IMG/VR virus record: IMGVR_UViG_3300009151_000001
Location: 1-64,000 of that record
DNA: 64,000 nt
Strand: one strand, 5' to 3'
Source: a virus
Taxonomy: Duplodnaviria; Caudoviricetes
The position numbers were made by a program, and so were the translations under genes. Below, one piece after another: positions 1-64,000 of the stretch. Position 1 is the stretch's first letter. The number at the start of each line of letters is the position of its first letter. The notes below the pieces were generated by a model. That model did not search any database, was not told where the DNA came from, and saw only the letters and a list, made by a program, of their open reading frames with translations.

Positions 1-306
1 AAAGTAAACAAATATCAACAAGGTGGAACAGCTGTTCCTAAAGGAATGGTGAAAGGAGAGATGACAGGTAAACTGTATTCTAAATCTGATATGGATAGTT
101 GGCAAACTAAACAAGCTGCTGCTCTTACTAAACAAGCTGCTGCTTATAAAAAACCTTCTCCATCTCCAATCCCTAGTAAGAAAATGGGTGGAAGTATTGG
201 GAAGACACCTTCTACTCCAGCTGAAAAAAAGTTTGCTGCTTTAGCTCCACCAAAAAATAAAATAACATTTGCTGATAAAGTAACAGGTGCTAAAAAGAAA
301 AAATAA
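1..306 (+). CDS. Small basic Lys-rich virion/internal protein, 5' truncated (frame open from base 1)
   Basis: The frame reads KVNKYQQGGTAVPKG into the ORF-track Met at 46. It contains KYQQGG and KKMGG motifs like those in the cargo proteins at 26903-33202. Confidence 0.7.
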   Translation, partial: KVNKYQQGGTAVPKGMVKGEMTGKLYSKSDMDSWQTKQAAALTKQAAAYKKPSPSPIPSKKMGGSIGKTPSTPAEKKFAALAPPKNKITFADKVTGAKKKK

Positions 307-452
307 TGGCTAAAGAGATGATTAAAAGAGCTGATGGTTCTAAGTCACAAAGAGGACTTTGGGATAATATTCGGGATAATAAAGGTTCTGGTAAAAAACC
401 TACAGCTCAAATGTTGAAACAAGAAAAAAAAATAAAAGCTAAATCTAAGTAA
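306..452 (+). CDS. 48-aa basic protein (MAKEMIKRADGSKSQRGLWDNIRDNKGSGKKPTAQMLKQEKKIKAKSK), not in ORF track
   Basis: The ATG overlaps the upstream TAA (TAATG). The ORF ends at TAA 450-452 and fills the gap before the ATG at 454. Confidence 0.75.
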   Translation: MAKEMIKRADGSKSQRGLWDNIRDNKGSGKKPTAQMLKQEKKIKAKSK

Positions 453-453
453 T

Positions 454-690
454 ATGTCAGAAGCTTGGCAAAGAAAAGAAGGTAAAAATCCTAGTGGTGG
501 ACTAAATCAAAAAGGAAGAGATTCTTATAATAGAAGTCATCCGGGATCACATCTTAAAGCTCCTCAACCAGAAGGTGGTCCTAGAAAGAAGTCATTTTGT
601 GCTAGGATGTCTGGTGTAAAAGGTCCAATGAAAAAACCTAATGGTGAACCTACTAGAAAAGCTTTAGCTCTCAAAAAATGGAAGTGTTGA
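454..690 (+). CDS. Small basic phage protein, DUF6321-like
   Basis: The AWQRKEGKNPxGGLNxKGRxSY...SFCARM...KWKC pattern is recalled from a widespread phage family. Confidence 0.7.
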   Translation: MSEAWQRKEGKNPSGGLNQKGRDSYNRSHPGSHLKAPQPEGGPRKKSFCARMSGVKGPMKKPNGEPTRKALALKKWKC

Positions 691-691
691 T

Positions 692-1393
692 ATGACAAAC
701 TCATTATTACAAATAAAAATAAAACAGAGATTGAACAAACTAGCTTCATTTGATTATGACAATATACAATGTTGGCAGATTCAAGAAGCGTTTAATAAAG
801 CTCAGTTGGATTGGGTGAGACGTCAGATTTACGGAATTAATTCTAGAAAAGAAGGAATGGAACAATCTACAGGATTAGTAGATGATCTAAGAATCCTTCT
901 TACCGATGCTTCTTTAAAAAAAATAAATAATAAAAAAGAATACGCAGAGTGTGAAATTCCAGAAAATTACTTATATTATAGTAGAGTAGATGCTTACGCT
1001 ATGACAGATTGTTGTCCTAAAAGAAGAATGACAGTTTATGAAGTAGAAGAAGCTAACATCTCGGTTATATTAAATAGTAAAAATATAGCTCCCAATTTTG
1101 AATGGTCTGAGACAGTTGCAACATTCTTAGGAAAAAACTTAAGAGTATATAGTAATGAATCTTTTAATATAACAGATGTTACATTAGTTTATTATAGACT
1201 TCCAAGACCAATACAGATAAAAGGATGTGTAAACATAGATGATGGAATAGCTTTTTTACAAGATCAGACTTGTGAGTTTAAAGATGATATAGCTGAAATA
1301 CTAACTATGGAAGCTGCATCAATACTAGCGGGAGATATAGAGAGTCAGATGCAATATCAAAGAAGTCAATCAGAAATACAAAAAGAAAGCTAA
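692..1393 (+). CDS. Head-tail connector / tail ring protein (crAss-like)
   Basis: 233 aa. It has an N-terminal helical FNKAQ motif, YYRLP and a C-terminal helix, typical of crAss ring proteins, and lies in the structural module. Confidence 0.6.
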   Translation: MTNSLLQIKIKQRLNKLASFDYDNIQCWQIQEAFNKAQLDWVRRQIYGINSRKEGMEQSTGLVDDLRILLTDASLKKINNKKEYAECEIPENYLYYSRVDAYAMTDCCPKRRMTVYEVEEANISVILNSKNIAPNFEWSETVATFLGKNLRVYSNESFNITDVTLVYYRLPRPIQIKGCVNIDDGIAFLQDQTCEFKDDIAEILTMEAASILAGDIESQMQYQRSQSEIQKES

Positions 1394-1815
1394 TGACAAA
1401 GTTACAAAGACCGGGATATACACAAAGCGGTAGTTCTTTAGAATCTAAAGTATCAGCTTTAGTATCTGAACTAATGAACGCGGGAACTAGTTTTCATAAG
1501 TTACATTTAAAGATAACAGGAATAGGTTCTTACGCTGGTCATAAAGCTCTTAATGAGATATATGACGCTATGCCAGATCACGCTGATGATTTAGCTGAAG
1601 GATTCCAAGGAGCTTCTGAAAAACTTTTAGAATATACTGATATAGCTCCTCGAGTATTAAACTCAGTACAAGAAGCTCTTTCTTATTGTAGAGATTTAAA
1701 ACAAATGATTGACGCGTTACAATCTATAATGCCATATTCAGAAATAATAAATGATTTGGATAACGTAAAGAGTTCTATAAACTCTGTAAAATATAAACTT
1801 TTATTCTTAAAATAA
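1393..1815 (+). CDS. Dps/ferritin-like four-helix protein (DUF5856-like)
   Basis: HKLH...GHKALNEIYD...DDLAE matches the Dps ferroxidase-site pattern, and the C-terminus is KYKLLFL. Confidence 0.75.
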   Translation: MTKLQRPGYTQSGSSLESKVSALVSELMNAGTSFHKLHLKITGIGSYAGHKALNEIYDAMPDHADDLAEGFQGASEKLLEYTDIAPRVLNSVQEALSYCRDLKQMIDALQSIMPYSEIINDLDNVKSSINSVKYKLLFLK

Positions 1816-1845
1816 TTTTTTTTATAACCCCAAAATTTAACAATT

Positions 1846-3804
1846 ATGTATTTTCCTAACGCGTTTCGGAAGTCGTTTCTTCCAGTACCTTCAAGTACTG
1901 TTTCATTAAGTACAGCTACATTAGGTACAACAACAGGTTTCGTTTTACCTGTAAGTTCTGCTACAAATATTGTAGCTAATCAATTAGTAAGTGGTACAGG
2001 TATTCAAGCTGGTACAACTGTAGTAAGTGTTTCTGGTAGTAATATTACAATTTCTTTACCAATTAACGCTTACATTGCAAGTGGTACAACTATTACCTTT
2101 GGTCCAGGTACAGCTGCTCCTACAACAACTGCGGCTCTTAATCTTCCTAACGTTTTAACATTTTCTTCTACAACAGGTGTTGTAATTGGTATGAGTGTTA
2201 GCGGTACAAGTATTCCTGCTGGAACAACAGTTACTGCTGTAACAAGTACTACAGTAACTTTATCAGCTAGTGTAACAGCTACAATTGCTACTACAGCAGC
2301 TATTTCTTTTGGTTCTAGTATAGCTTTAGCTAGTTCTGGTACTACAGCAGCTTTAACAGCTGGTAAACTAGGGTTTTTTAATTTTAAAGATTATAGTGCT
2401 CTTTTAACTCCAAGTACTACTCCATTTATCATTGCTCAAGGTTCTTACTTTACACAAGATAAGATTGGACCGGTTCATGGTGGATATCAAGAATCTGTAA
2501 AATCTAAAGTAATTAATCCTAAGTACATTAGTCGTGTAATTAAAGTAAATGCTAAAACTCCAGTTAACCAAGTAGTTAAAGTATCTGTAGGTGCTGGTGT
2601 TACAACTGATTCTACTTATAGATTACGTCTTGATATTAAAGGTTCTCCAGCTTTACGTTTTTTAAATCACCAATTGTATAGAACAATTGATGCTTACACA
2701 GGTTGCGCTAACACAACTAACCCAACTTATGTAAAAGATGCTGTATCTACCCTTCTTTTATGGAAAGATGCTATCAATAGTTATCCTACTATTAAAGATA
2801 TGGTACAAGCTAGAGTTTATAAATTAGCTTATAGCGCTTCTGCAGCAAGTGGTACATCTAGTATTACAACTACATCTGCAACTATAGCTAACACAGCTTT
2901 TACAACTGGTAATGGTGTTGCTGTTGGTCAAAAAGTTGTTGGTACTGGTATTCCAGCTAACGCTTTTGTAACTACATTAACTTCTGGTACAAGTGTTGTT
3001 ATTACTTTCCCTACTCAATCAGTGGCTCCTACTATCACCACACCATCTGTTAAATTTTATAACGATGTTTATAGTGCAGCTGGTGTTGTAGCTTATATTC
3101 CTAATACTCAATCTGAAACTGGAGTTGGTGGTAATTTAGTAAAAGGTCTTGGTATTCCAACGGGTTTAACATCTACAGTATATGTACCTGATGCTGAGGC
3201 AGCTTCTATAACTACAGATGCTCATATTGAGTTAACAGTAGCTTATATGGAAACTAAGTTTGGAACTTGTACTTTTACTCCTACAGATAAATATGATATC
3301 GAGCCTTTGATTATATATGCTTCTGTAGTAGATGAAGATGGTGATCCTTGTTCTGGTAATCCATTTGTAGCTAATACAACTGATGCAACTGGTATAGCTG
3401 CAACAACTCCATACTTATCTAGTCATGGTTTTGAAGTACAAAAACCAGTACAAGCGTTTGGTGTAGGTGAAACAGTTTTACGTGAGCTTATATTGGATGG
3501 TCGTTATTTACAAAATGCTTATCCAGATTCTAGTAGAGTTGAATCATTCCGTATGAGAGAGATTGAAGCTGATCCAGCTTTATCTACTATATCTCGTACT
3601 GGTTATTATGATAGAGTGATGATTCTTCATAATGTACCTCGTTTCTACAACCCAACCGCTACATTTGATAATGATCAGTATTTGATAGTTGTTCACGTTC
3701 CTAAAGGAACTGATACTACAGCTTTCACTAACTTCTTAGTAAATAGTGCTAACTTATCTCAAGGTTCTGGTTCAATATCTTTAGAAGGTGATGGTACATA
3801 TTAA
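1846..3804 (+). CDS. Virion structural protein (auxiliary capsid/decoration type) with three inserted Thr/Ser/Gly-rich beta domains
   Basis: 652 aa with a conserved-looking core (HGGYQESVKSK, HNVPRFYNP..FDNDQY) and three copies of G..V.GT.I.A...V. It is followed by a strong terminator. Confidence 0.55.
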   Translation: MYFPNAFRKSFLPVPSSTVSLSTATLGTTTGFVLPVSSATNIVANQLVSGTGIQAGTTVVSVSGSNITISLPINAYIASGTTITFGPGTAAPTTTAALNLPNVLTFSSTTGVVIGMSVSGTSIPAGTTVTAVTSTTVTLSASVTATIATTAAISFGSSIALASSGTTAALTAGKLGFFNFKDYSALLTPSTTPFIIAQGSYFTQDKIGPVHGGYQESVKSKVINPKYISRVIKVNAKTPVNQVVKVSVGAGVTTDSTYRLRLDIKGSPALRFLNHQLYRTIDAYTGCANTTNPTYVKDAVSTLLLWKDAINSYPTIKDMVQARVYKLAYSASAASGTSSITTTSATIANTAFTTGNGVAVGQKVVGTGIPANAFVTTLTSGTSVVITFPTQSVAPTITTPSVKFYNDVYSAAGVVAYIPNTQSETGVGGNLVKGLGIPTGLTSTVYVPDAEAASITTDAHIELTVAYMETKFGTCTFTPTDKYDIEPLIIYASVVDEDGDPCSGNPFVANTTDATGIAATTPYLSSHGFEVQKPVQAFGVGETVLRELILDGRYLQNAYPDSSRVESFRMREIEADPALSTISRTGYYDRVMILHNVPRFYNPTATFDNDQYLIVVHVPKGTDTTAFTNFLVNSANLSQGSGSISLEGDGTY

Positions 3805-3824
3805 TTAATATCCTTAAAAACCTT

Positions 3825-3865
3825 AAAGGGAGTAGATCTTTGGATCTCTCCCTTTTTTGTTTTTG
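3825..3865 (+). terminator. Rho-independent terminator
   Basis: AAAGGGAG-T-AGATC/TTTG/GATCT-CTCCCTTT hairpin followed by a T-run. Confidence 0.85.
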
Positions 3866-3875
3866 GCAATGTCTC

Positions 3876-3902
3876 TTTTTTTTGTTATATTTATAATGTA
3901 TA
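3876..3902 (+). promoter_or_regulatory. Putative phage late-promoter motif (short copy)
   Basis: TTTTTG-TTATATT-TATAATGTA lies just after a terminator and resembles 11719, 20049 and 33235. Confidence 0.45.
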
Positions 3903-3914
3903 ATAATTAACATC

Positions 3915-4469
3915 ATGTCTAATAAACATCAACTAAGTTTAGAAACACCAGACTCAAATAATATCAAAGTATTAAGATTATTTGATACTAGTTTTTATGC
4001 TGAAAATGTAAACGTAGATTGTGCTACGTTACGTATAACATCTCCCGGATTCAATCTTCCTATAGTAATAGATGTTCTTCCTAGTTTTAATCTAGTGTTG
4101 AGCGCGTGCAGTCTTGGTATACAACGATCTGGTTGTGGAGAACGTTCTATGCCTCTACCAGATGGTATATATGTTATTAATTATTCTGTAAGTCCTAATG
4201 ATAAAGTGTATGTAGAATACAATCATTTAAGAACTACTCAGATAATGAATAAATATTATGGAATACTTGGTCAATTAGAAATGGCCGCGTGTGAACCAGC
4301 CGCTGATGTAAAAGAGATGTTAAATGAACTAAGACTTATAAAGAGTTTTATAGATGCAGCTAAAGCTAAAGTTGAATATACATTACAACCAGAAGCTGGG
4401 ATGGATCTTTTTATATATGCTAAAAAACGTCTTGATAGATTAACATCAAGAGATTGTGTAAACTGTTAA
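3915..4469 (+). CDS. Cys-rich structural protein (tail hub/fibre-docking type)
   Basis: 184 aa with an LPDGIY.I.YSV motif and a C-terminal CVNC. Confidence 0.55.
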   Translation: MSNKHQLSLETPDSNNIKVLRLFDTSFYAENVNVDCATLRITSPGFNLPIVIDVLPSFNLVLSACSLGIQRSGCGERSMPLPDGIYVINYSVSPNDKVYVEYNHLRTTQIMNKYYGILGQLEMAACEPAADVKEMLNELRLIKSFIDAAKAKVEYTLQPEAGMDLFIYAKKRLDRLTSRDCVNC

Positions 4470-4480
4470 AATAAACCAAT

Positions 4481-4633
4481 ATGTCAGTTTGTCCGAATTG
4501 TAAATCAACCCTATCTTGTGGTTGTCAAATAAGAACAGCTTCTGATGGAGCTAGAGTCTGTGCTAACTGTATCAGCGCTTATGAAAATTCTTTAGTAATG
4601 ATAAGAAACGCTTCACAAATTAAAAAACCCTAA
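4481..4633 (+). CDS. 50-aa Cys-rich putative Zn-binding protein (MSVCPNCKSTLSCGCQ...VCANC...), not in ORF track
   Basis: ATG 4481 to TAA 4631-4633. It has CxxC, CxC and CxxC motifs and fills the intergenic gap. Confidence 0.75.
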   Translation: MSVCPNCKSTLSCGCQIRTASDGARVCANCISAYENSLVMIRNASQIKKP

Positions 4634-4635
4634 CT

Positions 4636-5253
4636 ATGAAAGATTTCTTTTCAAATAGAGAAAGATATTACGAAAACTTTGCTAATGCTGTCTATAGACA
4701 ACATAAGAAACTTCGTTATGGTATATCAACATGTAAACCAGATATTGATGTAGATCTTGCTACTATGAGAAGAGATTTAGTAGAGTGGCAATCTAAAAAT
4801 GATAGTGACGCTTTATGTTCTACTAATATATCTTATACAACATGGCTTCCTGTTAGTTATACACCACAGGAATTAGAAAGACTAGAACATGATGTTCCTG
4901 ATAATGGTCCCGGATATGTACATTCATATACTACTAGTGGACCTACTGGTATAGGACTAGGTTATCAATATGGAGATGGAACACAAAATATTATACAGGT
5001 GAATACTGGTGGATGTTTAACACGTATTAATCTTAATCCAGCGATCACTGTAAATAACGGAACAGCTTTTCAATTTAGTCAGGGAACACCTTTAGCTACT
5101 TGGATAATAAATCATAACTTAGGATATATTCCTAATGTGTGGGAAAAAGATCTTGCTGGTAATAATATAGAAGGAACTCTTGAAGTTGTTGATAATAATA
5201 ATATAAAAATTCACTTTAGCTCACCTGTAGCGGGTGTAGCCTATCTATCATAA
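4636..5253 (+). CDS. Structural protein with C-terminal W-x-I-x-HNLG beta domain
   Basis: 205 aa. TWIINHNLGYIPNV...VAGVAYLS is a common phage fibre-associated domain. Confidence 0.55.
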   Translation: MKDFFSNRERYYENFANAVYRQHKKLRYGISTCKPDIDVDLATMRRDLVEWQSKNDSDALCSTNISYTTWLPVSYTPQELERLEHDVPDNGPGYVHSYTTSGPTGIGLGYQYGDGTQNIIQVNTGGCLTRINLNPAITVNNGTAFQFSQGTPLATWIINHNLGYIPNVWEKDLAGNNIEGTLEVVDNNNIKIHFSSPVAGVAYLS

Positions 5254-5254
5254 C

Positions 5255-6895
5255 ATGGCTGAAGATAAAAAATACTATCATAATATTGACTTAGATAAAA
5301 ATAAAGTAAAGAATATATTACTTAATCCATTATCTACATCAGAAAGAACAGCACTTTCTTTATCAACTACTGATAAAGGATATGTTGTTTTTGATACTAG
5401 TTTAAATAGTCAATATTTTTGGAATGGTACACAATGGATACAATCTTCTGGATCTACACCTACATTACAATCTGTTCTTAATGTAGGAAACGGCGCGTCT
5501 AATTATGGTGGAATAGGTAATGCTAGTATTCAACTAACTAACTTTACTAATAATAGAACATTATATATAAATGATAATAATTATCCTACTATTAAAATAG
5601 TTGATAATCTTAATAGTAATCACACTCTATCTATAGATCTTGATACTATTACATTAAATGGAACATCTTATAATTGGTCAAGTATAATAAGTCCTTCTAG
5701 TCCAAGTTTACAACAAGTAACAAATATTAATAAAGTAGATGGATATAGTGTAACTACTAATCCTATAAAAGTTGATTCTACTAGTGCTTGGAGTCAGATA
5801 GATGCTGATGCTGTAGGTACAGAAAATAAAATAACAGGTACATATGCTTATATAGGAGCTGATGGAATAATTGGTTTAAAAAATACATTAAAAGAATCTA
5901 CATTAAAAAATACAAATGTTACAAATAATGTATATTTAGAATTTCCTAATCCAGTAGATGGTACTTATACACTTCCATTATCTGTAAATGGTGTACAACC
6001 TAATAGTTCTGGAGATATTTCTATTACTTCATCTACTAGTACAAATGTTGTAGCAGATGTTAGTGTTGGAGCTATTAACGCTGGAGACACTATACCAATT
6101 GGTACAGATATTCAGGAATTAGTAACACAAATATTCTCTAAAACATTCTATCCTACATTCACTGCTCCTACATTCTCTCTTAGCAATAATGCTGGAACAA
6201 GAGAAATTGGAAGTACAGCAACAGTAAGACTTACCTTTACATATAATAGAGGAAGTATAAATGGTAAATTAGTTACTTTAGCAGGTATAACTACATGGAA
6301 CCCATCTACATCACAAGGAACTAGATCTGGTGCTGCTACATCTTATTTAATAGATGGTAATACTACTAGTAATAATTATTATGATGTAAGTGTAACATTT
6401 ACACCAACTACTATTACAAAGTATGCTACTGTTACTTATGCAGCAGGTCCACAACCTACAGATAGTAAAACGAATAATTATGATGCTCCATATCCAGCTG
6501 GAACATCCCCATCACAATCAACAACTATTTCAGCTATATATCCTTATTTTTGGTATAAAAGTAGTAATCCTATAAGTGCTACAGATATGCAAACAGCTAT
6601 AGCTTCTGGAGCTGCTACAAAAGTTGTAGGTGATTCAACAGGAACATTATCTATAACATTTGCTGCGGCTGGTGAATATTTAGCTGTTGCATATCCAGCT
6701 ACATCTACTACTAAAACAAAATGGTGGGTTAGTATTTCAGATAACCAAGCTATTCCTGGAGGTACATTAAATAGTGCTGTATCATTAAATTGTACATCTA
6801 CATATTGGTCAGGGATATCATATAAAATACACGTTAGTCCAGCTCCAATAACAATGTCTGTTGATTATCCAACAGCAGAACTAAGAAATGTTTAA
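5255..6895 (+). CDS. Tail/head fibre protein
   Basis: 546 aa, T/S/N-rich, with repeated P(T/S)LQ(S/Q)V motifs, SVNG and an Ig-like C-terminal region. Confidence 0.6.
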   Translation: MAEDKKYYHNIDLDKNKVKNILLNPLSTSERTALSLSTTDKGYVVFDTSLNSQYFWNGTQWIQSSGSTPTLQSVLNVGNGASNYGGIGNASIQLTNFTNNRTLYINDNNYPTIKIVDNLNSNHTLSIDLDTITLNGTSYNWSSIISPSSPSLQQVTNINKVDGYSVTTNPIKVDSTSAWSQIDADAVGTENKITGTYAYIGADGIIGLKNTLKESTLKNTNVTNNVYLEFPNPVDGTYTLPLSVNGVQPNSSGDISITSSTSTNVVADVSVGAINAGDTIPIGTDIQELVTQIFSKTFYPTFTAPTFSLSNNAGTREIGSTATVRLTFTYNRGSINGKLVTLAGITTWNPSTSQGTRSGAATSYLIDGNTTSNNYYDVSVTFTPTTITKYATVTYAAGPQPTDSKTNNYDAPYPAGTSPSQSTTISAIYPYFWYKSSNPISATDMQTAIASGAATKVVGDSTGTLSITFAAAGEYLAVAYPATSTTKTKWWVSISDNQAIPGGTLNSAVSLNCTSTYWSGISYKIHVSPAPITMSVDYPTAELRNV

Positions 6896-6901
6896 TATAT
6901 T

Positions 6902-9900
6902 ATGGCAGTAGCATTTACAGATAATTTAAGTATAGGTCAACCTAAACCAGCTGATAGTAGATATTTTAATGGGCTTAGTCCATGGGCATCTACATCTGCT
7001 GTAACTACTGGTATTTTATCTACAGTAAGGTATAGAGGTTTAACAGTAAATATTAATGGTGTTGAATATTGGTTTAAAGATGGAGTAGCTAATAGCGATT
7101 TAGTAGTAAAATCTGTAGATTTATCAGGATATGTTCCATATACAGGAGCAACAACTGATGTTAACTTAGGAAGTTATGGTATTACTACTAACACTATTAC
7201 ACTACCAGGTACAACATCTCAATATGTAAGAGGTGATGGTAGTTTAGCCACTTTTACAACTTACAGTTTACCAACAGCTTCTTCTTCTATATTAGGAGGA
7301 GTTAAAATAGGAAGTGGTGTTTCTATAGATTTATATGGAATAATATCTGTATCTACTAATTATCAAGCTCCTTTAAATGGAACAGGATTTGTTAAAATAT
7401 CTGAAACTACTATCTCTTATGACAATAGTACATATCTTACAGCTAATCAAACAATAACTTTATCAGGAGATATTTCAGGAACAGGTTCTACATCTATTAC
7501 AACTTCTTTATCTACAATTACGCAAGCATCATCAGGAAGTTTTGTAAAAATTACTTTAGATACTAAAGGTAGAGTGGTAGGTAATACACCAGTAATAGCT
7601 TCTGATTTAACATCTTTATTAAATTCTTCATATTTTCCTTTATTAGGTGGTTCTATCACAGGAATAGGAGGAAATGGGTTTGTTGGTTATATTTCTCAAT
7701 CAGCTACACCATCCACACCTTCTAGTGGATTTAGATTATATGCTGATAACACTAATAGATTTAGTTGGATTGGAGCTAATGGATATATTAGAACTTTTGA
7801 TGGTGTTGCTAATACAGCAAGTAGAGTATATACACTTCCTGATAGAGATATTACATTTGATAATATTACAACATCTTCTACAACAAATGGTACAGGTTTT
7901 TTAAAAGGTAATGGCTCTAACATATCCTTTGATAATTCAACATATCTTACTTCTGTAGGTATTTCTAATCTAACAGCTACAGGCACACCTTCTTCTACTA
8001 CTTATCTAAGAGGTGATAATACTTGGGCTGCTATAACAAGTTCGCAATGGATTACAAGTGGTAATGATATTTATTATAATACAGGTAGAGTAGCTATAGG
8101 TACTACTCTATCTACAAGTTCACCATCTTTTCAAGTATTCCAACCAACAACAGGAGTAGGGACTATGACTATTACTTCTGGTGCAGTAGTTGGTTCTAGT
8201 ACTCAATTTACAAATACTTTTAAAGTAAGTGATACATTTGTTTCTAATGGAACAACTTACACAATAACAGTTGTAACATCTGATACAGCTATGACTGTTA
8301 CACCTACAACACCAAACCAAGCTGCTGGTTCTACTTATACATTAACAGGAGGAAGTAGATTTAGTGTTAGAGGTAATGGTAATGTAAGTATAGGAGGTGG
8401 AGAAATCCAATTTGTACCAACTAATACAAATGGGTTAGCTATATATAATGATTTGAATAATTTCAGTTCTAATAGTTATAATAGATTAAGGCTATATGGT
8501 GGTGGTCAAGGAAATTATAATTTTTATATTACTCCTGAAACAAATGTTGCTGGATATCAATCATCTACCTTAACAATAGGTGCTACTTATGGGACATCAA
8601 TAACTTCAATACAAGGAGGTACTGTTAATATTAGTAATGCTAAGTTTTTAAATAGTACAATATTGGGTGGATTTAATGTTGGTGATGGAGTTACAGTAGC
8701 ATCAATAAGCCCAAATAGAACAGCCGCTCAAGTTGGTGCGAGTTGGAATATGCTAAGTATAGTGCCTAGAATAAACGAAACAGATGCAGTATATACTCGA
8801 TACCTTATCAGTACTGGCGTATATAATGGTAATAATTTAAATACTCATACATTTTTTACAGTTAATATGAGTGGAAATGTTCAAATAGGTGGTGCTAATA
8901 CATTATCTTCATCATTTCAAGTATCTCAAGCTACTAATGGTATTGGGACTGTTTCTACATCAGGTACTACAATTACAGGTTATCAAACTCAATTTACAAA
9001 TACATTTAAAATAGGCGATATAATATTATTAGGAAGTACTGCTACTGTTTGGAGTAGTGGTACTGCTTATACAGTAGGTCAATCTGTTAGTAATGGTGGT
9101 AATACCTATGTAGTAACTACAGCAGGTACAGGTGGAACAGGTCCTACAGGTACAAGTAGTACACCAGCTCAATTTGGTGGAGCTGGAGCCTTTTTTGCTT
9201 ATAATGTTTATACAATATCAGCAATAGCTTCTGATACTAGTATGACTACTAATACTCTACCTACTATTGCTACATCTATAGCATACACTCTTACAGGCGG
9301 TGCTAGATTTAATGTATATGGTAATGGTAATGTATCTTGGGGAACTCCAGGTACAGGAGGTACTAGTTCTACAATGTGGTGGGATGCTAGATATAATGCT
9401 TTAAATATAGGTAGTTCTACAAGTCAGTCTAGTTATCTGTTAAATGTAAATGGTTCTATTGCTTGTGGTGCTCTCACACTTACTTCTACTACAGCTAGTA
9501 CATACACTAATACCCAAACAATGTCTGGTACTAACTTTTCTAATCCTTCTAATGTTTTTATAGGAGATAATAGAGTGTTGGGTCCAGCCTTATCAATAAG
9601 TGGAACGTCACAAGCTGGAATAACTGTAGGAACATATACAAATATATCTCCTACAGGTGGTACAGGAAGTGGATTGATATTAACAGTAGTAGTAAGTGGT
9701 ACTTCACCTTTTACTGTTATTGCTACTATTACAACAGCAGGAACAGGGTATTTAGCTGGTGATGCCATAATAATTAATCAATCAGCAATAGGAGGTACTA
9801 CAGGCACGATTACACTATATGTTAATAGTATTACTACTTCAGTTACTCAATTATATAATAATAGTGTAGTAGCTATAAGACCATATTTTATAGACCAAGC

Positions 9901-10933
9901 TACAGGTAACACTCCTATCCTAACTTTAGCTGGAAAACCTAGAAATATAGATATAGGCACTGTTAATGACTTTACTATCTCTCAGAATTACACTAGAAGT
10001 AATGGAGCTGTATTTACAACACTTAATATAGGTAATACTACTTATATTCAAATGTATGGAGGTGGTTTATCTTTCCCTCAAGGTTTTAGCACATCTGGTG
10101 CAGTAACAATGTCTGGAGCAGTAACTATTTCAAATACATTATCATTAAGCAGGGGGTTTTCTTTAACAGGAACACAAAATTCAACAAACCTTCAAAAAAT
10201 ACAAGGTATACAAACTACTAATACAAATGCAGGAACATTTCTATCTAATTCTGTCATTAATAAAGGTGTTACATCTGTAAATCCAACTATTGTAAGTGGA
10301 GGTAGTGGATACACTACAGGTAGTTATACTAATGTAACCATAACAGGTGGGAGTGGAACAGGGATGACTTGTAATTTTACTGTTAACAGTAGTGGTGTAG
10401 TTACGGTTGCAACGATTAATAGTTTTGGTGTAAGCTATGTTCAAGGGGAAACAATATCAGCAACTATAGCAGGTGGTAGTGGATTATCTATGACTGCTAA
10501 TCTGAGGAGTGAGACAATGAATATGTTTTCTTCTACAGATACTTTTAACTCAACATATTCTGATATTTTTAGAGCCTTTAACTCTTCTCCAATTATTAAT
10601 CAAACAGGTGCAGCAAGTGGTTCAATTACAGGATTTTATCATAACCCTACACTTACAGCATTACTAGGTCAAAATATAGGTTATCAAAATGTTACAGGAG
10701 ATAATTTAATGAACACATCTAGTGGTTCTACTGTTATAGGAAGTTCCAGTATTAGTACTTCGGCTATACTTACATTAGTATCTACTACTAAAGGATTATT
10801 ACCTCCAAGAATGACTACTACACAAAAAAATGCTATAAGTAGTCCAGCTACAGGTTTGTTTTTGTTTGATACCACTTTAAATAAACTTTGTGTGTTTACA
10901 GGAACCTTTTGGGAAACTATAACTTCAATTTAA
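6902..10933 (+). CDS. Long tail fibre / receptor-binding protein
   Basis: 1343 aa, T/G/S-rich. It has [29 protein letters not shown], internal repeats and a C-terminal KGLLPPRMT domain. Confidence 0.75.
8120..9335 (+). repeat. Degenerate internal duplication in the fibre gene (about 8120-8395 and 8905-9335)
   Basis: Protein repeat SFQV.Q.T.G.GT...TQFTNTFK..D...SDT.MT...YTLTGG.RF.V.GNGNVS. The identical 17-mer ACTCAATTTACAAATAC occurs at 8201 and 8987. Confidence 0.85.
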
Positions 10934-10945
10934 AAATATAAAAAT

Positions 10946-11245
10946 ATGATACAGTTTTCAAAATCAATAGAACTCATAGAAGATGAACTATTTAAACCTC
11001 AAATGGGTACATTCACCTTATTAGATGGTATAATCACTGATGAAAGTGGGGTGGAATATGTTACACTAGAATTTGAGTTATTACAAAATCATCAATCTGG
11101 TAATAGAACAATAAGAAAAGGAAATATAAAAGTTCTTAAATCTACATTTGATTCTTTAGATATTGATTATATTGGTAATATAAATAATCAAGAAACTTGT
11201 AAAGCTTTATTAGCAACATTTAATATAAATGATTTAACTTTGTAA
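10946..11245 (+). CDS. Small fibre-associated protein
   Basis: 99-aa ORF directly after the fibre gene. Confidence 0.55.
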   Translation: MIQFSKSIELIEDELFKPQMGTFTLLDGIITDESGVEYVTLEFELLQNHQSGNRTIRKGNIKVLKSTFDSLDIDYIGNINNQETCKALLATFNINDLTL

Positions 11246-11258
11246 AAAAATAAAATAT

Positions 11259-11657
11259 ATGAATATAGAATTAACCAATAGTGAACTAACAACACTATTA
11301 CAAGAAATCAATGGCGCCATTCCTCAGATTAGTAAAGAAGGTGGTCAACCATTAAAGTTTAACTTAGCTGTATTATTTCAAAAAGCTACAGATGCTCTTA
11401 AACCTTTTGAAAAACTTAAAGAAGAGTTTATTAAAGAAAAAGGTACATCAACAGAAGATGGTGGATACATTCTTAAACAACTAAAATATGAAACTCTTCC
11501 ACCATCTGATGATAATTTTACAGATGAATTTAAAGAGTTTTTAGAATTATTAAATCAAAAAGTAGAGATCACATTTAAAAAAATACCTGTTTCTTATTTT
11601 GAGAAACTTAACTCAGAGGCCGTTTATCCTATACTATCAAAGTTTGTAGAATTATAA
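11259..11657 (+). CDS. Helical protein, probable fibre-assembly chaperone (DUF1617-like)
   Basis: 132 aa, acidic and helical (KFNL...EEFIKEKG...EFLELLNQKVEI), in the typical position after fibre genes. Confidence 0.5.
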   Translation: MNIELTNSELTTLLQEINGAIPQISKEGGQPLKFNLAVLFQKATDALKPFEKLKEEFIKEKGTSTEDGGYILKQLKYETLPPSDDNFTDEFKEFLELLNQKVEITFKKIPVSYFEKLNSEAVYPILSKFVEL

Positions 11658-11674
11658 TTAACTATTTTATGTTT

Positions 11675-11711
11675 AAAACCACTTCAAGAATGAAGTGGTT
11701 TTTTTTGTTTT
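11675..11711 (+). terminator. Rho-independent terminator
   Basis: Perfect 12-bp stem AAAACCACTTCA/AGAA/TGAAGTGGTTTT plus a T-run. Confidence 0.9.
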
Positions 11712-11718
11712 ATAAATA

Positions 11719-11740
11719 TTTTTTAGTATATTGTATTGTA
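11719..11740 (+). promoter_or_regulatory. Putative phage late-promoter motif (short copy)
   Basis: TTTTTA-GTATATT-GTATTGTA lies right after the terminator and upstream of 11765. Confidence 0.5.
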
Positions 11741-11764
11741 CAATAATTATATAAAATTACTATA

Positions 11765-13129
11765 ATGCCAATTACAAAACCTACTAAATCCAATACTTCT
11801 GATATAGGTTGTTCTCCTACAACTTCCAACTGTGTCACGTGGCAGGGTCCAGATCTTTCGTGTATAAATCTTTGCGCGGGAGATAATGTATCTGACGTAG
11901 TTTTTCAACTTGCGACAGAGATATGTAAACTAAAAACTGAAACAGATCTTTCTGATCTTGATTTGACGGGTCTTAAGTCTTTTTGTTCCCCTCAAATTCC
12001 TGCCCCGGACGTAGTTGATGTAGCAAAAGCTTTATCTTACATAACTAAAAGTATTATATGTTTAAAAGAATCTAGTTCTGGTTCTAATATAAATGACGGT
12101 AGTGTTAGTGTACCTAAATGTGTAGGTGGTACAGGAGGTACTTATACTTATAGTGATGCTATAGGTTTTATTAATGACAAAATTGTAAATACATTAAGTA
12201 CAAAAGATGGTCAATGTTCTAGTGAGATTATTAGAGATTTGTATAATAGTGTTGATAATCTTACACAAGAAACAAAGGTTACATTACCAAATCAAATTAA
12301 AGACGTATCTAATAGAGTAACCGTAATAGAAACACAAAATATTGTAGTTACTAAAAATGGTAAATCAGCTAGTGATTTTTATCCACCACCAAGTACAACT
12401 AGTGTACAAAAAGCTGTACAAGAGTTGGAGTATCAGATGATTTCTGTTATTGGTATGTTTAATAATGACTCACCTAAATATGATATAGAAAAAGCTTTAC
12501 CTGATTTAGCTCAAGCAAAAACTTTAGCTACTACATTTACAAGTAATAACTTAAGTTTATCTACTGGTGGTACTTTAATAAATTTAGGATTAATTGCTGA
12601 TGATAAAGTTAAAGGTATTGGTAATATGTTGAATAACATATGGGTAGCTTTAGGTGATGTACGTTCAGCTGTAAAAATAATTCAAGATAACTGTTGTAAA
12701 GTTAATTGTGATAGTATTATTATTGATTTCCAACAAACGTTTGATCTTGTAGCTAAAACACTTAGTCTTGATTTTACTAATTCTATAGTGCCAAAAGGAT
12801 TTAAAGATACTGGAACTAATATTAGTGTTACCGATGTAAATGGTTTATCTGTACATGTTACAACCAATGGTAGTACAACTTTACCATATATTGTAACTGA
12901 AGTTGATACTCCTGAATATAAACAAACTAAAGCTACTGCTTTAAAAATTCCTATTGATGGATTAGCTAATGGTAAGTTATTAATATCATTTAAAAATAAT
13001 ATAGGTAGTAGTACTGTTACATGTAATAATTGTTTTAGTAAAGAAATAAACTATGTAAATGAGTCTTGTTGTTCTATTACTAATACAGGAGCTGCAACAG
13101 TTACATTAACTATAAAAACCTGTTCATAA
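11765..13129 (+). CDS. Cys-rich structural fibre/spike protein
   Basis: 454 aa with an N-terminal CSPTTSNCVTWQGPDLSCINLC motif, a coiled-coil centre and CC motifs. Confidence 0.55.
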   Translation: MPITKPTKSNTSDIGCSPTTSNCVTWQGPDLSCINLCAGDNVSDVVFQLATEICKLKTETDLSDLDLTGLKSFCSPQIPAPDVVDVAKALSYITKSIICLKESSSGSNINDGSVSVPKCVGGTGGTYTYSDAIGFINDKIVNTLSTKDGQCSSEIIRDLYNSVDNLTQETKVTLPNQIKDVSNRVTVIETQNIVVTKNGKSASDFYPPPSTTSVQKAVQELEYQMISVIGMFNNDSPKYDIEKALPDLAQAKTLATTFTSNNLSLSTGGTLINLGLIADDKVKGIGNMLNNIWVALGDVRSAVKIIQDNCCKVNCDSIIIDFQQTFDLVAKTLSLDFTNSIVPKGFKDTGTNISVTDVNGLSVHVTTNGSTTLPYIVTEVDTPEYKQTKATALKIPIDGLANGKLLISFKNNIGSSTVTCNNCFSKEINYVNESCCSITNTGAATVTLTIKTCS

Positions 13130-13650
13130 TGAGTTTTACAACTATTCCTCCATATCAATCAACACAAACCAGCGTAATGTGTGGTGGTAAAGGTATTCCA
13201 ATAAATTATAATGATGAAGGTGGTGATCATACTTTAGTATTATCTGCAAAAGGTATTTGTTGGAGTATATTTCCCAACCCTACATATGGTGGAACAACTT
13301 CTAATAATATACAATTATCTGGAACAAATAAAAAAGATTATACATTACAAATAAATGGTCTTTTACCTAATACCAAATATTATGTAAGAGCTTACATGAA
13401 TGTAGCGTCTCTTACATATATGCCTGAATATGTTGTTGGTTATAATTATGGAACAGAATATTCTTTCTTTACATTATCTACAGATCTTGATTCATCATAT
13501 TCACATTGTGTTAGTAAAGAGATACGTATAACACCTGGTGAGATTGTTATACTTCCTGATGGATATGATCTTATTGGAATAGACTATGGTAATAATAGTA
13601 CATCAACTTTAAAAGGTTCTACACCTGATTGTTTAATAATGGCTAAATAA
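13129..13650 (+). CDS. FN3-like domain protein (paralog 1)
   Basis: KGICWS...GLLPNTKYYVRAY...YG followed by a Cys-bounded LPDGY module. Confidence 0.7.
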   Translation: MSFTTIPPYQSTQTSVMCGGKGIPINYNDEGGDHTLVLSAKGICWSIFPNPTYGGTTSNNIQLSGTNKKDYTLQINGLLPNTKYYVRAYMNVASLTYMPEYVVGYNYGTEYSFFTLSTDLDSSYSHCVSKEIRITPGEIVILPDGYDLIGIDYGNNSTSTLKGSTPDCLIMAK

Positions 13651-13657
13651 TAAAAAA

Positions 13658-14440
13658 ATGGCGGGATCTCCATCTATAAGAACAGTAAAACCTTACAATA
13701 TAACATCTACTGGATTTACATCTGGTGGATATTCTATATATGATATAGTTCCTACAACTAAAGGATTATTATATAGTACAATATCAAATGATGGTTCTGC
13801 TGCAAAAAAAGAAATTAATACTGGAACATCAAATCCATATGAACAAATAATACTTTCAGAATTAACCAATAATACAGTATATTATGTAAGAGCTTATTGT
13901 TCTAATGGTACAACTAATGTTATTGGAGATGAATATCAAATAAGAACATTAGCTCAGGATGCTTTACCGAATACATGTGTAGAAAGATCTATAACATTAA
14001 ATCCTAATGTTACATATGATATACCCAAAGGTGTAGAAATAATATATAGTGATACTCCTACTAATGTACTTGAATCTAATTGTTTAGATGTAAACCTAAT
14101 ACCATATACACCATCTGTTACAAATCTTCCGGGCGCTCCTAGAAATTTAAGATGGTTTTATAGTGGTAATGGTCTGCTTCACATAGATTGGGAACCTCCT
14201 ACATTAATAGGAAATTCTCCTATAATTAAATATAAAATATATATATATAGAGGAGAATCTTTAAACTATACCAAAACACTTGATGTTGGAAGTTTTTTTA
14301 GTTATTCTCATACAGCATCACCTGTAACAAATAGTACATTAGGTAAAGTTAATACTTATTATTATGCTAGAATATCTGCTATAAACAGTGCTGGTGAAGG
14401 ACCTGTAGCGTTAAGTCCTGGAGGTGGTATTGTTATTTAA
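13658..14440 (+). CDS. Two-FN3-domain protein (paralog 2)
   Basis: LTNNTVYYVRAY in the first domain. The second FN3 reads PGAPRNL...W.PP..G.SPI..Y...YY.RISAINSAGEG. Confidence 0.8.
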   Translation: MAGSPSIRTVKPYNITSTGFTSGGYSIYDIVPTTKGLLYSTISNDGSAAKKEINTGTSNPYEQIILSELTNNTVYYVRAYCSNGTTNVIGDEYQIRTLAQDALPNTCVERSITLNPNVTYDIPKGVEIIYSDTPTNVLESNCLDVNLIPYTPSVTNLPGAPRNLRWFYSGNGLLHIDWEPPTLIGNSPIIKYKIYIYRGESLNYTKTLDVGSFFSYSHTASPVTNSTLGKVNTYYYARISAINSAGEGPVALSPGGGIVI

Positions 14441-14451
14441 AATAAAAACTT

Positions 14452-15339
14452 ATGAGTTGTTTTATTGCTATAGATACTAAAAAGATTACTAATATAACTA
14501 CCAGTACATTAAATACTGGTGGATTAAATATTCTATCTACTGATCCTATTGTAGAAAAAGGAATAGTGTATTCTTATACTTCTATTCTTCCCACTATAGG
14601 TTTTAGTAATAAAGAGATATATTCAAAAAAAGGTGTTGGTAAGTTTGATGTTACACTTCAAGGATTATCTGAAGGATTCACTTATTATGTTCGCGCGTAT
14701 GCTATAAGTAATACAGGAGATGTATCTTATGGAAGAACACTAGAAGCTAAGATGTTAATCACAGCTCAATCTAGTTGTTCTATGAATGTATCTCTTCCTG
14801 TTGGAAAAATATATACTATTCCTGATGGTTATACATTAGTAGGATCTAGTAATAATGGTTCATTACAATCTACTTGTATTGATGTAGCTAATATACAACA
14901 ATTATCTAATACTTGTTATGGTTTAGTATTTACAGCTGGTGGTGGTGGTACTGGAAGTATAAATTTTGAAGGTATTATTTTAAATAATGTGACATATAAT
15001 TTTAATACTATTTTAAGTTTTACTAGTTATACTGATTCAGATATGCAAAATCAAATATTTCAACAAATAATTCAAATACCAGATTTACATAATTTAATTG
15101 ATAATCTATGTGTTAAATATATTACATATGGTAGTAGTGGTACTACTACAATTTATGAATTTTTATTTGCTTTTCATGGTGTTCCAGGATTAGATATTAA
15201 TTCTTATTTAAAACTTTCTTATAATGAAAGTATTAGTGGGGGGTATAAACAACCAATGAATGTACCTATAAAATTAAGATCAGATTTACCAACAACTGTT
15301 GGAGGTATTACACTTTCTACTCTTTGTTCTTGTACATAA
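14452..15339 (+). CDS. FN3-like domain protein (paralog 3)
   Basis: EKGIVYS...GLSEGFTYYVRAYA...SYG followed by an IPDGY module. Confidence 0.7.
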   Translation: MSCFIAIDTKKITNITTSTLNTGGLNILSTDPIVEKGIVYSYTSILPTIGFSNKEIYSKKGVGKFDVTLQGLSEGFTYYVRAYAISNTGDVSYGRTLEAKMLITAQSSCSMNVSLPVGKIYTIPDGYTLVGSSNNGSLQSTCIDVANIQQLSNTCYGLVFTAGGGGTGSINFEGIILNNVTYNFNTILSFTSYTDSDMQNQIFQQIIQIPDLHNLIDNLCVKYITYGSSGTTTIYEFLFAFHGVPGLDINSYLKLSYNESISGGYKQPMNVPIKLRSDLPTTVGGITLSTLCSCT

Positions 15340-15415
15340 ATATTAAATACTGTTTTGTAACATAACTCATCATCAAATAATAAAAATATTTTATAAAATA
15401 AAAAAATAATTAATT

Positions 15416-17065
15416 ATGTCTTCTTGTCCTGGATGTCACGATACACCACTACCTTTATATAATGAGCATCATTGTGTAAGTAGTCAACCGGTTATATTAC
15501 CGGTATGTTCAAATGGTGAAAAATGTGAAGAAACTCTTGATGCTGGGTGTGTTATTTATAGTGGTGATCCAATATCTCGTTTTGGTATAGCTACAGATGA
15601 TAGAATGGATGCTATATTACACAAACTAGATACTAATTCTACTTCAAATAATATTATAGTAGCTAATACACCTACAGTTTTTTTAACTGGGTTGGTTAAC
15701 GGTGAAACTACTTTTACTAAAACAGTAGCATCAACAACAAACTCAACCACTTTAGTATTAAATAATGGAACTGATATAACTCCCGGACAACTAGTTACTG
15801 GAACTAATATTGATAGTGATACTAAAGTAGTGTCAATAACTGTTAATACATTAGTGATATCAAAACCTGTTTTAGGAATTGTTACTAACGGAACTCTCAC
15901 ATTTACAAGATCGGCTGGTGTTGGATTAGTTTCTAATCCTCTTATAGCTAATGTTAAAAAATCTACTTCAACAACTAATGGAGATAATCAACTTCAATTA
16001 TTATCTGATGGATTGTATATATCACCTAAAATAAAAACTACTAGTGATGATACAACACCGGCTTATTTAAATAATAAATTAGTAGCTGGAACAGGAGTAA
16101 CTATAACATCATCTACTGATACAACTTATGGTAAAATACTTACTATAGCTTCAACAGGTGGATCAAATATAGCCGTAGCTGATACAGCTACAATAGATTT
16201 AACATTAACACCTGGAGTTGGTAACGCACCTTCTACATTATCTGCTGATTTAAAATTAACAGGTACTACATTACCAACACCAGTTATAACTATAAATAGT
16301 AGTTTTTATAAAAATGATGGTATTACTGCATATACAGCTTCTTTTTCAGGTAATTCTGTAACTGTAGATGTAGGAGCCAAAATAAATATAAGTAATAGTA
16401 CTTATAAGTATACTAAAAGTGGTAGTCAATCTATTCCTACTTCTGTATCTGGAGATGGTGGTTGGCAAACTACACCTCCTCCTAATGATAATACTGATAG
16501 TCCTATTTTAGGAAGTTCTAGTTCAGCTTTAACTAGTAATACTCCTACAACTATAACAAAAAGTATTACATTATCAGCTCCTTCAAGTGGTTTAATAGTA
16601 GTAGGTAATCAAATTCAAGTTGGTGGATCAGGAACGCCTGTAACTACAACAGCTAGTATAAATATGAAATTTTCTTATAGATATTTTTATGGTAAAAGCA
16701 CTAATCCAGGACTAACTACTTTAACTGATTTTAGATCAGCTTTATTTAATAATGATTTTACATTAAATGCTCCAGTTACTGGTAGTGTAGTAGGAGGAGT
16801 TACTAGATCAGTTTTAGTAACTGGAGTAACTACTGTAGCTGGTGAATATTATTACTTTTGTATTCCAACAAATCAACCATTAACATCTATAATTAAAGAT
16901 GGTGCTACTGGTATATTACCTTCTTTTTTACCAATTGTTACAAATGCTTCATTTGTAAATGATGCAGGATTAACATTATCATATAATATATATAGAACTG
17001 GAGCTAATCCTTTTGGTCTTGGTGAACCAGCTTCTTTACAATTTAACTTTACAAGCCAAATTTAA
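15416..17065 (+). CDS. Fibre/spike structural protein
   Basis: 549 aa. The Cys-rich N-terminus is related to 11765 (CVIYSG vs CVTWQG), and the C-terminal domain is related to 5255. Confidence 0.6.
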   Translation: MSSCPGCHDTPLPLYNEHHCVSSQPVILPVCSNGEKCEETLDAGCVIYSGDPISRFGIATDDRMDAILHKLDTNSTSNNIIVANTPTVFLTGLVNGETTFTKTVASTTNSTTLVLNNGTDITPGQLVTGTNIDSDTKVVSITVNTLVISKPVLGIVTNGTLTFTRSAGVGLVSNPLIANVKKSTSTTNGDNQLQLLSDGLYISPKIKTTSDDTTPAYLNNKLVAGTGVTITSSTDTTYGKILTIASTGGSNIAVADTATIDLTLTPGVGNAPSTLSADLKLTGTTLPTPVITINSSFYKNDGITAYTASFSGNSVTVDVGAKINISNSTYKYTKSGSQSIPTSVSGDGGWQTTPPPNDNTDSPILGSSSSALTSNTPTTITKSITLSAPSSGLIVVGNQIQVGGSGTPVTTTASINMKFSYRYFYGKSTNPGLTTLTDFRSALFNNDFTLNAPVTGSVVGGVTRSVLVTGVTTVAGEYYYFCIPTNQPLTSIIKDGATGILPSFLPIVTNASFVNDAGLTLSYNIYRTGANPFGLGEPASLQFNFTSQI

Positions 17066-17070
17066 TAAAA

Positions 17071-18564
17071 ATGAGTCAATTATCATATCCTTCAGAATTA
17101 ATACATGGTGATCCATTATCAGCATTAGTTGATTCTAATATAGTTAGAGGTGGATTAAGAACGGTAGGTTCAACAAGTGCGTTACTTACTATTCCAACAG
17201 ATCAAGTAAAACAATATGTTACTAGAGTATATGTAGCTGGTACTACTAATAAATGGTACACGTTTACAGGTAGTAATAGTACACTATCAATATCATGGAC
17301 TGCTGATGATCCGTCATATTCTTTACCTAGTGCTACTACTGATCAGAAAGGTGGTGTAACTATTTCATCTACTGGTGGTTTATCTGTAACTAGTAGTGTT
17401 TTATCAATTAATGCAAATAATGGTTTAAATGTTAGTAGTAATGCTGTTCGTCTAGGAGGTACATTAACTCAAAATACTGAACTTACTTGTACTACTTATG
17501 ATCTTAATATAAGAACTTCAGCTACTGTATCTATAGGAAATACTGAGTTTGGTACTAGTTCAAGTTATCTTTCTAATTTATATATAAAAGCAAGTAGTGG
17601 TAAACCTTATGCATTACGTTCATCAAAAGAACTTAGTGTAACAAGTGGTGATTCTAATAATATGTTAAGTAGTTATGCTGAATTAACTATAAATAATAGC
17701 TCATCTAATTCTTCATTTGCTGATACTATTACATATTCAAGTAGTTTTAATATACTAAATCTAAGTTCTGCATCATCAACTACACAAGTTCTTAATTCAG
17801 CAAATGTCACTTGTAGTACTAATTTAATAAGAATTGATAAACCTTCTTCAATATATAATGTAAACTCTAGTAGTATAAAAGGTACAACTAATGGTCTTCT
17901 TTTAAAAGGAACTACAACTAATTCAGGAGGAACGAAACTTTGGGCACCTAATACACCTTATTTAGCTGATGACACTACTTCAAGATATGCTGATTATGTA
18001 ATGGTAGTTGATTCAACTTCAAGAATATATAAATGTAAGACAAGTGGTACATCATCAACTACCGCTCCTACACATACTTCGGGAGATGTAACAGACGGTA
18101 GCGGACCCTTAGTTTGGACATATGTAGGACTTGCCGGTCCTGATTATAACTACCAGCTAGGTAATATATCTCTTATAAATACAGGAGTAATAGGTAGTAC
18201 TGAGTCAAATGGTTTACCTGTATTTAATGGAGTTATAAATAACTTACATGGATTGTATGTACAAAATATACCAAAAGGAATAAATAGTCTTAGTGGTACC
18301 AGTTCTACAGGAATTGCTAACACCACATATGGAATATATATAGATGGTGATAATGTTGCTTATTCTAAAATTGGTACTAGATATGGTATATACCAAAATG
18401 GTGAAATAGATGTAAATGTATTTAGAGGACCAACTAGAATTGATGGTGTATTTACTTTAGGTGGTACTAATAATCCTGTTACTACTAGTACTGCTACAGC
18501 AAGCAAAAAGATACGAATAAAAGTAAATGATACTTATTATTATTTATTAGCTGTTGAAAGTTAA
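17071..18564 (+). CDS. Fibre / receptor-binding protein with CBM-like module
   Basis: 497 aa, S/T-rich, with YSLPSAT...GGV, RLGGTL and WAPNTPY...YKCKTSGTS...PTH...VWTYVG. Confidence 0.65.
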   Translation: MSQLSYPSELIHGDPLSALVDSNIVRGGLRTVGSTSALLTIPTDQVKQYVTRVYVAGTTNKWYTFTGSNSTLSISWTADDPSYSLPSATTDQKGGVTISSTGGLSVTSSVLSINANNGLNVSSNAVRLGGTLTQNTELTCTTYDLNIRTSATVSIGNTEFGTSSSYLSNLYIKASSGKPYALRSSKELSVTSGDSNNMLSSYAELTINNSSSNSSFADTITYSSSFNILNLSSASSTTQVLNSANVTCSTNLIRIDKPSSIYNVNSSSIKGTTNGLLLKGTTTNSGGTKLWAPNTPYLADDTTSRYADYVMVVDSTSRIYKCKTSGTSSTTAPTHTSGDVTDGSGPLVWTYVGLAGPDYNYQLGNISLINTGVIGSTESNGLPVFNGVINNLHGLYVQNIPKGINSLSGTSSTGIANTTYGIYIDGDNVAYSKIGTRYGIYQNGEIDVNVFRGPTRIDGVFTLGGTNNPVTTSTATASKKIRIKVNDTYYYLLAVES

Positions 18565-18580
18565 AAATAATTAACAACTT

Positions 18581-18652
18581 ATAAGTCAGCGGTTTGTTGG
18601 TTTATTCCTCTGAACATTCGTCCTGATATATCTATATCGGGACTTATTTTTT
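18581..18652 (+). ncRNA. Candidate structured small RNA / regulatory 3' element
   Basis: Stem TCAGCGG/CCTCTGA with loop TTTGTTGGTTTATT, followed by a terminator. ATAAGTC (18581) is complementary to GACTTAT (18641). Confidence 0.3.
18620..18652 (+). terminator. Rho-independent terminator
   Basis: GTCCTGATAT/ATCT/ATATCGGGAC followed by TTATTTTTT. Confidence 0.8.
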
Positions 18653-18705
18653 AATATATACAATAAAACCTCTAACTTTACACACCGTAATATAAACATT
18701 AATAT

Positions 18706-20016
18706 ATGAATTTAATCAATCAAGTTTACGGGTCCATAAAATGGAAAAAAACAGATCTTTTTTGTGCGGCTAAATTAGGTATTTCTATAGAAGAATATAG
18801 AAAGATTCGTGAACAAATAGAACAAACAAAATCTCTATTACAAGATGAAGTAGATAATAATCTTATTGAGATGTGTGGTAAACGAATGCTTGGCTTAATA
18901 ACTGATGATTCTGTAAAAACTCAGATTGAAGAACACCTCGGTGATCTTACCAATGTGTTAACAAGTAAAAGAATAGAGTTTGAAGAAAACTTAGAACAAG
19001 GAACCGGAAAGATTAAAATATTAGCTAGTAATGAACCAAAAGATCCAGATGAAGTAGAAGAACTTCTAAAGATAAAAAACTCTAAGAAATGGAAACTTTC
19101 CAACTACTATAATAAACAACAACCTAATGGATTATGGCTTATTACAGGATTTGTAACACAACGCCAACTAAACGCCAAAGATCTTCTAGAAGAAACGCTT
19201 AAAAACTTTGATCCTTTCTCAGCTTCCATAGATAAAATAGAAATCCCTTCCCCTTTTACTAATCCTGTTCAAGGAATTATATCTGCTCAAGATTTACACT
19301 TTGGTAAAGAAGGTAATGAATCTATTGTTGATTCATTTAAAGAAGCTCTTAAAGAGCTTATGTATAAAAGCTATAGTTGTCATAATTTAGATAAACTAAC
19401 TTTTGTATTAGGTGGTGATTTATTAAACATGGATACATTTATGGGAACCACAACAAGTGGTACACCAGTGTCAAATAACTCAAGCGCTCAGAAAGCTTAC
19501 GATACAGCTTTTGATACAATGTATTGGGCTATACAGTTTATGAGTGGGTTTACAAAAAATCTAGAAATAATATATCTTCCTGGTAATCATGATAGATTAA
19601 GTTCATATCACATGGCTCACGCTTTATCTAAGTGTTTTAAAAATGATCTTACAATAACATTTGATGTAGAGTATGCTGAAAGAAAAGTAAAGACTTATGG
19701 TATAAACTTCTTTGGATACGAACATGGTGATGTAAAGAGTAAGAACCCCGCGTTATTATATGCTACAGAGTTTTATCAAGAATGGGGAACTACAACTAAT
19801 CGTGTTTGTTTTACTGGACATTGGCATACTAAAAAAGTAACAGAATATGTCACTGAGAATGAACAACACGGCTTTACTGTAAAGAGTTTACCAAGCCTTT
19901 GTAGTACAGACTACTGGCACTACCATAACAAGTTTACTGGATCTAAACGTCAGATGATTATAGAACTATATGACAAAGTAAAAGGTAAAGTTTCTGAATT
20001 TGTAGTTAATAGTTAA
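18706..20016 (+). CDS. Calcineurin-like metallophosphoesterase with N-terminal HTH-like extension
   Basis: All five motifs are present: DLH, GDLLNMD, PGNHD, EHGD and GHWH. Confidence 0.85.
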   Translation: MNLINQVYGSIKWKKTDLFCAAKLGISIEEYRKIREQIEQTKSLLQDEVDNNLIEMCGKRMLGLITDDSVKTQIEEHLGDLTNVLTSKRIEFEENLEQGTGKIKILASNEPKDPDEVEELLKIKNSKKWKLSNYYNKQQPNGLWLITGFVTQRQLNAKDLLEETLKNFDPFSASIDKIEIPSPFTNPVQGIISAQDLHFGKEGNESIVDSFKEALKELMYKSYSCHNLDKLTFVLGGDLLNMDTFMGTTTSGTPVSNNSSAQKAYDTAFDTMYWAIQFMSGFTKNLEIIYLPGNHDRLSSYHMAHALSKCFKNDLTITFDVEYAERKVKTYGINFFGYEHGDVKSKNPALLYATEFYQEWGTTTNRVCFTGHWHTKKVTEYVTENEQHGFTVKSLPSLCSTDYWHYHNKFTGSKRQMIIELYDKVKGKVSEFVVNS

Positions 20017-20069
20017 ACATTCTAAGTTTAATTTTAAAATGATACAAGTTTTTCGTAAATTATAGTATA
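20013..20069 (+). promoter_or_regulatory. 57-nt conserved intergenic element, copy A
   Basis: 45/57 ungapped identity (manual alignment) to 33199-33255. It contains a TAAAC-N7-GTTTA inverted repeat and TATAGTATA. Confidence 0.7.
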
Positions 20070-20073
20070 AGTT

Positions 20074-20661
20074 TTGAAGAAAGTATTTAACAGTCCCGAT
20101 TTAAACGCGCCAAGATATAGACCCACAGAAGTTAATTTATGTAATGCTAAACATTACAAAATGTTCTTGGAGCAAAATCCTAAACACGCTAACATTACTC
20201 TTGATGAGTTTAAAAAAATCATATCAACGTTTAATGGAAACATTTGGAAAAATGTTATAGAAAGTAGAGATGGTATTGAGCTTCCAGAACAAGTGGGTTT
20301 TATATTTATAGGAACATGTCCAAGAAGAACAAAGATAAATGTAAACTTTACTAAATCTATTGAGCTAGGACAAATAGTTCAGTATCAAAACTGGGAAAGT
20401 GACAACTATACAGCTAAGATTTTTTATACAAACTTTGAAACTAAATATAGATTTAAAAACAATGATCTATGGGGTTTTGAAGCTGTAAGAAATTTTAAAA
20501 GAACCGTTGCTAAAACATATCCTGAAAAATGGAAACAATATATGTTAGTGGATGATTTAATCAGAGTGAGTAAACTTTTTAGAAGAAGTATAGGGAAAGA
20601 ACTCAGACAAAAAGAAACATTAGATATATTAAAAGATTACGATGAATTTAATTTAACATAA
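20074..20661 (+). CDS. IHF/HU-like DNA-binding protein (crAss-type), TTG start
   Basis: Helix-helix followed by GIELPEQVGFIFI, an HU/IHF-like strand. It lies upstream of the ring and muzzle genes, as in crAss-like phages. Confidence 0.5.
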   Translation: MKKVFNSPDLNAPRYRPTEVNLCNAKHYKMFLEQNPKHANITLDEFKKIISTFNGNIWKNVIESRDGIELPEQVGFIFIGTCPRRTKINVNFTKSIELGQIVQYQNWESDNYTAKIFYTNFETKYRFKNNDLWGFEAVRNFKRTVAKTYPEKWKQYMLVDDLIRVSKLFRRSIGKELRQKETLDILKDYDEFNLT

Positions 20662-20664
20662 GAT

Positions 20665-21339
20665 ATGCCAAAAAGTCTAATAGGTGATGTAGTATCGAGA
20701 ATACGTTCTCAAGTAAAAGCTGTTAAAACAGACAGTCTTCTTACAGACCGTGTTATATACACTTTTGTTTTAAAACACGCTAAGTTCCTTTTAAGACGAG
20801 AAGATTCTAAGAATAAGATAATGTCTATGACATCTGTTATTCAAACTCTTCCTATTGTAGATCTTATAGAGGTAGATAAAATTGAAGCTCAATGTTCTGG
20901 TGTAAGTTCTGATTGTAAAATAAAAAGAACAAAAGATAAGCTTCCTACATTTCTAGAAGGATACTACGGACCTCTTATTAGAACTGTTGCTTCTGTAGAT
21001 GGGTCAGAAGAGTTACAACCAACTCTTCCAAGTTCTTATTTAGCAATGGCTAATAGTAAAAACTTTAGATTTAATAAAACTAAATATTTTTGGTTCTTAA
21101 ATGACTATTTATATTTTCCTAACTTAGAATGGGACGCTGTAAGAATAGAAGGAATATTTGAAGAAGATATAAGTGCTTTTACCTGTGAGCCTGATGGTTG
21201 TATAGATAAAACAGCTCAACCTTTTAATGTACCAGATTATCTTTATAGTGAACTTGAAGCTAATGTTGTAAAAGACTTATTAGGTCTTTATAGTGTACCA
21301 ACTGATTCTACAATAGATAAACAAAATCCTTCTCGATAA
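20665..21339 (+). CDS. Tail ring protein
   Basis: 224 aa. YFWFLNDYLYF...VRIEGIFE(E)D is a crAss ring-protein signature. Confidence 0.65.
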   Translation: MPKSLIGDVVSRIRSQVKAVKTDSLLTDRVIYTFVLKHAKFLLRREDSKNKIMSMTSVIQTLPIVDLIEVDKIEAQCSGVSSDCKIKRTKDKLPTFLEGYYGPLIRTVASVDGSEELQPTLPSSYLAMANSKNFRFNKTKYFWFLNDYLYFPNLEWDAVRIEGIFEEDISAFTCEPDGCIDKTAQPFNVPDYLYSELEANVVKDLLGLYSVPTDSTIDKQNPSR

Positions 21340-22274
21340 TGAATACCGAATTAAGATACAAAACTTTTGATGAGCTACTTAATGAAGTAGCTTCAGATTT
21401 TAGAGCTTATAACAATGAGGGTATGATTGAACCTGGGCAACTTATTAAAGTTGCTCAACGTGTTTCATATGATCTTGGTTTAAAAATTCATGGTACTAAA
21501 GAAAAGCTTATAGAAATAGAATATAGTAAAACAAAACTACCAGATGACTTTTACACTTTAAACTACGCAATGTTATGTAGAAGTTACAGAGTAGAAACTC
21601 CTGTTTTACAGGGAAGACAAACTGAGAATGTTGTTTTAAATAAAAAGAATGTTTATTTAAACGGTGAGCTTTGTAATAAATGTGGATATGAACAACAAGA
21701 ATGTGGTTGTGAATCTACATATAGTGTACAATGTGAAACCGGTGAAAAGATATTTGTACAAGTTGTAGAAAAACGTAAAACAGAAACACGAGTATACGAA
21801 GAATTTGAAAGAGTGTATATATCAGCTGATACTGGTAAACTAGATGCTTTAGATAGAGTTGGTAGTTATGATGAGCACCAATCACAACAAAAGACAGCTT
21901 ATATAAAGAATGGATTTATATATACTAATTTCCCTCAAGGAAAACTGTTTATATCCTATCAGGGGGCCCTGGAAGATGACAATGGAAATCTTCTTGTATT
22001 AGATCATCCTATGATTAATGAGTATTATGAATATGCATTAAAACAACGTATACTAGAAAATTTATATATAGAAGGAGAAGATGTTGTACAGAGATTACAA
22101 CTTATAGAAACCAAACTAAAACAAGCGCGTAACTATGCGTTATCTATAGTAAACACTCCTAACTTCTCTGAGATGTATCAATTATGGCAGATGAATCGTA
22201 AAGCTCAGTATAGTAAATATTACGATATGTTTAAAAACTATCAGGTACAAACATTAGTGTTACCTAAAAAATAA
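21339..22274 (+). CDS. Tail tubular/ring protein (P22 gp4-like Ttub)
   Basis: 311 aa with KLPDDF, YIKNGFIYTNF..G...ISY and DDNGNLLV.D, directly before the muzzle gene. Confidence 0.65.
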   Translation: MNTELRYKTFDELLNEVASDFRAYNNEGMIEPGQLIKVAQRVSYDLGLKIHGTKEKLIEIEYSKTKLPDDFYTLNYAMLCRSYRVETPVLQGRQTENVVLNKKNVYLNGELCNKCGYEQQECGCESTYSVQCETGEKIFVQVVEKRKTETRVYEEFERVYISADTGKLDALDRVGSYDEHQSQQKTAYIKNGFIYTNFPQGKLFISYQGALEDDNGNLLVLDHPMINEYYEYALKQRILENLYIEGEDVVQRLQLIETKLKQARNYALSIVNTPNFSEMYQLWQMNRKAQYSKYYDMFKNYQVQTLVLPKK

Positions 22275-22280
22275 TAAGAT

Positions 22281-25200
22281 ATGCCAGATCAACAACAACC
22301 TATGGCTCCAGGTGGTGTTAACACATTCTCTAAAGGAATGGTTAAAGATCATAATGAAACTTTTTTAGGAGAAGGTATATATACGCACGCGCGTAACGCG
22401 GTGAATAATTCACACGATGGTCAGATTGGTGTAATAGGTAATGAACCTTCTAATTTTAAATGTGTCCAACTACCATACACTCTTATTGGTAGTGTATATG
22501 TTTCTGAAAGTAAATGGGTAGTGTTTACTACTGATGATATTAATTCAGAAATAGGAATATTTGATGAGAATCTTTGTGGTAGTGAATTAGCTTATCAAAA
22601 GTTAGTTAACTCATCATGTTTAAACTTTAAACGTACAAATCCTATAACCGCAATATATCGTAAAAGATATGATTGTGAAAGAATAATATACTGGGATGAT
22701 GGATTAAATCCAACACGTTCTGTTGATATAGATATATTAGATTATACATCATCTCTTCCAAATCTTCCTTTTGAATATACAGAAACTAATGTCAATGGTT
22801 GTATACTTAAAAAATATACTTCAACATTAGATTGTGAGAAAATAAGAATTGTTCCTCGTATACAACACCCATGTTTAATTCTTACTAAGGGTGTATCCGC
22901 GGGAAGTTTACCTAACGGATCATATCAAGTATGTATAGCTTATACAGTAAATCAGGTAAGAGTTACAGATCTTATAGGTCTTTCTGAAGTACAAAGTGTT
23001 TTTACACATGAGAATACATCATCTAGTCTTAAACTCACTATTAGTAATATGGATTCATCTTTTGATGAGTTTGAAGTTGTATTAATAGCTGCGTTTAATC
23101 AACAAACAGTTGCTAAAAGTATTGGCTTTTATTCTACTAGTCAAGGAACTATTCTTATAGATAGACTTGATAATGAGTTTGTTAATGTTCCATTAAGTGA
23201 GGTGGTGTTAAGAACAGAACCTGTAGAAAAATCTGATGCGATATATACACTTAATAACTATGTACTTAGATTAGGCGTATATAGTAAATATAAGTTTAAC
23301 TATCAGTTACAAGCTAATGATATAAAAGCTAATTGGGTTGTTGTTAAATATCCTTTTGATTATTATTCTAAAGGCGGTAATAACACCGGATATATGAGAG
23401 ATGAACAATATTCATTCTTTATAAGATGGGTTTATAATACTGGTGAGTTTAGTGAAAGTTATCACATACCGGGTAGAAAAGGATCAATTGATGAATTAAG
23501 TGATTCTAGTAGTTTAGATGCATTTGAATCATTAGAAGGTGTTATTATTAAAAAGTGGCAGATTGAAAACACAGCTGTTATAACATCTTCTACTCAATCA
23601 ACACTTTCTGATGGTGGTGTTGTGATAGCTAAAGGATTAATGGGATATTGGGAATCTACAGAAAAATATCCTGGAGATAGACCTGATATATGGGGACCGC
23701 TTTGTGGTCAAGCTATAAGACATCATAAGATGCCAGATGTATCTATAAGTGATATGTTAAATCATTTTAGTGATGATGGAGGATCTATAAATATATTAGG
23801 TGTACAGTTTGATAATATAGCACATCCTTTAGATCAGAATGGTGATATTATTAGTTCTATAGTTGGGTATGAAATATTAAGAGGATCAAGAGAAGGAAAT
23901 AAAACAATAGTAGCAAAAGGTCTTTTAAATAATATGAGAGAATATCCTATTCCAGGAAATATCTCTAATAAAGGATTAATGCAAAACTATCCATATAATG
24001 ATTTAAGAGCTGATAGTTATTTAACTACTGAAGAACAAGATGGCTATAATGGATCCGCTACACCTTCTAGTAGTAAGATGAGTGGATATAGACAAGATAT
24101 ATTTAGTTTTCATAGTCCTGAAGTCTCTTTTAGTAATCCTTATTTAAGTCTTAGTGAAGTTAAGGTGTATCAACAATTGAATGGTATATCTACAGGATCT
24201 TTTACCACTCCTTATAAACATCCTAAATTTAAAGTATTAACTGACGCGGACTCTGTAATAGGAAGTATAGTTGGTGTTATATCTGCTGCTGCAATATTTA
24301 CTAAAGGAATAAATATAAGTGGTACTAATGACAATCCTATAGGAATAGATTTAGGACCCCTTCCTCCGTTTCCTACAACATCATCAATTTTACCAACTGT
24401 AAGTTCTACTGGAGCACCTATAGTACCTACACCAGCAGCTATCGCTAGTGACTTAGCTTATATTGGTAACTTAGCTCAATGGACTGTAGAAGCTGCTGAA
24501 CGTATTATATTTATAACAACATTTGCTGAGTTACAGAAAGAAAAGTTTCTTTCTCTAATGATGATGTTAATACCTAAAGGACAGTTTGCTGCTCAATATA
24601 CTAGTCATGGATTCTACAATAAATCAGTAACAAATAAAGCGGGAAATATTCGTAGAAAAGTAATAGATGTTTCTTATGTTGGAAATGGTGTACAACAGTT
24701 TGGTGTAGGTCATCAAATAAATAATCTAAACAGAAGCAAAGTAGTGGTGGTAAAAACAAGTAAAACACTACCAAACCCAACACTTCAAGATAATAGTAGA
24801 TATACTATGGGTGATATTAATACAGAACTAAATGTAAATAATACAACTAATATATCATCTTACTATGGCGCTTTGAAAACAAGTCTTCCGTCACAATATG
24901 GTCAACTAGAAAGTATTAAACAACTTCCTATATCTACATGTATACAAGCTTCTAATCCTAAAAAGAATCAAGTTGTATCATCTGATGTTATGTTTGGAGG
25001 AGATATTTATATTAACCGTTTTACAGAAAAGAATACAATGTTCTTTTTTAATTCTTGGTTAATGGGTGAACCAGATGAGATAGAGTATGATTATACATTA
25101 TACACTAACGTACCATATCCTAGATTTTGGCTTAATAGTATTGAACAAAAACGTTCATTATTAATGACATCATCTAAATATAGAGTGTTAGATAAACGTG

Positions 25201-26903
25201 AATCAGAAATCACTTATGTAAGAAAAGGATATTTTTATTTATTTAATTCTGGGGTAAGAGACTTTTTTGTAGAGAGCGAGATAAATCTAGGATATAGAGA
25301 TTGGGATGATGATATAGCTAAACGACATTATGACCCGGCCAGATATACAGATCTTGTTTCTCTTTTTAGAAGTGATGTAATTAGAAGTGGTAACTTCTAT
25401 AAATATGATTATAGTCTTAGTATTTCTAAGTTATTTAATAGTTCTATATCGTGGGGTAATATGTTACCAAGAGATTATAATCCTACTACCGCATCTACAT
25501 GTTATGTATATAGACCAAATAGAGTAATATATTCTCTTCCGCAAAATGATCAAAGTAAACAAGATGCTTGGAGATTATTTTTAGCTAATAATTTTAAAGA
25601 TTTTAGAAGTAGAGTAACTTCTATAAAAGCTATAAATAAAACAGGAGCGTTGTTTATGATGAAATATGCATCACCTGTTATGTTTATTGGTACAGAAGAA
25701 CTTAAATTAGATGGTACTAATACAGCTGTTACAATAGGTAATGGAGCTTTATTTGCAAATAATCAAAACTTACAATCTACAGCTAATGCTGAAGATAGTT
25801 ATGAATATGGATCTAATCAAAGTAGATTCTCATCTATAAATACAACTCATGGTGTATTCTGGGTAAGTCAGAATCAAGGTAAAATATTTGTATACGCTCC
25901 TCATAAAGGAGAAAATATGGTGGATATTACAGCTAATGGAATGATGAAGTATTGGTTTGCTAAATATCTTCCTTCACAGCTTTTAAAAGTGTATCCAGGA
26001 TATATTCAAGATGATAACACTATAATTGGAGTTGGTGTACAGATGAGTTATGATGCTACTAATGAAATAATTTATGTATCTAAAAAAGATTACAAACCAT
26101 TAACAGACAAACTAACATATGATGTAAATGGTAATTTTTATAACAATGGACAAAAAGTAGAACTCACTGATACAACTTATTTTGAAGAAGCATCTTGGAC
26201 CGCGTCATTTGATCCTAAATCTAAGATGTGGATATCATTCCATGACTGGATTCCTACATTAACTTTAGCTGGTAGATTACATCTTATGTCTGTAAATAGT
26301 GATTCTATATGGATGCATAATGTAAGATGTGATAGTTATTGTAACTTCTATGGAGTAGATTATCCATTTGATATTGAGTTTGTATCATCTACTGGTCAAC
26401 AAGTTAACTCTGTAAGAAACATTGAGTATCTTCTTGAAGTGTATAAGATGCATAATGATTGTAGAGATAAGTTTCATGTATTAGATACAAACTTTGATTA
26501 CGCCATAGTATATAACTCAGAACAGATTTCGGGAACATTACATCTTAACTTAATGGATAGAAATAATCCATTAACTGTATTAGGGTATCCTAAAATATAT
26601 TCTGATCATATAGATATTAACTTTTCTAAAGTAGAACATAAATATAGATTTAATCAGTTTTGGGATATAACAAAAGACCGTGGTGAGCGTAATTCATCTA
26701 TAGATGTTCCAATGTTTAATACCTCAGCTAATGGATATGAGTATCCAATTAATCCTGAGTATGTAAATTATGATAAAGTTTCTTTAGAACGTAAGAAGTT
26801 TAGACACACTATTAATAAAGTGTTTTTAAGAAAATCTTTATCCGGTAATCAAAAGCTTCTATTTAAAATCTCTAATGTTAAAAATCTTAATTCTCCTAGA
26901 TAA
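22281..26903 (+). CDS. Muzzle / tail stabilization protein (P22 gp10-like Tstab)
   Basis: 1540 aa with NTFSKGM.KD, GNEPSN, IYWDDGLNP.R, GYMRDE.Y.F, FGGDIYINRF and W.SFHDW.P. Confidence 0.8.
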   Translation: MPDQQQPMAPGGVNTFSKGMVKDHNETFLGEGIYTHARNAVNNSHDGQIGVIGNEPSNFKCVQLPYTLIGSVYVSESKWVVFTTDDINSEIGIFDENLCGSELAYQKLVNSSCLNFKRTNPITAIYRKRYDCERIIYWDDGLNPTRSVDIDILDYTSSLPNLPFEYTETNVNGCILKKYTSTLDCEKIRIVPRIQHPCLILTKGVSAGSLPNGSYQVCIAYTVNQVRVTDLIGLSEVQSVFTHENTSSSLKLTISNMDSSFDEFEVVLIAAFNQQTVAKSIGFYSTSQGTILIDRLDNEFVNVPLSEVVLRTEPVEKSDAIYTLNNYVLRLGVYSKYKFNYQLQANDIKANWVVVKYPFDYYSKGGNNTGYMRDEQYSFFIRWVYNTGEFSESYHIPGRKGSIDELSDSSSLDAFESLEGVIIKKWQIENTAVITSSTQSTLSDGGVVIAKGLMGYWESTEKYPGDRPDIWGPLCGQAIRHHKMPDVSISDMLNHFSDDGGSINILGVQFDNIAHPLDQNGDIISSIVGYEILRGSREGNKTIVAKGLLNNMREYPIPGNISNKGLMQNYPYNDLRADSYLTTEEQDGYNGSATPSSSKMSGYRQDIFSFHSPEVSFSNPYLSLSEVKVYQQLNGISTGSFTTPYKHPKFKVLTDADSVIGSIVGVISAAAIFTKGINISGTNDNPIGIDLGPLPPFPTTSSILPTVSSTGAPIVPTPAAIASDLAYIGNLAQWTVEAAERIIFITTFAELQKEKFLSLMMMLIPKGQFAAQYTSHGFYNKSVTNKAGNIRRKVIDVSYVGNGVQQFGVGHQINNLNRSKVVVVKTSKTLPNPTLQDNSRYTMGDINTELNVNNTTNISSYYGALKTSLPSQYGQLESIKQLPISTCIQASNPKKNQVVSSDVMFGGDIYINRFTEKNTMFFFNSWLMGEPDEIEYDYTLYTNVPYPRFWLNSIEQKRSLLMTSSKYRVLDKRESEITYVRKGYFYLFNSGVRDFFVESEINLGYRDWDDDIAKRHYDPARYTDLVSLFRSDVIRSGNFYKYDYSLSISKLFNSSISWGNMLPRDYNPTTASTCYVYRPNRVIYSLPQNDQSKQDAWRLFLANNFKDFRSRVTSIKAINKTGALFMMKYASPVMFIGTEELKLDGTNTAVTIGNGALFANNQNLQSTANAEDSYEYGSNQSRFSSINTTHGVFWVSQNQGKIFVYAPHKGENMVDITANGMMKYWFAKYLPSQLLKVYPGYIQDDNTIIGVGVQMSYDATNEIIYVSKKDYKPLTDKLTYDVNGNFYNNGQKVELTDTTYFEEASWTASFDPKSKMWISFHDWIPTLTLAGRLHLMSVNSDSIWMHNVRCDSYCNFYGVDYPFDIEFVSSTGQQVNSVRNIEYLLEVYKMHNDCRDKFHVLDTNFDYAIVYNSEQISGTLHLNLMDRNNPLTVLGYPKIYSDHIDINFSKVEHKYRFNQFWDITKDRGERNSSIDVPMFNTSANGYEYPINPEYVNYDKVSLERKKFRHTINKVFLRKSLSGNQKLLFKISNVKNLNSPR

Positions 26904-27784
26904 TGAAAAAACTTCTTCCTTTTATCTCTGATTCTTTGGGTCCTAGTTGGTTAGATAAATACCAGGGGGGTGGTAATGTAAAACCATTAATAGGTTACAC
27001 ACCTAATGGTGATATCAAAAATAATATCAAAGTAATTCCTTCAAAAGATACTTCTATAGATGATGTAAATTATGTTAGAAATTATAAACAACCTTACGAA
27101 CCAACACAAGGTGTTAAAGATTTAAAAGCTAAACTAGCCACTTTATCATTAGCTACAACACCCATTAAAGAAACTCCTTTAGGAGAAGGTATAGATTTAC
27201 TTAATACTGTAGGTGACTTTTATACAGGAAGTAGATATTTAATGGATGGACAAACTAAAAAAGGATTTATAGATATAGGTGAAGGTGTATTAAACTTTAT
27301 TCCATTTATAAAAGGAAAAATTCCTACAGGATGGGATGCAGCTCTTACAAAAGGTCCACTTTTACCACAATTAAGTAGATTAGGTAAATCTTATAACAAC
27401 ATATTACATTTTTCACAAAAAGCCGCTGATGTAGATAATATAAAAGATGGATCATGGTTAAATAAATATGCTCAAGGTGGTACATATGGTGATCCTCTTT
27501 CTCCACGTATTATGAATCTACCAGCATCTTATAAAATGAATAGTTATGATAAAGGTGGAAATATAATAACTGATCCTATGGGACAATGGGCCCATCCTGG
27601 TTCTATTACACGTATACCATCTAACAATATAACAATGAAAGGAATAAACTATTCTCTTTTAGGAATCAGTAACACTGGTCATACACAGATGATGCATCCA
27701 GGTAAAGATTATAAGTTTCATGGAAGTAGTGTTACAGAATATCCTATGATGCAGAATGGGGGTTGGTTAGACAACTATAATTAG
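26903..27784 (+). CDS. Virion cargo/internal protein with GG-delimited modules
   Basis: 293 aa with three WL(D/N)(K/N)Y repeats, four xxGG motifs and a DPMGQWAHPG...ITMKG...VTEYPM module. Confidence 0.6.
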   Translation: MKKLLPFISDSLGPSWLDKYQGGGNVKPLIGYTPNGDIKNNIKVIPSKDTSIDDVNYVRNYKQPYEPTQGVKDLKAKLATLSLATTPIKETPLGEGIDLLNTVGDFYTGSRYLMDGQTKKGFIDIGEGVLNFIPFIKGKIPTGWDAALTKGPLLPQLSRLGKSYNNILHFSQKAADVDNIKDGSWLNKYAQGGTYGDPLSPRIMNLPASYKMNSYDKGGNIITDPMGQWAHPGSITRIPSNNITMKGINYSLLGISNTGHTQMMHPGKDYKFHGSSVTEYPMMQNGGWLDNYN

Positions 27785-27815
27785 TTAAACAGATAAATAA
27801 AGATTATATTATATT

Positions 27816-30056
27816 ATGAAAAGTGAATTTTTAAAGATAGCAAATGTAAAGACTCAGAAAGAGTTTTACGATAAATACCCTAATGAAGCTTCTTTTTTTG
27901 CGGCTCATCCTGAAGCTAAACATCTTAAAACTATGGCTAGAGGTGGAAGCGCGTCTGGTAATAAACAACAGCAACAGATTATGCAAATAATCCAAGCTTA
28001 CGCTAAAGCTTCTGGATCTGATCCTAGACAGATTATGCAACAGTTACAACAGATGCAGCCCCAACAACAACAACAAGCTTTACAACAAATGATGCAAAGT
28101 TTACAGGGTCAAGGTCAACAGATGATGGCTCAACAACAAGGACAGCCTCAGATGCAACTGGGTGGTGGTGCTTATATAACACATCCTCAAATGTTTGCTG
28201 ATGGTGGTAGTAACGATATGATTGGTCCTCAACAAGGGGACGTAACATATAGTAAATCATCTAATAGACCAACACCTGTAATAGGTAATCCAATAGTAAA
28301 TGCTAAGAATATAGTAAATCCTCAAAAAAATGTTTCTGTTGTAGACTTTCTTGCAGCTCAAGGGATGAATAAAACAGATTATGCTTCAAGAAAACAATTA
28401 GCTGAAGCTGCAGGTATAATTGGATATAAAGGTACATCTTCTCAAAATCTTCAGTTAATGGATGTTTTAAAAAATCATCCCAATATGCTAAATAGTAATA
28501 TAAAAGATCCTATAAAACATATTGCTAAAAGTATATCTAAAACTTCTATATCAACTCCTATTACATCGGTTTCATCTAATAATTTAAATTTTTTAATAGA
28601 TCCTAATAATATAGAAGATCGTAAAAAGATGATGGGTGTAAATAAACCTAGATCTACAACAAAAGAACCACCTTTTGGTATAGCAGCTGCTAAATCTATG
28701 ACTGATCCTGTTCCTTTTTATAGTAATGAATATTATAACCAAACATTATCTAAACCTATGACACAAGATGATTCCAGATATCTAGAATCTGGAATGATTG
28801 AAGATAAAAATAAAAATGAACTATACGCTATAAAAAACGGTAAAGTTGTTAAAACAATACCTGTGATGACTGGTCTTAATAAAAACGGAAATATAAATGA
28901 TAAAGGTTTAGCATGGTTAGAAGCTCATCCAGAAGAAGCTAAAAAATTTAGAGCTACTCCTGTTGGAAGTTACATATCTAAATCTAATAAAGATATATAT
29001 GGACAACCTGGATTTAATATGTTACCTATTCAAGCTTTTGGTCAACCTGCGCCAAAAGCTGTAGGTCTTGCACAACACGTTGTATATGGAGCTAATGGTA
29101 TAGATCCAGCTGAATATAAAAGAAGGATGAAAATAATGTCTGGACCAGGAGAACAACGAGTTGGTAGTTATGGTTGTACTAATATGAATGGTCAAGATAT
29201 AGATTGTTTAACTGGTCAATTATTTCCTCAAGGTGACACTACAATAGTAACTGATAGTAGAAATCCAAAAGACCAAGATTTTCTAAGAAAAAAATATGGT
29301 ATTAAAAAAATGGGTGGAGAACCTTGTTATGAATGTGGTGGATCTTATGCTGAAGGTGGTTACTATATGGGTAATGATGGACAAAGACATAAATCTACTA
29401 AAGCTAACTGGAGTGGTAACGCTTTTTATGCTGATGGTGGCTCAGCTCCTTTAGAATATCCTCATATGTTTAAGTATCCTCCTACATATGAAATAGGACC
29501 ACACATGGCTTATGGTGGATATTATCAAGATGGTGGTATGCAACAAGATCCATCTCAAGAACAACCACAACAAGGTCAAGGTGTAGATCCTCAACAGATA
29601 ATGCAAGAGATAGCTCAGAAGTTACAACAAGGTGAAGATCCAAATCAGATAGTACAAGAACTTGTACAAGAAGGTGTACCACAAGACCAAGCTCAACAAA
29701 TGGTACAACAAGTTGTTCAACAGATGCAACAACAAGCGCCTCCGGATCAAGGACAAGGTCAGCCCGGTATGAAGTATGGTGGAATACATATTAATCCAGC
29801 TAATAAAGGTAAGTTTAACGCAACTAAAAAAGCTACAGGTAAATCTACAGAAGAATTAACTCATTCTAAAAATCCTATTACTAAGAAGCGCGCTATATTT
29901 GCTCAAAATTCTGCTAAGTGGAAACATGAAACCGGTGGACAATATGGTGGACAGTATATGCAAGATGGTGGTATATCTATAGGACAAACAATGGATGTTA
30001 CTCCAGAACAAGCTCAATACCTAAAACAAATGGGTTATACATTTGAAAAAATATAA
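27816..30056 (+). CDS. Modular cargo protein: Gln-rich helices, DUF3597-like module, L,D-transpeptidase (YkuD)-like domain
   Basis: SRKQLAEAAGI.GYKGT..QN module, plus LYAIKNGKVVKTIPVMTG...TPVGSY...QH...SYGCTN and about 13 GG motifs. Confidence 0.65.
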   Translation: MKSEFLKIANVKTQKEFYDKYPNEASFFAAHPEAKHLKTMARGGSASGNKQQQQIMQIIQAYAKASGSDPRQIMQQLQQMQPQQQQQALQQMMQSLQGQGQQMMAQQQGQPQMQLGGGAYITHPQMFADGGSNDMIGPQQGDVTYSKSSNRPTPVIGNPIVNAKNIVNPQKNVSVVDFLAAQGMNKTDYASRKQLAEAAGIIGYKGTSSQNLQLMDVLKNHPNMLNSNIKDPIKHIAKSISKTSISTPITSVSSNNLNFLIDPNNIEDRKKMMGVNKPRSTTKEPPFGIAAAKSMTDPVPFYSNEYYNQTLSKPMTQDDSRYLESGMIEDKNKNELYAIKNGKVVKTIPVMTGLNKNGNINDKGLAWLEAHPEEAKKFRATPVGSYISKSNKDIYGQPGFNMLPIQAFGQPAPKAVGLAQHVVYGANGIDPAEYKRRMKIMSGPGEQRVGSYGCTNMNGQDIDCLTGQLFPQGDTTIVTDSRNPKDQDFLRKKYGIKKMGGEPCYECGGSYAEGGYYMGNDGQRHKSTKANWSGNAFYADGGSAPLEYPHMFKYPPTYEIGPHMAYGGYYQDGGMQQDPSQEQPQQGQGVDPQQIMQEIAQKLQQGEDPNQIVQELVQEGVPQDQAQQMVQQVVQQMQQQAPPDQGQGQPGMKYGGIHINPANKGKFNATKKATGKSTEELTHSKNPITKKRAIFAQNSAKWKHETGGQYGGQYMQDGGISIGQTMDVTPEQAQYLKQMGYTFEKI

Positions 30057-30061
30057 GAACT

Positions 30062-33000
30062 ATGAAAATAAGAATAACAGGACAGGGTTTAAAGAAAGCT
30101 CAGTTTGGTAATTGGAGACCTCCTCAACAAATTAATCCATCCGATATTAGAAATTCTCAAGAATATAAAGATTCACAAAAAATATCAGATGATATGAATA
30201 TGGCTCCTGACGCTCCTGATGTTTCTAATGATCCTTATTCAGAAAAATCTCGTGAAGAACAATGGAGATCAATGTATCCTAATGCTCCTAAAGAACTAAA
30301 GGGTCCTAGTGGTTCTTATTTAAATCAACCTGAATCAAAAGTAGGATATGTTCCACCCGTACCAAAACAACAAACTTCCAATAATCAAAAAAGTAAAGGA
30401 CTAGGTATGGGTATTTATAATACTTTAGAACTAGGTAATGCTTTTGGAAATCTTATACAACAACCACAAAAACAAAGAGACTGGTATAAAAAGTTTCGCG
30501 ATAGTAATTTAACAGATAATGCATATGCGGTTACACCTGGTAATGAATCAGGTAATAGAGGAGACTATGATATAAATAACGGTATGTTTAGACCTAATGA
30601 GACTGGGTTTAAAAGTAAAGGAATGTACACTAATAACTTTTCTACACCTCAAGCTCAATATGGTTTATCAGTAGAACCAGGTATGGTTGCTCCATCAAGT
30701 TATAGTTCATCAGATCCATTGAGTATGATGAGCGTTAATTATACTCCTGTTGGTACTACTAATTATGGACCTAAACCAGTTAGTTTTAGCGATTTTAAAG
30801 ATGATAAATCTAAAGGTAGTATTAGTGTAAGAAACAACAATCCTGGTAATATGATGTATTCACCATTTACAAAAAAGTTTGGAGCTGAGCCAGGTAGTCC
30901 TAGACCAGATGGAGAACCAGGTAATTACGCTTATTTTCCTGATTTACAACATGGATTACAAGCTCAAAAAGCTTTGTTAACAAATAAAGGATATGCTAAT
31001 CTTGATCTTACACATGCTATAAATAGATGGATAACAGGTGATGTAAATAGACCAGGAGCTTATACAGCTAATACAATAGCGCCATCTTTAGTTCATAAAA
31101 AAGTTGGTGATCTAACTAATGAAGAACTTGATGTAGTTCAAAAAGGTATAGTTAAAAATGAAGATACACATTTATATAAAATTCTTAAACAACAAGGTAT
31201 TTTTGATACCGGAGGTGAAACATCTAATATGAAAATACGTATAACAGCGGGCCCAGACTCTATAGATCATATGGCCTATGGTGGACAAAAAGGATATGGA
31301 TTTGATTTAGGTCAACGTAATACATATTCTAAAATGAATCAAAGTTCTTTTGCTGACGCATCTAACACTATACAAGAAGTTCCTCGTGATGAAGCTAATA
31401 TAGAAGCTGAAAAAGGAGAAACTGTATATGGTGATCTTGATGGTGATGGAATATTAGAACAAAAGATGATTGGGGGTAGACGTCACTCTGAAGGTGGTAC
31501 AGCTCTTAATGTTCCTGAAGGAAGCTTTATATTTTCTGATACTAAAAAGATGAAGATTAAAGATTCTAATATATTAAAATATTTTGGAAAGACATCTGTT
31601 CCAACCGGTGGTATTACTCCAGCTGATATAGCTAAACAATATAACATTACAAAATATAAAGCTATATTACAAGATCCATTATCTGATCCTATTGCTAAGA
31701 AGACCGCTGAGATGATGATCACTAACATGAACGCTAAGTTATCTAAACTAGCTGATGTACAAGAAGGTATGAAAGGATTCCCTCAAGGTCGTCCTAAAGT
31801 AGCTACAGATCAAGAACAAGGATTAGAACAAGCTGCTTATGGTGGATATTTACAAAAGTATCAACTTAAAGGACAAGTAACTGAAGAGTATAGAAAAAGA
31901 CATCCTGAACTTAATGAAGATAGAACGGATAATCCTTTTACTAATATTAATGATGTTACACATCATTGGTCTAAACAAGGATATACTGGTAAACAAGGAG
32001 ATGTACATGATTGGCAAAATTGGATATCTGATCCTACAAAACATAATGAACAATTCAATACTAAGTTTAGTAATTATCTTCATACAGTTCCTCAGACAAA
32101 TCTTGGTCATAAGTTATTTCCTGGTGTAACTAATCCTACAGATGAGCAATTACGTAAAGGTTTTAGAGATGATAAATATGATTTTAGAGCACCTAGTTTT
32201 ATAGCTCCCGGAGAAATAGTACCATCAACTCTTCCAAATCTTGATCAAGGAGAAAGAACAATACCCTTTACACCACTAAAAGATATACCTTGTGTTGGAC
32301 CAGGATGTAATCCATCAAAAGATATACCACATCATGATAAACCTGTTGAAAAACAAAAAAATAGTTATGACACAAATCGTGGTCCTTGGTGGTTACAAGA
32401 TAAGATAAACTTAACTAATGCTACAGCTAACTGGGCTGGTAATAAAAAGTATCTTCCTTATATACCTGATGTATCATTACAACACGCAGCTCCTACATTT
32501 GAAGATTGGAGAGGACAAGCGGGAGCTTTACAATCTGGTTATCAAAATAATGCTAGAGTAAGTGGAATATATGGACCATCTAGCGCTTTAAACTCTAATC
32601 TAAGTTCTTTAGCTGGTCAACAAGCTGAACAATTAGCGGGAGTAATAGGTGGTGTTGGTGCTAAGAATACAGCTACAGCTAATCAGTTTGCTGAATATAA
32701 CACTGGTCTTACTAATTCAGAAGCTGCTCAAAGAGCTCAGAATAGAGCTAAACTTTGGGAAGGTAATGTTATCGCTAATCAACAATATGACAATGCTAAT
32801 AGAGAAGGTAGAACTAACTTTGTTAATGCACTTAACCAAGGATTTACTAATGCAGCTAACACTTATAATGAAAACAGTGTTAATCCTCATTTTGGTGTAG
32901 ATCCTAGTAGTGGTGGTAATATGTATTTTAAAGGAAACAGTGGTAATATCTTTAATCAAAAATATAATAATCAAGGTGGAAATCAAGATTATTTAACAGA

Positions 33001-33202
33001 CTATCATAATGAATATCAAAAAGCTTTAAAAATGTTTAATGATTCACCAAATGATAAAGGTCAAAGAGATCAATTAATTAATCAACATTTAAATAACTGG
33101 TCTAAGATGAATACTGAAAAAGAAAGAGCTACAACAAATGCTTACGGATTACCTAAAGGATATGCTAGATCTAAAAGTGTATATACAGGTAATAATGATT
33201 AA
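30062..33202 (+). CDS. Cargo/ejection protein with RNNNPGN lysozyme-like domain
   Basis: 1046 aa with VRNNNPGN...YAYFPD..HG..A and a crAss-cargo NIEAEKGE...GRRHSEGG...FIFSD module. Confidence 0.65.
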   Translation: MKIRITGQGLKKAQFGNWRPPQQINPSDIRNSQEYKDSQKISDDMNMAPDAPDVSNDPYSEKSREEQWRSMYPNAPKELKGPSGSYLNQPESKVGYVPPVPKQQTSNNQKSKGLGMGIYNTLELGNAFGNLIQQPQKQRDWYKKFRDSNLTDNAYAVTPGNESGNRGDYDINNGMFRPNETGFKSKGMYTNNFSTPQAQYGLSVEPGMVAPSSYSSSDPLSMMSVNYTPVGTTNYGPKPVSFSDFKDDKSKGSISVRNNNPGNMMYSPFTKKFGAEPGSPRPDGEPGNYAYFPDLQHGLQAQKALLTNKGYANLDLTHAINRWITGDVNRPGAYTANTIAPSLVHKKVGDLTNEELDVVQKGIVKNEDTHLYKILKQQGIFDTGGETSNMKIRITAGPDSIDHMAYGGQKGYGFDLGQRNTYSKMNQSSFADASNTIQEVPRDEANIEAEKGETVYGDLDGDGILEQKMIGGRRHSEGGTALNVPEGSFIFSDTKKMKIKDSNILKYFGKTSVPTGGITPADIAKQYNITKYKAILQDPLSDPIAKKTAEMMITNMNAKLSKLADVQEGMKGFPQGRPKVATDQEQGLEQAAYGGYLQKYQLKGQVTEEYRKRHPELNEDRTDNPFTNINDVTHHWSKQGYTGKQGDVHDWQNWISDPTKHNEQFNTKFSNYLHTVPQTNLGHKLFPGVTNPTDEQLRKGFRDDKYDFRAPSFIAPGEIVPSTLPNLDQGERTIPFTPLKDIPCVGPGCNPSKDIPHHDKPVEKQKNSYDTNRGPWWLQDKINLTNATANWAGNKKYLPYIPDVSLQHAAPTFEDWRGQAGALQSGYQNNARVSGIYGPSSALNSNLSSLAGQQAEQLAGVIGGVGAKNTATANQFAEYNTGLTNSEAAQRAQNRAKLWEGNVIANQQYDNANREGRTNFVNALNQGFTNAANTYNENSVNPHFGVDPSSGGNMYFKGNSGNIFNQKYNNQGGNQDYLTDYHNEYQKALKMFNDSPNDKGQRDQLINQHLNNWSKMNTEKERATTNAYGLPKGYARSKSVYTGNND

Positions 33203-33255
33203 ACCTTCCAAGTTTAGTTTTAAACTTTAAAAATTTTTTCTTAATATATAGTATA
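33199..33255 (+). promoter_or_regulatory. 57-nt conserved intergenic element, copy B
   Basis: Matches 20013-20069. It has an extra palindrome AAGTTTA-GTTT-TAAACTT, and its last base is the A of the ATG at 33255. Confidence 0.7.
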
Positions 33256-36200
33256 TGGCAACTTTTTTGAGTGGTATGACCGATGTTAACTCGGCTCCCC
33301 AATTATTTACTCCCGATTATAATTTCTTAAGATATACACTAGGTAAACGTGAACAAAACTATGAACAAGGTTTGAGTCAAGTATCTAGTGCTTATAACTT
33401 TTTAAATAGTGAATTATCTAGTCCTATTAATACAGAACGTAGAAATCAATATTTAAAAAACGCTCAACAACAATTACAAAGTATATCATCATCTGATTTA
33501 TCACAACAACAAAATGTTGCTGCGGCTAATGATGTATTTGCTCCAATGGTTAATGATAAAGCTTTTTTGTTTGACGTCACAGCTACAGCTAATAATAAAA
33601 AACAATTAGCTCAAATGGAAGAATGGAGAGATTCTCCTGATATTGAACAACGTAAAAAATTTAATCAAGATATTTATAATTATGTTAAGTCAGATTTAGA
33701 TAGTCTTAAAAATGACAAAACAGGTGATATATCTAAATATAGATATCAAGGTAAAAAAGCTTATGCTTATACGGATCCTTTAGAAATTTTAGAAAAAGCT
33801 GCAAAAGATCAAGGATTTAAAATAGTAACAGATGTTGATGGCGGTCAGTATATCTATAAGATTACAGATGGTCCTGATCATAAACAAAACTATGAAGAGT
33901 TTGCTAGAAATGTCTTAAGTGGTAATATGGCTTTTCAACAACAAACTGGTATATTAGCTCAAGCTTATGATGAAAGTCTTATTAAAAAAGCTAGACTTAT
34001 TCCGGAAAATATTAATAAAACTGATGATCAGATTCGTAAAGATTATGCTGTAAACAGATTTGATCAGTTAAGAAAAAATAATTTAGATTATTTGAATAAT
34101 CTAAAAAAACCTATGGATACATTAGGTACAGATATAAATACATTTCTTACAGCTAACGAAGAAAAAATAGAAAAACAACTTCCGGGTTGGGAAGATTTAT
34201 ATAAAGAGTTAAATCTAAAACAACAAAAATATGCGTTATTAAAAAAAGAATATGATTTAAACAATTCTTCGTTTACTACCAAGTTTGGAGAACTAGACGC
34301 ATCTGGAGAAGCTGTAGCTAAAAAGAAAGATGACTATGGTAATAACTTTATGAAGAATGCTGTATCTGAATTCTTTAATCAATATTATAATGATGCTGTC
34401 ACTAGATTTTCTAATGTTAGATCTGCTAGTGGATCTAAAGAAATAAAAGAAAACAAAGCTTACTTTGACGCTTATAGAGTGATGAATCAATCACAAAATA
34501 TACTTGATAATTTTATAACTAAAGAACAAGGACTAGCTATTAAACAAGAAGATGAGGCTAGAAAAGAAGAATTACTAAAACTTAAAGAAGCTGAAACATA
34601 TGCTAAGATAAATAAGTTAACTGGAGCTACTGGTACTAAAGGTTCTAATGGTGAGTCAAAAAATGAAAGATTATACTTAGGAACTAGTGCTACACAAATT
34701 GATAAGTTTGACGCATATGAAACTTTAAAAAATAAAGCTCAGTTAGCAGCTAGTAAAAGTTTATCTTTGTTAACAGAACAAGATGGTGGTGTAGTGAATG
34801 TATTATCAAACTGGGGAGTTAATCCTAAATACATTCCTCAGATAAGAGAAGTATTTAAAAAAGCTTATAGTAATGGTCCTGACAAAGATCCTAACGTTAA
34901 ATGGACAACTGCTGATAAAGATGCTATGAACGGAGTATTTTCTGGTATATTAAGTTGGGCTAAAGCTAATGGTAAACAAGCTCTTATAGATGAAATGAGT
35001 AATGAGTATAAAGAGAAAGGCGGTCCTGAAACTTTTGATTTCCATAAAATAATGGATATAGGTATGGCCTCTATAAAATACGGTAATAATGATGAAGTAA
35101 ACAGAAAGTATATTCAACAATGGGAAGATTATAAAAGTTATGCTAGTGAGTTAAAAGCTAATAAAGCTCCTTTTGAAGCTGCAGAAAAAGCTTTAGTTTC
35201 TTCTATAAAAAATAGTAGTAATAATAGTTATAAACAATTATTAAATGATGATAAAACAGGGTTAATAGATGAGTCTACAGTAAAGAGTTGGTTAATAAAA
35301 AATAAAAAATTAATAGAGACTTTTACTGGAAATAATACAAAATTAACTGATGAAGATGTTGAAGATATAGCTAAACGTTACATGACAAATAGTTTAAATT
35401 ATAAAACTGAATCATATGGACATAGTGAAGGATTATTTGCTACTGGAACACATACAAGATATAACATTAATGTAAATAATAAAACTTTAAAAATTCCTGA
35501 AGACATTATAAAAATTCTTCCTAAAGAATATGCTAATTTAAGAAAACAAGCTCAAGATCATGTAGATCTACCAGGAGAAACAATACAATATCTAAAGAAT
35601 AATGCTGCACAAGCTTCACCAGCTTTTTATCCTGGTAAAGCTAATGAACAAGATTATTTAAAGATGTTATCTATTCCTACATTAACTAACTCAATTGTAT
35701 ATCGTGACGGTGTACAAATGGAACCAAAAGAAATAGAAAAAGTAAAGAATGCTTTATTAGATCCAAAAAGAGTTGTTAAAGGTAGTATGGTTATATATCC
35801 TTATAGTCCACAAACTAAAGGAATGGCTGTACAAGTACAGTTAGCTCCGGGTAATCCAAAAGATTTTGATGCTGCAGCTAAAGGTACATTCTTACTTCCT
35901 ATAAGTATAGATAAAACAACACCAGAAAGATTAAAAGTATTTGATATAAGTAATGAAATAAACAGATATCATAATATAGCTAGTAATTCAAATGATGATT
36001 ATCAAACAATACTAAATTATGAAGGACTTGGTATTAAAATACAGATTCAACCTGATGGTAAAGGTAGTCAAAGAGGAAATATAAAATTATTAGTACAAGA
36101 ATACGATCCTATAAAAGGTGTATATAAACAAGAATTTACTCCAGTAGATCTTGAATCAAAAAGTGCTAATAGATATGATATGGAATCAACAACATATGAT

Positions 36201-36338
36201 GATTTTGAAAAAGGTTTAAAATCTCTTGCTCAACAATACATAAGTGACAGATCTCAAAGAGAAGCTACTATTCGTAAAGTAGCCGAAACAAAAAAAACAC
36301 CTATTACTTTTCCAGATTATTTATTTAAAAGAAGATAA
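33255..36338 (+). CDS. Cargo/ejection protein (helical, no Cys seen)
   Basis: 1027 aa with N-terminal FTPDYNFL...DLS...NV.AA..VF.P, located before the giant proteins. Confidence 0.6.
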   Translation: MATFLSGMTDVNSAPQLFTPDYNFLRYTLGKREQNYEQGLSQVSSAYNFLNSELSSPINTERRNQYLKNAQQQLQSISSSDLSQQQNVAAANDVFAPMVNDKAFLFDVTATANNKKQLAQMEEWRDSPDIEQRKKFNQDIYNYVKSDLDSLKNDKTGDISKYRYQGKKAYAYTDPLEILEKAAKDQGFKIVTDVDGGQYIYKITDGPDHKQNYEEFARNVLSGNMAFQQQTGILAQAYDESLIKKARLIPENINKTDDQIRKDYAVNRFDQLRKNNLDYLNNLKKPMDTLGTDINTFLTANEEKIEKQLPGWEDLYKELNLKQQKYALLKKEYDLNNSSFTTKFGELDASGEAVAKKKDDYGNNFMKNAVSEFFNQYYNDAVTRFSNVRSASGSKEIKENKAYFDAYRVMNQSQNILDNFITKEQGLAIKQEDEARKEELLKLKEAETYAKINKLTGATGTKGSNGESKNERLYLGTSATQIDKFDAYETLKNKAQLAASKSLSLLTEQDGGVVNVLSNWGVNPKYIPQIREVFKKAYSNGPDKDPNVKWTTADKDAMNGVFSGILSWAKANGKQALIDEMSNEYKEKGGPETFDFHKIMDIGMASIKYGNNDEVNRKYIQQWEDYKSYASELKANKAPFEAAEKALVSSIKNSSNNSYKQLLNDDKTGLIDESTVKSWLIKNKKLIETFTGNNTKLTDEDVEDIAKRYMTNSLNYKTESYGHSEGLFATGTHTRYNINVNNKTLKIPEDIIKILPKEYANLRKQAQDHVDLPGETIQYLKNNAAQASPAFYPGKANEQDYLKMLSIPTLTNSIVYRDGVQMEPKEIEKVKNALLDPKRVVKGSMVIYPYSPQTKGMAVQVQLAPGNPKDFDAAAKGTFLLPISIDKTTPERLKVFDISNEINRYHNIASNSNDDYQTILNYEGLGIKIQIQPDGKGSQRGNIKLLVQEYDPIKGVYKQEFTPVDLESKSANRYDMESTTYDDFEKGLKSLAQQYISDRSQREATIRKVAETKKTPITFPDYLFKRR

Positions 36339-36346
36339 TTTTCATT

Positions 36347-39300
36347 ATGCCAGATACATTAAACATACTTCCAACCCCGGATACATCAGCTGCTGATTTA
36401 CAATTATCAGAACAGAGATATAATGATATGGAAAATAGAAACATAGAAAGTCAAAGAAATGATATATCTTCTATGTTTCATACTGATACACCAGTTAGTT
36501 TGGTAAATGGTCAAACTATAAATGATCTTATTAATCAAATAGATGCTATACAAGCTAAAACTAAAAATTTAGCTAATAATATAAATATAAATCTTAATAC
36601 ACCTAAACAACAACCGGTTTTTGATATATCTAAAGCTGCTTCTCAAATATTAGGATCTTTAAATAATAATCCAGAAACAACGTTTAATAAACAAAAACAA
36701 CTGGTAAGTCTTGGATCAGGAGAAGATCTTGATAGATATAAACAAAGTGATTATTATAATGTCTTTGGTTATAATCCATATATAGGAAAAGAACAAGAAT
36801 TTAGATATGGTGAAGCTATGACTATAGGTGATGTTCTTAAAAAAGCCGGTGGTGGTGCTATGAACTTAGCTTTACAAACTGGTTGGGAAGGTGTAAAAGG
36901 AACTGGAAGAATACTAGATTCTTTAATATCATTAGATCTATCTAAACTACATGGTAGTCCTGAAGAGTTATATCAGATGGCTGAAGATCAACAAAAAATC
37001 TTTGATAAATACGCTATATATGATACAGCTGAATCAGCTCAAGGTGGTCTGTTTAATAGACAGTTCTTTGGTAACATGTTACAACAAGCGGGATTTGCTA
37101 TAGGAGCTGGAGCAGAGATGTGGTTAGAAGGTGTTATAACAGGTGGTATAGCTGATTTCTTTTTAGCTCCTGAATATGGACTTTTAGCTTCTAAAATGGT
37201 AGGTAGACTTGGTGAAACTGATGAAGCTATTCGCGTTGCAGCTGGTCTTACTGAAAGAACGAGTACAATAGATAAAGCTAATAAAACATTTAACAAGATA
37301 GGTAAAATGTTTACTGCTGATGAAGCTATCAATGATATGCGTAAGATGAGTCAGCAAGTAACAGAAGCTAGTGGTATAAGTAAAAAAATAGGAGAGTTTG
37401 GAAAAAGCTTAGTTCCTTTATATGGTACTGCTGAAAACTTAATAAAACTTAATAAAGCTGGAGCTGGTGGATTACAGTTAGCTGTAGAAGGTATAGGTGG
37501 TATACATAGAGCTTTGAGTGAGATTAATATGGCTCGTTCAGAATCTATATTTGAATCCGCTTCTACATATAAACAACTACATGATAAATTAGTAAAAGAT
37601 TATATAGATGCTAATGGACAAGCTCCACAAGGAGCTGAACTAGAAAGAATAAAAAAACTTTCTGAAAACGCTTCTTCAGATAACTTCTGGGTTAATATGG
37701 GAGTGTTATCTGTTATGAATAGAATGCAGTTTAGTAATATGTTTAAAACATTTGACGGATCTCGTTCTATATTTAGTGAAGGTGTTCATTCTTTAGAAGA
37801 TCAAGCTTTTGAGGTAACTGGCAAGATAGCTGGTAAAACTGAAAAAAGAGCTTTTGTTAAAAGTCCTTATTTTGGTAAACTAGCTGCTATAGGTGAAATA
37901 GCTCAAGAGTTTGGTGGTAAAACAGCGGCTTGGGAAGCTACTAAAACTGTTGGTGGTAGAATGTTTAAGATGGAAGGGTTAGAAGGTTTACAAGAAATGA
38001 TACAAAACGCTTCTGACAAAGGTCTTGAAGATTATTATTACGATCTTTATCATTCACAGAAAGGATATGGTACAACATATCTTGGTAATGTAATGAGTAA
38101 GTATGATAAAATACAAAATGGTTTTGTTGATCAAATACCTTTTATTGGTAAAGATGGAGTAGAAGGTCTTAAAACTTTTGTAATGGGTGCTTATACAGGA
38201 GCGCTTCTTTCTCCTATGTATAAAATTATTGGTATTACAAATCAAAGATTTCAAGATAGAAAACAACTTAAAAATGATCCTACATATAAAACAGCTCAAC
38301 AAAGAGCTAAAGAAAGTGTAGATCTTGTTAATGCTTTTTACACAGGTGATAAAACAGCTTTTAAAAAAGAATGGATTGCTAGTGTAAAAGTACAAAATAA
38401 AGCTGCAGAAACAATGGAAGAAGCAGCTAAGAACCACGATAAATATGTTTTCTATAACGCTAAAGATTCAGCTTTTAATAAGATGGTTGAAGCGTCAATC
38501 AAACTTAATATGTTTGATTCTGTAAGAGATCATATAAAAGAAATGGGGGCAGCTCTAAAAGATGATGAAGAGTTTAAACAAGCTTATGGTATGGAAGCTA
38601 CCAAACAAAACCGTGGAAACGTAAAAGCTTTCATGGATAAAGTAGCTAATGATCTAGAAGACTATCATTCTTTACGTACTCAACTTATAGATAAATATGC
38701 TGACTTAGTAATGCCAGAGTTATATAGAAACAATGGTAAAGAAGTATATGAAAATATGAAAATAGCTCAAAGCGCTGTCTTTGATGCTATAGATATATTA
38801 ACTTTTAATATTCAAAAATCTAGACAATCTGTTTTAAGAGCTGAAAGTATTAGAAAAGATTTAGCTTCTATAAAAAGTATAGGAGCCTCAAGTAATAATA
38901 TATTGATTAAAGCTGGTAATCCAACCTCAATAAAAGATTCTATTAATATATTACAAGATGAGATAAAAGGAATGACTATTCCAAATACTACATTATCTGG
39001 AGAACAAAGAACACTACTATCTAAAAAACAAGAAGAACTAAATCTTCTTAGAAAGTGGGAGAACGTACACTATGATGTGATGACTGGTGAGTATGATAGT
39101 TATACTCCTGATATCTTAAAAAAAGAAGCATATGGTGTATTTAAAGATCTTACTAATTTTTACAACAAACAGAATAAAAATCTGTCTACTATATCTACAC
39201 AAGATTCTGAAAATGCTTTTATTGGTGTATTAGATCACATGAAACTTAATAGAGATGAGAAATCTTATATTGATGCTGTAAACCTTTTAGCTGATCCTAG

Positions 39301-42300
39301 AAACGAAAATTTAATAATATACGCTAAAGCTGCTGCAGCAGCTATATCTGTTGTTAATGACAGAATACATCAAGAACATTTAACAGCGGTTAATAATACA
39401 ATAAACGCTGGTGAAGAAACTGAAACAGAAGAAGATGTTAAAACTATAGGTGATTACACTATAAAACAAAATCAAGATAAATCATTTAGTGTATTTGATT
39501 CTGAAGAAAAAGAAATAGCTAAAGACTTAGCTACACATGATGACGCGGAAGAACTTATTAATAGTATTGTTAAAGAAGCTAATAAACAACCACCAGAACA
39601 AAAACAAACTTCTACACAAGAGAAAACATTAGAAGAACAAAAAGCTGATATAAAAAGAAGACAACAAGAAGAATTAAATCAAACTCAAAAATTTACTATA
39701 AATAGGGCTAATAAAGATTTAGAATTAGCCCCTGAAATAGAACTTTCTGAGATTGATTTAGAAAAATCAGGTTTGGGGGATCTTCAAAAAGCAGAAGTAA
39801 AAAGAGTAAGAGTTTTAGAATACAGAGGTATAAATTCAGAAGGTAAAAGAGTTGGAACAGTTATAATACAAACTAATGATTCTATAGAAACTTTTGAAGT
39901 ATTTTTTAATGATGTTAAAATTAATTCTAAATATGAAGCTATATTAGCTAAATTAGAAAAACAAGAAAAACCTAAAAAACCAGAAGAACCAAAGGGTATT
40001 ATATATCTAGATCCAGAAAGTAATGAGTTTAAACAAGAATATAATAACGCTTTAGATAAACTAGCTAGTGTTGTAAATCAACCTAATGCTACACCATCTG
40101 CTATAAAAGCTGCGTTTGATGATTTGTTTAATAACACTCTTATTAATCTTGATCCTTCTTTAGCTGCTAGAGCAGCATATAAAGAAAAACTTAAAGAAGA
40201 GATGGATACTTTAATATCTGAAGCTAATCGTAAGATTAAAGCTAATAATGTAACCGGAGCCAAACAATCTATCTCAAACTCATTTAAAAACGAAGAGTCT
40301 TCTACATTAAATGATATAGCTAATGATTCAGAAAATATATTAGACGAACTTAATCCTGAACATAAAGAAGAAGTTATACAACACTTTGAAACAAACTTTT
40401 TACAAAGTATTGGTAAAAGAATATCTAATCTTTTATCTAAAGCTAGTGAACTAGCTGGTGGTGAGTTATTATCATTCTTTAAAAAAAGCGCTAATGAAGC
40501 AAAAGAAAGAGTAACTAAAAATCTTGATAAATATAAAGAAGAATCAAATAAGATCAAAGAATCTATTAATAAAAGTGGTATAAGAATTAGTAAGATTAAT
40601 ATTAATGAATTTTTTGATAATCCTGTTAATATGAGTATACAGGATGATGAAAAAAACAGAGATAAATCAGCAACACCTGGACAATTAATAGCTATTGACA
40701 ACTTAATAAATTCTGGTATATTAGAATCTAATGAAACAAACAAATCTCTTCAAGGAGCTAGTTATTATATTAACCAAGGTGTAGGAAGAATATACACAAT
40801 AGAAATTAATAAACTTGTAAATAGTTATTTTAAATTAAAAAATAGTAAAACAAGTAATACTACAGAAGTAAATAATGCGTTAACTAGTTTAAAAGCGTCT
40901 GTTAAATCATATCTTGAAAGTTTTTCTACTGATCCTAAAGAAGATGTTCAAGCTGCTTTTGACGCTATTGAAAAAGCTAATGATCCTGATGAATTATTAG
41001 GTATATACGATAATGAGGGAAACTCTAAACCATTACAAGTAGAAAAATCTAATCAAAAAGATTTATCAGATGAAGAGTATAAATTATTAAAAGAGTTTAG
41101 AACTTCTTTATATAATATGCAGTTTCAAGGTAACTTGATGAATGTTCATAATAATATAGAACAAGCTGAACAAAACGCTTTATCTAATAGTGAAAGATTA
41201 AGACCAGAAGACTTAGTAACATCTGATCTTATAAATTCTATTCCAAATTCTTTATTTAAAGACTCTAATACCAAAAATAGTTTAAAAAATTCTATCATTT
41301 CTTTATTAGATTCTATAAAAGATCTTAATGATAAAAAAGAAATCAGTTCATTAATAAATAAACTATCAATAAAAGAGTTTAAATCTGGAGTAAAAATAGA
41401 AGGTGAAGGTATAATTAAAAGTATATACGCAACTTATTTAAATACTCAAACAAGTATAAATGAGGAAGAACAAGTTGGTCCAGTGTTATCTAAAGAGGAA
41501 ATGTTAACAGCTTTAGAAAATAGTAAAACAACAATTCTTAATAAAGCTCAAATAAATCAAGTAGATGAGTTTGCTAAAACAGAACTATTAAACGCTTATA
41601 AAGCTAAACTTAACGCTGCTATTGGATATTCTACTAAAGATTCTACATATACTCCTGAAAAACTAGGTTTAAATGAAGAACCAGGTGAAACATTTTCAAC
41701 GTTAAGACAAAAGTTTGCTGGTGATATAAGAACAGCTGAGGATCTTAAAAAAGATCTTAATGCTCAGGGTGATCAAGTATCTACTAAGAATGCTTTAAAC
41801 TTTATTGTAAATAGTGATTTTGCTACAGATGCTGAGAAAGAATTAGCTAGAAGTCTAATGAACGCTATCTCTGAAGATAGCTTTATAACATTAGCTAATA
41901 ATTCTGATTTTAAAACACCCACAGCTGGTGATTTTGATCCTAACACTAATAGAATCAGAATCAATATGAACGCTGTAGAACATAAAGATGGATACACTTC
42001 TTCTCCTATAGAGACAGTTATATTACATGAGCTTATACATCAGTTAACTGAAACAGCTTTATCTGACCCTAATAGTGAATTTTATAAAGGAATATCATCT
42101 TTGATGGCTGTTGTTAAAAAACAAAAAGGAGCTGATACATTTTACGCGTTCCAATCTAAACTATCTAATGATGAACAACGTCATGAGTTTGTAGCGGAAG
42201 CTTTAACTAACCCTGCGTTTCAACATTTATTAGCTAGTACACAATATGCTAACAGTAAAACTAGTGTATGGGATAAACTATTGGATATTATTAATAGGGT

Positions 42301-44542
42301 GTTACAAGCTGTCGGTATTGATGTAAGAGCTACAGCTCTTTCAGAAGTATTAAACTTAACTGGTGATTTATTAAATCCAGTGGATCCGGGTAGTTTTGTA
42401 GAAGCACAAAGTATAACAAGAAGTATAACTGAAGCTAAAACATTAGATGAGTTAAAAGCTATCAGAGAAGACTTATTTAATAATAAAGATATAACTAAAA
42501 TAAGTGAAGCTACTTTTAATTCTATGATTAATCTCATCTCTGGTAAAGAGAAGAGTATAAATCAAATGAAGATAAGAGATCAATATGAAAAGACTCATAC
42601 AGCAATAAAAATAAATAATAAAATCTACCATTATAAGTTAAATGATAATGGTAGATTATCTATTGTGTCTTTATCATCTACTGGTGTTAATAATGTCAGA
42701 AGTCAGAAAGTAATTGATAGTATTATTAATAATATTCTATCTAAAAAAGATGGTGTTAAAACACTACTTTCTAAAAATACTATTAACGATATAACACAAG
42801 AACTAAATAATTTAAAAGATAAAAATAAAATAAATAATTTATTAAAACAAAGCCTTGGTGTAAAGATATCTGATGATATACAAACTAAAATAGAAAATAA
42901 GTTGTTTTCTCAAGATATTCCTGTAGACCAAGGTCTACCAGAAACAGAAGTGATTGAGAATGATGTTCCTGCTGGTGGAACAACTACCACTGGTTCTAAA
43001 TCTATAACAGAAGCTGAAATAAATAAAAGTACAGCACAAAATCTAAAAGGACTAAGATCTTTTAATAGTGATGGGTATATAGATAGAAATACAGGTGACT
43101 TTATAGAAAACCCATCTTTTACAAAGTATTATAGTAAAATAAGAAGTATTATAAACGCTTTGTCTATAAAAGATTTAAGTGAGCTCAAAGACTATCATGT
43201 TACAATAGATAAAGATAACGAACATATTCGTTGGGATGATTCTTTTGAAGATCCAGGAGTTAAAAATAATCTAGGAATAGTTGGTTTTATTTCTGATGAA
43301 AAAGGAAATCCTATTGTATTTAATCCAAAAGGTGAGAAAGTAGGTGTAACAGATAGAAACAATCTATCTGACTATAAAGGATTACGAAATGGTGAAAATC
43401 AAATAGTATATATATATACTATAAATGAGAATAAGAATAAAAATAAAGATAATATAAATCCTGAAGAAATAAAACTAATTAAAGCTGCTAAAGAAGAAGC
43501 TTTAAAAGGTAATCCTCAGATATCTAGGTTAACTAAGATTAATCAAGGTAGAGCTAATACAAAGTCTAACATTAATAAAACTAGTTCTCAACTTAAACAT
43601 ACAAATGAAAAAGACTTTGTAGATAAACTTAGTCAAGATAATGTTACATTCTCACTTGATTTAACACCATCCGATAAAGAAGCTGGTAAAACTGGGGGAA
43701 GCTTATTAGTTCACATTAATGATTCAAATGGATCTGTTCATACAGAAGCTTTACAAGCTCCTAAAGTGGGTCAAGTAAGTATATCAACAAAAGATGGTAC
43801 GTTTTCTTTATTTGAATATGCTATTGATCTTATGAAAACTTATAGAGGTATGAGTGAACACATGACTAAAGATGAATTATCATATACACAATCTAATTTG
43901 AAATATTTTTTACAACATGTGTTCTTTTCTAAAAAAATAAACATGGGTGGTGAGTTTAAAGTGATAGAATTAATTACTCCTGAGAATAAACAAAAAGGAA
44001 TAACAAAAAGTGTAGATTCATATTTTATGTTTAAAAAAGATAAAAACGGTAACTATCAAACTATAGATGAAACTAGTGAAGCTTATAAGAAAGTTAAAAA
44101 ATGGATTAATGACTCAAAGTTAAACGTAGATAAAGAATGGTTACAAGGTAGACCATTTATGTTTCCTATAGTTAAAACAGATGAGAATGGTAAAAAAATG
44201 ATTACCTTTGTAGAGAAGGATTATGTTAACTTCTTATTGAAAGAAGTTGGTTTTACTACATATATGAATGATGTACCAACAGTTGATAATGTTAAGTTTT
44301 ATAATTCTATAGTTGAGTTTGGTAAACCTGAAAATCTAAATAGTACTGTACAACCTACTAAGTTAACAGAACAAAATATTGTTAATAATCCTAATGCTGT
44401 AGAAAACGAAATAAAAGATACTATACAAAAAATTGATGCATCTGATATTGATTTAGATAGTCTTCCTAATTTAGGAAATGAAGAAAACTTTAGACTTGTT
44501 CCTGCAAATAACAAAAAAATATTCAATATAAACTGTAAATAA
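36347..44542 (+). CDS. Giant ejected virion protein with zincin-like metallopeptidase domain
   Basis: 2731 aa with ILHELIH (42026-42040) and downstream HEFVAEALTNP.FQ. It has Gly/Ala-rich hydrophobic N-terminal helices and an EG.E..QE motif. Confidence 0.75.
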   Translation: MPDTLNILPTPDTSAADLQLSEQRYNDMENRNIESQRNDISSMFHTDTPVSLVNGQTINDLINQIDAIQAKTKNLANNININLNTPKQQPVFDISKAASQILGSLNNNPETTFNKQKQLVSLGSGEDLDRYKQSDYYNVFGYNPYIGKEQEFRYGEAMTIGDVLKKAGGGAMNLALQTGWEGVKGTGRILDSLISLDLSKLHGSPEELYQMAEDQQKIFDKYAIYDTAESAQGGLFNRQFFGNMLQQAGFAIGAGAEMWLEGVITGGIADFFLAPEYGLLASKMVGRLGETDEAIRVAAGLTERTSTIDKANKTFNKIGKMFTADEAINDMRKMSQQVTEASGISKKIGEFGKSLVPLYGTAENLIKLNKAGAGGLQLAVEGIGGIHRALSEINMARSESIFESASTYKQLHDKLVKDYIDANGQAPQGAELERIKKLSENASSDNFWVNMGVLSVMNRMQFSNMFKTFDGSRSIFSEGVHSLEDQAFEVTGKIAGKTEKRAFVKSPYFGKLAAIGEIAQEFGGKTAAWEATKTVGGRMFKMEGLEGLQEMIQNASDKGLEDYYYDLYHSQKGYGTTYLGNVMSKYDKIQNGFVDQIPFIGKDGVEGLKTFVMGAYTGALLSPMYKIIGITNQRFQDRKQLKNDPTYKTAQQRAKESVDLVNAFYTGDKTAFKKEWIASVKVQNKAAETMEEAAKNHDKYVFYNAKDSAFNKMVEASIKLNMFDSVRDHIKEMGAALKDDEEFKQAYGMEATKQNRGNVKAFMDKVANDLEDYHSLRTQLIDKYADLVMPELYRNNGKEVYENMKIAQSAVFDAIDILTFNIQKSRQSVLRAESIRKDLASIKSIGASSNNILIKAGNPTSIKDSINILQDEIKGMTIPNTTLSGEQRTLLSKKQEELNLLRKWENVHYDVMTGEYDSYTPDILKKEAYGVFKDLTNFYNKQNKNLSTISTQDSENAFIGVLDHMKLNRDEKSYIDAVNLLADPRNENLIIYAKAAAAAISVVNDRIHQEHLTAVNNTINAGEETETEEDVKTIGDYTIKQNQDKSFSVFDSEEKEIAKDLATHDDAEELINSIVKEANKQPPEQKQTSTQEKTLEEQKADIKRRQQEELNQTQKFTINRANKDLELAPEIELSEIDLEKSGLGDLQKAEVKRVRVLEYRGINSEGKRVGTVIIQTNDSIETFEVFFNDVKINSKYEAILAKLEKQEKPKKPEEPKGIIYLDPESNEFKQEYNNALDKLASVVNQPNATPSAIKAAFDDLFNNTLINLDPSLAARAAYKEKLKEEMDTLISEANRKIKANNVTGAKQSISNSFKNEESSTLNDIANDSENILDELNPEHKEEVIQHFETNFLQSIGKRISNLLSKASELAGGELLSFFKKSANEAKERVTKNLDKYKEESNKIKESINKSGIRISKININEFFDNPVNMSIQDDEKNRDKSATPGQLIAIDNLINSGILESNETNKSLQGASYYINQGVGRIYTIEINKLVNSYFKLKNSKTSNTTEVNNALTSLKASVKSYLESFSTDPKEDVQAAFDAIEKANDPDELLGIYDNEGNSKPLQVEKSNQKDLSDEEYKLLKEFRTSLYNMQFQGNLMNVHNNIEQAEQNALSNSERLRPEDLVTSDLINSIPNSLFKDSNTKNSLKNSIISLLDSIKDLNDKKEISSLINKLSIKEFKSGVKIEGEGIIKSIYATYLNTQTSINEEEQVGPVLSKEEMLTALENSKTTILNKAQINQVDEFAKTELLNAYKAKLNAAIGYSTKDSTYTPEKLGLNEEPGETFSTLRQKFAGDIRTAEDLKKDLNAQGDQVSTKNALNFIVNSDFATDAEKELARSLMNAISEDSFITLANNSDFKTPTAGDFDPNTNRIRINMNAVEHKDGYTSSPIETVILHELIHQLTETALSDPNSEFYKGISSLMAVVKKQKGADTFYAFQSKLSNDEQRHEFVAEALTNPAFQHLLASTQYANSKTSVWDKLLDIINRVLQAVGIDVRATALSEVLNLTGDLLNPVDPGSFVEAQSITRSITEAKTLDELKAIREDLFNNKDITKISEATFNSMINLISGKEKSINQMKIRDQYEKTHTAIKINNKIYHYKLNDNGRLSIVSLSSTGVNNVRSQKVIDSIINNILSKKDGVKTLLSKNTINDITQELNNLKDKNKINNLLKQSLGVKISDDIQTKIENKLFSQDIPVDQGLPETEVIENDVPAGGTTTTGSKSITEAEINKSTAQNLKGLRSFNSDGYIDRNTGDFIENPSFTKYYSKIRSIINALSIKDLSELKDYHVTIDKDNEHIRWDDSFEDPGVKNNLGIVGFISDEKGNPIVFNPKGEKVGVTDRNNLSDYKGLRNGENQIVYIYTINENKNKNKDNINPEEIKLIKAAKEEALKGNPQISRLTKINQGRANTKSNINKTSSQLKHTNEKDFVDKLSQDNVTFSLDLTPSDKEAGKTGGSLLVHINDSNGSVHTEALQAPKVGQVSISTKDGTFSLFEYAIDLMKTYRGMSEHMTKDELSYTQSNLKYFLQHVFFSKKINMGGEFKVIELITPENKQKGITKSVDSYFMFKKDKNGNYQTIDETSEAYKKVKKWINDSKLNVDKEWLQGRPFMFPIVKTDENGKKMITFVEKDYVNFLLKEVGFTTYMNDVPTVDNVKFYNSIVEFGKPENLNSTVQPTKLTEQNIVNNPNAVENEIKDTIQKIDASDIDLDSLPNLGNEENFRLVPANNKKIFNINCK

Positions 44543-47500
44543 TGGCGTGTTCAGTTAATCTACAAAAAGACAAACTACCTAAAATAATAAACAAAGTTGA
44601 ATACTTCTTATTCCGCGCGATGGAAAAAGAACAACTTGATTTTGCTGAAGTTGCTACTAATAAAAGTAATAACAGAGATGTTATATCTAATGATGATGTA
44701 AAAGCTTTTATTGAAGCTTCTAAGAATGGTCAACCTAAAGAATTTAAAGGTAATGATCCATATCTTGATCCAGTAACTGGAGCTTATATTCCAACACCTG
44801 AAACAGCTAGATGGGTGTTAGCAGAAGATGGGTTTTATAATCTTGTAGATGGTGATAATATTCTTACAAAAGGTGTTGATTTAAAATCAGGTAATCAAGT
44901 AAGTAACGTTGTTCGTCTTTTAAATACAGTAAAAAATACTATGATACCTGAAGCTGTAAATAAATATACAGCTACAGCTAAAGCTTATGAGAATAGATCT
45001 AAAACAGATAAAGCTTTACCAACCGATCTTAAAAACGCAGAATTATATCAATCATTTGCTACTAATCTACAGTCGCTTATTCCTATGTGGAATCAAGTGG
45101 TAGCTAACTTTTCTAAATATAGTACACAGTTTAGTTTTAAAACTAAATTTACTTTAGATGAAGATGGGCTTGTTAATCTAGATGACGTGGCTGATGATGA
45201 TGACAAGATGTTAAAGAAGATGGTATTTGATCAACCATCTAATGAAATCAATCCTGTAGATGATATAGATAAAAGTATAGAACTATATCTAAGAAGTCTT
45301 CAAGAAGCACCTAATCAATATGATGAGTTTGGTCCAGGACTATCTGTAAATTATTCAACCCTTGTTCGTGGGTTACTTGCTGATTTACAAAATACAACAA
45401 GTATGGACGAAATCATAAGTATTCTTAATAAGAAAGCTGAACAAACTCCAGTATATAAAGATATAATAAAAAAACTTACACTTCCAGATAAAGAAACTAC
45501 AAAAGACCTGGATACATATATTAAGTTTAGGAACTCTTTTACTAAAACCTTTATTCCTTTAATGCTTGTGTCTTTAGAAAGTGATAACACTGTAAAAGTA
45601 ATTGAAGCAGCTACAGGTAAAAAAGGAACATTTGAAAGAGTTATAGGATCTAACTTTTCTCTTAAAGGTATGCCGTTTATTATGAACGCTACAAATGGTG
45701 AGGTTGTTAATATAGGTCATAGAAACGAAGATGATGAATGGGTATTAGATCATACTGATTTACCTAAATTAGAAAAACTTAATATATATAATGCCAAAGA
45801 TAAAGATGATACAGGATCTATAGATAGAAGAATAGAGTTTCTTAAAGCTATAGGATTTGAATTAACTCCATCTACAGAAAAACAATTAAGAAATAATCAA
45901 AGTATTGTAGGTGGAGGTAGATATAACGCTGTAAACGCAATGTTTGAACATCTTAAATATAGACTTGAACAAGGTGACGTTATAAAAAATGTTATAAATA
46001 GTTTAAAAAAAGATTATGTAGTTGATGGTGATATAAAAAGTAAAGGTCAAGATAGTTTTATTACTGATATTGTAAACGCTGAATTAAAAAATAATAGAGA
46101 CTATAATGTTGACTATAGTATGGTTAATGCATCTGGAGATAGACAATACTCTATACAGCTTCATAATAACTTTACTATTCTTAATAAGTTCTATTCTGAT
46201 GTAGAAATATATCCTAACTTAGATAGCATAAGACAAGAACCTTCAATGTTCTGGTTAGATCCTGAAAAGAATCCAGCTATAAAAAATGATCCTATATTAA
46301 ATAGTCTTTTTTATTTTAAACCAGGAGAAGACAATTACGGTGATCGTAAATATGTAATAAAAATTGTTAAAAAAGAAAATAATAAGTTTATCATAACTTA
46401 TGAGTTTACAAATGATAAAAATAAACAAGGAGCTTTACCAGTACAAATAACTTTTAACAATACTGGTGGTGTAAATACAAGATTTGATAATGAAAGATCT
46501 AAAGGATCTTCATCTACTTCTTTAAATGAAATAGATAAACTATTACAAGATATATATTCTTTTTATTCAAAAAAATATTCATATAATAGTGTATTAAGAT
46601 TAGGTGATAAATCAACTGATCTTGGCATGTCTGTAAATTATTACGCGCATCCTATTACCGGTAAACCAGTTGTTACTGAAAAAAATACTCTATCTAGTAA
46701 TCCTTTAGGTGGAGTGGATAATTATGCAACAGTATTTAAGTCTGATGTTTTTTTACAATATGTAATAAACGGTATACAAGATGTAATGAATATGAAACGT
46801 GCTGCTCAAGAAAATGATTTCTTAAGTAAGTATAAGGTTTCAGCTAAAAACATACTTAACTCTTGGAGTTATTTTGATAAGATATTATCTTCAGAAACTA
46901 AAGATAAGTTAAAAACTATAGATAGTGCTGCTGATGTTAAAGAATTAATAGCTAAAGATATTATAACATATTTTGAAGGTGAAAACGGTGTTGTAAAAGA
47001 TTTTCTTAATAGATTTAAGGATGCCAGAAAAATAAACACTATATGGAATAACACCTCAATTAGTTTTGATTCAGCTGTTCGCTATTATTTAGCTAATAGT
47101 TTTATTACTGATATGAGTCAAATGAGACTCTTTTTTGGTGATCCTATATTCTTTAAAGATTTTCATAAAAGAGCTTCTAAAGATTCAGCTACAGGTATAT
47201 TTACATTTATAGATGACGAGCTTATTAAAAGGTTTAATGATCGCTCTAATCCAAATGGTTATGGAGCTACAATGAATCTATCAGCTAGACGACTTGCGGA
47301 AAGAGTATATCAACAAAAGTTAGCTGAGTTAGAAAGTAAAAACTTAAAAGAAAGTCAAAAGAAAGCTTTTAGAGATAAATATAAAACTGAAAGAGATCAA
47401 GCTATAGCAAGACAAGATATAAGTAAATCTTTTAAATCAGCTACACTACAAGATATTGATTTTAATAGCTTACAAAGTGAAAAAATTATAGAAAATGTAG

Positions 47501-50500
47501 ATAATCTTATTAAAGCTGGTCATTTATCTGAAAAGATGAAAACTTTATATGAACAATCTTTAAAACGTGTTATCCAAGACGGATATAAAAAAGGTAATGA
47601 AGCTGATGGTCAAGGTAAATGTACTTTTGATTTCTATAAACTAATGAGTATACTTACAGGTCAATGGAGTGATGATCAAGAACGTGTTTACAAAAAGATT
47701 GTAGATTACGCTCACTTTAGTGAATTAGCTGAGAATGAAAAAGATAGTGAAAAACGTTTAGAGTATATCAAACAAAGAGACGCGGTTGGATACAATCCTT
47801 CTGAAGAAGTTTATTTTCCTCCTAAAAAGTTTCAATATTCCGGAACTGAAAATAATGAATATGGAATGTATGTTCCTATATTTGATAAATTTTCTCTTCA
47901 ACCATTGATTCCTACTAATATAAAAAGAACAGCTGATGAACACTTAGCTAAAAGAATGGAATATAATGGTATTGGGTATATCAAGTTTGAAAGTGGTACA
48001 AAAACTGAAGTAGTTAAAGATAAAGACAGCTATTATAGTGAATATGATAAAAACAATCCTTCAGAAAGATCTATACTTCCTTTTAGTCCTGAACAAAAGT
48101 TTAAATCAGAACAAGAACTATTCTTTAATAATTTTAAAGAACAGCTTACTATAGATGCATCTATTCACGATCACGCTGTATTTGGTTCACAGATAAGAAA
48201 GCTTATCTTAATGAACTTAGATAAAGAACAGTTTAAACAACACTACAATAACTATAATAAATTTATAGCGCATCTTACTGAGTTAGAAAAAACAAGTCTT
48301 TATAATGAGATGGGAATAAACCGTGTAGATGGTAGACTTCATATATCTGATATAAACAAACTTGTTGATTATTTCTTTAAAGAAATAGACAAGAAGAATC
48401 AAGATTCTAATGTTAGAAAAGCTTTAAAGTATGATGAACAAACTAAAAAGTTTGAGATTCCTTTAGATGGATCTGTACAAGCTCAAATACTGGAAGGTAT
48501 TGTTATATCTGCTATTAATAATAGAGCTGTTAGATACAAAACTAATGGATCTATGTTGACCCAGGTAGCTATCACCGGGTCCGAACAAACAAATAAGTTT
48601 GACAAAGCTTCTTCAGATAAAGCATATAAAACATTTGGTAATAAAGAACTTAACTATTACAGCGTTGATAAAGATTCAACTGGTAAATATATAGTTAAAC
48701 CAATGGAAGTTAAAATAGCTTTAACTGGTCAATGGTTAAATCTATTAAATTTAAGTCATTATGATGGATACAAAATAAATAGTATAGGTAGATTAAACGA
48801 TTGTTTAAAAAATGAAAGATGGTTTGAAGTTAATAAAAGAAGCTTAGAGCTGGTAGCTTATCGTATTCCTACACAAGGTAGAAATTTTATGGATGTGATG
48901 AGAGTAAAAGAATTTATCCCTGCTTCATTTGGTGACGCTATCATAATGCCTAGTGAGTGTGTCATTAAATCTGGATCTGACTTTGATATAGATAAGATGT
49001 TTGTATTCTATCCTAATCTTAATCAGAATGGTGAGGCGCCTAATAATTCTTATACGGATAATCAACTTAAAGATCCAAACAACTATAAAGCATTAAAAGC
49101 TAATATTCAAAATAAGCTTTATAACACAATGTCTGATATCATATTAGATCCGGCTAACTATTTAGAACTTGTTACACCATCTGATAACTTTCATATAATG
49201 CCTATTATAGATGATATATATAAGTTATTAGGTAAACCTGTAAATAATGAAGGAAAACATATTAAATCTGACTTTGTTAATACAGATATAGTTAATCGTA
49301 ATATAAACATAGATAAGTTTATAAGTTTATTAAAAGGTAAATCCGATCTTGGTATTGCTGCAATAGCTAATACGTTTAATGTATTATTTCAACATGGAAA
49401 AGCTACTGGTAATACTAAATTCTTTACTAGTAATAATATCATATCTTTCTTTAATATCAAAGATTCTTTAGAAAAGGAAGAACTTATTATAAAGAATATA
49501 GATTACTCAAGTCCATATGACGAAGAAGGTGTATTAAAAAGTGAATTCTTTTCTGAGTTTATCAACGCTTTTGTTGACGCGGCCAAAGATGACTATGTAT
49601 TTGCTGTAAACGTTGTAACAGAACTAAGTCCTATAATGTTCTATATGAAATATGCAGGTATGTCTTCTAAAAAGATATTAGGGTTTGTAAACCAACCAGC
49701 TATTCGTCAATATATTAAAACACTATCTACATATCAAAATAAATTTGTAAAAGGAGAACAAGCTTTTGATGATGGTGTTAAAACAATAGTTTTAAGAGAT
49801 ACATTAACTAAATTAGGATATGAATTTAGTCAATCAGATATAGATCCAGAAACTGGATTTAACAAATATGGAACAAGAAATGGTATACAAGAATATCTTT
49901 TTGCTAGTAATAAACCTATAAATATAAATGAACTAATATCATATTTTAATAATGATGATAAGTTATTTAGTCAAATAAAAGATCAAAATATAAACATCAA
50001 TAGTCTTACAGATGATGAAAAGAAAAGACAGATTGCTTTTTTATTAGAGTTACAAAACTTAAGACTTCAGTCTAATAGTATTTCTGAAGCGCAAAAAGTT
50101 TTAAAGTTTGATACGTCACCATTTAAAAATACATTTGACATCTACCAAAGAGAGCAGATGTATAATGATATGATGAGTGGAAACAATGTATTAAGTCCTG
50201 AGTCTATTAGTAATATATATCATGATAGTACTATTAGTCCATTAAACGTTTCAAAAGATATAAAAGCGTTATTATCGTCATTGTTTCCTATAAGAAATAA
50301 CGATGAGCTTAACAACTTTCTTCTTAATAAAGCTATAGCTTATAAAAACGAAATGAGTAAAAATGGAGGAACATTCGTAACTAATGATGATATAATGAAA
50401 ATATCTCGTGTAGCTAAAAATGATATGATGAACTATATCCTTCAGAACTTAATAAGTAAGTCTGAAAAAGGTGTAGCTTATTTTAAAGAAAGATATAATA

Positions 50501-51315
50501 CTGATAAGTCGTTTAATGAATATTTGTTAGAATTAGCTCAAACAGATAAACTAAAAAATAACTGGTTAGCTATTAAAGAGTCACCAAGTTATAAAAGTAT
50601 GGCTGCTCAGTTTCCTATATTAAAAAATATTATTATAGAAAGAGGTGTTAATAATGGTAGAATTGTTAACTTTAGAATACTAGAGAATAGTTCTAATCCA
50701 GTAGAAAAAGAACAAACAATACAACAATTTGAAGATCTTACTAACAGTTCTAATGAACAACTATCTAGTTTCTTTAAGGATCTGTCATTGTATTCTATAT
50801 TCCAATCTGGTATGAATACTTCCGATATCAGTTTTATGTCTGTAGTACCAACTAATATAGTGAGTAGATTGTATGGTAGCGCTGTGGAGGAATATAATAA
50901 ACTTCCTAGTGAACGTAAGACAGCTATGTTGTCTACGTTTTATAAAATGTTTACAAGAAACAATCCTGAGTTATTTAGTAGAAAATCAACAGATACATTA
51001 ACAAAAGAAGTATCTAAAAGAGGTAAATGGTATTCTGAACAAGTACCGTTTAATGAAGTATCTAAGATACAAGTGTTACAACCTATTAAAGAAACTACTA
51101 AAGAAAAAATTAACAATCAAGAAAAAATAGAAGCTCCAGTTAAAGTAGAAGAATCATCAATAGAAGAAAAGATTAGTAAATGGTTTGAAAAAAACAAAGG
51201 AGAAGAGTCAATTAAAAACATACCTTTACAAGTTATAGTTGAATCATATAATCAAGAAAGAATAGGAAATCAAACAATAGAAGAATATCTAATTGATAAA
51301 TTCGGTTGTCAATAA
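44542..51315 (+). CDS. Virion-packaged single-chain two-barrel RNA polymerase (crAss-like, phi14:2 gp66 type)
   Basis: 2257 aa with catalytic GSDFDIDK (DFDID at 48979-48993), upstream YRIPTQ, ADGQG and VDAAKD. Confidence 0.9.
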   Translation: MACSVNLQKDKLPKIINKVEYFLFRAMEKEQLDFAEVATNKSNNRDVISNDDVKAFIEASKNGQPKEFKGNDPYLDPVTGAYIPTPETARWVLAEDGFYNLVDGDNILTKGVDLKSGNQVSNVVRLLNTVKNTMIPEAVNKYTATAKAYENRSKTDKALPTDLKNAELYQSFATNLQSLIPMWNQVVANFSKYSTQFSFKTKFTLDEDGLVNLDDVADDDDKMLKKMVFDQPSNEINPVDDIDKSIELYLRSLQEAPNQYDEFGPGLSVNYSTLVRGLLADLQNTTSMDEIISILNKKAEQTPVYKDIIKKLTLPDKETTKDLDTYIKFRNSFTKTFIPLMLVSLESDNTVKVIEAATGKKGTFERVIGSNFSLKGMPFIMNATNGEVVNIGHRNEDDEWVLDHTDLPKLEKLNIYNAKDKDDTGSIDRRIEFLKAIGFELTPSTEKQLRNNQSIVGGGRYNAVNAMFEHLKYRLEQGDVIKNVINSLKKDYVVDGDIKSKGQDSFITDIVNAELKNNRDYNVDYSMVNASGDRQYSIQLHNNFTILNKFYSDVEIYPNLDSIRQEPSMFWLDPEKNPAIKNDPILNSLFYFKPGEDNYGDRKYVIKIVKKENNKFIITYEFTNDKNKQGALPVQITFNNTGGVNTRFDNERSKGSSSTSLNEIDKLLQDIYSFYSKKYSYNSVLRLGDKSTDLGMSVNYYAHPITGKPVVTEKNTLSSNPLGGVDNYATVFKSDVFLQYVINGIQDVMNMKRAAQENDFLSKYKVSAKNILNSWSYFDKILSSETKDKLKTIDSAADVKELIAKDIITYFEGENGVVKDFLNRFKDARKINTIWNNTSISFDSAVRYYLANSFITDMSQMRLFFGDPIFFKDFHKRASKDSATGIFTFIDDELIKRFNDRSNPNGYGATMNLSARRLAERVYQQKLAELESKNLKESQKKAFRDKYKTERDQAIARQDISKSFKSATLQDIDFNSLQSEKIIENVDNLIKAGHLSEKMKTLYEQSLKRVIQDGYKKGNEADGQGKCTFDFYKLMSILTGQWSDDQERVYKKIVDYAHFSELAENEKDSEKRLEYIKQRDAVGYNPSEEVYFPPKKFQYSGTENNEYGMYVPIFDKFSLQPLIPTNIKRTADEHLAKRMEYNGIGYIKFESGTKTEVVKDKDSYYSEYDKNNPSERSILPFSPEQKFKSEQELFFNNFKEQLTIDASIHDHAVFGSQIRKLILMNLDKEQFKQHYNNYNKFIAHLTELEKTSLYNEMGINRVDGRLHISDINKLVDYFFKEIDKKNQDSNVRKALKYDEQTKKFEIPLDGSVQAQILEGIVISAINNRAVRYKTNGSMLTQVAITGSEQTNKFDKASSDKAYKTFGNKELNYYSVDKDSTGKYIVKPMEVKIALTGQWLNLLNLSHYDGYKINSIGRLNDCLKNERWFEVNKRSLELVAYRIPTQGRNFMDVMRVKEFIPASFGDAIIMPSECVIKSGSDFDIDKMFVFYPNLNQNGEAPNNSYTDNQLKDPNNYKALKANIQNKLYNTMSDIILDPANYLELVTPSDNFHIMPIIDDIYKLLGKPVNNEGKHIKSDFVNTDIVNRNINIDKFISLLKGKSDLGIAAIANTFNVLFQHGKATGNTKFFTSNNIISFFNIKDSLEKEELIIKNIDYSSPYDEEGVLKSEFFSEFINAFVDAAKDDYVFAVNVVTELSPIMFYMKYAGMSSKKILGFVNQPAIRQYIKTLSTYQNKFVKGEQAFDDGVKTIVLRDTLTKLGYEFSQSDIDPETGFNKYGTRNGIQEYLFASNKPININELISYFNNDDKLFSQIKDQNININSLTDDEKKRQIAFLLELQNLRLQSNSISEAQKVLKFDTSPFKNTFDIYQREQMYNDMMSGNNVLSPESISNIYHDSTISPLNVSKDIKALLSSLFPIRNNDELNNFLLNKAIAYKNEMSKNGGTFVTNDDIMKISRVAKNDMMNYILQNLISKSEKGVAYFKERYNTDKSFNEYLLELAQTDKLKNNWLAIKESPSYKSMAAQFPILKNIIIERGVNNGRIVNFRILENSSNPVEKEQTIQQFEDLTNSSNEQLSSFFKDLSLYSIFQSGMNTSDISFMSVVPTNIVSRLYGSAVEEYNKLPSERKTAMLSTFYKMFTRNNPELFSRKSTDTLTKEVSKRGKWYSEQVPFNEVSKIQVLQPIKETTKEKINNQEKIEAPVKVEESSIEEKISKWFEKNKGEESIKNIPLQVIVESYNQERIGNQTIEEYLIDKFGCQ

Positions 51316-51326
51316 ATAAATAAATT

Positions 51327-54300
51327 ATGTTAATCTGTCCAAATAAGTCATCAAAACAATGGAAAGAGTTGTCAGATAAGATAGGTTCTAGACAAGCCAT
51401 GTTAGCTTTTATCCGTAATGGAAACGAAATACCTGAATCTGAAGCCAAGGCTAGAGAGTTAATAACAAATAGAGGAATTTTAGAAAGTCTACGTAATATG
51501 CCTAAACTTTCTGAAGATAATATATTTGGTACACTAAAAGCTAATGATTTTATTACTGATAATCAAGTAAAACGTGAGGGTAAAACTTGGTACCAATTAG
51601 CTGACATAGAAAACATTGGTAAAAGACTTGGTGAGTATACTGAACAATACGGTCCTATATTAGAATATGATAATGGATATGTTACAGTAGCTCAAGAGTC
51701 TGTAGATGCTTGGAACAAAGTAGCTGAAGTACAATCAGCTGAAAAACTTACATCTACAAGATTAGCTGAAGAGTTTCTAGATAAAATGGGAATATCTATA
51801 CAAGAAAGAAATGATGTATTACAACGTTATGGATCTAACGGTATAGCTGATATAGCTGAGCGTATGGTGTTGATACAATCAGGTATGCGAGATGTAGCGC
51901 TTCCGGAAGAAGCTTTACACTTCTTTTTAGAAATGCTTCCCCAAGATCACCCAGCTTTAGTAGAAGCTTTAGATAAGATAAGAGACAGGCCTATATATAG
52001 TCAGACACTGAATCAATATAAAAACAATCCAAACTATAGAATAGATGGTCAAGTTAACTTCTCTAAGATTAAAAAAGAAGCTTTAGCTAAAGAGATAGCT
52101 GCTAATATAAAATCTAAAGATAGTCAAACCTGGGTGGGTAGAATAATAGATGGTATATTAAACTTTATTAAATCTATTACTATACAAAAAACAGCTACTG
52201 AAAAACTTCAAGATTTATTCTATAGTGATAATATAGGTAATCTAAATAAAAACCTTAATTCATCAGAAATATATAATCAATTATCTGATGAATATAAAGC
52301 ATTCTATGAAGCTCAGCTTAAAGAAGCTACAGAAGAACAAAAGCAAACTATACAACAAGTATTAAAACATACAGCTTCTATAAACTTTAATAAAGAACAA
52401 CATATTCTTACACAACATAATGTAGCTGAACCTGACGGTGTTCGTCTTAAATCTGTTACACAAGTGTTGGGATCTGACTTCTATAGTGATTTAGATCATA
52501 TACAAGCTGTTCAAACTATTTTAGAAAACTATGCTGAACATTTTCCAGAAGTAACTAATAGTGATAAGGTAAATAAATATATTGATTCATTAAGTTCTAA
52601 CTTAGATACTGATGAAAAAGAAAAGTTGATTAATAAGTTTAAGTCTAAAGAAATTATTAATTATATAAGTAAAGAACTAATGGACCCAGAATCAGGTATT
52701 GATAAAGAGTTTATTGAAGCCTTTACTCCTGACTTAGCTAATGATATATTAAAAACTGCTGAAAACGCTAAAAAAACATTATTTGGAACAGCTGTACATA
52801 GTATTGTAGAAAGTATTATATTAGGAAAAGATATAGACTTTGATAATATAGACCCTATTATTGAATACTTTATGGATAAAAAAACTCTTCGTGAGTTAAT
52901 TTATGGTAAAGGATTAAAAGACACAGGTATAAAAGGATTATTACAAGAAATCCAAAAAGATGGAACTGTATTAATGACAGAAGTAGAAGTTGGTAATAGT
53001 AATCTTGGAGGTGTTATAGATATTGTTGGTGTTAAACCTGACGGAACTGTAGATATATATGACTTTAAAACTAAGTTTTTAAAAGAACATACTCGTAATA
53101 AAGAAAATATTAAAGAAGAGTTTGAACAAATTACACGTGAACAATCTATTTTTGGTGTTAAAAACGATCCGGATACTCTTCAAGATGTAGTTGATAAAAA
53201 ACGTTCTCTTAATCAGAAGTTTACACAACAGCTTTCGTTATATAAAAATATATTAATGGAAGCGGGTATACCAGTTGATAAGTTAAATATCATAGGTGTT
53301 CCTTATAGACTTAATGAAAATGGAAAAATACGTGAAATAAAACCATTTGTTGCTGATCCTATAGGATATAATGACAAGATTGGTAAACATCTTTTTAATA
53401 TAACTGATCCATCTTTGGATGCATCTAAAAAAACAGCTAAGACAGTTAGTATTGAGGATGAGCGTACTAAGACACTAGATAAATTAAGTAAAGAAGGTTT
53501 AAAAGAAACTTTTACTAAAGCTTTAGTAAGACTGGAAGAACTTCGTAGATTTTTTAATACAAGTAAAGATTCAAGAAAAACATATGAACTTCTTACAGAC
53601 TTAGAAACTAAAGTTAATAAAGTAGATGAACAAAGAACTATTGTAAAAACTATTCTTGATAACTTTGAAAACTTTAATGATGCGGCTACATTATTAAATG
53701 CTCAAAAAAGTTTACTAGAAGTAATTGACTCTTCAGTAGGTATTATACAAACCGTTACTAAAGAGTTTGATCGTTTAAAATCTTTACAATCTACAGATGA
53801 AGTTTCAGCTCAACAACGTATAAATGAGTTACAAAAAGTAAATGATTTTATTTCGGGATATGAAACGATATTTAAAGAGATGTTAGGAGCCATTGATAGT
53901 AATAATCTTGATAATCCTTTAGTTAAACGTCTTGTTGATTTATTAGGTGTCACATCTAGTATAAAAGATCAATATATAAATAGTATTTTACCGGATGTTG
54001 TTAATCTAATAAAAGATGAGTTTTCTGAAGAAGGTATTGAAAACATGAGAAGAACTTATACAGAAAACTTAATAGCTGCTAAACAAAGAGGTGATATCAA
54101 ACTAGCTGAAGATATTCAAAAAAGAATAGATGGTCTTCCTTCAAAAGAAACTATCGCTGAAACTATTAAAGGTAATAGAGGTGATGTTGGTTGGTTCTTT
54201 GGTAAGTTTGTAGCTACTATATCTAATCCTGATATGATATTAGCTGGGGTAGCTAAACGTTTAAAACGTGTATTAGATAGAGTAAGATTGATGAATAAAG

Positions 54301-57300
54301 ATTTAAGAGATAACTTAGGTAAGGAGTTTGATAAAAGAACCGCGGCTTATGGTAGAAATATTGACCCTAAAAAAACAAATGAATCTCTTGTATATAAAGT
54401 TAAAGAGTTTAATTCATCTACAGGGAAAGAAGATATGACCGTATTATATTTTAAAAGTGAATATGATGAAAAGTTATATAATGATTATAAAAAACTTCAG
54501 TATAATTTAAAACAAGCTCAAGAAGAAAAAGATGATACTAAAATAAAAGCTGCTAGACTAGCTGTTAAAAACTTTGAACAAAAATATTTTGAAAGTAATT
54601 TTACTTCTGAGTATTTTAAACTTACAGGTATTCTTGATAAGAATGTAACGTATGGGGGTAAAAATACAACAGTAAGAGAAATAGTAGCTGATATCTTTGA
54701 TAAACTTAATTCCATACAAAGAAGGAGTAACTATACAGATGAAGACATCACTAATGGAAATATGAATGATGAAGATCTTCAAGAACGTTTTGAGCTTCAA
54801 CAACAATATGCTTCATTAAAAGAAATGAAAGATTCTTTTGGTAATCCAAAAACTGGAGAAGATCTAAAGATTGCGGAAGCTTTAAAAGAGTATGAAAAAA
54901 ACTCAAGACTTATATATGATTATGTAGAAATGACTACATTATTTAATCGTAAAGAACAAGAGATAAAATTAAAATATGGAGAGAATAGTCTTGAACATGA
55001 ACAATGGATAGCTAAAAATACTAAGCTAACTACTATACCTGAATACTTTACTCGTAGACAAGAAATATTTGATAGGATAAAACAAATCAATAATAACGAT
55101 AATACTTCTGAACAATTAGCTGAGCTTTATAGAGAGCTTAGTGTATTATCTAAACCTTATAGAGATATTGATGGAAACATTCAGGCTCAAAATATGAAAC
55201 CTGAAATAACTGAAAAGATTAAAAATATTGAAAGCGAGATAGTAAGACTTAGACAAAACATGGATGGTTTTATTATGAACGGTAATACTGCAGAAGAAAA
55301 AGAAGAGATGAAAAAACTTAATTTCTTAAAGTATAATGATAAACCTTATGATAGAGAAAGATTAAATGAATTATATACTATTGGTAAACAACGTCTTGAG
55401 GATAAAATAAACTCTGATCCAGACTATGAAGCTAAGTTTGATGAAATGACTAGTCTTTTAGAAGAACTTTCTAATATGAGTAAAAAAGAAATTACCGATC
55501 ATTACTTTAATGAGCTCGAAAAACAAAAAAGATTATTTGCTGAAGCTAATAATGTTAGTTATGAAGAGTTTATGAAAGATAAAGATCTTTATCAAGAGTT
55601 TAAAAATAGTGACTGGTTTATTCAAAATCATAACATTACAAAAACTGTTTTGGAAGAAGGTGATGAGGATGATGATGAAGCAAAAGGATACTCAGTTGAA
55701 GAACCTATATGGTGTTGGAAACGTAATATGCCAGTAGAAAAATATATAACAAGAAAACCGGCTGATCACTTCTATAAAAGAGTGTTAAAAGATTCTTATA
55801 CTGATGAGAATGGTAAAGAAATAAAACTTAAGAACACTGACAACAAAGATGTACAAGATAGATATAAACCTAAAAGTAATGAAGATTATAAAAAAGAATA
55901 TGGAAAAGATCATCCATATCTAAATAAAGAATTCACTACATTAAGAGATAAGTATAATAATAATACAGCTTCTGAAAAAGAAAAAGTTGATTATGAAAAT
56001 TTATTATTTATTCATAAAGTACAACTAGACGCTCAAAAAGATATAGAATTATCTCAAAGATTAGGATTAGCTGTTTCATTCCAAGAAAAACATGGATTAG
56101 AAAGAACAATCGAAAGTGGTGGTAACAATATATTACAAAAAGGTAATAGTATATGGCAAGGTGTTAAAAGATCTTTTACATCTACAGAACAAGATATTGA
56201 TCAAGAAGGTCTAGCTTCTTCTAAAACTCAATACTCAAGATTAGCTACAATGGATAATAATGAGTATAAGTTTGTTCCAGTAAGATTTTCTACAAAAGGA
56301 GATGCTGATAACGCTAGTTATGATGTATGGGGAGCTACGTTAAACTATGTAGCTGCTATTAATCGTAAAAAAGAACTTCAAAAAGAGTTTGCTCTTATGA
56401 ATGGATTAGAAAAAATACTAGGTGATGAAAGTAATCAACCAAAAAGTGAAACTAATAATCTTATAGCTAATAGTATTTTTAAAAAGTATTTTCCTGAAGC
56501 TGCTGATAAAAAAATAAACAGTGGTAGTAATGTAAGATTAGATGTATTAAAAAGCTTTGTAAATACTATATTATTTAATGAAGAGTCGTTTAAAGGATAC
56601 GAAGTATTAGGCGCTAACTCTCAGAAAGTAGTAAACCAAGTAATGAAACTCATATCTAGAACTACACTTGGTATTGCTCCTTTTAACTGGACAACAAACT
56701 TGATATCTGGGCATGTTCAAAATGTTATAGAAGCTGTTGGTGGAAACAACATATCATTAAAAAAAGTTATGGAAGCCAGAAAGATTATATACACAGGATC
56801 TAGTAAATATGGTAATCCTATAAAAGATATGATAAGTGATTACACAAAATCTAAAGTGGGTAATCTTTCATACTGGGGTCAATTAATGGAAGTATTTGAT
56901 CCTATTCAAGGTGAGTTTGAAGATGAATATGGTCATAAAACACAAATGAATACTATTAAAAACATTCTAAACTTAGGTGTATATGGTGGTAGAATTTGGG
57001 GTGAGTGGGAAATACAAATGGGAACTTTTATAGCCTACATGTCAAATAATAAAGTATATGATGGTAAGGTTATGGATAGAGAAACTTTTATTACTAAAAA
57101 AGTGGGTGATATAACCGGATTATCTCTTAAAGAAATATCTTCTAAAAAACTAGATGCTATAAAAGAATTTGATTCTTTAGAAATATCTTTATTAGATATG
57201 TTTGAAAAAGATAAAACTGGTAAACTAGTTGTTAAAAATGAATATAAAGATGTATTCCAGTTGGGTAGTAAAGAGTTTAGTGAAATAGTAGCTAAGTTAC

Positions 57301-58067
57301 ACTCTATGCAAAAAAGACTAAATGGATCTTATAATAAATTTGATAGAACATATATAGAAAAAACATCTATAGGTAGAATGACAATGTTTTTTAGAAAACA
57401 CATTATACCATTAGGTGTTAACAGATGGGGTATGCGAAGAGAAAATTTTGAAAGTATGACTGCTGAAGAAGGATTCTATCTTACCTTCTGTAGAAGTATA
57501 GGTAAAGATCTTATTAAGTTCCGTTTAAATAATGTAGTTAATTGGCAAAATTATTCTGACGCGGAAAAAAGAGCTATAAAAAGAACATTAACAGACGTAG
57601 GTATTGTATTAAGTTGTTTAGCTGCTTATACACTTATAGGTGGATATAATGATAATGATAAGGATAAAATGAAAAAACTTAGAAGATCATCTTGGGCTAA
57701 TCAAGCATTAGTAGCTGAGCTTATGAAAATTAAATCAGAAACCGAACAGTTTATACCTCTTCCTGATATGGGACTTAATGAAATTAAAAGACTATATTCT
57801 AATCCATCTCTTATTCTTTCTGAAACAACTCAGATGTTATATATGAGTAAACTATTATTAGAACAAGGTGTAAATACAATACCTGGTGTTCACTATTTTG
57901 ATAATAATCTTTATTATCAAAAAGAAGTAGATCAAGGTGGACTAGGTGATGAAGGTGATTCTAAACTATTACATGAACTTGTTAGATCATTTATTGGATA
58001 TAGTGGTAAAACATTCCATCCATCAGACATGGTTAAATCACTTGAATATGGACAAAGAATTAAATAA
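51327..58067 (+). CDS. Giant ejected virion protein with degenerate zincin and PD-(D/E)xK nuclease domain
   Basis: 2246 aa with EEALH; SVT...GTAVH...E...G.IDIV...IYDFKT...QLSLY; and a C-terminal hydrophobic helix VGIVLSCLAAYTLIGG. Confidence 0.75.
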   Translation: MLICPNKSSKQWKELSDKIGSRQAMLAFIRNGNEIPESEAKARELITNRGILESLRNMPKLSEDNIFGTLKANDFITDNQVKREGKTWYQLADIENIGKRLGEYTEQYGPILEYDNGYVTVAQESVDAWNKVAEVQSAEKLTSTRLAEEFLDKMGISIQERNDVLQRYGSNGIADIAERMVLIQSGMRDVALPEEALHFFLEMLPQDHPALVEALDKIRDRPIYSQTLNQYKNNPNYRIDGQVNFSKIKKEALAKEIAANIKSKDSQTWVGRIIDGILNFIKSITIQKTATEKLQDLFYSDNIGNLNKNLNSSEIYNQLSDEYKAFYEAQLKEATEEQKQTIQQVLKHTASINFNKEQHILTQHNVAEPDGVRLKSVTQVLGSDFYSDLDHIQAVQTILENYAEHFPEVTNSDKVNKYIDSLSSNLDTDEKEKLINKFKSKEIINYISKELMDPESGIDKEFIEAFTPDLANDILKTAENAKKTLFGTAVHSIVESIILGKDIDFDNIDPIIEYFMDKKTLRELIYGKGLKDTGIKGLLQEIQKDGTVLMTEVEVGNSNLGGVIDIVGVKPDGTVDIYDFKTKFLKEHTRNKENIKEEFEQITREQSIFGVKNDPDTLQDVVDKKRSLNQKFTQQLSLYKNILMEAGIPVDKLNIIGVPYRLNENGKIREIKPFVADPIGYNDKIGKHLFNITDPSLDASKKTAKTVSIEDERTKTLDKLSKEGLKETFTKALVRLEELRRFFNTSKDSRKTYELLTDLETKVNKVDEQRTIVKTILDNFENFNDAATLLNAQKSLLEVIDSSVGIIQTVTKEFDRLKSLQSTDEVSAQQRINELQKVNDFISGYETIFKEMLGAIDSNNLDNPLVKRLVDLLGVTSSIKDQYINSILPDVVNLIKDEFSEEGIENMRRTYTENLIAAKQRGDIKLAEDIQKRIDGLPSKETIAETIKGNRGDVGWFFGKFVATISNPDMILAGVAKRLKRVLDRVRLMNKDLRDNLGKEFDKRTAAYGRNIDPKKTNESLVYKVKEFNSSTGKEDMTVLYFKSEYDEKLYNDYKKLQYNLKQAQEEKDDTKIKAARLAVKNFEQKYFESNFTSEYFKLTGILDKNVTYGGKNTTVREIVADIFDKLNSIQRRSNYTDEDITNGNMNDEDLQERFELQQQYASLKEMKDSFGNPKTGEDLKIAEALKEYEKNSRLIYDYVEMTTLFNRKEQEIKLKYGENSLEHEQWIAKNTKLTTIPEYFTRRQEIFDRIKQINNNDNTSEQLAELYRELSVLSKPYRDIDGNIQAQNMKPEITEKIKNIESEIVRLRQNMDGFIMNGNTAEEKEEMKKLNFLKYNDKPYDRERLNELYTIGKQRLEDKINSDPDYEAKFDEMTSLLEELSNMSKKEITDHYFNELEKQKRLFAEANNVSYEEFMKDKDLYQEFKNSDWFIQNHNITKTVLEEGDEDDDEAKGYSVEEPIWCWKRNMPVEKYITRKPADHFYKRVLKDSYTDENGKEIKLKNTDNKDVQDRYKPKSNEDYKKEYGKDHPYLNKEFTTLRDKYNNNTASEKEKVDYENLLFIHKVQLDAQKDIELSQRLGLAVSFQEKHGLERTIESGGNNILQKGNSIWQGVKRSFTSTEQDIDQEGLASSKTQYSRLATMDNNEYKFVPVRFSTKGDADNASYDVWGATLNYVAAINRKKELQKEFALMNGLEKILGDESNQPKSETNNLIANSIFKKYFPEAADKKINSGSNVRLDVLKSFVNTILFNEESFKGYEVLGANSQKVVNQVMKLISRTTLGIAPFNWTTNLISGHVQNVIEAVGGNNISLKKVMEARKIIYTGSSKYGNPIKDMISDYTKSKVGNLSYWGQLMEVFDPIQGEFEDEYGHKTQMNTIKNILNLGVYGGRIWGEWEIQMGTFIAYMSNNKVYDGKVMDRETFITKKVGDITGLSLKEISSKKLDAIKEFDSLEISLLDMFEKDKTGKLVVKNEYKDVFQLGSKEFSEIVAKLHSMQKRLNGSYNKFDRTYIEKTSIGRMTMFFRKHIIPLGVNRWGMRRENFESMTAEEGFYLTFCRSIGKDLIKFRLNNVVNWQNYSDAEKRAIKRTLTDVGIVLSCLAAYTLIGGYNDNDKDKMKKLRRSSWANQALVAELMKIKSETEQFIPLPDMGLNEIKRLYSNPSLILSETTQMLYMSKLLLEQGVNTIPGVHYFDNNLYYQKEVDQGGLGDEGDSKLLHELVRSFIGYSGKTFHPSDMVKSLEYGQRIK

Positions 58068-58070
58068 AAG

Positions 58071-58096
58071 AAAAGGAGATCTACTGATCTCCTTTT
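58071..58096. terminator. Bidirectional terminator at the convergence of the late and replication modules
   Basis: AAAAGGAGATC/TACT/GATCTCCTTTT gives a U-tail in both orientations. The TAG stop of the minus-strand ORF lies inside the hairpin. Confidence 0.75.
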
Positions 58097-59199
58097 ACTT
58101 CAAAAGGATGTTTCATGATAAAACAATCCTGTGGTTGATCCGTGTGTTTTTTAAAGCCGTTAATATAGCTTTGTATATTTGTAGATCCAACTGGATTATG
58201 TGAATGACAACATGCTTTCCAAGATAATAAAGTTTTATACTCATTTTCTAAAATACTGATATCAGGAATAAAAAATGGATGTCTAAATTTATAATCTATA
58301 TTTGGTTGTAAAATAGATGGTTTTGTAATAGGTAAATCATTAGCATTTTTCCATATAAAACCTTTACTTGTTTTATATAAATTTCTTGCACAAGCTCTTA
58401 TTGATGAAGCACTAAATCCTAGTTGTCTAGCAGCTTCTTCACTACTACCATAAACGTCAATTAAGTTATTATTAATATCATATTGAGCTATTGGTATACT
58501 AATAGACGTATTTTCAGAAACTCTGCTTCTTTTTTTTGGTCTTATATTATTATTTATAGCATGTTCATTATTTTCTTTAGATGTACACCATTCTAAATTA
58601 CTCCAATGATTATTCCATCTATTCCCATCTATATGATTTATTTGTGATTTATTATCAATATTAACAATAAACGATTCAGCAACAAGTCTATGAATCTTTT
58701 TTCTACTTTTATTACCATTACCATCATATAATGTTACCATTAAACCAGTAACTGATTTATCAGGTTTAAGAAAAGCATTTGTCTTTCCATTTTTTTTATT
58801 ATATCCTTTATGAATAATTCTTCCAAAATTAGATACTTTATAAATAGATTCATAACCAGGTATGTCTTTCCATACTTCTTCTGTATATAATAATCTTTTC
58901 TGACAATGTTCTACTAACCAACGCGCGCAATCTAGTCCGGTTTTTTCTTTATACTGTCCATAGTTAGGATGTTGAAATCCTTCTATCATAAGTTGTTTGT
59001 AATAGTCATCCATATGTTCCTGGGCCAGGTCATGATCAAAAGAGATCAGATCTGGTATACCGTTTTTGGATATGTATTCTACAAACTCATCATAGTTTCT
59101 TACAACATTCCATGGATGATATCCGGGAATAGTAGTGGTTGGCGTACGCGTATCATCGAGGTAACAACACTTTTTTAATTTTTGATTTTCTTTATCCAT
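58081..59199 (-). CDS. Cyclic-phosphate-processing receiver (cREC) domain protein interrupted in frame by an HNH endonuclease
   Basis: The N-half YLDD.R...VVRNY.EF...PDLISFDHDL...KTGLDCARWLV and the C-half HSHNPVG..NI flank about 220 aa of NUMOD4-HNH-NUMOD1. Confidence 0.8.
   Translation of the reverse strand: MDKENQKLKKCCYLDDTRTPTTTIPGYHPWNVVRNYDEFVEYISKNGIPDLISFDHDLAQEHMDDYYKQLMIEGFQHPNYGQYKEKTGLDCARWLVEHCQKRLLYTEEVWKDIPGYESIYKVSNFGRIIHKGYNKKNGKTNAFLKPDKSVTGLMVTLYDGNGNKSRKKIHRLVAESFIVNIDNKSQINHIDGNRWNNHWSNLEWCTSKENNEHAINNNIRPKKRSRVSENTSISIPIAQYDINNNLIDVYGSSEEAARQLGFSASSIRACARNLYKTSKGFIWKNANDLPITKPSILQPNIDYKFRHPFFIPDISILENEYKTLLSWKACCHSHNPVGSTNIQSYINGFKKHTDQPQDCFIMKHPFEVKGDQ
58231..58893 (-). 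mobile_element. NUMOD4-HNH-NUMOD1 homing endonuclease insertion (663 bp, in frame)
   Basis: EVWKDIPGYESIYKVSNFGRI; HRLVAESF...INHIDGNRWNN..SNLEW; IAQYD...YGSSEEAARQLG. It is flanked by a TTATTAT direct repeat. Confidence 0.8.
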
Positions 59200-59368
59200 C
59201 TTTTTTAAATTCGTTTTCTAAATACTCAATTAGATACTTAGCGTATCCTGTTAATATCTCTTTATCCTGAAAAATAAAGCTGTTAAGATTAGACTCAACA
59301 GCTTTATTATATTCTTCTTTTAGTAGTTTTAAACTACTTTTATTAATATACAGACTTTCCTGATTCAC
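59192..59368 (-). CDS. Small hypothetical protein (probable GTG start at 59368)
   Basis: The core is LKEEYNKAV...FIFQDKEILTGYAKYLIEYLE. The ORF-track start at 59443 overlaps dcd by about 100 nt. Confidence 0.5.
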   Translation of the reverse strand: MNQESLYINKSSLKLLKEEYNKAVESNLNSFIFQDKEILTGYAKYLIEYLENEFKKDG

Positions 59369-59999
59369 TACTATAATTTTGATGATATTTTGATTCTTGT
59401 ACACCAGTTTGACCGTGGTATTTACTACCTGCTTTTTGATCATAGGATTCTTCTATTTCTCCCTCCACTCTAGCAAACTCTAACTGACATATTTTCATGT
59501 TAGGATATACTAATATAGGACGTGTAGCAACAAGTTCTAACACTAAGCTTCCTTCGAATCCTGGATCTATAAAACCAGCAGTTATATGTATAAACAATCC
59601 AAGTCTACCTAAAGAAGATTTACCTTCAACCTTAGCTCTTATATTACCTTTTACACCGATACGTTCGTTTACAGCATAAAGATAAACATCTCCCGGCATA
59701 AGAACACATCCATAATCTGGAATAGTAAATTCTTCTACTTCATTAGGTTTGCGTGGATCCAATGGTTCAGTGTAAACATACATACCATGACTATCTATAA
59801 AATATAGTTCTTCTTTATCTAATATATATTGAGGAACTTGATCTTTAAATACTTTTTTTACAGGCGTTTTATATATCTTAAAACTAGGCGCCAGCGTAAG
59901 ATCAACACTAACTGGATTCAAATACTTTTCTTCAAAAGGAGCTATAATAACTTTACCTTTTAATAACTCATCTTTAATTACTTTGTCTGATAATATCAT
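59343..59999 (-). CDS. dcd: dCTP deaminase
   Basis: MILSD, LNPVSVDLTL, EGKSSLGRLGL.IH.TAGFIDPGFEG.L.LE, ICQL and KYHGQ. Confidence 0.92.
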   Translation of the reverse strand: MILSDKVIKDELLKGKVIIAPFEEKYLNPVSVDLTLAPSFKIYKTPVKKVFKDQVPQYILDKEELYFIDSHGMYVYTEPLDPRKPNEVEEFTIPDYGCVLMPGDVYLYAVNERIGVKGNIRAKVEGKSSLGRLGLFIHITAGFIDPGFEGSLVLELVATRPILVYPNMKICQLEFARVEGEIEESYDQKAGSKYHGQTGVQESKYHQNYSSESGKSVY

Positions 60000-60274
60000 A
60001 ATGGTATATTTTTTAATGTTTTTTCTATTAACTCTTTATCTCCTGGTTTTAAAGCCGACATTCTTAATGCTATATCTTTCTTTAAAACAGAAGAATATAT
60101 TTGTGTTTTTCTTACACATCTTTTTTGTACATCTGCTGGTGGTATACCCAATCTATTACCAGCTTTGTTAAAGTTCTCATACACACCTATAAGTTTAGAA
60201 TCCCCCTGTAAAAGAGGATCATAAACTTTAACACATGTATCAGAACACACATCATTTCTTAAAGCTAAACTCAT
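59996..60274 (-). CDS. Small NUMOD1/HTH-like DNA-binding protein
   Basis: VKVYD...LIGVYENFNKAGNRLGI resembles NUMOD1. Confidence 0.45.
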   Translation of the reverse strand: MSLALRNDVCSDTCVKVYDPLLQGDSKLIGVYENFNKAGNRLGIPPADVQKRCVRKTQIYSSVLKKDIALRMSALKPGDKELIEKTLKNIPL

Positions 60275-60275
60275 T

Positions 60276-60560
60276 CTATAAATTTAAATTATTTAATTTT
60301 TTAAAATTATCAACTTGATGTTTAGCTTGTTTTAAATCAAGTCCTGTAAAATCCTTGTGTTCTTTTACAGATTGTAGATACTCTTCATTGATTATATGGT
60401 GAATAGTTTTTCCAGATAAGTTATCTGGATTTTTATATTCAACATAAAAATACGTGCTCATTCTTTTATCTATAGTGGCTTTAAATATTTCTAATTCTTC
60501 TTTAGAAGCTTTAGTTGCTAGATATATGTTTACAGTAGCTGTATGTTTTGTTAAGCCCAT
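60276..60560 (-). CDS. Protein with ribosomal L7/L12 C-terminal-like motif
   Basis: LQSVKEHKDFTGLDLKQAKHQVD compared with the L7/L12 consensus VIK.VR..TGLGLKEAK.LVE. Confidence 0.55.
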   Translation of the reverse strand: MGLTKHTATVNIYLATKASKEELEIFKATIDKRMSTYFYVEYKNPDNLSGKTIHHIINEEYLQSVKEHKDFTGLDLKQAKHQVDNFKKLNNLNL

Positions 60561-61177
60561 TATAATAACTTTATTTGTTTTAATATTTCTTTTACTGTTA
60601 ATTCAAGACTAGTTATATCAGAAACATTAGCTATCTTAAAATCAAACTCCCAATCATCTAAGGCTACTTCGCTAGGATGACTATTTATTGGTTTATATCC
60701 CGGACGATCAACACGAATAATAACACCTCCTTTATCTTTAATAGCTTTAGCTTCATTAGGAAATCTAACATCTGTTATCACCCATTTACTAGGGTGATGT
60801 TCAGACATCTTTGGTGATTTATAATCCGCGAATAAAGCGTTCACCCATATATTATCGTGTAAACAGTTTCTCATAGCGTCTGTACCAAGAAGCTGTAAAA
60901 ACATCCTTACAGTCATTGATTTAGAAATGTCTTCTCTGTCTATACCTTTTGGTAGCCACTTTTTTTCTATAACTTTAGTATTCCATTCAGGTCCTAAATC
61001 AGTTTTTTTAAACTCTTGATCTTCAAACATTTCTACGGGAATACCTGTTAGGATAGAAGCTATGAGTTTTAACTTACCCGCAAACATTTTCATTTCCCAG
61101 GTATGATCTAATTCCCATATAATCTTTCCTATTGTACTTTTACCAGAACCACTATATCCTGAAACTCCGATTATCAT
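60560..61177 (-). CDS. Deoxynucleoside monophosphate kinase (T4 gp1-like)
   Basis: IIGVSGYSGSGKST, FAGKLK, R.FLQLLGTD..R, W, ITDVRFPNE and H.SE. Confidence 0.88.
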   Translation of the reverse strand: MIIGVSGYSGSGKSTIGKIIWELDHTWEMKMFAGKLKLIASILTGIPVEMFEDQEFKKTDLGPEWNTKVIEKKWLPKGIDREDISKSMTVRMFLQLLGTDAMRNCLHDNIWVNALFADYKSPKMSEHHPSKWVITDVRFPNEAKAIKDKGGVIIRVDRPGYKPINSHPSEVALDDWEFDFKIANVSDITSLELTVKEILKQIKLL

Positions 61178-61178
61178 T

Positions 61179-61520
61179 TTATTTATATTTATTATTAATA
61201 AATGTTTGAATCATGTCCACTACTTCTTCTACATCATCTGGTGGAACTCTAAATACTTCTTCAGTAATCAACATCAAATATACAAGATCTGCTCTATCTA
61301 AATACTTTTTTACTGTTAATACTGACTTACTATCTGGCATTAAGCTACAGACTTCGTTTACAGCTAATTGAGCTGCTTTTAGAGCTTTACCTAATATATA
61401 TTTTTGTTGTTTACTAGTTAAAGATTTACTAGCTTCAATTCTTATTTCTATACACTTTAGATGTTGTAAAACACAAGCAAATAAATCAGATATACTATTT
61501 TCACTTAGTTGATCATCCAT
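61179..61520 (-). CDS. Hypothetical helical protein
   Basis: 113-aa ORF tightly packed in the operon. Confidence 0.55.
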   Translation of the reverse strand: MDDQLSENSISDLFACVLQHLKCIEIRIEASKSLTSKQQKYILGKALKAAQLAVNEVCSLMPDSKSVLTVKKYLDRADLVYLMLITEEVFRVPPDDVEEVVDMIQTFINNKYK

Positions 61521-61530
61521 AAATAAATTT

Positions 61531-61560
61531 AAAAAATTAGGGAGATTATTCTCCCTAATT
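61531..61560 (-). terminator. Rho-independent terminator/attenuator within the minus-strand operon
   Basis: On the + strand this is an 11-bp stem AATTAGGGAGA/TTAT/TCTCCCTAATT. The A-run at 61531 gives a U-tail on the minus strand. Confidence 0.7.
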
Positions 61561-61563
61561 ACA

Positions 61564-62337
61564 TTACAAAAATATTACACCCATATTAGGTTGTTCAAAC
61601 TCTTTCATTATTTCTATTACATCAATAACCTCACGATGTGTCACTGGTGACACCGGAACATTTATACCATTGTTTGATATAGTTGGTCTAAAATAATTTT
61701 TTAAATAATTATATAATACCAACCGATCATCAATGTATGAATAAGGATGTGACTCATCTAAAACGTCTGTCAACTTTTCAAACAACTCTAACACAGTTTT
61801 TGGAACGGATAAATCTAATTGTTTTTTTAATATACCAACTTGTGTTAGATTTAATATGTTTTCTATAAACAACAACTGACCTATAATACTTGATGTAGTT
61901 AGTTTATCAATAGGCATATTTATAAATGAGTCTATTGTTTCATCAATTTTTGATATATCTGATACAGTGTTTAATTGTGATTGTACAGATGCATCTATAT
62001 CACTGATAGTTAACCCTGTTCTCATTTTACAGATATTAGGTGTTCTGTTAATGATTATTTTATCCATATAACTTTTACCTAACACACATCTAAATCCAAA
62101 CGAGTTAACATAAGAATTAACCCATATTAATATATGACCTGATGTTGTATAATGAATACCTTGAACTACATCTTTAGTTGGAGTCATTCTATAATGTTCA
62201 AAAGAAATAGTATATCCATTTTTTGATAATGAGTCTTTTACACTATTTTTTACATCATTGTGTGATGTAAACCCATTTTTAGCAGGGCCACTATTTATAA
62301 TAGCTTCTTCTATTACATATCCTACTTTAAGAGGCAT
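61564..62337 (-). CDS. Hypothetical protein, possibly DUF932/DUF945-like
   Basis: 257 aa with an SH..V...V...L...GY.I...Y and W.NSY...F pattern, next to PolB. Confidence 0.4.
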   Translation of the reverse strand: MPLKVGYVIEEAIINSGPAKNGFTSHNDVKNSVKDSLSKNGYTISFEHYRMTPTKDVVQGIHYTTSGHILIWVNSYVNSFGFRCVLGKSYMDKIIINRTPNICKMRTGLTISDIDASVQSQLNTVSDISKIDETIDSFINMPIDKLTTSSIIGQLLFIENILNLTQVGILKKQLDLSVPKTVLELFEKLTDVLDESHPYSYIDDRLVLYNYLKNYFRPTISNNGINVPVSPVTHREVIDVIEIMKEFEQPNMGVIFL

Positions 62338-62349
62338 AATCTATAATTT

Positions 62350-64000
62350 TTAAAATAATGATAATTGTTTAACGTTTCTGTTTTTTACCTTTTCTATCTG
62401 ATTGATTTCTTTATAAATAGCTTCTAGATAATAACTAAAATTAATGTCATAAGATTCAAACGGTTTATTAATATCTATCTCATTAGCTACTATTTGTCTC
62501 CATACACCAGCTTCTACTTGTAACTCTCTTCCGTCAGTATGACATTTTATAAGCTTAGTACCGCGATTAGATACATAATACCTAACAATCTTTTTAAGCT
62601 TTGTTACTTGTTGTTGATTATTAACAAAGTCTCTACCTTCATAATGCCATCCAGATTTAGCTTTTACACCTCCACAATAATCAAAAATGTTAGTGTTAGT
62701 TGCTAAGAAGTCTTCATGTTTTACACCATTAACAAAATACGCGTGGATAGCTTTAGGAATAATCAAGAAAGATTTATTCTTGTGTAACGTAGCTGTTTTC
62801 TTTTTATCAAGATCTTCCCACTCAAATCTACCTTTACATTTTACTTTACCTTTCTTATTTACCGCAATATAATTATTTACATCACCGATAACCATTTTGG
62901 TATATTCATCATGTTCAAGTTGAAGTTTAGTAAGTAGTTCCCATTGATGACATACTGACATATAAGTAGAAACCGCTGTAACAGGAATCATCATCTCTAA
63001 ACCATCTGTATTCTGCATAAGAGGTGCAGCATCAGGTATAGCTTCACACAACATCTCGTACAACATACTTAACAGTAGTTGTCCATTAATAGTGATTTGC
63101 ATGGTCATCTTAGGATCATAAAGAAAACTATTTTCATCACCAGATAAACCATATGTACTATTAAGAATAATCTTATACACGTAGTTTCTAGGATCTGTTT
63201 TAGGAATCTTCACTCTCTCATTAAAAAACCACTCATACTGTTCACAGAATTCTTTTTGAGGAAGATGTCCCGGATGAAAACCGTTACGAATAGCTAGATT
63301 AGGATAATAACTTGTAACATCTGAAGTCATAATAACCCATCCAGGTTTAGCTTCATACACACCCATATCTGCAGCTCCATGGATACCACCAAGTCCATAA
63401 TCAGTTTTAACTCCTCTATTTATAAGAGAATATTTAAACCCATCTTTAGTAGATGTAATAACTGTTTTTTTAAAAAAGTCGTGTAGCTTTTGAAACTCTA
63501 GAGTTTTAAACTTAACATAAGGAAGAATACAATCAGCTAACACTATATAACTACGCGGAGTACGCATGTCTTTTATAACACTTTTATCAAGTCCTGTCTT
63601 CTTAGAAAGAAAGAACATAAATAACTCTTTAGATATACGGGGTTCAGAAGCTGAATATAGATCTACACCGTATTCTGTAGTAAGAAGTGTTCTTAAACTT
63701 AGTTGTTCTTTTGATAAGTGTAAAATTTGTTTAGTACTCTTTACATCATTGACACAATAATCAACAATCATAGCTAGAGTCTTTTGATCGGGTACCGGTT
63801 CATAATGCGGATGAGGCATCTCTTCTACATTATACCAGTCCATAGAATACTGTATCCATTTAAGACTAGACATCTTGGCTTTATTATCCCAATGGTTCAT
63901 CTTAAAAAGATCAATACACTTAATCTTAAATTGTCTAGGACTAAACTCAGCAAATTCAGATCTGTTTTTACGATCTATAACATCTTGAGCGTGTTTATAT
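62350..64000 (-). CDS. polB: Family B DNA polymerase (crAss-type), 5' end outside window
   Basis: SDVTSYYPN, KIILNSTYG, QNTDG and exonuclease III YCVNDV. The frame stays open to the window end (...IDLFKMNHWDN). Confidence 0.92.
   Translation of the reverse strand, partial: YKHAQDVIDRKNRSEFAEFSPRQFKIKCIDLFKMNHWDNKAKMSSLKWIQYSMDWYNVEEMPHPHYEPVPDQKTLAMIVDYCVNDVKSTKQILHLSKEQLSLRTLLTTEYGVDLYSASEPRISKELFMFFLSKKTGLDKSVIKDMRTPRSYIVLADCILPYVKFKTLEFQKLHDFFKKTVITSTKDGFKYSLINRGVKTDYGLGGIHGAADMGVYEAKPGWVIMTSDVTSYYPNLAIRNGFHPGHLPQKEFCEQYEWFFNERVKIPKTDPRNYVYKIILNSTYGLSGDENSFLYDPKMTMQITINGQLLLSMLYEMLCEAIPDAAPLMQNTDGLEMMIPVTAVSTYMSVCHQWELLTKLQLEHDEYTKMVIGDVNNYIAVNKKGKVKCKGRFEWEDLDKKKTATLHKNKSFLIIPKAIHAYFVNGVKHEDFLATNTNIFDYCGGVKAKSGWHYEGRDFVNNQQQVTKLKKIVRYYVSNRGTKLIKCHTDGRELQVEAGVWRQIVANEIDINKPFESYDINFSYYLEAIYKEINQIEKVKNRNVKQLSLF

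Follow-up and report, generated by a model that had tools for sequence, protein, structure and literature searches.

A conserved Gly-Gly peptide at the module seams and ends of cargo proteins in crAss-like phages

The cargo genes downstream of the muzzle

The DNA analyzed here (referred to as the window) is a 64,000-nucleotide stretch of a 124,635 bp viral genome (IMGVR_UViG_3300009151_000001), within which 33 ORFs were examined. It belongs to a crAss-like phage and carries genes for ring proteins, a muzzle, cargo proteins, and a virion RNA polymerase (RNAP) (Table 1). The gene order on the plus strand is Ring2, Ring1, muzzle, ORFs A, B, and C, a 1027-aa ORF, and three giant ORFs, one of which contains a DFDxD motif. 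ORFs A-C, directly downstream of the muzzle gene and upstream of the virion RNAP block, probably encode cargo carried in the particle and injected.

Table 1. Features of the window, with coordinates counted from its first nucleotide.
Feature	Coordinates	Strand	Remarks
Small basic ORF, 3' part (ORF 1-306)	1..306	+	ORF begins at the opposite end of this contig, whose termini are redundant (MATKKVNKYQQGG...); contains KKMGG
Tail ring protein 2	20665..21339	+	Pfam CrAss_Ring_2, E = 4e-20
Tail ring protein 1	21339..22274	+	Pfam CrAss_Ring_1, E = 1.7e-11
Muzzle-like virion protein, 1540 aa	22281..26903	+	phrog_37948, E = 2.3e-63; position 3' of the ring genes
ORF A, 293 aa	26903..27784	+	Three WL[DN][KN]Y tags flanked by Gly-Gly: residues 16-24, 185-193, 283-293
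ORF A C-terminal seam and tag (MQNGG-WLDNYN)	27749..27781	+	Site of 991-nt cassette indel relative to locus L001
ORF B, 746 aa	27816..30056	+	String of 7 folded modules with 13 Gly-Gly sites between
Densest motif cluster of ORF B, residues 496-575	29301..29540	+	KKMGG, YECGG, YAEGG, YADGG, MAYGG, YQDGG; mostly low pLDDT
Basic helical module (IHINP..KGKF...KWKH)	29784..29933	+	Bracketed by MKYGG and HETGG
ORF C, 1046 aa	30062..33202	+	Divergent C1-like cargo protein
Zincin-like metallopeptidase-type region	41915..42256	+	In the 2731-aa ORF 36347-44542; HELIH at residues 1894-1898
Virion RNAP homologue	44542..51315	+	DFDxD at residue 1480; motif copies = 0

ORF A has a single confidently predicted fold, a small beta module (residues 221-283) with at least 222 homologues. 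ORF B combines several unrelated effector-type domains: a peptidoglycan-binding-like module (residues 173-230; phrog_2307, E = 2.3e-12), a YkuD-like module (317-498), and five other folded modules, namely a start domain (1-43), Gln-rich helices (50-100 and 589-640), a basic helical module (662-700), and a C-terminal module (720-746). The LDT assignment of the YkuD-like module is based on a sub-threshold YkuD match (E = 0.002), PF03734 matches on many homologues, and a confident fold. ORF C looks like a fusion, with a second MKIRIT start at residue 390 directly after FDTGG, followed by a putative CARG1-like domain at about residues 430-600 that ends in AAYGG-YLQKYQ. Nothing in Pfam matched the lysozyme module previously suggested for ORF C, for which the ESM Atlas gave sub-threshold leads only.

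The closest known counterpart is cargo protein 1 of Bacteroides phage crAss001 (gp45; C1), which was seen both in the capsid and in the tail (PDB 7qog and others); short helical pieces of cargo were also seen attached to the walls of the barrel and the muzzle (Bayfield et al., 2023, PMC10172136). Like gp45, ORFs A-C form a gene block directly 3' of the muzzle gene, are partly disordered, and include a basic helical module (in ORF B) and, as profile comparison suggests, a putative CARG1-like domain (in ORF C). Residues 628-719 of ORF B share 40% identity with gp45 346-435 (BLASTP, E = 2e-9). A profile of 100 ORF C relatives aligned with gp45 466-543 (hhalign, probability 91.5%, E = 8.8e-7), while ORF C itself had no significant BLASTP match to gp45 (E = 0.76), and the family of the portal-binding gp45 domain, crAss_CARG1 (PF25725), had no match in ORFs A-C (hmmscan, E<=10) or elsewhere in the genome. 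Unlike in crAss001, cargo is distributed here over three genes that also encode YkuD-like, peptidoglycan-binding-like, and beta modules.

A position-specific Gly-Gly motif

A sequence-only reading of this DNA had proposed that hydrophobic-x-x-Gly-Gly motifs divide the cargo proteins into small modules. All the motifs it listed are present in the translations: YQGGG, YAQGG, YDKGG, and MQNGG in ORF A; all 13 named sites in ORF B; FDTGG, MAYGG, and AAYGG, plus the variants AQFG and AQYG, in ORF C; and YQQGG and KKMGG in ORF 1-306. We scored the motif as [FYM]xxGG in the 33 window ORFs against 2000 shuffles of each protein. It is enriched over this composition-matched background in ORF A (4 copies vs. 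0.42 expected, p = 0.0005) and ORF B (10 vs. 0.94, reached in none of 2000 shuffles), but not significantly in ORF C alone (2 vs. 0.92, p = 0.24 in 2000 shuffles). The three ORFs pooled contain 16 copies vs. 2.6 expected, and 16 was reached in 0 of 1000 shuffles. ORF 1-306 contains one copy (0.06 expected, p = 0.06). As the same reading had observed, the motif does not recur in this way in the muzzle (2 vs. 0.81, not enriched) or in the three giant RNAP-block ORFs (0 each); none of the remaining ORFs among the 33 has p < 0.15, and none of the 30 window ORFs other than A, B, and C is enriched. Across the 141 ORFs of the genome, the motif stands out only in ORF A, ORF B, and a 66-aa ORF immediately 3' of the capsid gene (2 vs. 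0.08).

The enrichment extends to related phages, in which 155 post-muzzle ORFs from 64 loci contain 709 copies vs. 154 expected. Counted separately, homologues of ORF A contain 323 copies (69.7 expected) and those of ORF C 516 (157 expected), and each of the 64 ORF B homologues has 3-12 (0.5-2.1 expected). Downstream of the muzzle the motif is enriched in 58 of the 64 loci, whereas enrichment is absent upstream of the muzzle (1.2x) and within it (1.4x). The effect depends on register, being 4.6x at position -3, 2.6x at -1, and 1.0x at -2, and on orientation, as the reversed motif is barely enriched; SS, AA, and NN controls gave about 0.95x. The residue at -3, originally described as hydrophobic, is more precisely an aromatic residue or Met: acidic residues are depleted, and so are Leu, Ile, and Val (0.81x in relatives; [LIV]xxGG in the window, 1 vs. 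3.0 expected). Position -2 favors Q, A, K, and E. The consensus of the seam peptide is aromatic/Met, Gln/Ala/Lys, any residue, Gly-Gly, any residue, hydrophobic, with the longer flavors WL[DN]KY-xx-GG, EYPxM..GG, and HMAYGG. Among orthologues at 39-51% identity, the motif positions are kept at the same joints while the x positions drift. Composition does not account for these peptides, which qualify as short linear motifs, conserved and position-specific, placed at the seams between modules and at the ends of the cargo proteins. The same gene set occurs in Lbo-JY46 with hardly any motifs, and the motif is therefore not essential to the architecture. Our literature search found no description of the seam motif, nor is it mentioned in the available text of Bayfield et al. 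(2023, PMC10172136).

Seams, tags, and exchangeable cassettes

In ORF B, 11 of the 13 Gly-Gly sites overlap AlphaFold segments with pLDDT < 50 (36% of its residues), although pLDDT tends to be low in Gly-rich sequence anyway and this evidence is not fully independent. The models thus support the earlier placement of the motifs at module boundaries, mostly in predicted disordered linkers between folded modules. Residues 231-316 of ORF B, which form long Ser/Thr/Pro linkers, do not contain the motif.

The gp45 protein has seams of the same kind (FDTGG, SAYGG, FAEGGG, KAFGG, NAFGG, FAYGG), although the motif density is far higher here; in gp45 it is not significant (3 vs. 1.24). Both resolved gp45 segments are bracketed by such seams, residues 214-245 in the tail by SAYGG and FAEGGG and residues 425-552 in the capsid by NAFGG and FAYGG. 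The modelled portal-bound domain (residues 425-552) also contains NTQGG and INEGG, which lack the aromatic residue and therefore have little bearing on the canonical sites.

In ORF A homologues, the seam is commonly joined to a WLxKY tag. Among those listed, ..GG-WLxKY-x forms the C-terminal end in 101 of 119, with Gly-Gly before the tag in 90, and 51 start with M-x-WLxKY, followed by Gly-Gly in 39; internal tags have Gly-Gly immediately upstream in 48 of 52 cases. Conservation of the pentapeptide both before and after Gly-Gly is unexpected for a one-sided protease recognition site, and is evidence that the tag may act on its own on either side.

The order of the modules varies widely, they are also found as free-standing genes, and they are swapped among relatives. 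For example, the basic helical module was found by tblastn in 22 phage records, most at 60-90% identity, and is a free-standing ORF in gut Suoliviridae, six of which share the conserved leader YPxYPIPxYKxGG. A related locus (L001), 98% identical in nucleotide sequence over the longest matched stretch, differs from the window by cassette swaps, and five of the eight swap ends fall on a motif. Two blastn segments overlap at 27749-27762, where the 991-nt insert in L001 is flanked by a 14-nt near-repeat encoding M-Q/K-N-G-G. The seam peptide marks points at which whole cassettes are exchanged between near-identical phages, and a single short, conserved peptide with Gly-Gly at its end both links and caps the interchangeable modules that make up the cargo proteins.

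Phage polyvalent proteins are similar in that they, too, string together unrelated, exchangeable domains delivered by the virion; they have zincin-like domains, of which there is a candidate in the gene block here, and processing has been proposed for them (Iyer et al., 2017, PMC5512222). The accessible text of that paper describes no conserved peptide at the junctions and does not use the word "linker", and the candidate zincin-like domain here is on a polypeptide separate from the motif-rich proteins.

Handles, cleavage sites, or passive joints

We tentatively prefer a reading in which the peptides remain uncut and serve as "sticker plus hinge" handles. The aromatic or amphipathic part would make weak, multivalent contacts, with other cargo, the wall of the tail barrel, portal, or capsid, or the start domain of the next protein as candidate partners. 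The Gly-Gly would insulate adjacent modules and allow the chain to be kept in an extended form and to pass, partly unfolded, through portal and tail. Since all joints are alike and tolerate insertions, we propose that they would be preferred points of recombination, through which the cargo set could be exchanged quickly. The specificity of orientation and register, the conservation, the seam position, the cassette ends, the WLxKY tags, and the YPxYPIPxYKxGG leader all count for handles, as do the Gly-Gly sites of the crAss001 portal-bound domain and the cargo segments on the barrel and muzzle walls, as given in the accessible part of the crAss001 report. Tandem motifs are spaced just 3-8 residues apart, which fits multivalent binding better than product release. 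Against handles, AlphaFold confidence is low exactly at the motifs and a predicted helix precedes only 5 of 17 sites; the conserved leader ending in Gly-Gly looks like a propeptide; a virion-block ORF contains a zincin-like domain as a candidate protease; a cut would be a simpler explanation for C1 being in both capsid and tail than the passage of twelve chains through the portal; and Lbo-JY46 has very few motifs.

Short peptides that direct proteins into capsids include the capsid targeting sequence on T4 internal proteins and the cargo-loading peptides of encapsulins. Like these, the tags here are short, sit at the ends of proteins that are not otherwise related, and would mark proteins destined for an HK97-fold shell; the WLxKY end tags resemble address labels of this type. 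Unlike these peptides, the tags here are also internal, in tandem, and at both protein ends.

A cleavage code, in which the seams would be cut in the capsid or after ejection to release small enzymes, basic proteins, and tags, is in our view somewhat unlikely. Adenovirus protease and ASFV pS273R are Gly-Gly-specific viral maturation proteases of clan CE, and the adenain consensus has Met/Leu/Ile two residues before Gly-Gly (P4). The sites here likewise have a bulky residue upstream of Gly-Gly, in proteins that are probably carried within the virion. However, this residue is three before Gly-Gly, one position further upstream than P4, and is preferably aromatic or Met rather than Met/Leu/Ile, and the two-before position is at 1.0x. 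No clan-CE adenovirus-type protease was found in the genome with Pfam or PHROGs, although a very divergent enzyme could escape. Of the protease-or-docking interpretation offered initially, the conserved linear motifs at seams and ends are supported; the adenovirus/ASFV analogy is not supported by these searches.

There is a candidate for a protease elsewhere in the genome, though no recognized peptidase family was found at E<=1e-3 (Pfam, 143 ORFs) or in PHROGs scans. The zincin-like region, absent from ORFs A-C and located in the neighboring ORF 36347-44542, has four sub-threshold Pfam matches (SprT-like, 0.0055; BSP, 0.033; M91, 0.034; WLM, 0.043). Across all 29 homologues compared, both His and the Glu of its HExxH core are invariant and the surrounding ETV..LHE is conserved to 90% or more; a conserved EFV.EA lies downstream. 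By its conserved HExxH region, this ORF can be likened to phi14:2 gp65, a virion-packaged giant protein beside the RNAP with a zincin-like domain, whose orthologues are reported, in the part of the preprint available, to have a zincin-like protease domain and to occur in virions, with fused polyproteins "likely cleaved" (Drobysheva et al., bioRxiv 10.1101/2020.03.07.982082). Processing of polyvalent proteins by zincin-like domains is also proposed in the accessible text of Iyer et al. (2017, PMC5512222). The cutting enzyme could be this domain, a host protease, or an unrecognized phage protease.

Cleavage is further favored by the fixed bulky residue upstream of Gly-Gly in exposed linkers, by terminal leaders and trailers, 6-17 residues long, that Gly-Gly delimits, by the bracketing of the resolved gp45 segments, and by some gut crassviruses in which the free-standing basic module gene adjoins one annotated as a peptidase or zincin protease. 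It is disfavored by the conservation of the WLxKY tag on both sides of Gly-Gly, by tandem sites that would free peptides of only 3-8 residues, and by a fused 4615-aa zincin-RNAP protein whose junction has no motif-like site. Further, the words "protease" and "proteoly-" occur neither in the available text of Bayfield et al. (2023), which also lacks "cleav-", nor in a 2023 review.

Quite unlikely, in our judgment, are passive joints, in which Gly-Gly after a helix-favoring run would act as a structural stop and flexible linker with neither partner nor protease, recurring because cassettes recombine at short homologies and each brings its own linker. The cassette ends on motifs, including the 14-nt near-repeat, the many module orders and free-standing genes, the preference for Q, A, K, and E at -2, and the scarcity of motifs in Lbo-JY46 are consistent with this. 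However, a plain linker needs neither Tyr/Phe/Met at -3 with Leu/Ile/Val depleted nor a conserved WLxKY or YPxYPIP extension; the Ser/Thr/Pro linkers of ORF B are motif-free; and motif positions are kept while x positions vary. In addition, the first Gly codon is GGT in 80% of motifs and 70% of other Gly-Gly pairs, which is no difference, and so there is no DNA-level signal maintaining the motifs. Accidental patterns in Gly- and Tyr-rich low-complexity sequence, suggested by the 9.4-11.6% Gly of ORFs A-C and the non-significance of ORF C alone, have almost no probability, and we rejected them given the shuffles, the orientation and register dependence, and the repetition in 58 of 64 loci.

A more specific form of the cleavage code is that the seams would be the cutting code of a zincin-like protease that crAss-like phages pack beside the RNAP, which would make the cargo genes true polyproteins. 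We consider this unlikely. If true, the cargo would be cut up, within the particle or soon after ejection, into at least 12 enzymes, small basic proteins, and address tags, which would parallel in a bacteriophage the core maturation of adenovirus and ASFV and would explain the presence of crAss001 C1 in both capsid and tail.

Enrichment and register of the Gly-Gly motif

The crAss-like phage contig is 124,635 bp long with a terminal repeat, and the window covers its virion half. Crassviruses are the most abundant human gut phages, and their relatives are common in water. The ring genes and a gene in the muzzle position are followed here by three genes (referred to as ORFs A, B, and C), then by an ORF of 1027 aa and by three giant ORFs. 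Of the giant ORFs, one has DFDxD at residue 1480 and is the virion RNA polymerase homolog. In Bacteroides phage crAss001, the post-muzzle genes code for cargo proteins, which the capsid and tail store before ejection, according to the relevant passages of the structure paper (Bayfield et al., 2023, PMC10172136).

Features of the phage genome and of a cultured relative (positions are those of the window unless stated)
Feature	Position	Strand	Remarks
DUF6321 gene, free-standing	454-690		78 aa; E 1.8e-25
CrAss_Ring_2	20665-21339		Pfam match
CrAss_Ring_1	21339-22274		Pfam match
Muzzle-position gene	22281-26903		large virion-protein PHROG match; same place as crAss001 muzzle gene
ORF A	26903-27784	+	293 aa
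ORF B	27816-30056	+	746 aa
Gln-rich helical modules of ORF B	27963-28115; 29580-29735		residues 50-100; 589-640
ORF C	30062-33202	+	1046 aa
Second MKIRIT start in ORF C	31229-31250		residues 390-396
HExxH region of ORF 36347-44542	41915-42256		HExxH at residue 1894
HNH/NUMOD homing-endonuclease-like gene	58081-59199	-	N-terminal cREC_REC (cyclic-phosphate processing receiver) domain
Large terminase	L006:9294-12563 = genome 113294-116563		1089 aa; outside the window
Leptolyngbya phage Lbo-JY46	L011, PP438436, 77593-87838		cultured cyanophage, 125 kb; gene order as here

In eight PHROG families, the DUF6321 domain forms the C-terminal module; no paper on it was found in the literature. The LAGLIDADG and Hint matches of the large terminase suggest that it probably holds an intein.

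The sequence-only reading had claimed that Gly-Gly motifs split the cargo proteins, and every motif it named was found in the ORF translations. Counts of [FYM]xxGG (referred to as the motif, or a seam) were compared with 2000 shuffles per protein in 33 ORFs. ORF A contains four copies against 0.42 expected (p 0.0005) and ORF B ten against 0.94, a number reached by 0 of 2000 shuffles, while ORF 1-306 has one against 0.06 (p 0.06). Enrichment over the shuffled composition therefore stands for ORFs A and B but not for ORF C alone, which has two copies against 0.92 (not significant). The further claim that the motif does not recur in this way in the muzzle or the RNAP block was borne out, with two copies against 0.81 in the muzzle (not significant) and none in each of the three giant ORFs, where 0.55-0.75 each were expected (not enriched).

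Across the whole genome (141 ORFs), the sole further outlier is a 66-aa ORF directly after the capsid gene, which ends in MKKGGMVKMKKGGKCC and forms, with the ORF 1-306 protein, a set of tiny basic motif-bearing proteins. The contig ends overlap (window 1-306 and the end at genome about 124,500-124,635), and ORF 1-306 represents the 3' part of a ~105-aa basic ORF that starts, with MATKKVNKYQQGG, at the opposite contig end.

The motif signal depends on both register and residue. Over 155 post-muzzle ORFs of 64 related loci, the observed/shuffled ratio for an aromatic residue or Met is 4.6 at -3 (counted upstream from Gly-Gly), 2.6 at -1, 2.3 at -4, and 1.0 at -2, and at -3 it is 0.81 for Leu/Ile/Val and 0.65 for Asp/Glu; the motif in reverse orientation gives 1.7, and SS, AA, or NN replacing GG give 0.93-0.96. 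The consensus from 1331 distinct Gly-Gly contexts is [YMF]-[QAK]-x-G-G-x-hydrophobic. A DNA-level signal at the motif was rejected, as Gly codon use is the same as at other Gly-Gly pairs, and Gly-Gly as a helix C-cap is not general either (a predicted helix precedes just 5 of 17 sites).

All 64 homologs of ORF B carry 3-12 motif copies, against 0.5-2.1 expected; the 119 listed homologs of ORF A hold 323 against 69.7, and the best 150 of 2545 relatives of ORF C hold 516 against 157. Among orthologs at 39-51% identity the motif positions are retained, while the x positions and the choice of Y, F, or M vary. We surveyed 73 viral loci retrieved via the muzzle protein, taking ORFs up to 7 kb downstream of the muzzle, and found 709 copies in these post-muzzle ORFs against 150 expected, 114 against 97.5 in upstream ORFs, and 125 against 90.6 in the muzzle proteins themselves; downstream enrichment is seen in 58 of the 64 loci possessing downstream ORFs. 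In Lbo-JY46, on which no paper was found in the literature, the genes downstream of a 1654-aa gene carry the ORF A beta module, the C-terminal module of ORF B, and the start of ORF C, and the motif counts are just 0, 0, 2, and 0. As a cultured relative with few motifs, it is a possible experimental contrast.

Modules, end tags, and cassette exchange

An AlphaFold2 prediction of ORF B from a 42-row alignment has seven confident modules with segments of pLDDT <50 between them. The proposal that the motifs lie at module boundaries agrees with this model, in which 11 of the 13 Gly-Gly sites overlap the predicted inter-module segments (36% of residues) and the remaining two adjoin module edges. No motif occurs in the long Ser/Thr/Pro linker (residues 231-316), which shows that not all linkers carry it. 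ORF B has two Gln-rich helical modules that are paralogs of each other, with 49% identity between its residues 593-656 and residues 53-117 of a relative (P0005).

Seams are sites of cassette swapping. A related locus (L001) has 98% DNA identity across the rings, the muzzle, and most of ORF A, and in its ORF A an insert of 991 nt falls precisely at the junction of MQNGG and WLDNYN, bordered by a 14-nt near-repeat encoding the motif. In its ORF B, an unrelated segment of ~130 aa takes the place of the peptidoglycan-binding-like and YkuD-like modules (residues 119-510), identity ending at MQ[LM]GGG and restarting at Y[AS]EGG, and in ORF C one break falls directly after AAYGG-YLQKYQ and three others away from Gly-Gly; five of the eight cassette ends are on a motif. 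When ORF B homologs were aligned globally in pairs, 20 of 76 indel ends were no more than 4 residues from GG, with 11.6 expected, a weak excess because the alignments are ambiguous in low-complexity parts. The ends of BLAST segments gave 0.42 against a null of 0.28 for ORF B (38 of 1000 null placements reach 0.42) and 0.89 against 0.22 for ORF A, the latter value being driven by one module.

ORF A has one confidently predicted small beta module (residues 221-283) without a recognizable protease or known fold, as Foldseek found no match in the PDB at E ≤ 0.001 and the wide VIA-align search reached a best Z of 4.9, with generic beta sandwiches. A longer tag, WL[DN][KN]Y, occurs three times in ORF A, each time adjoining Gly-Gly, and in this family it is a terminal label. 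Among the 119 listed homologs, a WLxKY-type tag is the protein end in 101 (GG before the tag in 90) and the protein start in 51 (GG within 3 residues after it in 39), and 48 of 52 internal tags have GG immediately before them; no relevant paper on the WLDKY tag was found in the literature. Another seam flavor, EYPxM, is followed by GG within 4 residues in 50 of 57 cases, and it both closes the ORF A beta module and comes after the portal-binding domain of crAss001 cargo protein 1 (gp45). Covalent anchoring, with end tags closing in Lys as substrates of the YkuD-like domain, was rejected: ORF A ends in Asn, and the finding of Lys as last residue in 57 of the 119 listed homologs also counts against it. 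The complex prediction of ring proteins 1 and 2 with ORF A (score 0.00) speaks neither for nor against binding.

Residues 628-719 of ORF B match gp45 346-435 (E 2e-9). This basic helical module has 53-82% identity in 22 phage records, and six gut Suoliviridae have it as a free-standing gene of 70-77 aa with a conserved leader, YPxYPIPxYKxGG. Such free-standing genes in gut Suoliviridae loci L085, L088, L089, and L090 carry TAG in frame at a position that is Gln in relatives (FA*N vs FAQN), consistent with stop-codon recoding of the sort reported in some crassviruses.

ORF C has no match to Pfam crAss_CARG1, and a profile of its relatives aligns with the crAss_CARG1 domain of gp45 at an hhalign probability of 91.5%. 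ORF C as a plain gp45 homolog was rejected, since BLASTP was not significant and phmmer against the PDB was empty, leaving the profile comparison as sole support. RH[ST]xGG within the CARG1-like domain is invariant in 100 of 100 ORF C relatives, and some Gly-Gly pairs therefore belong to a fold and are not seams. The two cryo-EM-resolved segments of gp45 are bracketed by SAYGG/FAEGGG and NAFGG/FAYGG. The second MKIRIT start of ORF C comes right after FDTGG-ETSN, and many relatives start there; on both grounds, ORF C resembles two genes that have fused at a seam.

Possible handles or cleavage sites

The solid part of this analysis is descriptive: modular cargo proteins carry these motifs as conserved peptides at their seams and ends. 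For their function, our tentative preference is that the seam peptides would stay uncut and act as sticker-plus-hinge handles, because the WLxKY tag is conserved both before and after Gly-Gly, tandem seams are found, and free-standing modules keep the conserved leader.

The protease sites offered as one option by the sequence-only reading, with the seams being cut, are a serious rival that we rate as somewhat less probable than uncut handles. The search for a protease elsewhere in the genome gave no peptidase family at E ≤ 1e-3 by Pfam (143 ORFs) and none in PHROGs scans, but it did yield a candidate enzyme, a zincin-like domain of ORF 36347-44542. This region contains the single HExxH among the called ORFs and has four Pfam hits, all to zincin families and all sub-threshold; across 29 of 29 homologs, both His and the Glu of the core are invariant, conservation of the ETV..LHE context is at least 90%, and EFV.EA downstream is conserved. 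This agrees with a note in Drobysheva et al. (bioRxiv 10.1101/2020.03.07.982082) that the crAss-like RNA polymerase has a virion-packaged neighbor with a zincin-like protease domain and that cleavage of fused polyproteins is probable, and with a passage of Iyer et al. (2017, PMC5512222) proposing that zincin-like domains process polyvalent proteins. A domain of this kind has been published for phi14:2 gp65 orthologs. Against cleavage at seams, the fused 4615-aa zincin-RNAP protein P0365 has no motif-like site at its junction. A literature search found no paper describing the motif; the words protease, proteoly-, and cleav- are all absent from the crAss001 structure paper (PMC10172136), as are protease and proteoly- from a 2023 review. 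The residue specificity makes a purely passive joint less probable still.

The crAss001 structure left the question of how several megadaltons of cargo protein are loaded, stored, and ejected, and a conserved junction and end peptide offers a handle on all three steps. It points to the positions where any neo-termini would lie, the residues to mutate, and the peptides that are candidates for packaging tags or substrates of a protease. Uniform joints would also explain the fast exchange of injected modules through cassette swaps. Cut joints would amount to a polyprotein maturation system in a tailed phage, a group from which we know of no system of this kind.

What the first reader, a model, noticed from the sequence alone, without database searches (positions are those of the whole stretch)
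44534..51338. Terminal cysteines at both junctions of the three giant ejected proteins: possible head-to-tail linked ejection chain
Seen: in a manual scan, the 2731-aa protein has a single Cys, its penultimate residue (..NINCK). The RNA polymerase starts MAC.. and ends ..FGCQ, with only 3 other Cys in 2257 aa. The 2246-aa protein starts MLICP (3 other Cys) and has no C-terminal Cys. So 4 of about 10 Cys in about 7200 residues sit within 4 residues of a terminus, and only at the two internal junctions, while the two outer ends have none. Known: crAss-like giant cargo proteins, including the virion RNAP, are thought to pass unfolded through the narrow tail channel. Inference: the proteins are joined C-to-N by disulfides (or Cys-metal clasps) into one string of about 800 kDa. 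It would be packaged and threaded out in gene order, then released by reduction in the host cytoplasm, acting as a redox-cleavable polyprotein built from separate genes. I do not know of a description of this.
Basis: partly seen in the sequence, partly recalled or inferred. Interest (0 to 1): 0.9.

Follow-up and report, generated by a model that had tools for sequence, protein, structure and literature searches.

The report
Terminal cysteine pairs chain crAss cargo proteins
Three giant proteins that this crAss-like phage packs into its particle, with its RNA polymerase in the middle, have almost no cysteine except one at each end that faces the next protein, and relatives keep such a pair wherever the proteins are separate and lack it where they are fused, which points to still untested disulfide links that tie them end to end.

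Summary
P1 (2731 aa) has one Cys, at 2730. P2, the virion RNA polymerase (2257 aa), has Cys 3 and 2256 plus three internal ones. P3 (2246 aa) has Cys 4 plus three internal ones. Other window ORFs hold 0.96% Cys.

The pattern is conserved. In 54 dereplicated relatives, 70 of 72 junctions carry a Cys within 8 residues on both sides. None of 51 outer C-ends does. Fully fused 4600-5350-aa forms have no Cys at all, and moved or extra break points carry the pair with them. The rule also holds where P1 is encoded on the opposite strand, as in crAss001 gp47/gp50/gp49, so it is a protein-level feature.

A precedent exists. In cyanopodophage A4, cryo-EM shows a disulfide between gp27 Cys1715 and gp26 Cys5 (PMC12002296). 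In the A-4L record these are the only Cys of each protein.

Best reading, about 0.68: head-to-tail disulfides make a roughly 824 kDa chain equivalent to the fused polyprotein. Threading out as one string and release by reduction remain inference.

My searches found no such description for Crassvirales. This scan has noted the same pattern before on other genomes. No bond was shown here.

The parts
36347..44542 (+). P1, a giant cargo protein of 2731 aa (305.8 kDa). It is the first chain member and has one Cys, at 2730.
   Evidence: ORF; Cys positions; mass. Homologous to the P1 of L001 and L003-L005. No Pfam or PHROGs match.
42026..42040 (+). HELIH (HExxH) motif at P1 residues 1894-1898. It lies inside a stretch (aa 1792-1990) similar to the zincin-like N-part of phi14:2 gp65.
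   Evidence: regex hit, and blastp of P1 1792-1990 against gp65 143-338 gave 23% identity, E 7.7e-10 in a three-protein database.
44534..44536 (+). TGT codon of P1 Cys2730, the penultimate residue. Proposed C-side partner of junction 1.
   Evidence: This column is invariant in the alignment of 5 close relatives.
44540..44544 (+). TAATG overlap of the P1 stop codon and the P2 start codon.
   Evidence: Sequence read.
44542..51315 (+). P2, the virion RNA polymerase homologue of 2257 aa (259.0 kDa). It is the middle chain member, with Cys at 3, 1027, 1421, 1473 and 2256.
   Evidence: tblastn against phi14:2 g066, 'Catalytic RNA polymerase subunit', E 3e-19. blastp against gp66, E 2.7e-24.
44548..44550 (+). 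TGT codon of P2 Cys3. Proposed N-side partner of junction 1.
   Evidence: Invariant column C3 in alignment A1.
48979..48993 (+). DFDID motif at P2 residues 1480-1484, the catalytic-site motif of crAss-like virion RNA polymerases.
   Evidence: regex; phi14:2 gp66 has DFDID at 1361. The role of the motif is stated in the preprint 10.1101/2020.03.07.982082 (passages read).
51307..51309 (+). TGT codon of P2 Cys2256, the penultimate residue. Proposed C-side partner of junction 2.
   Evidence: Invariant column in alignment A4.
51327..58067 (+). P3, a giant cargo protein of 2246 aa (258.7 kDa). It is the last chain member, with Cys at 4, 1463, 2055 and 2097. Its C-part is homologous to phi14:2 gp65.
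   Evidence: blastp of P3 1618-2140 against gp65 825-1345, E 3e-12.
51336..51338 (+). TGT codon of P3 Cys4, in the invariant CPN motif. Proposed N-side partner of junction 2.
   Evidence: C4, P5 and N6 are invariant in alignment A2. In the AlphaFold2 model, residues 1-9 are coil before the first helix.

Best explanation
P1, the virion RNA polymerase P2 and P3 are the packaged (cargo/ejection) proteins of a crAss-like phage. I propose that in the particle they are joined head to tail by two inter-protein disulfides: P1 Cys2730 to P2 Cys3, and P2 Cys2256 to P3 Cys4. This would give one quasi-linear chain of about 824 kDa, the functional equivalent of the single 4600-5350-aa polyprotein that some relatives encode.

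Shown here:
- the Cys positions;
- their order-wide conservation;
- their strict association with polypeptide breaks;
- near-total removal of other Cys.

Inferred:
- The thiols are oxidised to disulfides. This rests on analogy with the solved A4 gp27-gp26 bond and with the disulfides seen in the crAss001 tail.
- Pairing is between the ends that were neighbours in the polyprotein.
- The tether secures 1:1:1 co-packaging and lets the cargo leave through the tail as one thread. The stubs beyond each Cys are only 0-7 residues.
- The reducing cytoplasm then separates the parts.
For: 1. Window. Four of 10 Cys sit at the four facing ends and none at the outer ends. Background Cys in the other window ORFs is 0.96%.

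2. Conservation. The search for related loci returned 80 loci. Adding phi14:2 and the window gave 82 polymerase cores, which form 54 clusters at 90% identity.
- 70 of 72 junctions have a Cys within 8 residues on both sides.
- 0 of 51 outer C-ends have one.
- The C-side Cys lies 0-6 residues from the end; the N-side Cys is at position 2-7.

3. Cys depletion elsewhere in the chain proteins. Internal Cys are 134 of 310,658 residues (0.043%), and 22 of 256,870 (0.0086%) in the 44 low-Cys clusters.

4. Covariation with architecture.
- The five fully fused clusters (L029, L031, L044, L054, L061), which contain both P2 and P3 regions, have 0 Cys.
- L060 ([P1][P2P3]) and many [P1P2][P3] forms have exactly one pair.
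- In L021 the break lies inside the region homologous to P3, and the pair sits there.
- L027 has an extra break and an extra pair.
- Row by row, a Cys in the first 8 residues of the polymerase-bearing ORF goes with a separate P1 in 42 of 42 rows. A Cys in its last 8 residues goes with a separate downstream ORF in 54 of 54 rows.
- On the tree there are at least 6 and at least 2 changes of state. Independent contrasts are 5 of 5 and 2 of 2 concordant.

5. Independence of gene adjacency. crAss001 gp47 has Cys 2339 of 2341; gp50 has Cys 5 and 2404 of 2412; gp49 has Cys 5. gp47 is encoded on the opposite strand. The same holds in Kehishuvirus tikkala, cr85_1, L078 and L080.

6. Breadth. Records of Steigviridae, Suoliviridae and Intestiviridae all show the pattern, as do the loci that only give long ORFs when TAG is read as Gln.

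7. Precedent. The A4 paper shows a disulfide between gp27 Cys1715 and gp26 Cys5.
- In the A-4L record these are the sole Cys of a 1717-aa and an 1114-aa protein encoded in that order.
- The three other Saffermanviridae genera checked (3 of 3) show the same signature.

8. crAss001 virions do contain disulfides, in the tail and in gp57.
Against: - No experiment or structure shows a bond between these proteins in any crAss-like phage.
- Particles assemble in a reducing cytoplasm, and gut crassviruses live without oxygen.
- The Cys-only-at-the-ends rule is relaxed in gut and TAG-recoded clades, which have 4-13 internal Cys per protein.
- Exceptions exist.
  - In L040 the P1 Cys lies 31 residues from the C-end, with no sign of a frameshift.
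  - In L002, P3 is split without Cys; this is probably a frameshift, since homology continues across a 108-nt gap.
  - In crAss001 gp50 the C-side Cys is 8 residues from the end.
- Independent evolutionary contrasts are few: 5 (p 0.0625) and 2 (p 0.5) taken separately.
- No thioredoxin (PF00085) or Erv1 (PF04777) match was found in the 124,635-bp genome. The Erv1 control rang in no control genome, so that search is uninformative.
- Bayfield et al. analysed reduced and unreduced virion samples by mass spectrometry, and the passages I read report no high-mass cargo species. They were not looking for one, and I could not see their extended tables.
- The preprint on phi14:2 suggests that fused polyproteins are cleaved. 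If cleaved, Cys-free parts work unlinked, then the link would not be essential.
Confidence: 0.68

Rival explanations
1. The terminal Cys do form covalent links, but not with each other in chain order. They could form homodimers (C-end to C-end, N-end to N-end). Alternatively, P1 could bond to P3 while P2 closes on itself. A third option is bonds to other virion proteins such as portal, capsid or tail cargo.
For: The sequence alone cannot say which thiol meets which. crAss001 virions have several inter-subunit disulfides among other proteins.
Against: - In two-protein forms the only hetero-pair possible is the upstream C-end with the downstream N-end.
- Both Cys of a junction are lost together on fusion, and both appear together at new breaks.
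- Only 1 of 72 junctions has a Cys on one side only within 8 residues.
- Outer ends never carry a Cys: 0 of 51 C-ends.
- The solved A4 bond links the upstream C-end to the downstream N-end.
Confidence: 0.1
2. The paired Cys hold a metal ion (a Cys-metal-Cys clasp) rather than forming a disulfide.
For: Two thiols brought together can bind soft metals. It would survive a reducing cytoplasm during assembly.
Against: - Each end offers one Cys only.
- No His, or other conserved ligand, sits beside it in the alignments of the four termini.
- The number of terminal Cys is 2 per junction (0, 2, 4 or 6), not a fixed set of four.
- The analogous pair in A4 is modelled as a disulfide.
Confidence: 0.07
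3. The terminal Cys have a role other than linking. They could be sites of modification such as acylation, or recognition marks for packaging or for a protease.
For: The N-side motif is stereotyped (M-x(1-3)-C, often C-P-N). This could be a recognition site.
Against: - Fused forms dispense with all of them. A packaging or membrane-anchor signal would still be needed there.
- Outer termini never have them.
- The two sides of a junction are gained and lost together.
Confidence: 0.07
4. Chance, a start-codon artefact, or a nucleotide-level signal at gene junctions such as translational coupling.
For: P1 and P2 overlap by TAATG. Some starts in databases are miscalled.
Against: - The chance estimate is 2e-6 to 3e-5 for this window alone.
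- 70 of 72 junctions in 54 clusters, down to about 22% identity, show the pair.
- The pattern persists when the genes are not adjacent or are on opposite strands.
- The Cys offset from the ends varies, so no fixed nucleotide word is conserved.
Confidence: 0.01

Closest known systems
Cyanopodophage A4 (Anabaena phage A-4L, Saffermanviridae) pre-ejectosome proteins gp27 and gp26, with the disulfide Cys1715-Cys5 seen by cryo-EM (PNAS 2025, PMC12002296; passages read)
   Same: - The upstream protein has its only Cys 2 residues from its C-end.
- The next protein in transcription order has its only Cys at position 5.
- Both are internal proteins of a short-tailed phage that are expected to be ejected.
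- The signature is kept in Pf-WMP3, Pf-WMP4 and TR020.
   Different: - A4 has one pair only, reported as a structural detail of a fivefold ring, not as a chain or a comparative rule.
- A4 carries no virion RNA polymerase.
- phmmer (E up to 10) found no sequence similarity between gp26, gp27 or gp28 and the crAss giant proteins.
- Foldseek found no fold match (E <= 0.001) for the P3 N-domain model in the PDB.
- No fused forms are known to me for that family.
Crassvirales virion RNA polymerase module: phi14:2 gp67-gp66-gp65 and crAss001 gp47-gp50-gp49
   Same: - P2 is homologous to gp66 and has the DFDID motif.
- The P3 C-part is homologous to gp65.
- The terminal-Cys layout is the same. phi14:2 has 4 Cys in 5398 residues, all at facing ends. 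For crAss001.
- These proteins are in the virion, by mass spectrometry (record notes; Bayfield passages).
   Different: - The papers I read do not mention these Cys. The phi14:2 preprint has 0 occurrences of cystein, disulfide or Cys. Bayfield et al. describe disulfides only for tail proteins and gp57.
- In this window the zincin-like HExxH stretch lies in P1, not in P3.
Cysteine suppression in the ejected proteins of Schitoviridae (N4 gp50, DEV gp71-gp73; PMC11445570, passages read)
   Same: Giant ejected proteins, including a virion RNA polymerase, are almost free of Cys against a proteome level near 0.9%. That paper attributes this to passage through the periplasm.
   Different: There the proteins have no Cys at all. 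Here one Cys is kept at every end that faces a partner.
Single fused 'polyprotein' forms of the three proteins in some crAss-like phages (mentioned in 10.1101/2020.03.07.982082)
   Same: Same modules in the same order. I found five such clusters (L029, L031, L044, L054, L061).
   Different: The preprint supposes that the polyprotein is cleaved. These forms have no Cys at all, so I read them as the peptide-bonded equivalent of the proposed disulfide-linked chain.

Membership tests
Crassvirales virion RNA polymerase / cargo module (phi14:2 gp67-gp66-gp65 type) | A giant protein with a DFDxD catalytic motif, homologous to gp66 | tested here: met
   DFDID at P2 1480. blastp against gp66 gave E 2.7e-24; tblastn against phi14:2 g066 gave E 3e-19. 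phmmer against PDB sequences found nothing.
Crassvirales virion RNA polymerase / cargo module (phi14:2 gp67-gp66-gp65 type) | Flanking giant proteins homologous to gp65 (and a gp67-like protein by position) | tested here: met
   P3 1618-2140 matches gp65 825-1345 (E 3e-12). P1 1792-1990 matches gp65 143-338 (E 7.7e-10). No direct P1-gp67 similarity was found.
Crassvirales virion RNA polymerase / cargo module (phi14:2 gp67-gp66-gp65 type) | The proteins are packed in the virion and delivered to the host | not testable with these tools
   Known for phi14:2 and crAss001 only (record notes; passages).
A4-type disulfide between consecutive ejection proteins | A lone Cys within a few residues of the C-end of one protein and at about position 5 of the next | tested here: met
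   for the window; for A-4L; for three more genera.
A4-type disulfide between consecutive ejection proteins | The disulfide is present in the particle | not testable with these tools
   Needs virions. Seen only for A4.
A4-type disulfide between consecutive ejection proteins | Homology to A4 gp27/gp26 | tested here: not met
   phmmer found no hit at E up to 10. Foldseek of the P3 N-domain model against the PDB gave 0 matches at E <= 0.001. The resemblance is one of mechanism, not of descent.
Cys-free ejection proteins (Schitoviridae type) | Cys frequency far below that of the proteome | tested here: met
   6 internal Cys in 7234 residues against 0.96% elsewhere in the window. Relatives: 0.043%.
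Cys-free ejection proteins (Schitoviridae type) | No conserved Cys at all | tested here: not met
   Terminal Cys are conserved at 70 of 72 junctions.
Split inteins / protein trans-splicing | Intein N- and C-terminal splicing domains at the junction ends | tested here: not met
   Pfam found no family in P1, P2 or P3 apart from one sub-threshold unrelated match. The Cys lie 0-7 residues from the ends, which leaves no room for intein halves.
Zinc clasp between two chains | Three or four metal ligands shared between the two ends | tested here: not met
   There is one Cys per end and no conserved His, or other conserved ligand, next to it.

The most novel reading that the evidence does not exclude
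Short-tailed phages of at least two unrelated groups (Crassvirales and Saffermanviridae) string their ejected proteins together with terminal disulfides. These act as a reversible stand-in for peptide bonds. In crAss-like phages this would make a thread of about 0.6-0.8 MDa with the RNA polymerase in the middle. The thread would be packaged in fixed 1:1:1 proportion, leave the capsid unfolded as one string through the tail, and be cut into active parts by the reducing host cytoplasm. Gene fission and fusion would then be nearly neutral, which would explain the many architectures seen.
Probability: 0.3. Interest if true: 0.85.

Novelty: new variant of a known kind. Interest (0 to 1): 0.75.

Why it matters
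Crassviruses are the most abundant phages of the human gut. How they move close to a megadalton of protein, including the polymerase that starts infection, through a narrow tail is an open question; Bayfield et al. could only propose a hypothetical model.

A covalent, redox-sensitive chain would give that problem a concrete and directly testable form, using cultured phages whose proteins show the same signature (crAss001 and phi14:2).

It would also explain:
- why these genes are fused, split and even moved to the other strand so freely;
- why everything except the junction Cys has been purged.

The rule also gives a simple way to find true start codons and frameshifts in these giant genes. 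Examples are crAss002 gp33, L077, L011 and L068.

Tried and rejected
- Co-folding of the junction (complex prediction). I sent the first 300 aa of P3 (alignment A6) with the last 150 aa of P2 (alignment A5). The verdict was 'no answer': scores 0.34, 0.36 and 0.29 against controls of 0.00, 0.19 and 0.00. This counts neither for nor against binding.
- AlphaFold2 model of P3 residues 1-300 (mean pLDDT 75.8), searched with Foldseek against the PDB. There were 0 matches at E <= 0.001, so no fold link to A4 gp26 or to anything else.
- phmmer of A4 gp26, gp27 and gp28 against the 184 crAss giant ORFs: nothing at E up to 10.
- Pfam and PHROGs on P1, P2 and P3: no family. phmmer of P2 against PDB sequences: 0 hits. 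megablast of 44000-52000 against GenBank phages: no match.
- Phage-encoded redox enzymes in the 124,635-bp genome. There is no thioredoxin match. There is no Erv1/Alr match either, but that control rang in no control genome, so the search is uninformative.
- Nucleotide-level or translational-coupling explanation: rejected, because the pattern holds for convergently encoded P1 genes.
- Intein and zinc-clasp readings: rejected (see membership tests).
- Literature. Searches found no paper that describes terminal Cys or disulfides of crAss cargo proteins.
  - I read passages only (not whole texts) of PMC10172136, 10.1101/2020.03.07.982082, PMC11445570 and PMC12002296.
  - Supplementary files and extended tables were not seen. 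These include Extended Data Tables 2 and 3 of Bayfield et al. and the SI of the A4 paper, and they could bear on the claim of no prior description.
- Rows dropped before the counts.
  - 28 of the 82 polymerase cores were dropped as at least 90% identical to a kept one.
  - Two of the dropped loci looked anomalous, and I checked them.
  - L011 has a frameshift in a poly-K run. The continuing frame still ends ..NKKC and is followed by MSAC.
  - In L068, P3 has no ATG at the homologous start, but the frame reads ..LAKKGCINK, like MAKKGCINK in L066.
  - Kehishuvirus, cr118_1, cr56_1, crAss002, cr85_1 and crAss001 were examined separately and are not in the 54.
- Five of 40 complete outer N-ends carried a Cys within 8 residues. 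I then looked at each.
  - L020 and L028 have partial upstream P1 ORFs below my 900-aa filter, ending ..FGCE and ..NENPC.
  - L078 and L080 have convergent minus-strand P1 ORFs ending ..KCRV and ..HCR.
  - In L077 the first ATG overlaps the upstream gene, and Met14 (MTKR..) matches the MAKR.. starts of L030 and L033. I used that later start.

Full report
**What is in the window.**
The window comes from a 124,635-bp virus record with direct terminal repeats. Three co-directional giant ORFs lie at its centre:
- P1, 36347-44542, 2731 aa;
- P2, 44542-51315, 2257 aa;
- P3, 51327-58067, 2246 aa.

P2 is the virion RNA polymerase. It has DFDID at residue 1480 and matches phi14:2 gp66 (blastp E 2.7e-24; tblastn E 3e-19). 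The C-part of P3 matches phi14:2 gp65 (E 3e-12). A stretch of P1 holding an HExxH motif (aa 1792-1990) matches the zincin-like N-part of gp65 (E 7.7e-10). Pfam, PHROGs and PDB sequence searches gave nothing.

**The observation.**
- P1 has one Cys, at 2730.
- P2 has Cys at 3, 1027, 1421, 1473 and 2256.
- P3 has Cys at 4, 1463, 2055 and 2097.

Ten Cys in 7234 residues compares with 126 in 13,133 (0.96%) for the other 29 window ORFs. At that background, all four facing ends holding a Cys has a chance of 2e-6 for 4-residue ends and 3e-5 for 8-residue ends. The three masses sum to 823.6 kDa.

**Conservation.**
The search for related loci with P2 matched 92 stretches, of which 88 were confirmed and 80 were kept as loci with 10-kb flanks. 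Nineteen of these give long ORFs only when TAG is read as Gln.

I collected 184 ORFs of at least 900 aa. I mapped the P1, P2 and P3 regions on them with jackhmmer. I then clustered the 82 polymerase cores at 90% identity into 54 clusters. Counts over the 54 representatives are:
- 72 junctions between consecutive chain ORFs: 70 have a Cys within 8 residues on both sides, 1 has it on the N-side only (L040), and 1 has none (L002).
- Outer C-ends with a Cys: 0 of 51.
- Outer N-ends with a Cys: 5 of 40.
- The C-side Cys lies 0 to 6 residues from the end, most often 1. The N-side Cys is at position 2 to 7, most often 3 or 4.
- Internal Cys: 134 in 310,658 residues (0.043%), and 22 in 256,870 (0.0086%) in the 44 low-Cys clusters.

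**The apparent exceptions.**
Four of the five outer N-ends with a Cys do face a P1 that my filter had missed.
- L020 and L028 have partial upstream ORFs ending ..FGCE and ..NENPC.
- L078 and L080 have convergent minus-strand giant ORFs ending ..KCRV and ..HCR.
- The fifth, L077, is a miscalled start.

In L002 the split of P3 has no Cys. Homology continues across a 108-nt gap, so I read it as a frameshift or assembly error. L040 is a real deviation: its P1 Cys is 31 residues from the C-end, in a low-complexity tail. Two anomalous loci removed by dereplication (L011, L068) keep the Cys once a frameshift and a non-ATG start are allowed for.

**Covariation with architecture.**
This is the strongest evidence.
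- The five fully fused clusters (L029, L031, L044, L054, L061; 4627-5346 aa) contain both P2 and P3 regions and have no Cys at all.
- L060 is [P1][P2P3] and has one pair.
- Many loci are [P1P2][P3] and have one pair.
- In L021 the first ORF runs on into the N-part of P3, and the pair sits at that shifted break.
- L027 has an additional break inside P3 and an additional pair.

Row by row, a Cys in the first 8 residues of the polymerase-bearing ORF coincides with a separate P1 in 42 of 42 rows. A Cys in its last 8 residues coincides with a separate downstream ORF in 54 of 54 rows.

A quick IQ-TREE tree of the 54 cores needs at least 6 changes of the P1|P2 state and at least 2 of the P2-P3 state. 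Phylogenetically independent contrasts are 5 of 5 and 2 of 2 concordant. Taken one by one this is too few for significance (p 0.0625 and 0.5). Pooling them as 7 of 7 gives p 0.016 by my own arithmetic.

**A protein-level feature, not a gene-junction feature.**
In crAss001, gp47 is encoded on the strand opposite to gp50 and gp49.
- gp47 (2341 aa) has its only Cys at 2339.
- gp50 has Cys at 5, 1334 and 2404 of 2412.
- gp49 has its only Cys at 5.

Kehishuvirus tikkala and cr85_1 behave the same way. phi14:2 is the cleanest case, with four Cys in 5398 residues:
- gp67 has Cys 1797 of 1797;
- gp66 has Cys 3 and 2179 of 2180;
- gp65 has Cys 3.

Suoliviridae (cr118_1, cr56_1) and Intestiviridae (crAss002) follow the rule. 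In crAss002, gp33 is annotated 32 codons upstream of an internal MSCTPSNP, which the rule predicts to be the true start.

**What the link most likely is.**
The Cys come two per junction, one per end. No conserved His, or other conserved ligand, lies beside them. Intein halves cannot fit, because the Cys lie within 0-7 residues of the ends. A disulfide is the simplest chemistry, and two published observations make it credible.
- crAss001 virions contain inter-subunit disulfides in the tail and in gp57 (Bayfield et al., passages read). Oxidation of virion thiols therefore happens even for a gut phage.
- A note from this scan led me to the cryo-EM study of cyanopodophage A4. It models a disulfide between Cys1715 of gp27 and Cys5 of gp26 in the pre-ejectosome (passages read).

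I checked the A-4L record. gp27 (1717 aa) and gp26 (1114 aa) are consecutive genes, and those two residues are their only Cys. Pf-WMP3, Pf-WMP4 and TR020, which are 23-27% identical in gp26, show the same signature. So the signature seen here coincides, in the one case with a structure, with a real disulfide. A4 and the crAss proteins share no detectable sequence or fold similarity, so the likeness is one of mechanism.

**Why everything else is Cys-free.**
Suppression of Cys in ejected proteins is known for Schitoviridae (N4 gp50, DEV gp71-73). There it is attributed to passage through the oxidising periplasm (PMC11445570). The crAss proteins show the same purge, which makes the retained terminal Cys stand out as selected.

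**How it would work (inference).**
The chain would be P1~P2~P3, joined near the termini. It reproduces the topology of the fused polyprotein. It would ensure that the three parts are packaged together and in equal numbers. With side stubs of at most 7 residues, it could pass a narrow channel as one thread. The reducing cytoplasm would then unlink the parts. None of these steps has been tested. The order of exit and the release by reduction are the weakest parts.

**Against.**
- No direct evidence exists for the bond in any crAss-like phage.
- Gut and TAG-recoded clades tolerate 4-13 internal Cys.
- A few C-side Cys lie further from the end: 8 residues in crAss001 gp50 and 31 in L040.
- The phi14:2 preprint supposes that fused polyproteins are cleaved. 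If that is true and the parts stay unlinked, the tether would not be essential.

**Novelty.**
My eight literature searches found no description of terminal Cys or disulfides in crAss cargo proteins. The phi14:2 preprint has no occurrence of cysteine or disulfide. A single bond of this kind is published for A4.

I therefore rate this a new variant of a known kind. It would be a serial chain that includes the virion polymerase, follows an order-wide rule, and is interchangeable with peptide-bond fusion. The same pattern has been noted by this scan on other genomes. Those notes are not independent evidence. I retested the rule on my own loci and read the A4 paper myself.

Noticed in passing
window 41720-42316 (P1 aa 1792-1990): The zincin-like HExxH stretch lies in the last chain protein (gp65) in phi14:2 but in the first chain protein (P1) here. 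P3 keeps only the gp65 C-part. Modules seem to move along the chain.
   Followed up: partly
L085 (crAss002, NC_055828) 16941-17045: The annotated start of gp33 lies 32 codons upstream of an internal MSCTPSNP. The terminal-Cys rule predicts that this Met is the true start. A 170-nt gap after gp32 would then grow to about 266 nt.
   Followed up: partly
L036-L075 subset (19 loci, e.g. L045): These relatives give long ORFs only with TAG read as Gln (13-64 in-frame TAG per giant ORF). They carry 4-13 internal Cys per protein, many more than the other clades, but keep the junction pair.
   Followed up: partly
window 33255-36338 and 26903-27784: The 1027-aa protein just upstream of P1 and a 293-aa protein further upstream have no Cys at all. 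They may also be Cys-purged cargo proteins that are not part of the chain.
   Followed up: no
window 15416-17065 and 11765-13129: Two Cys-rich proteins. One starts MSSCPGCH, with six Cys in its first 45 residues. The other has 17 Cys and ends ..KTCS. They look like metal-binding clusters unrelated to the chain.
   Followed up: no
L011 about 16029-16072: A frameshift in a poly-K (A-rich) run splits the polymerase-bearing ORF. The near-identical L013 is intact. This is an assembly error or slippage at a homopolymer.
   Followed up: partly
L040 2946-7181: This is the only clear deviation from the rule. The single Cys of P1 is 31 residues from the C-end, in a Ser/Thr/Lys-rich tail.
   Followed up: partly
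window 44540-44544 and 51313-51329: P1 and P2 overlap as TAATG. P2 and P3 are 11 nt apart (TAAATAAATAAATTATG). Both are consistent with coupled translation of the three genes.
   Followed up: no
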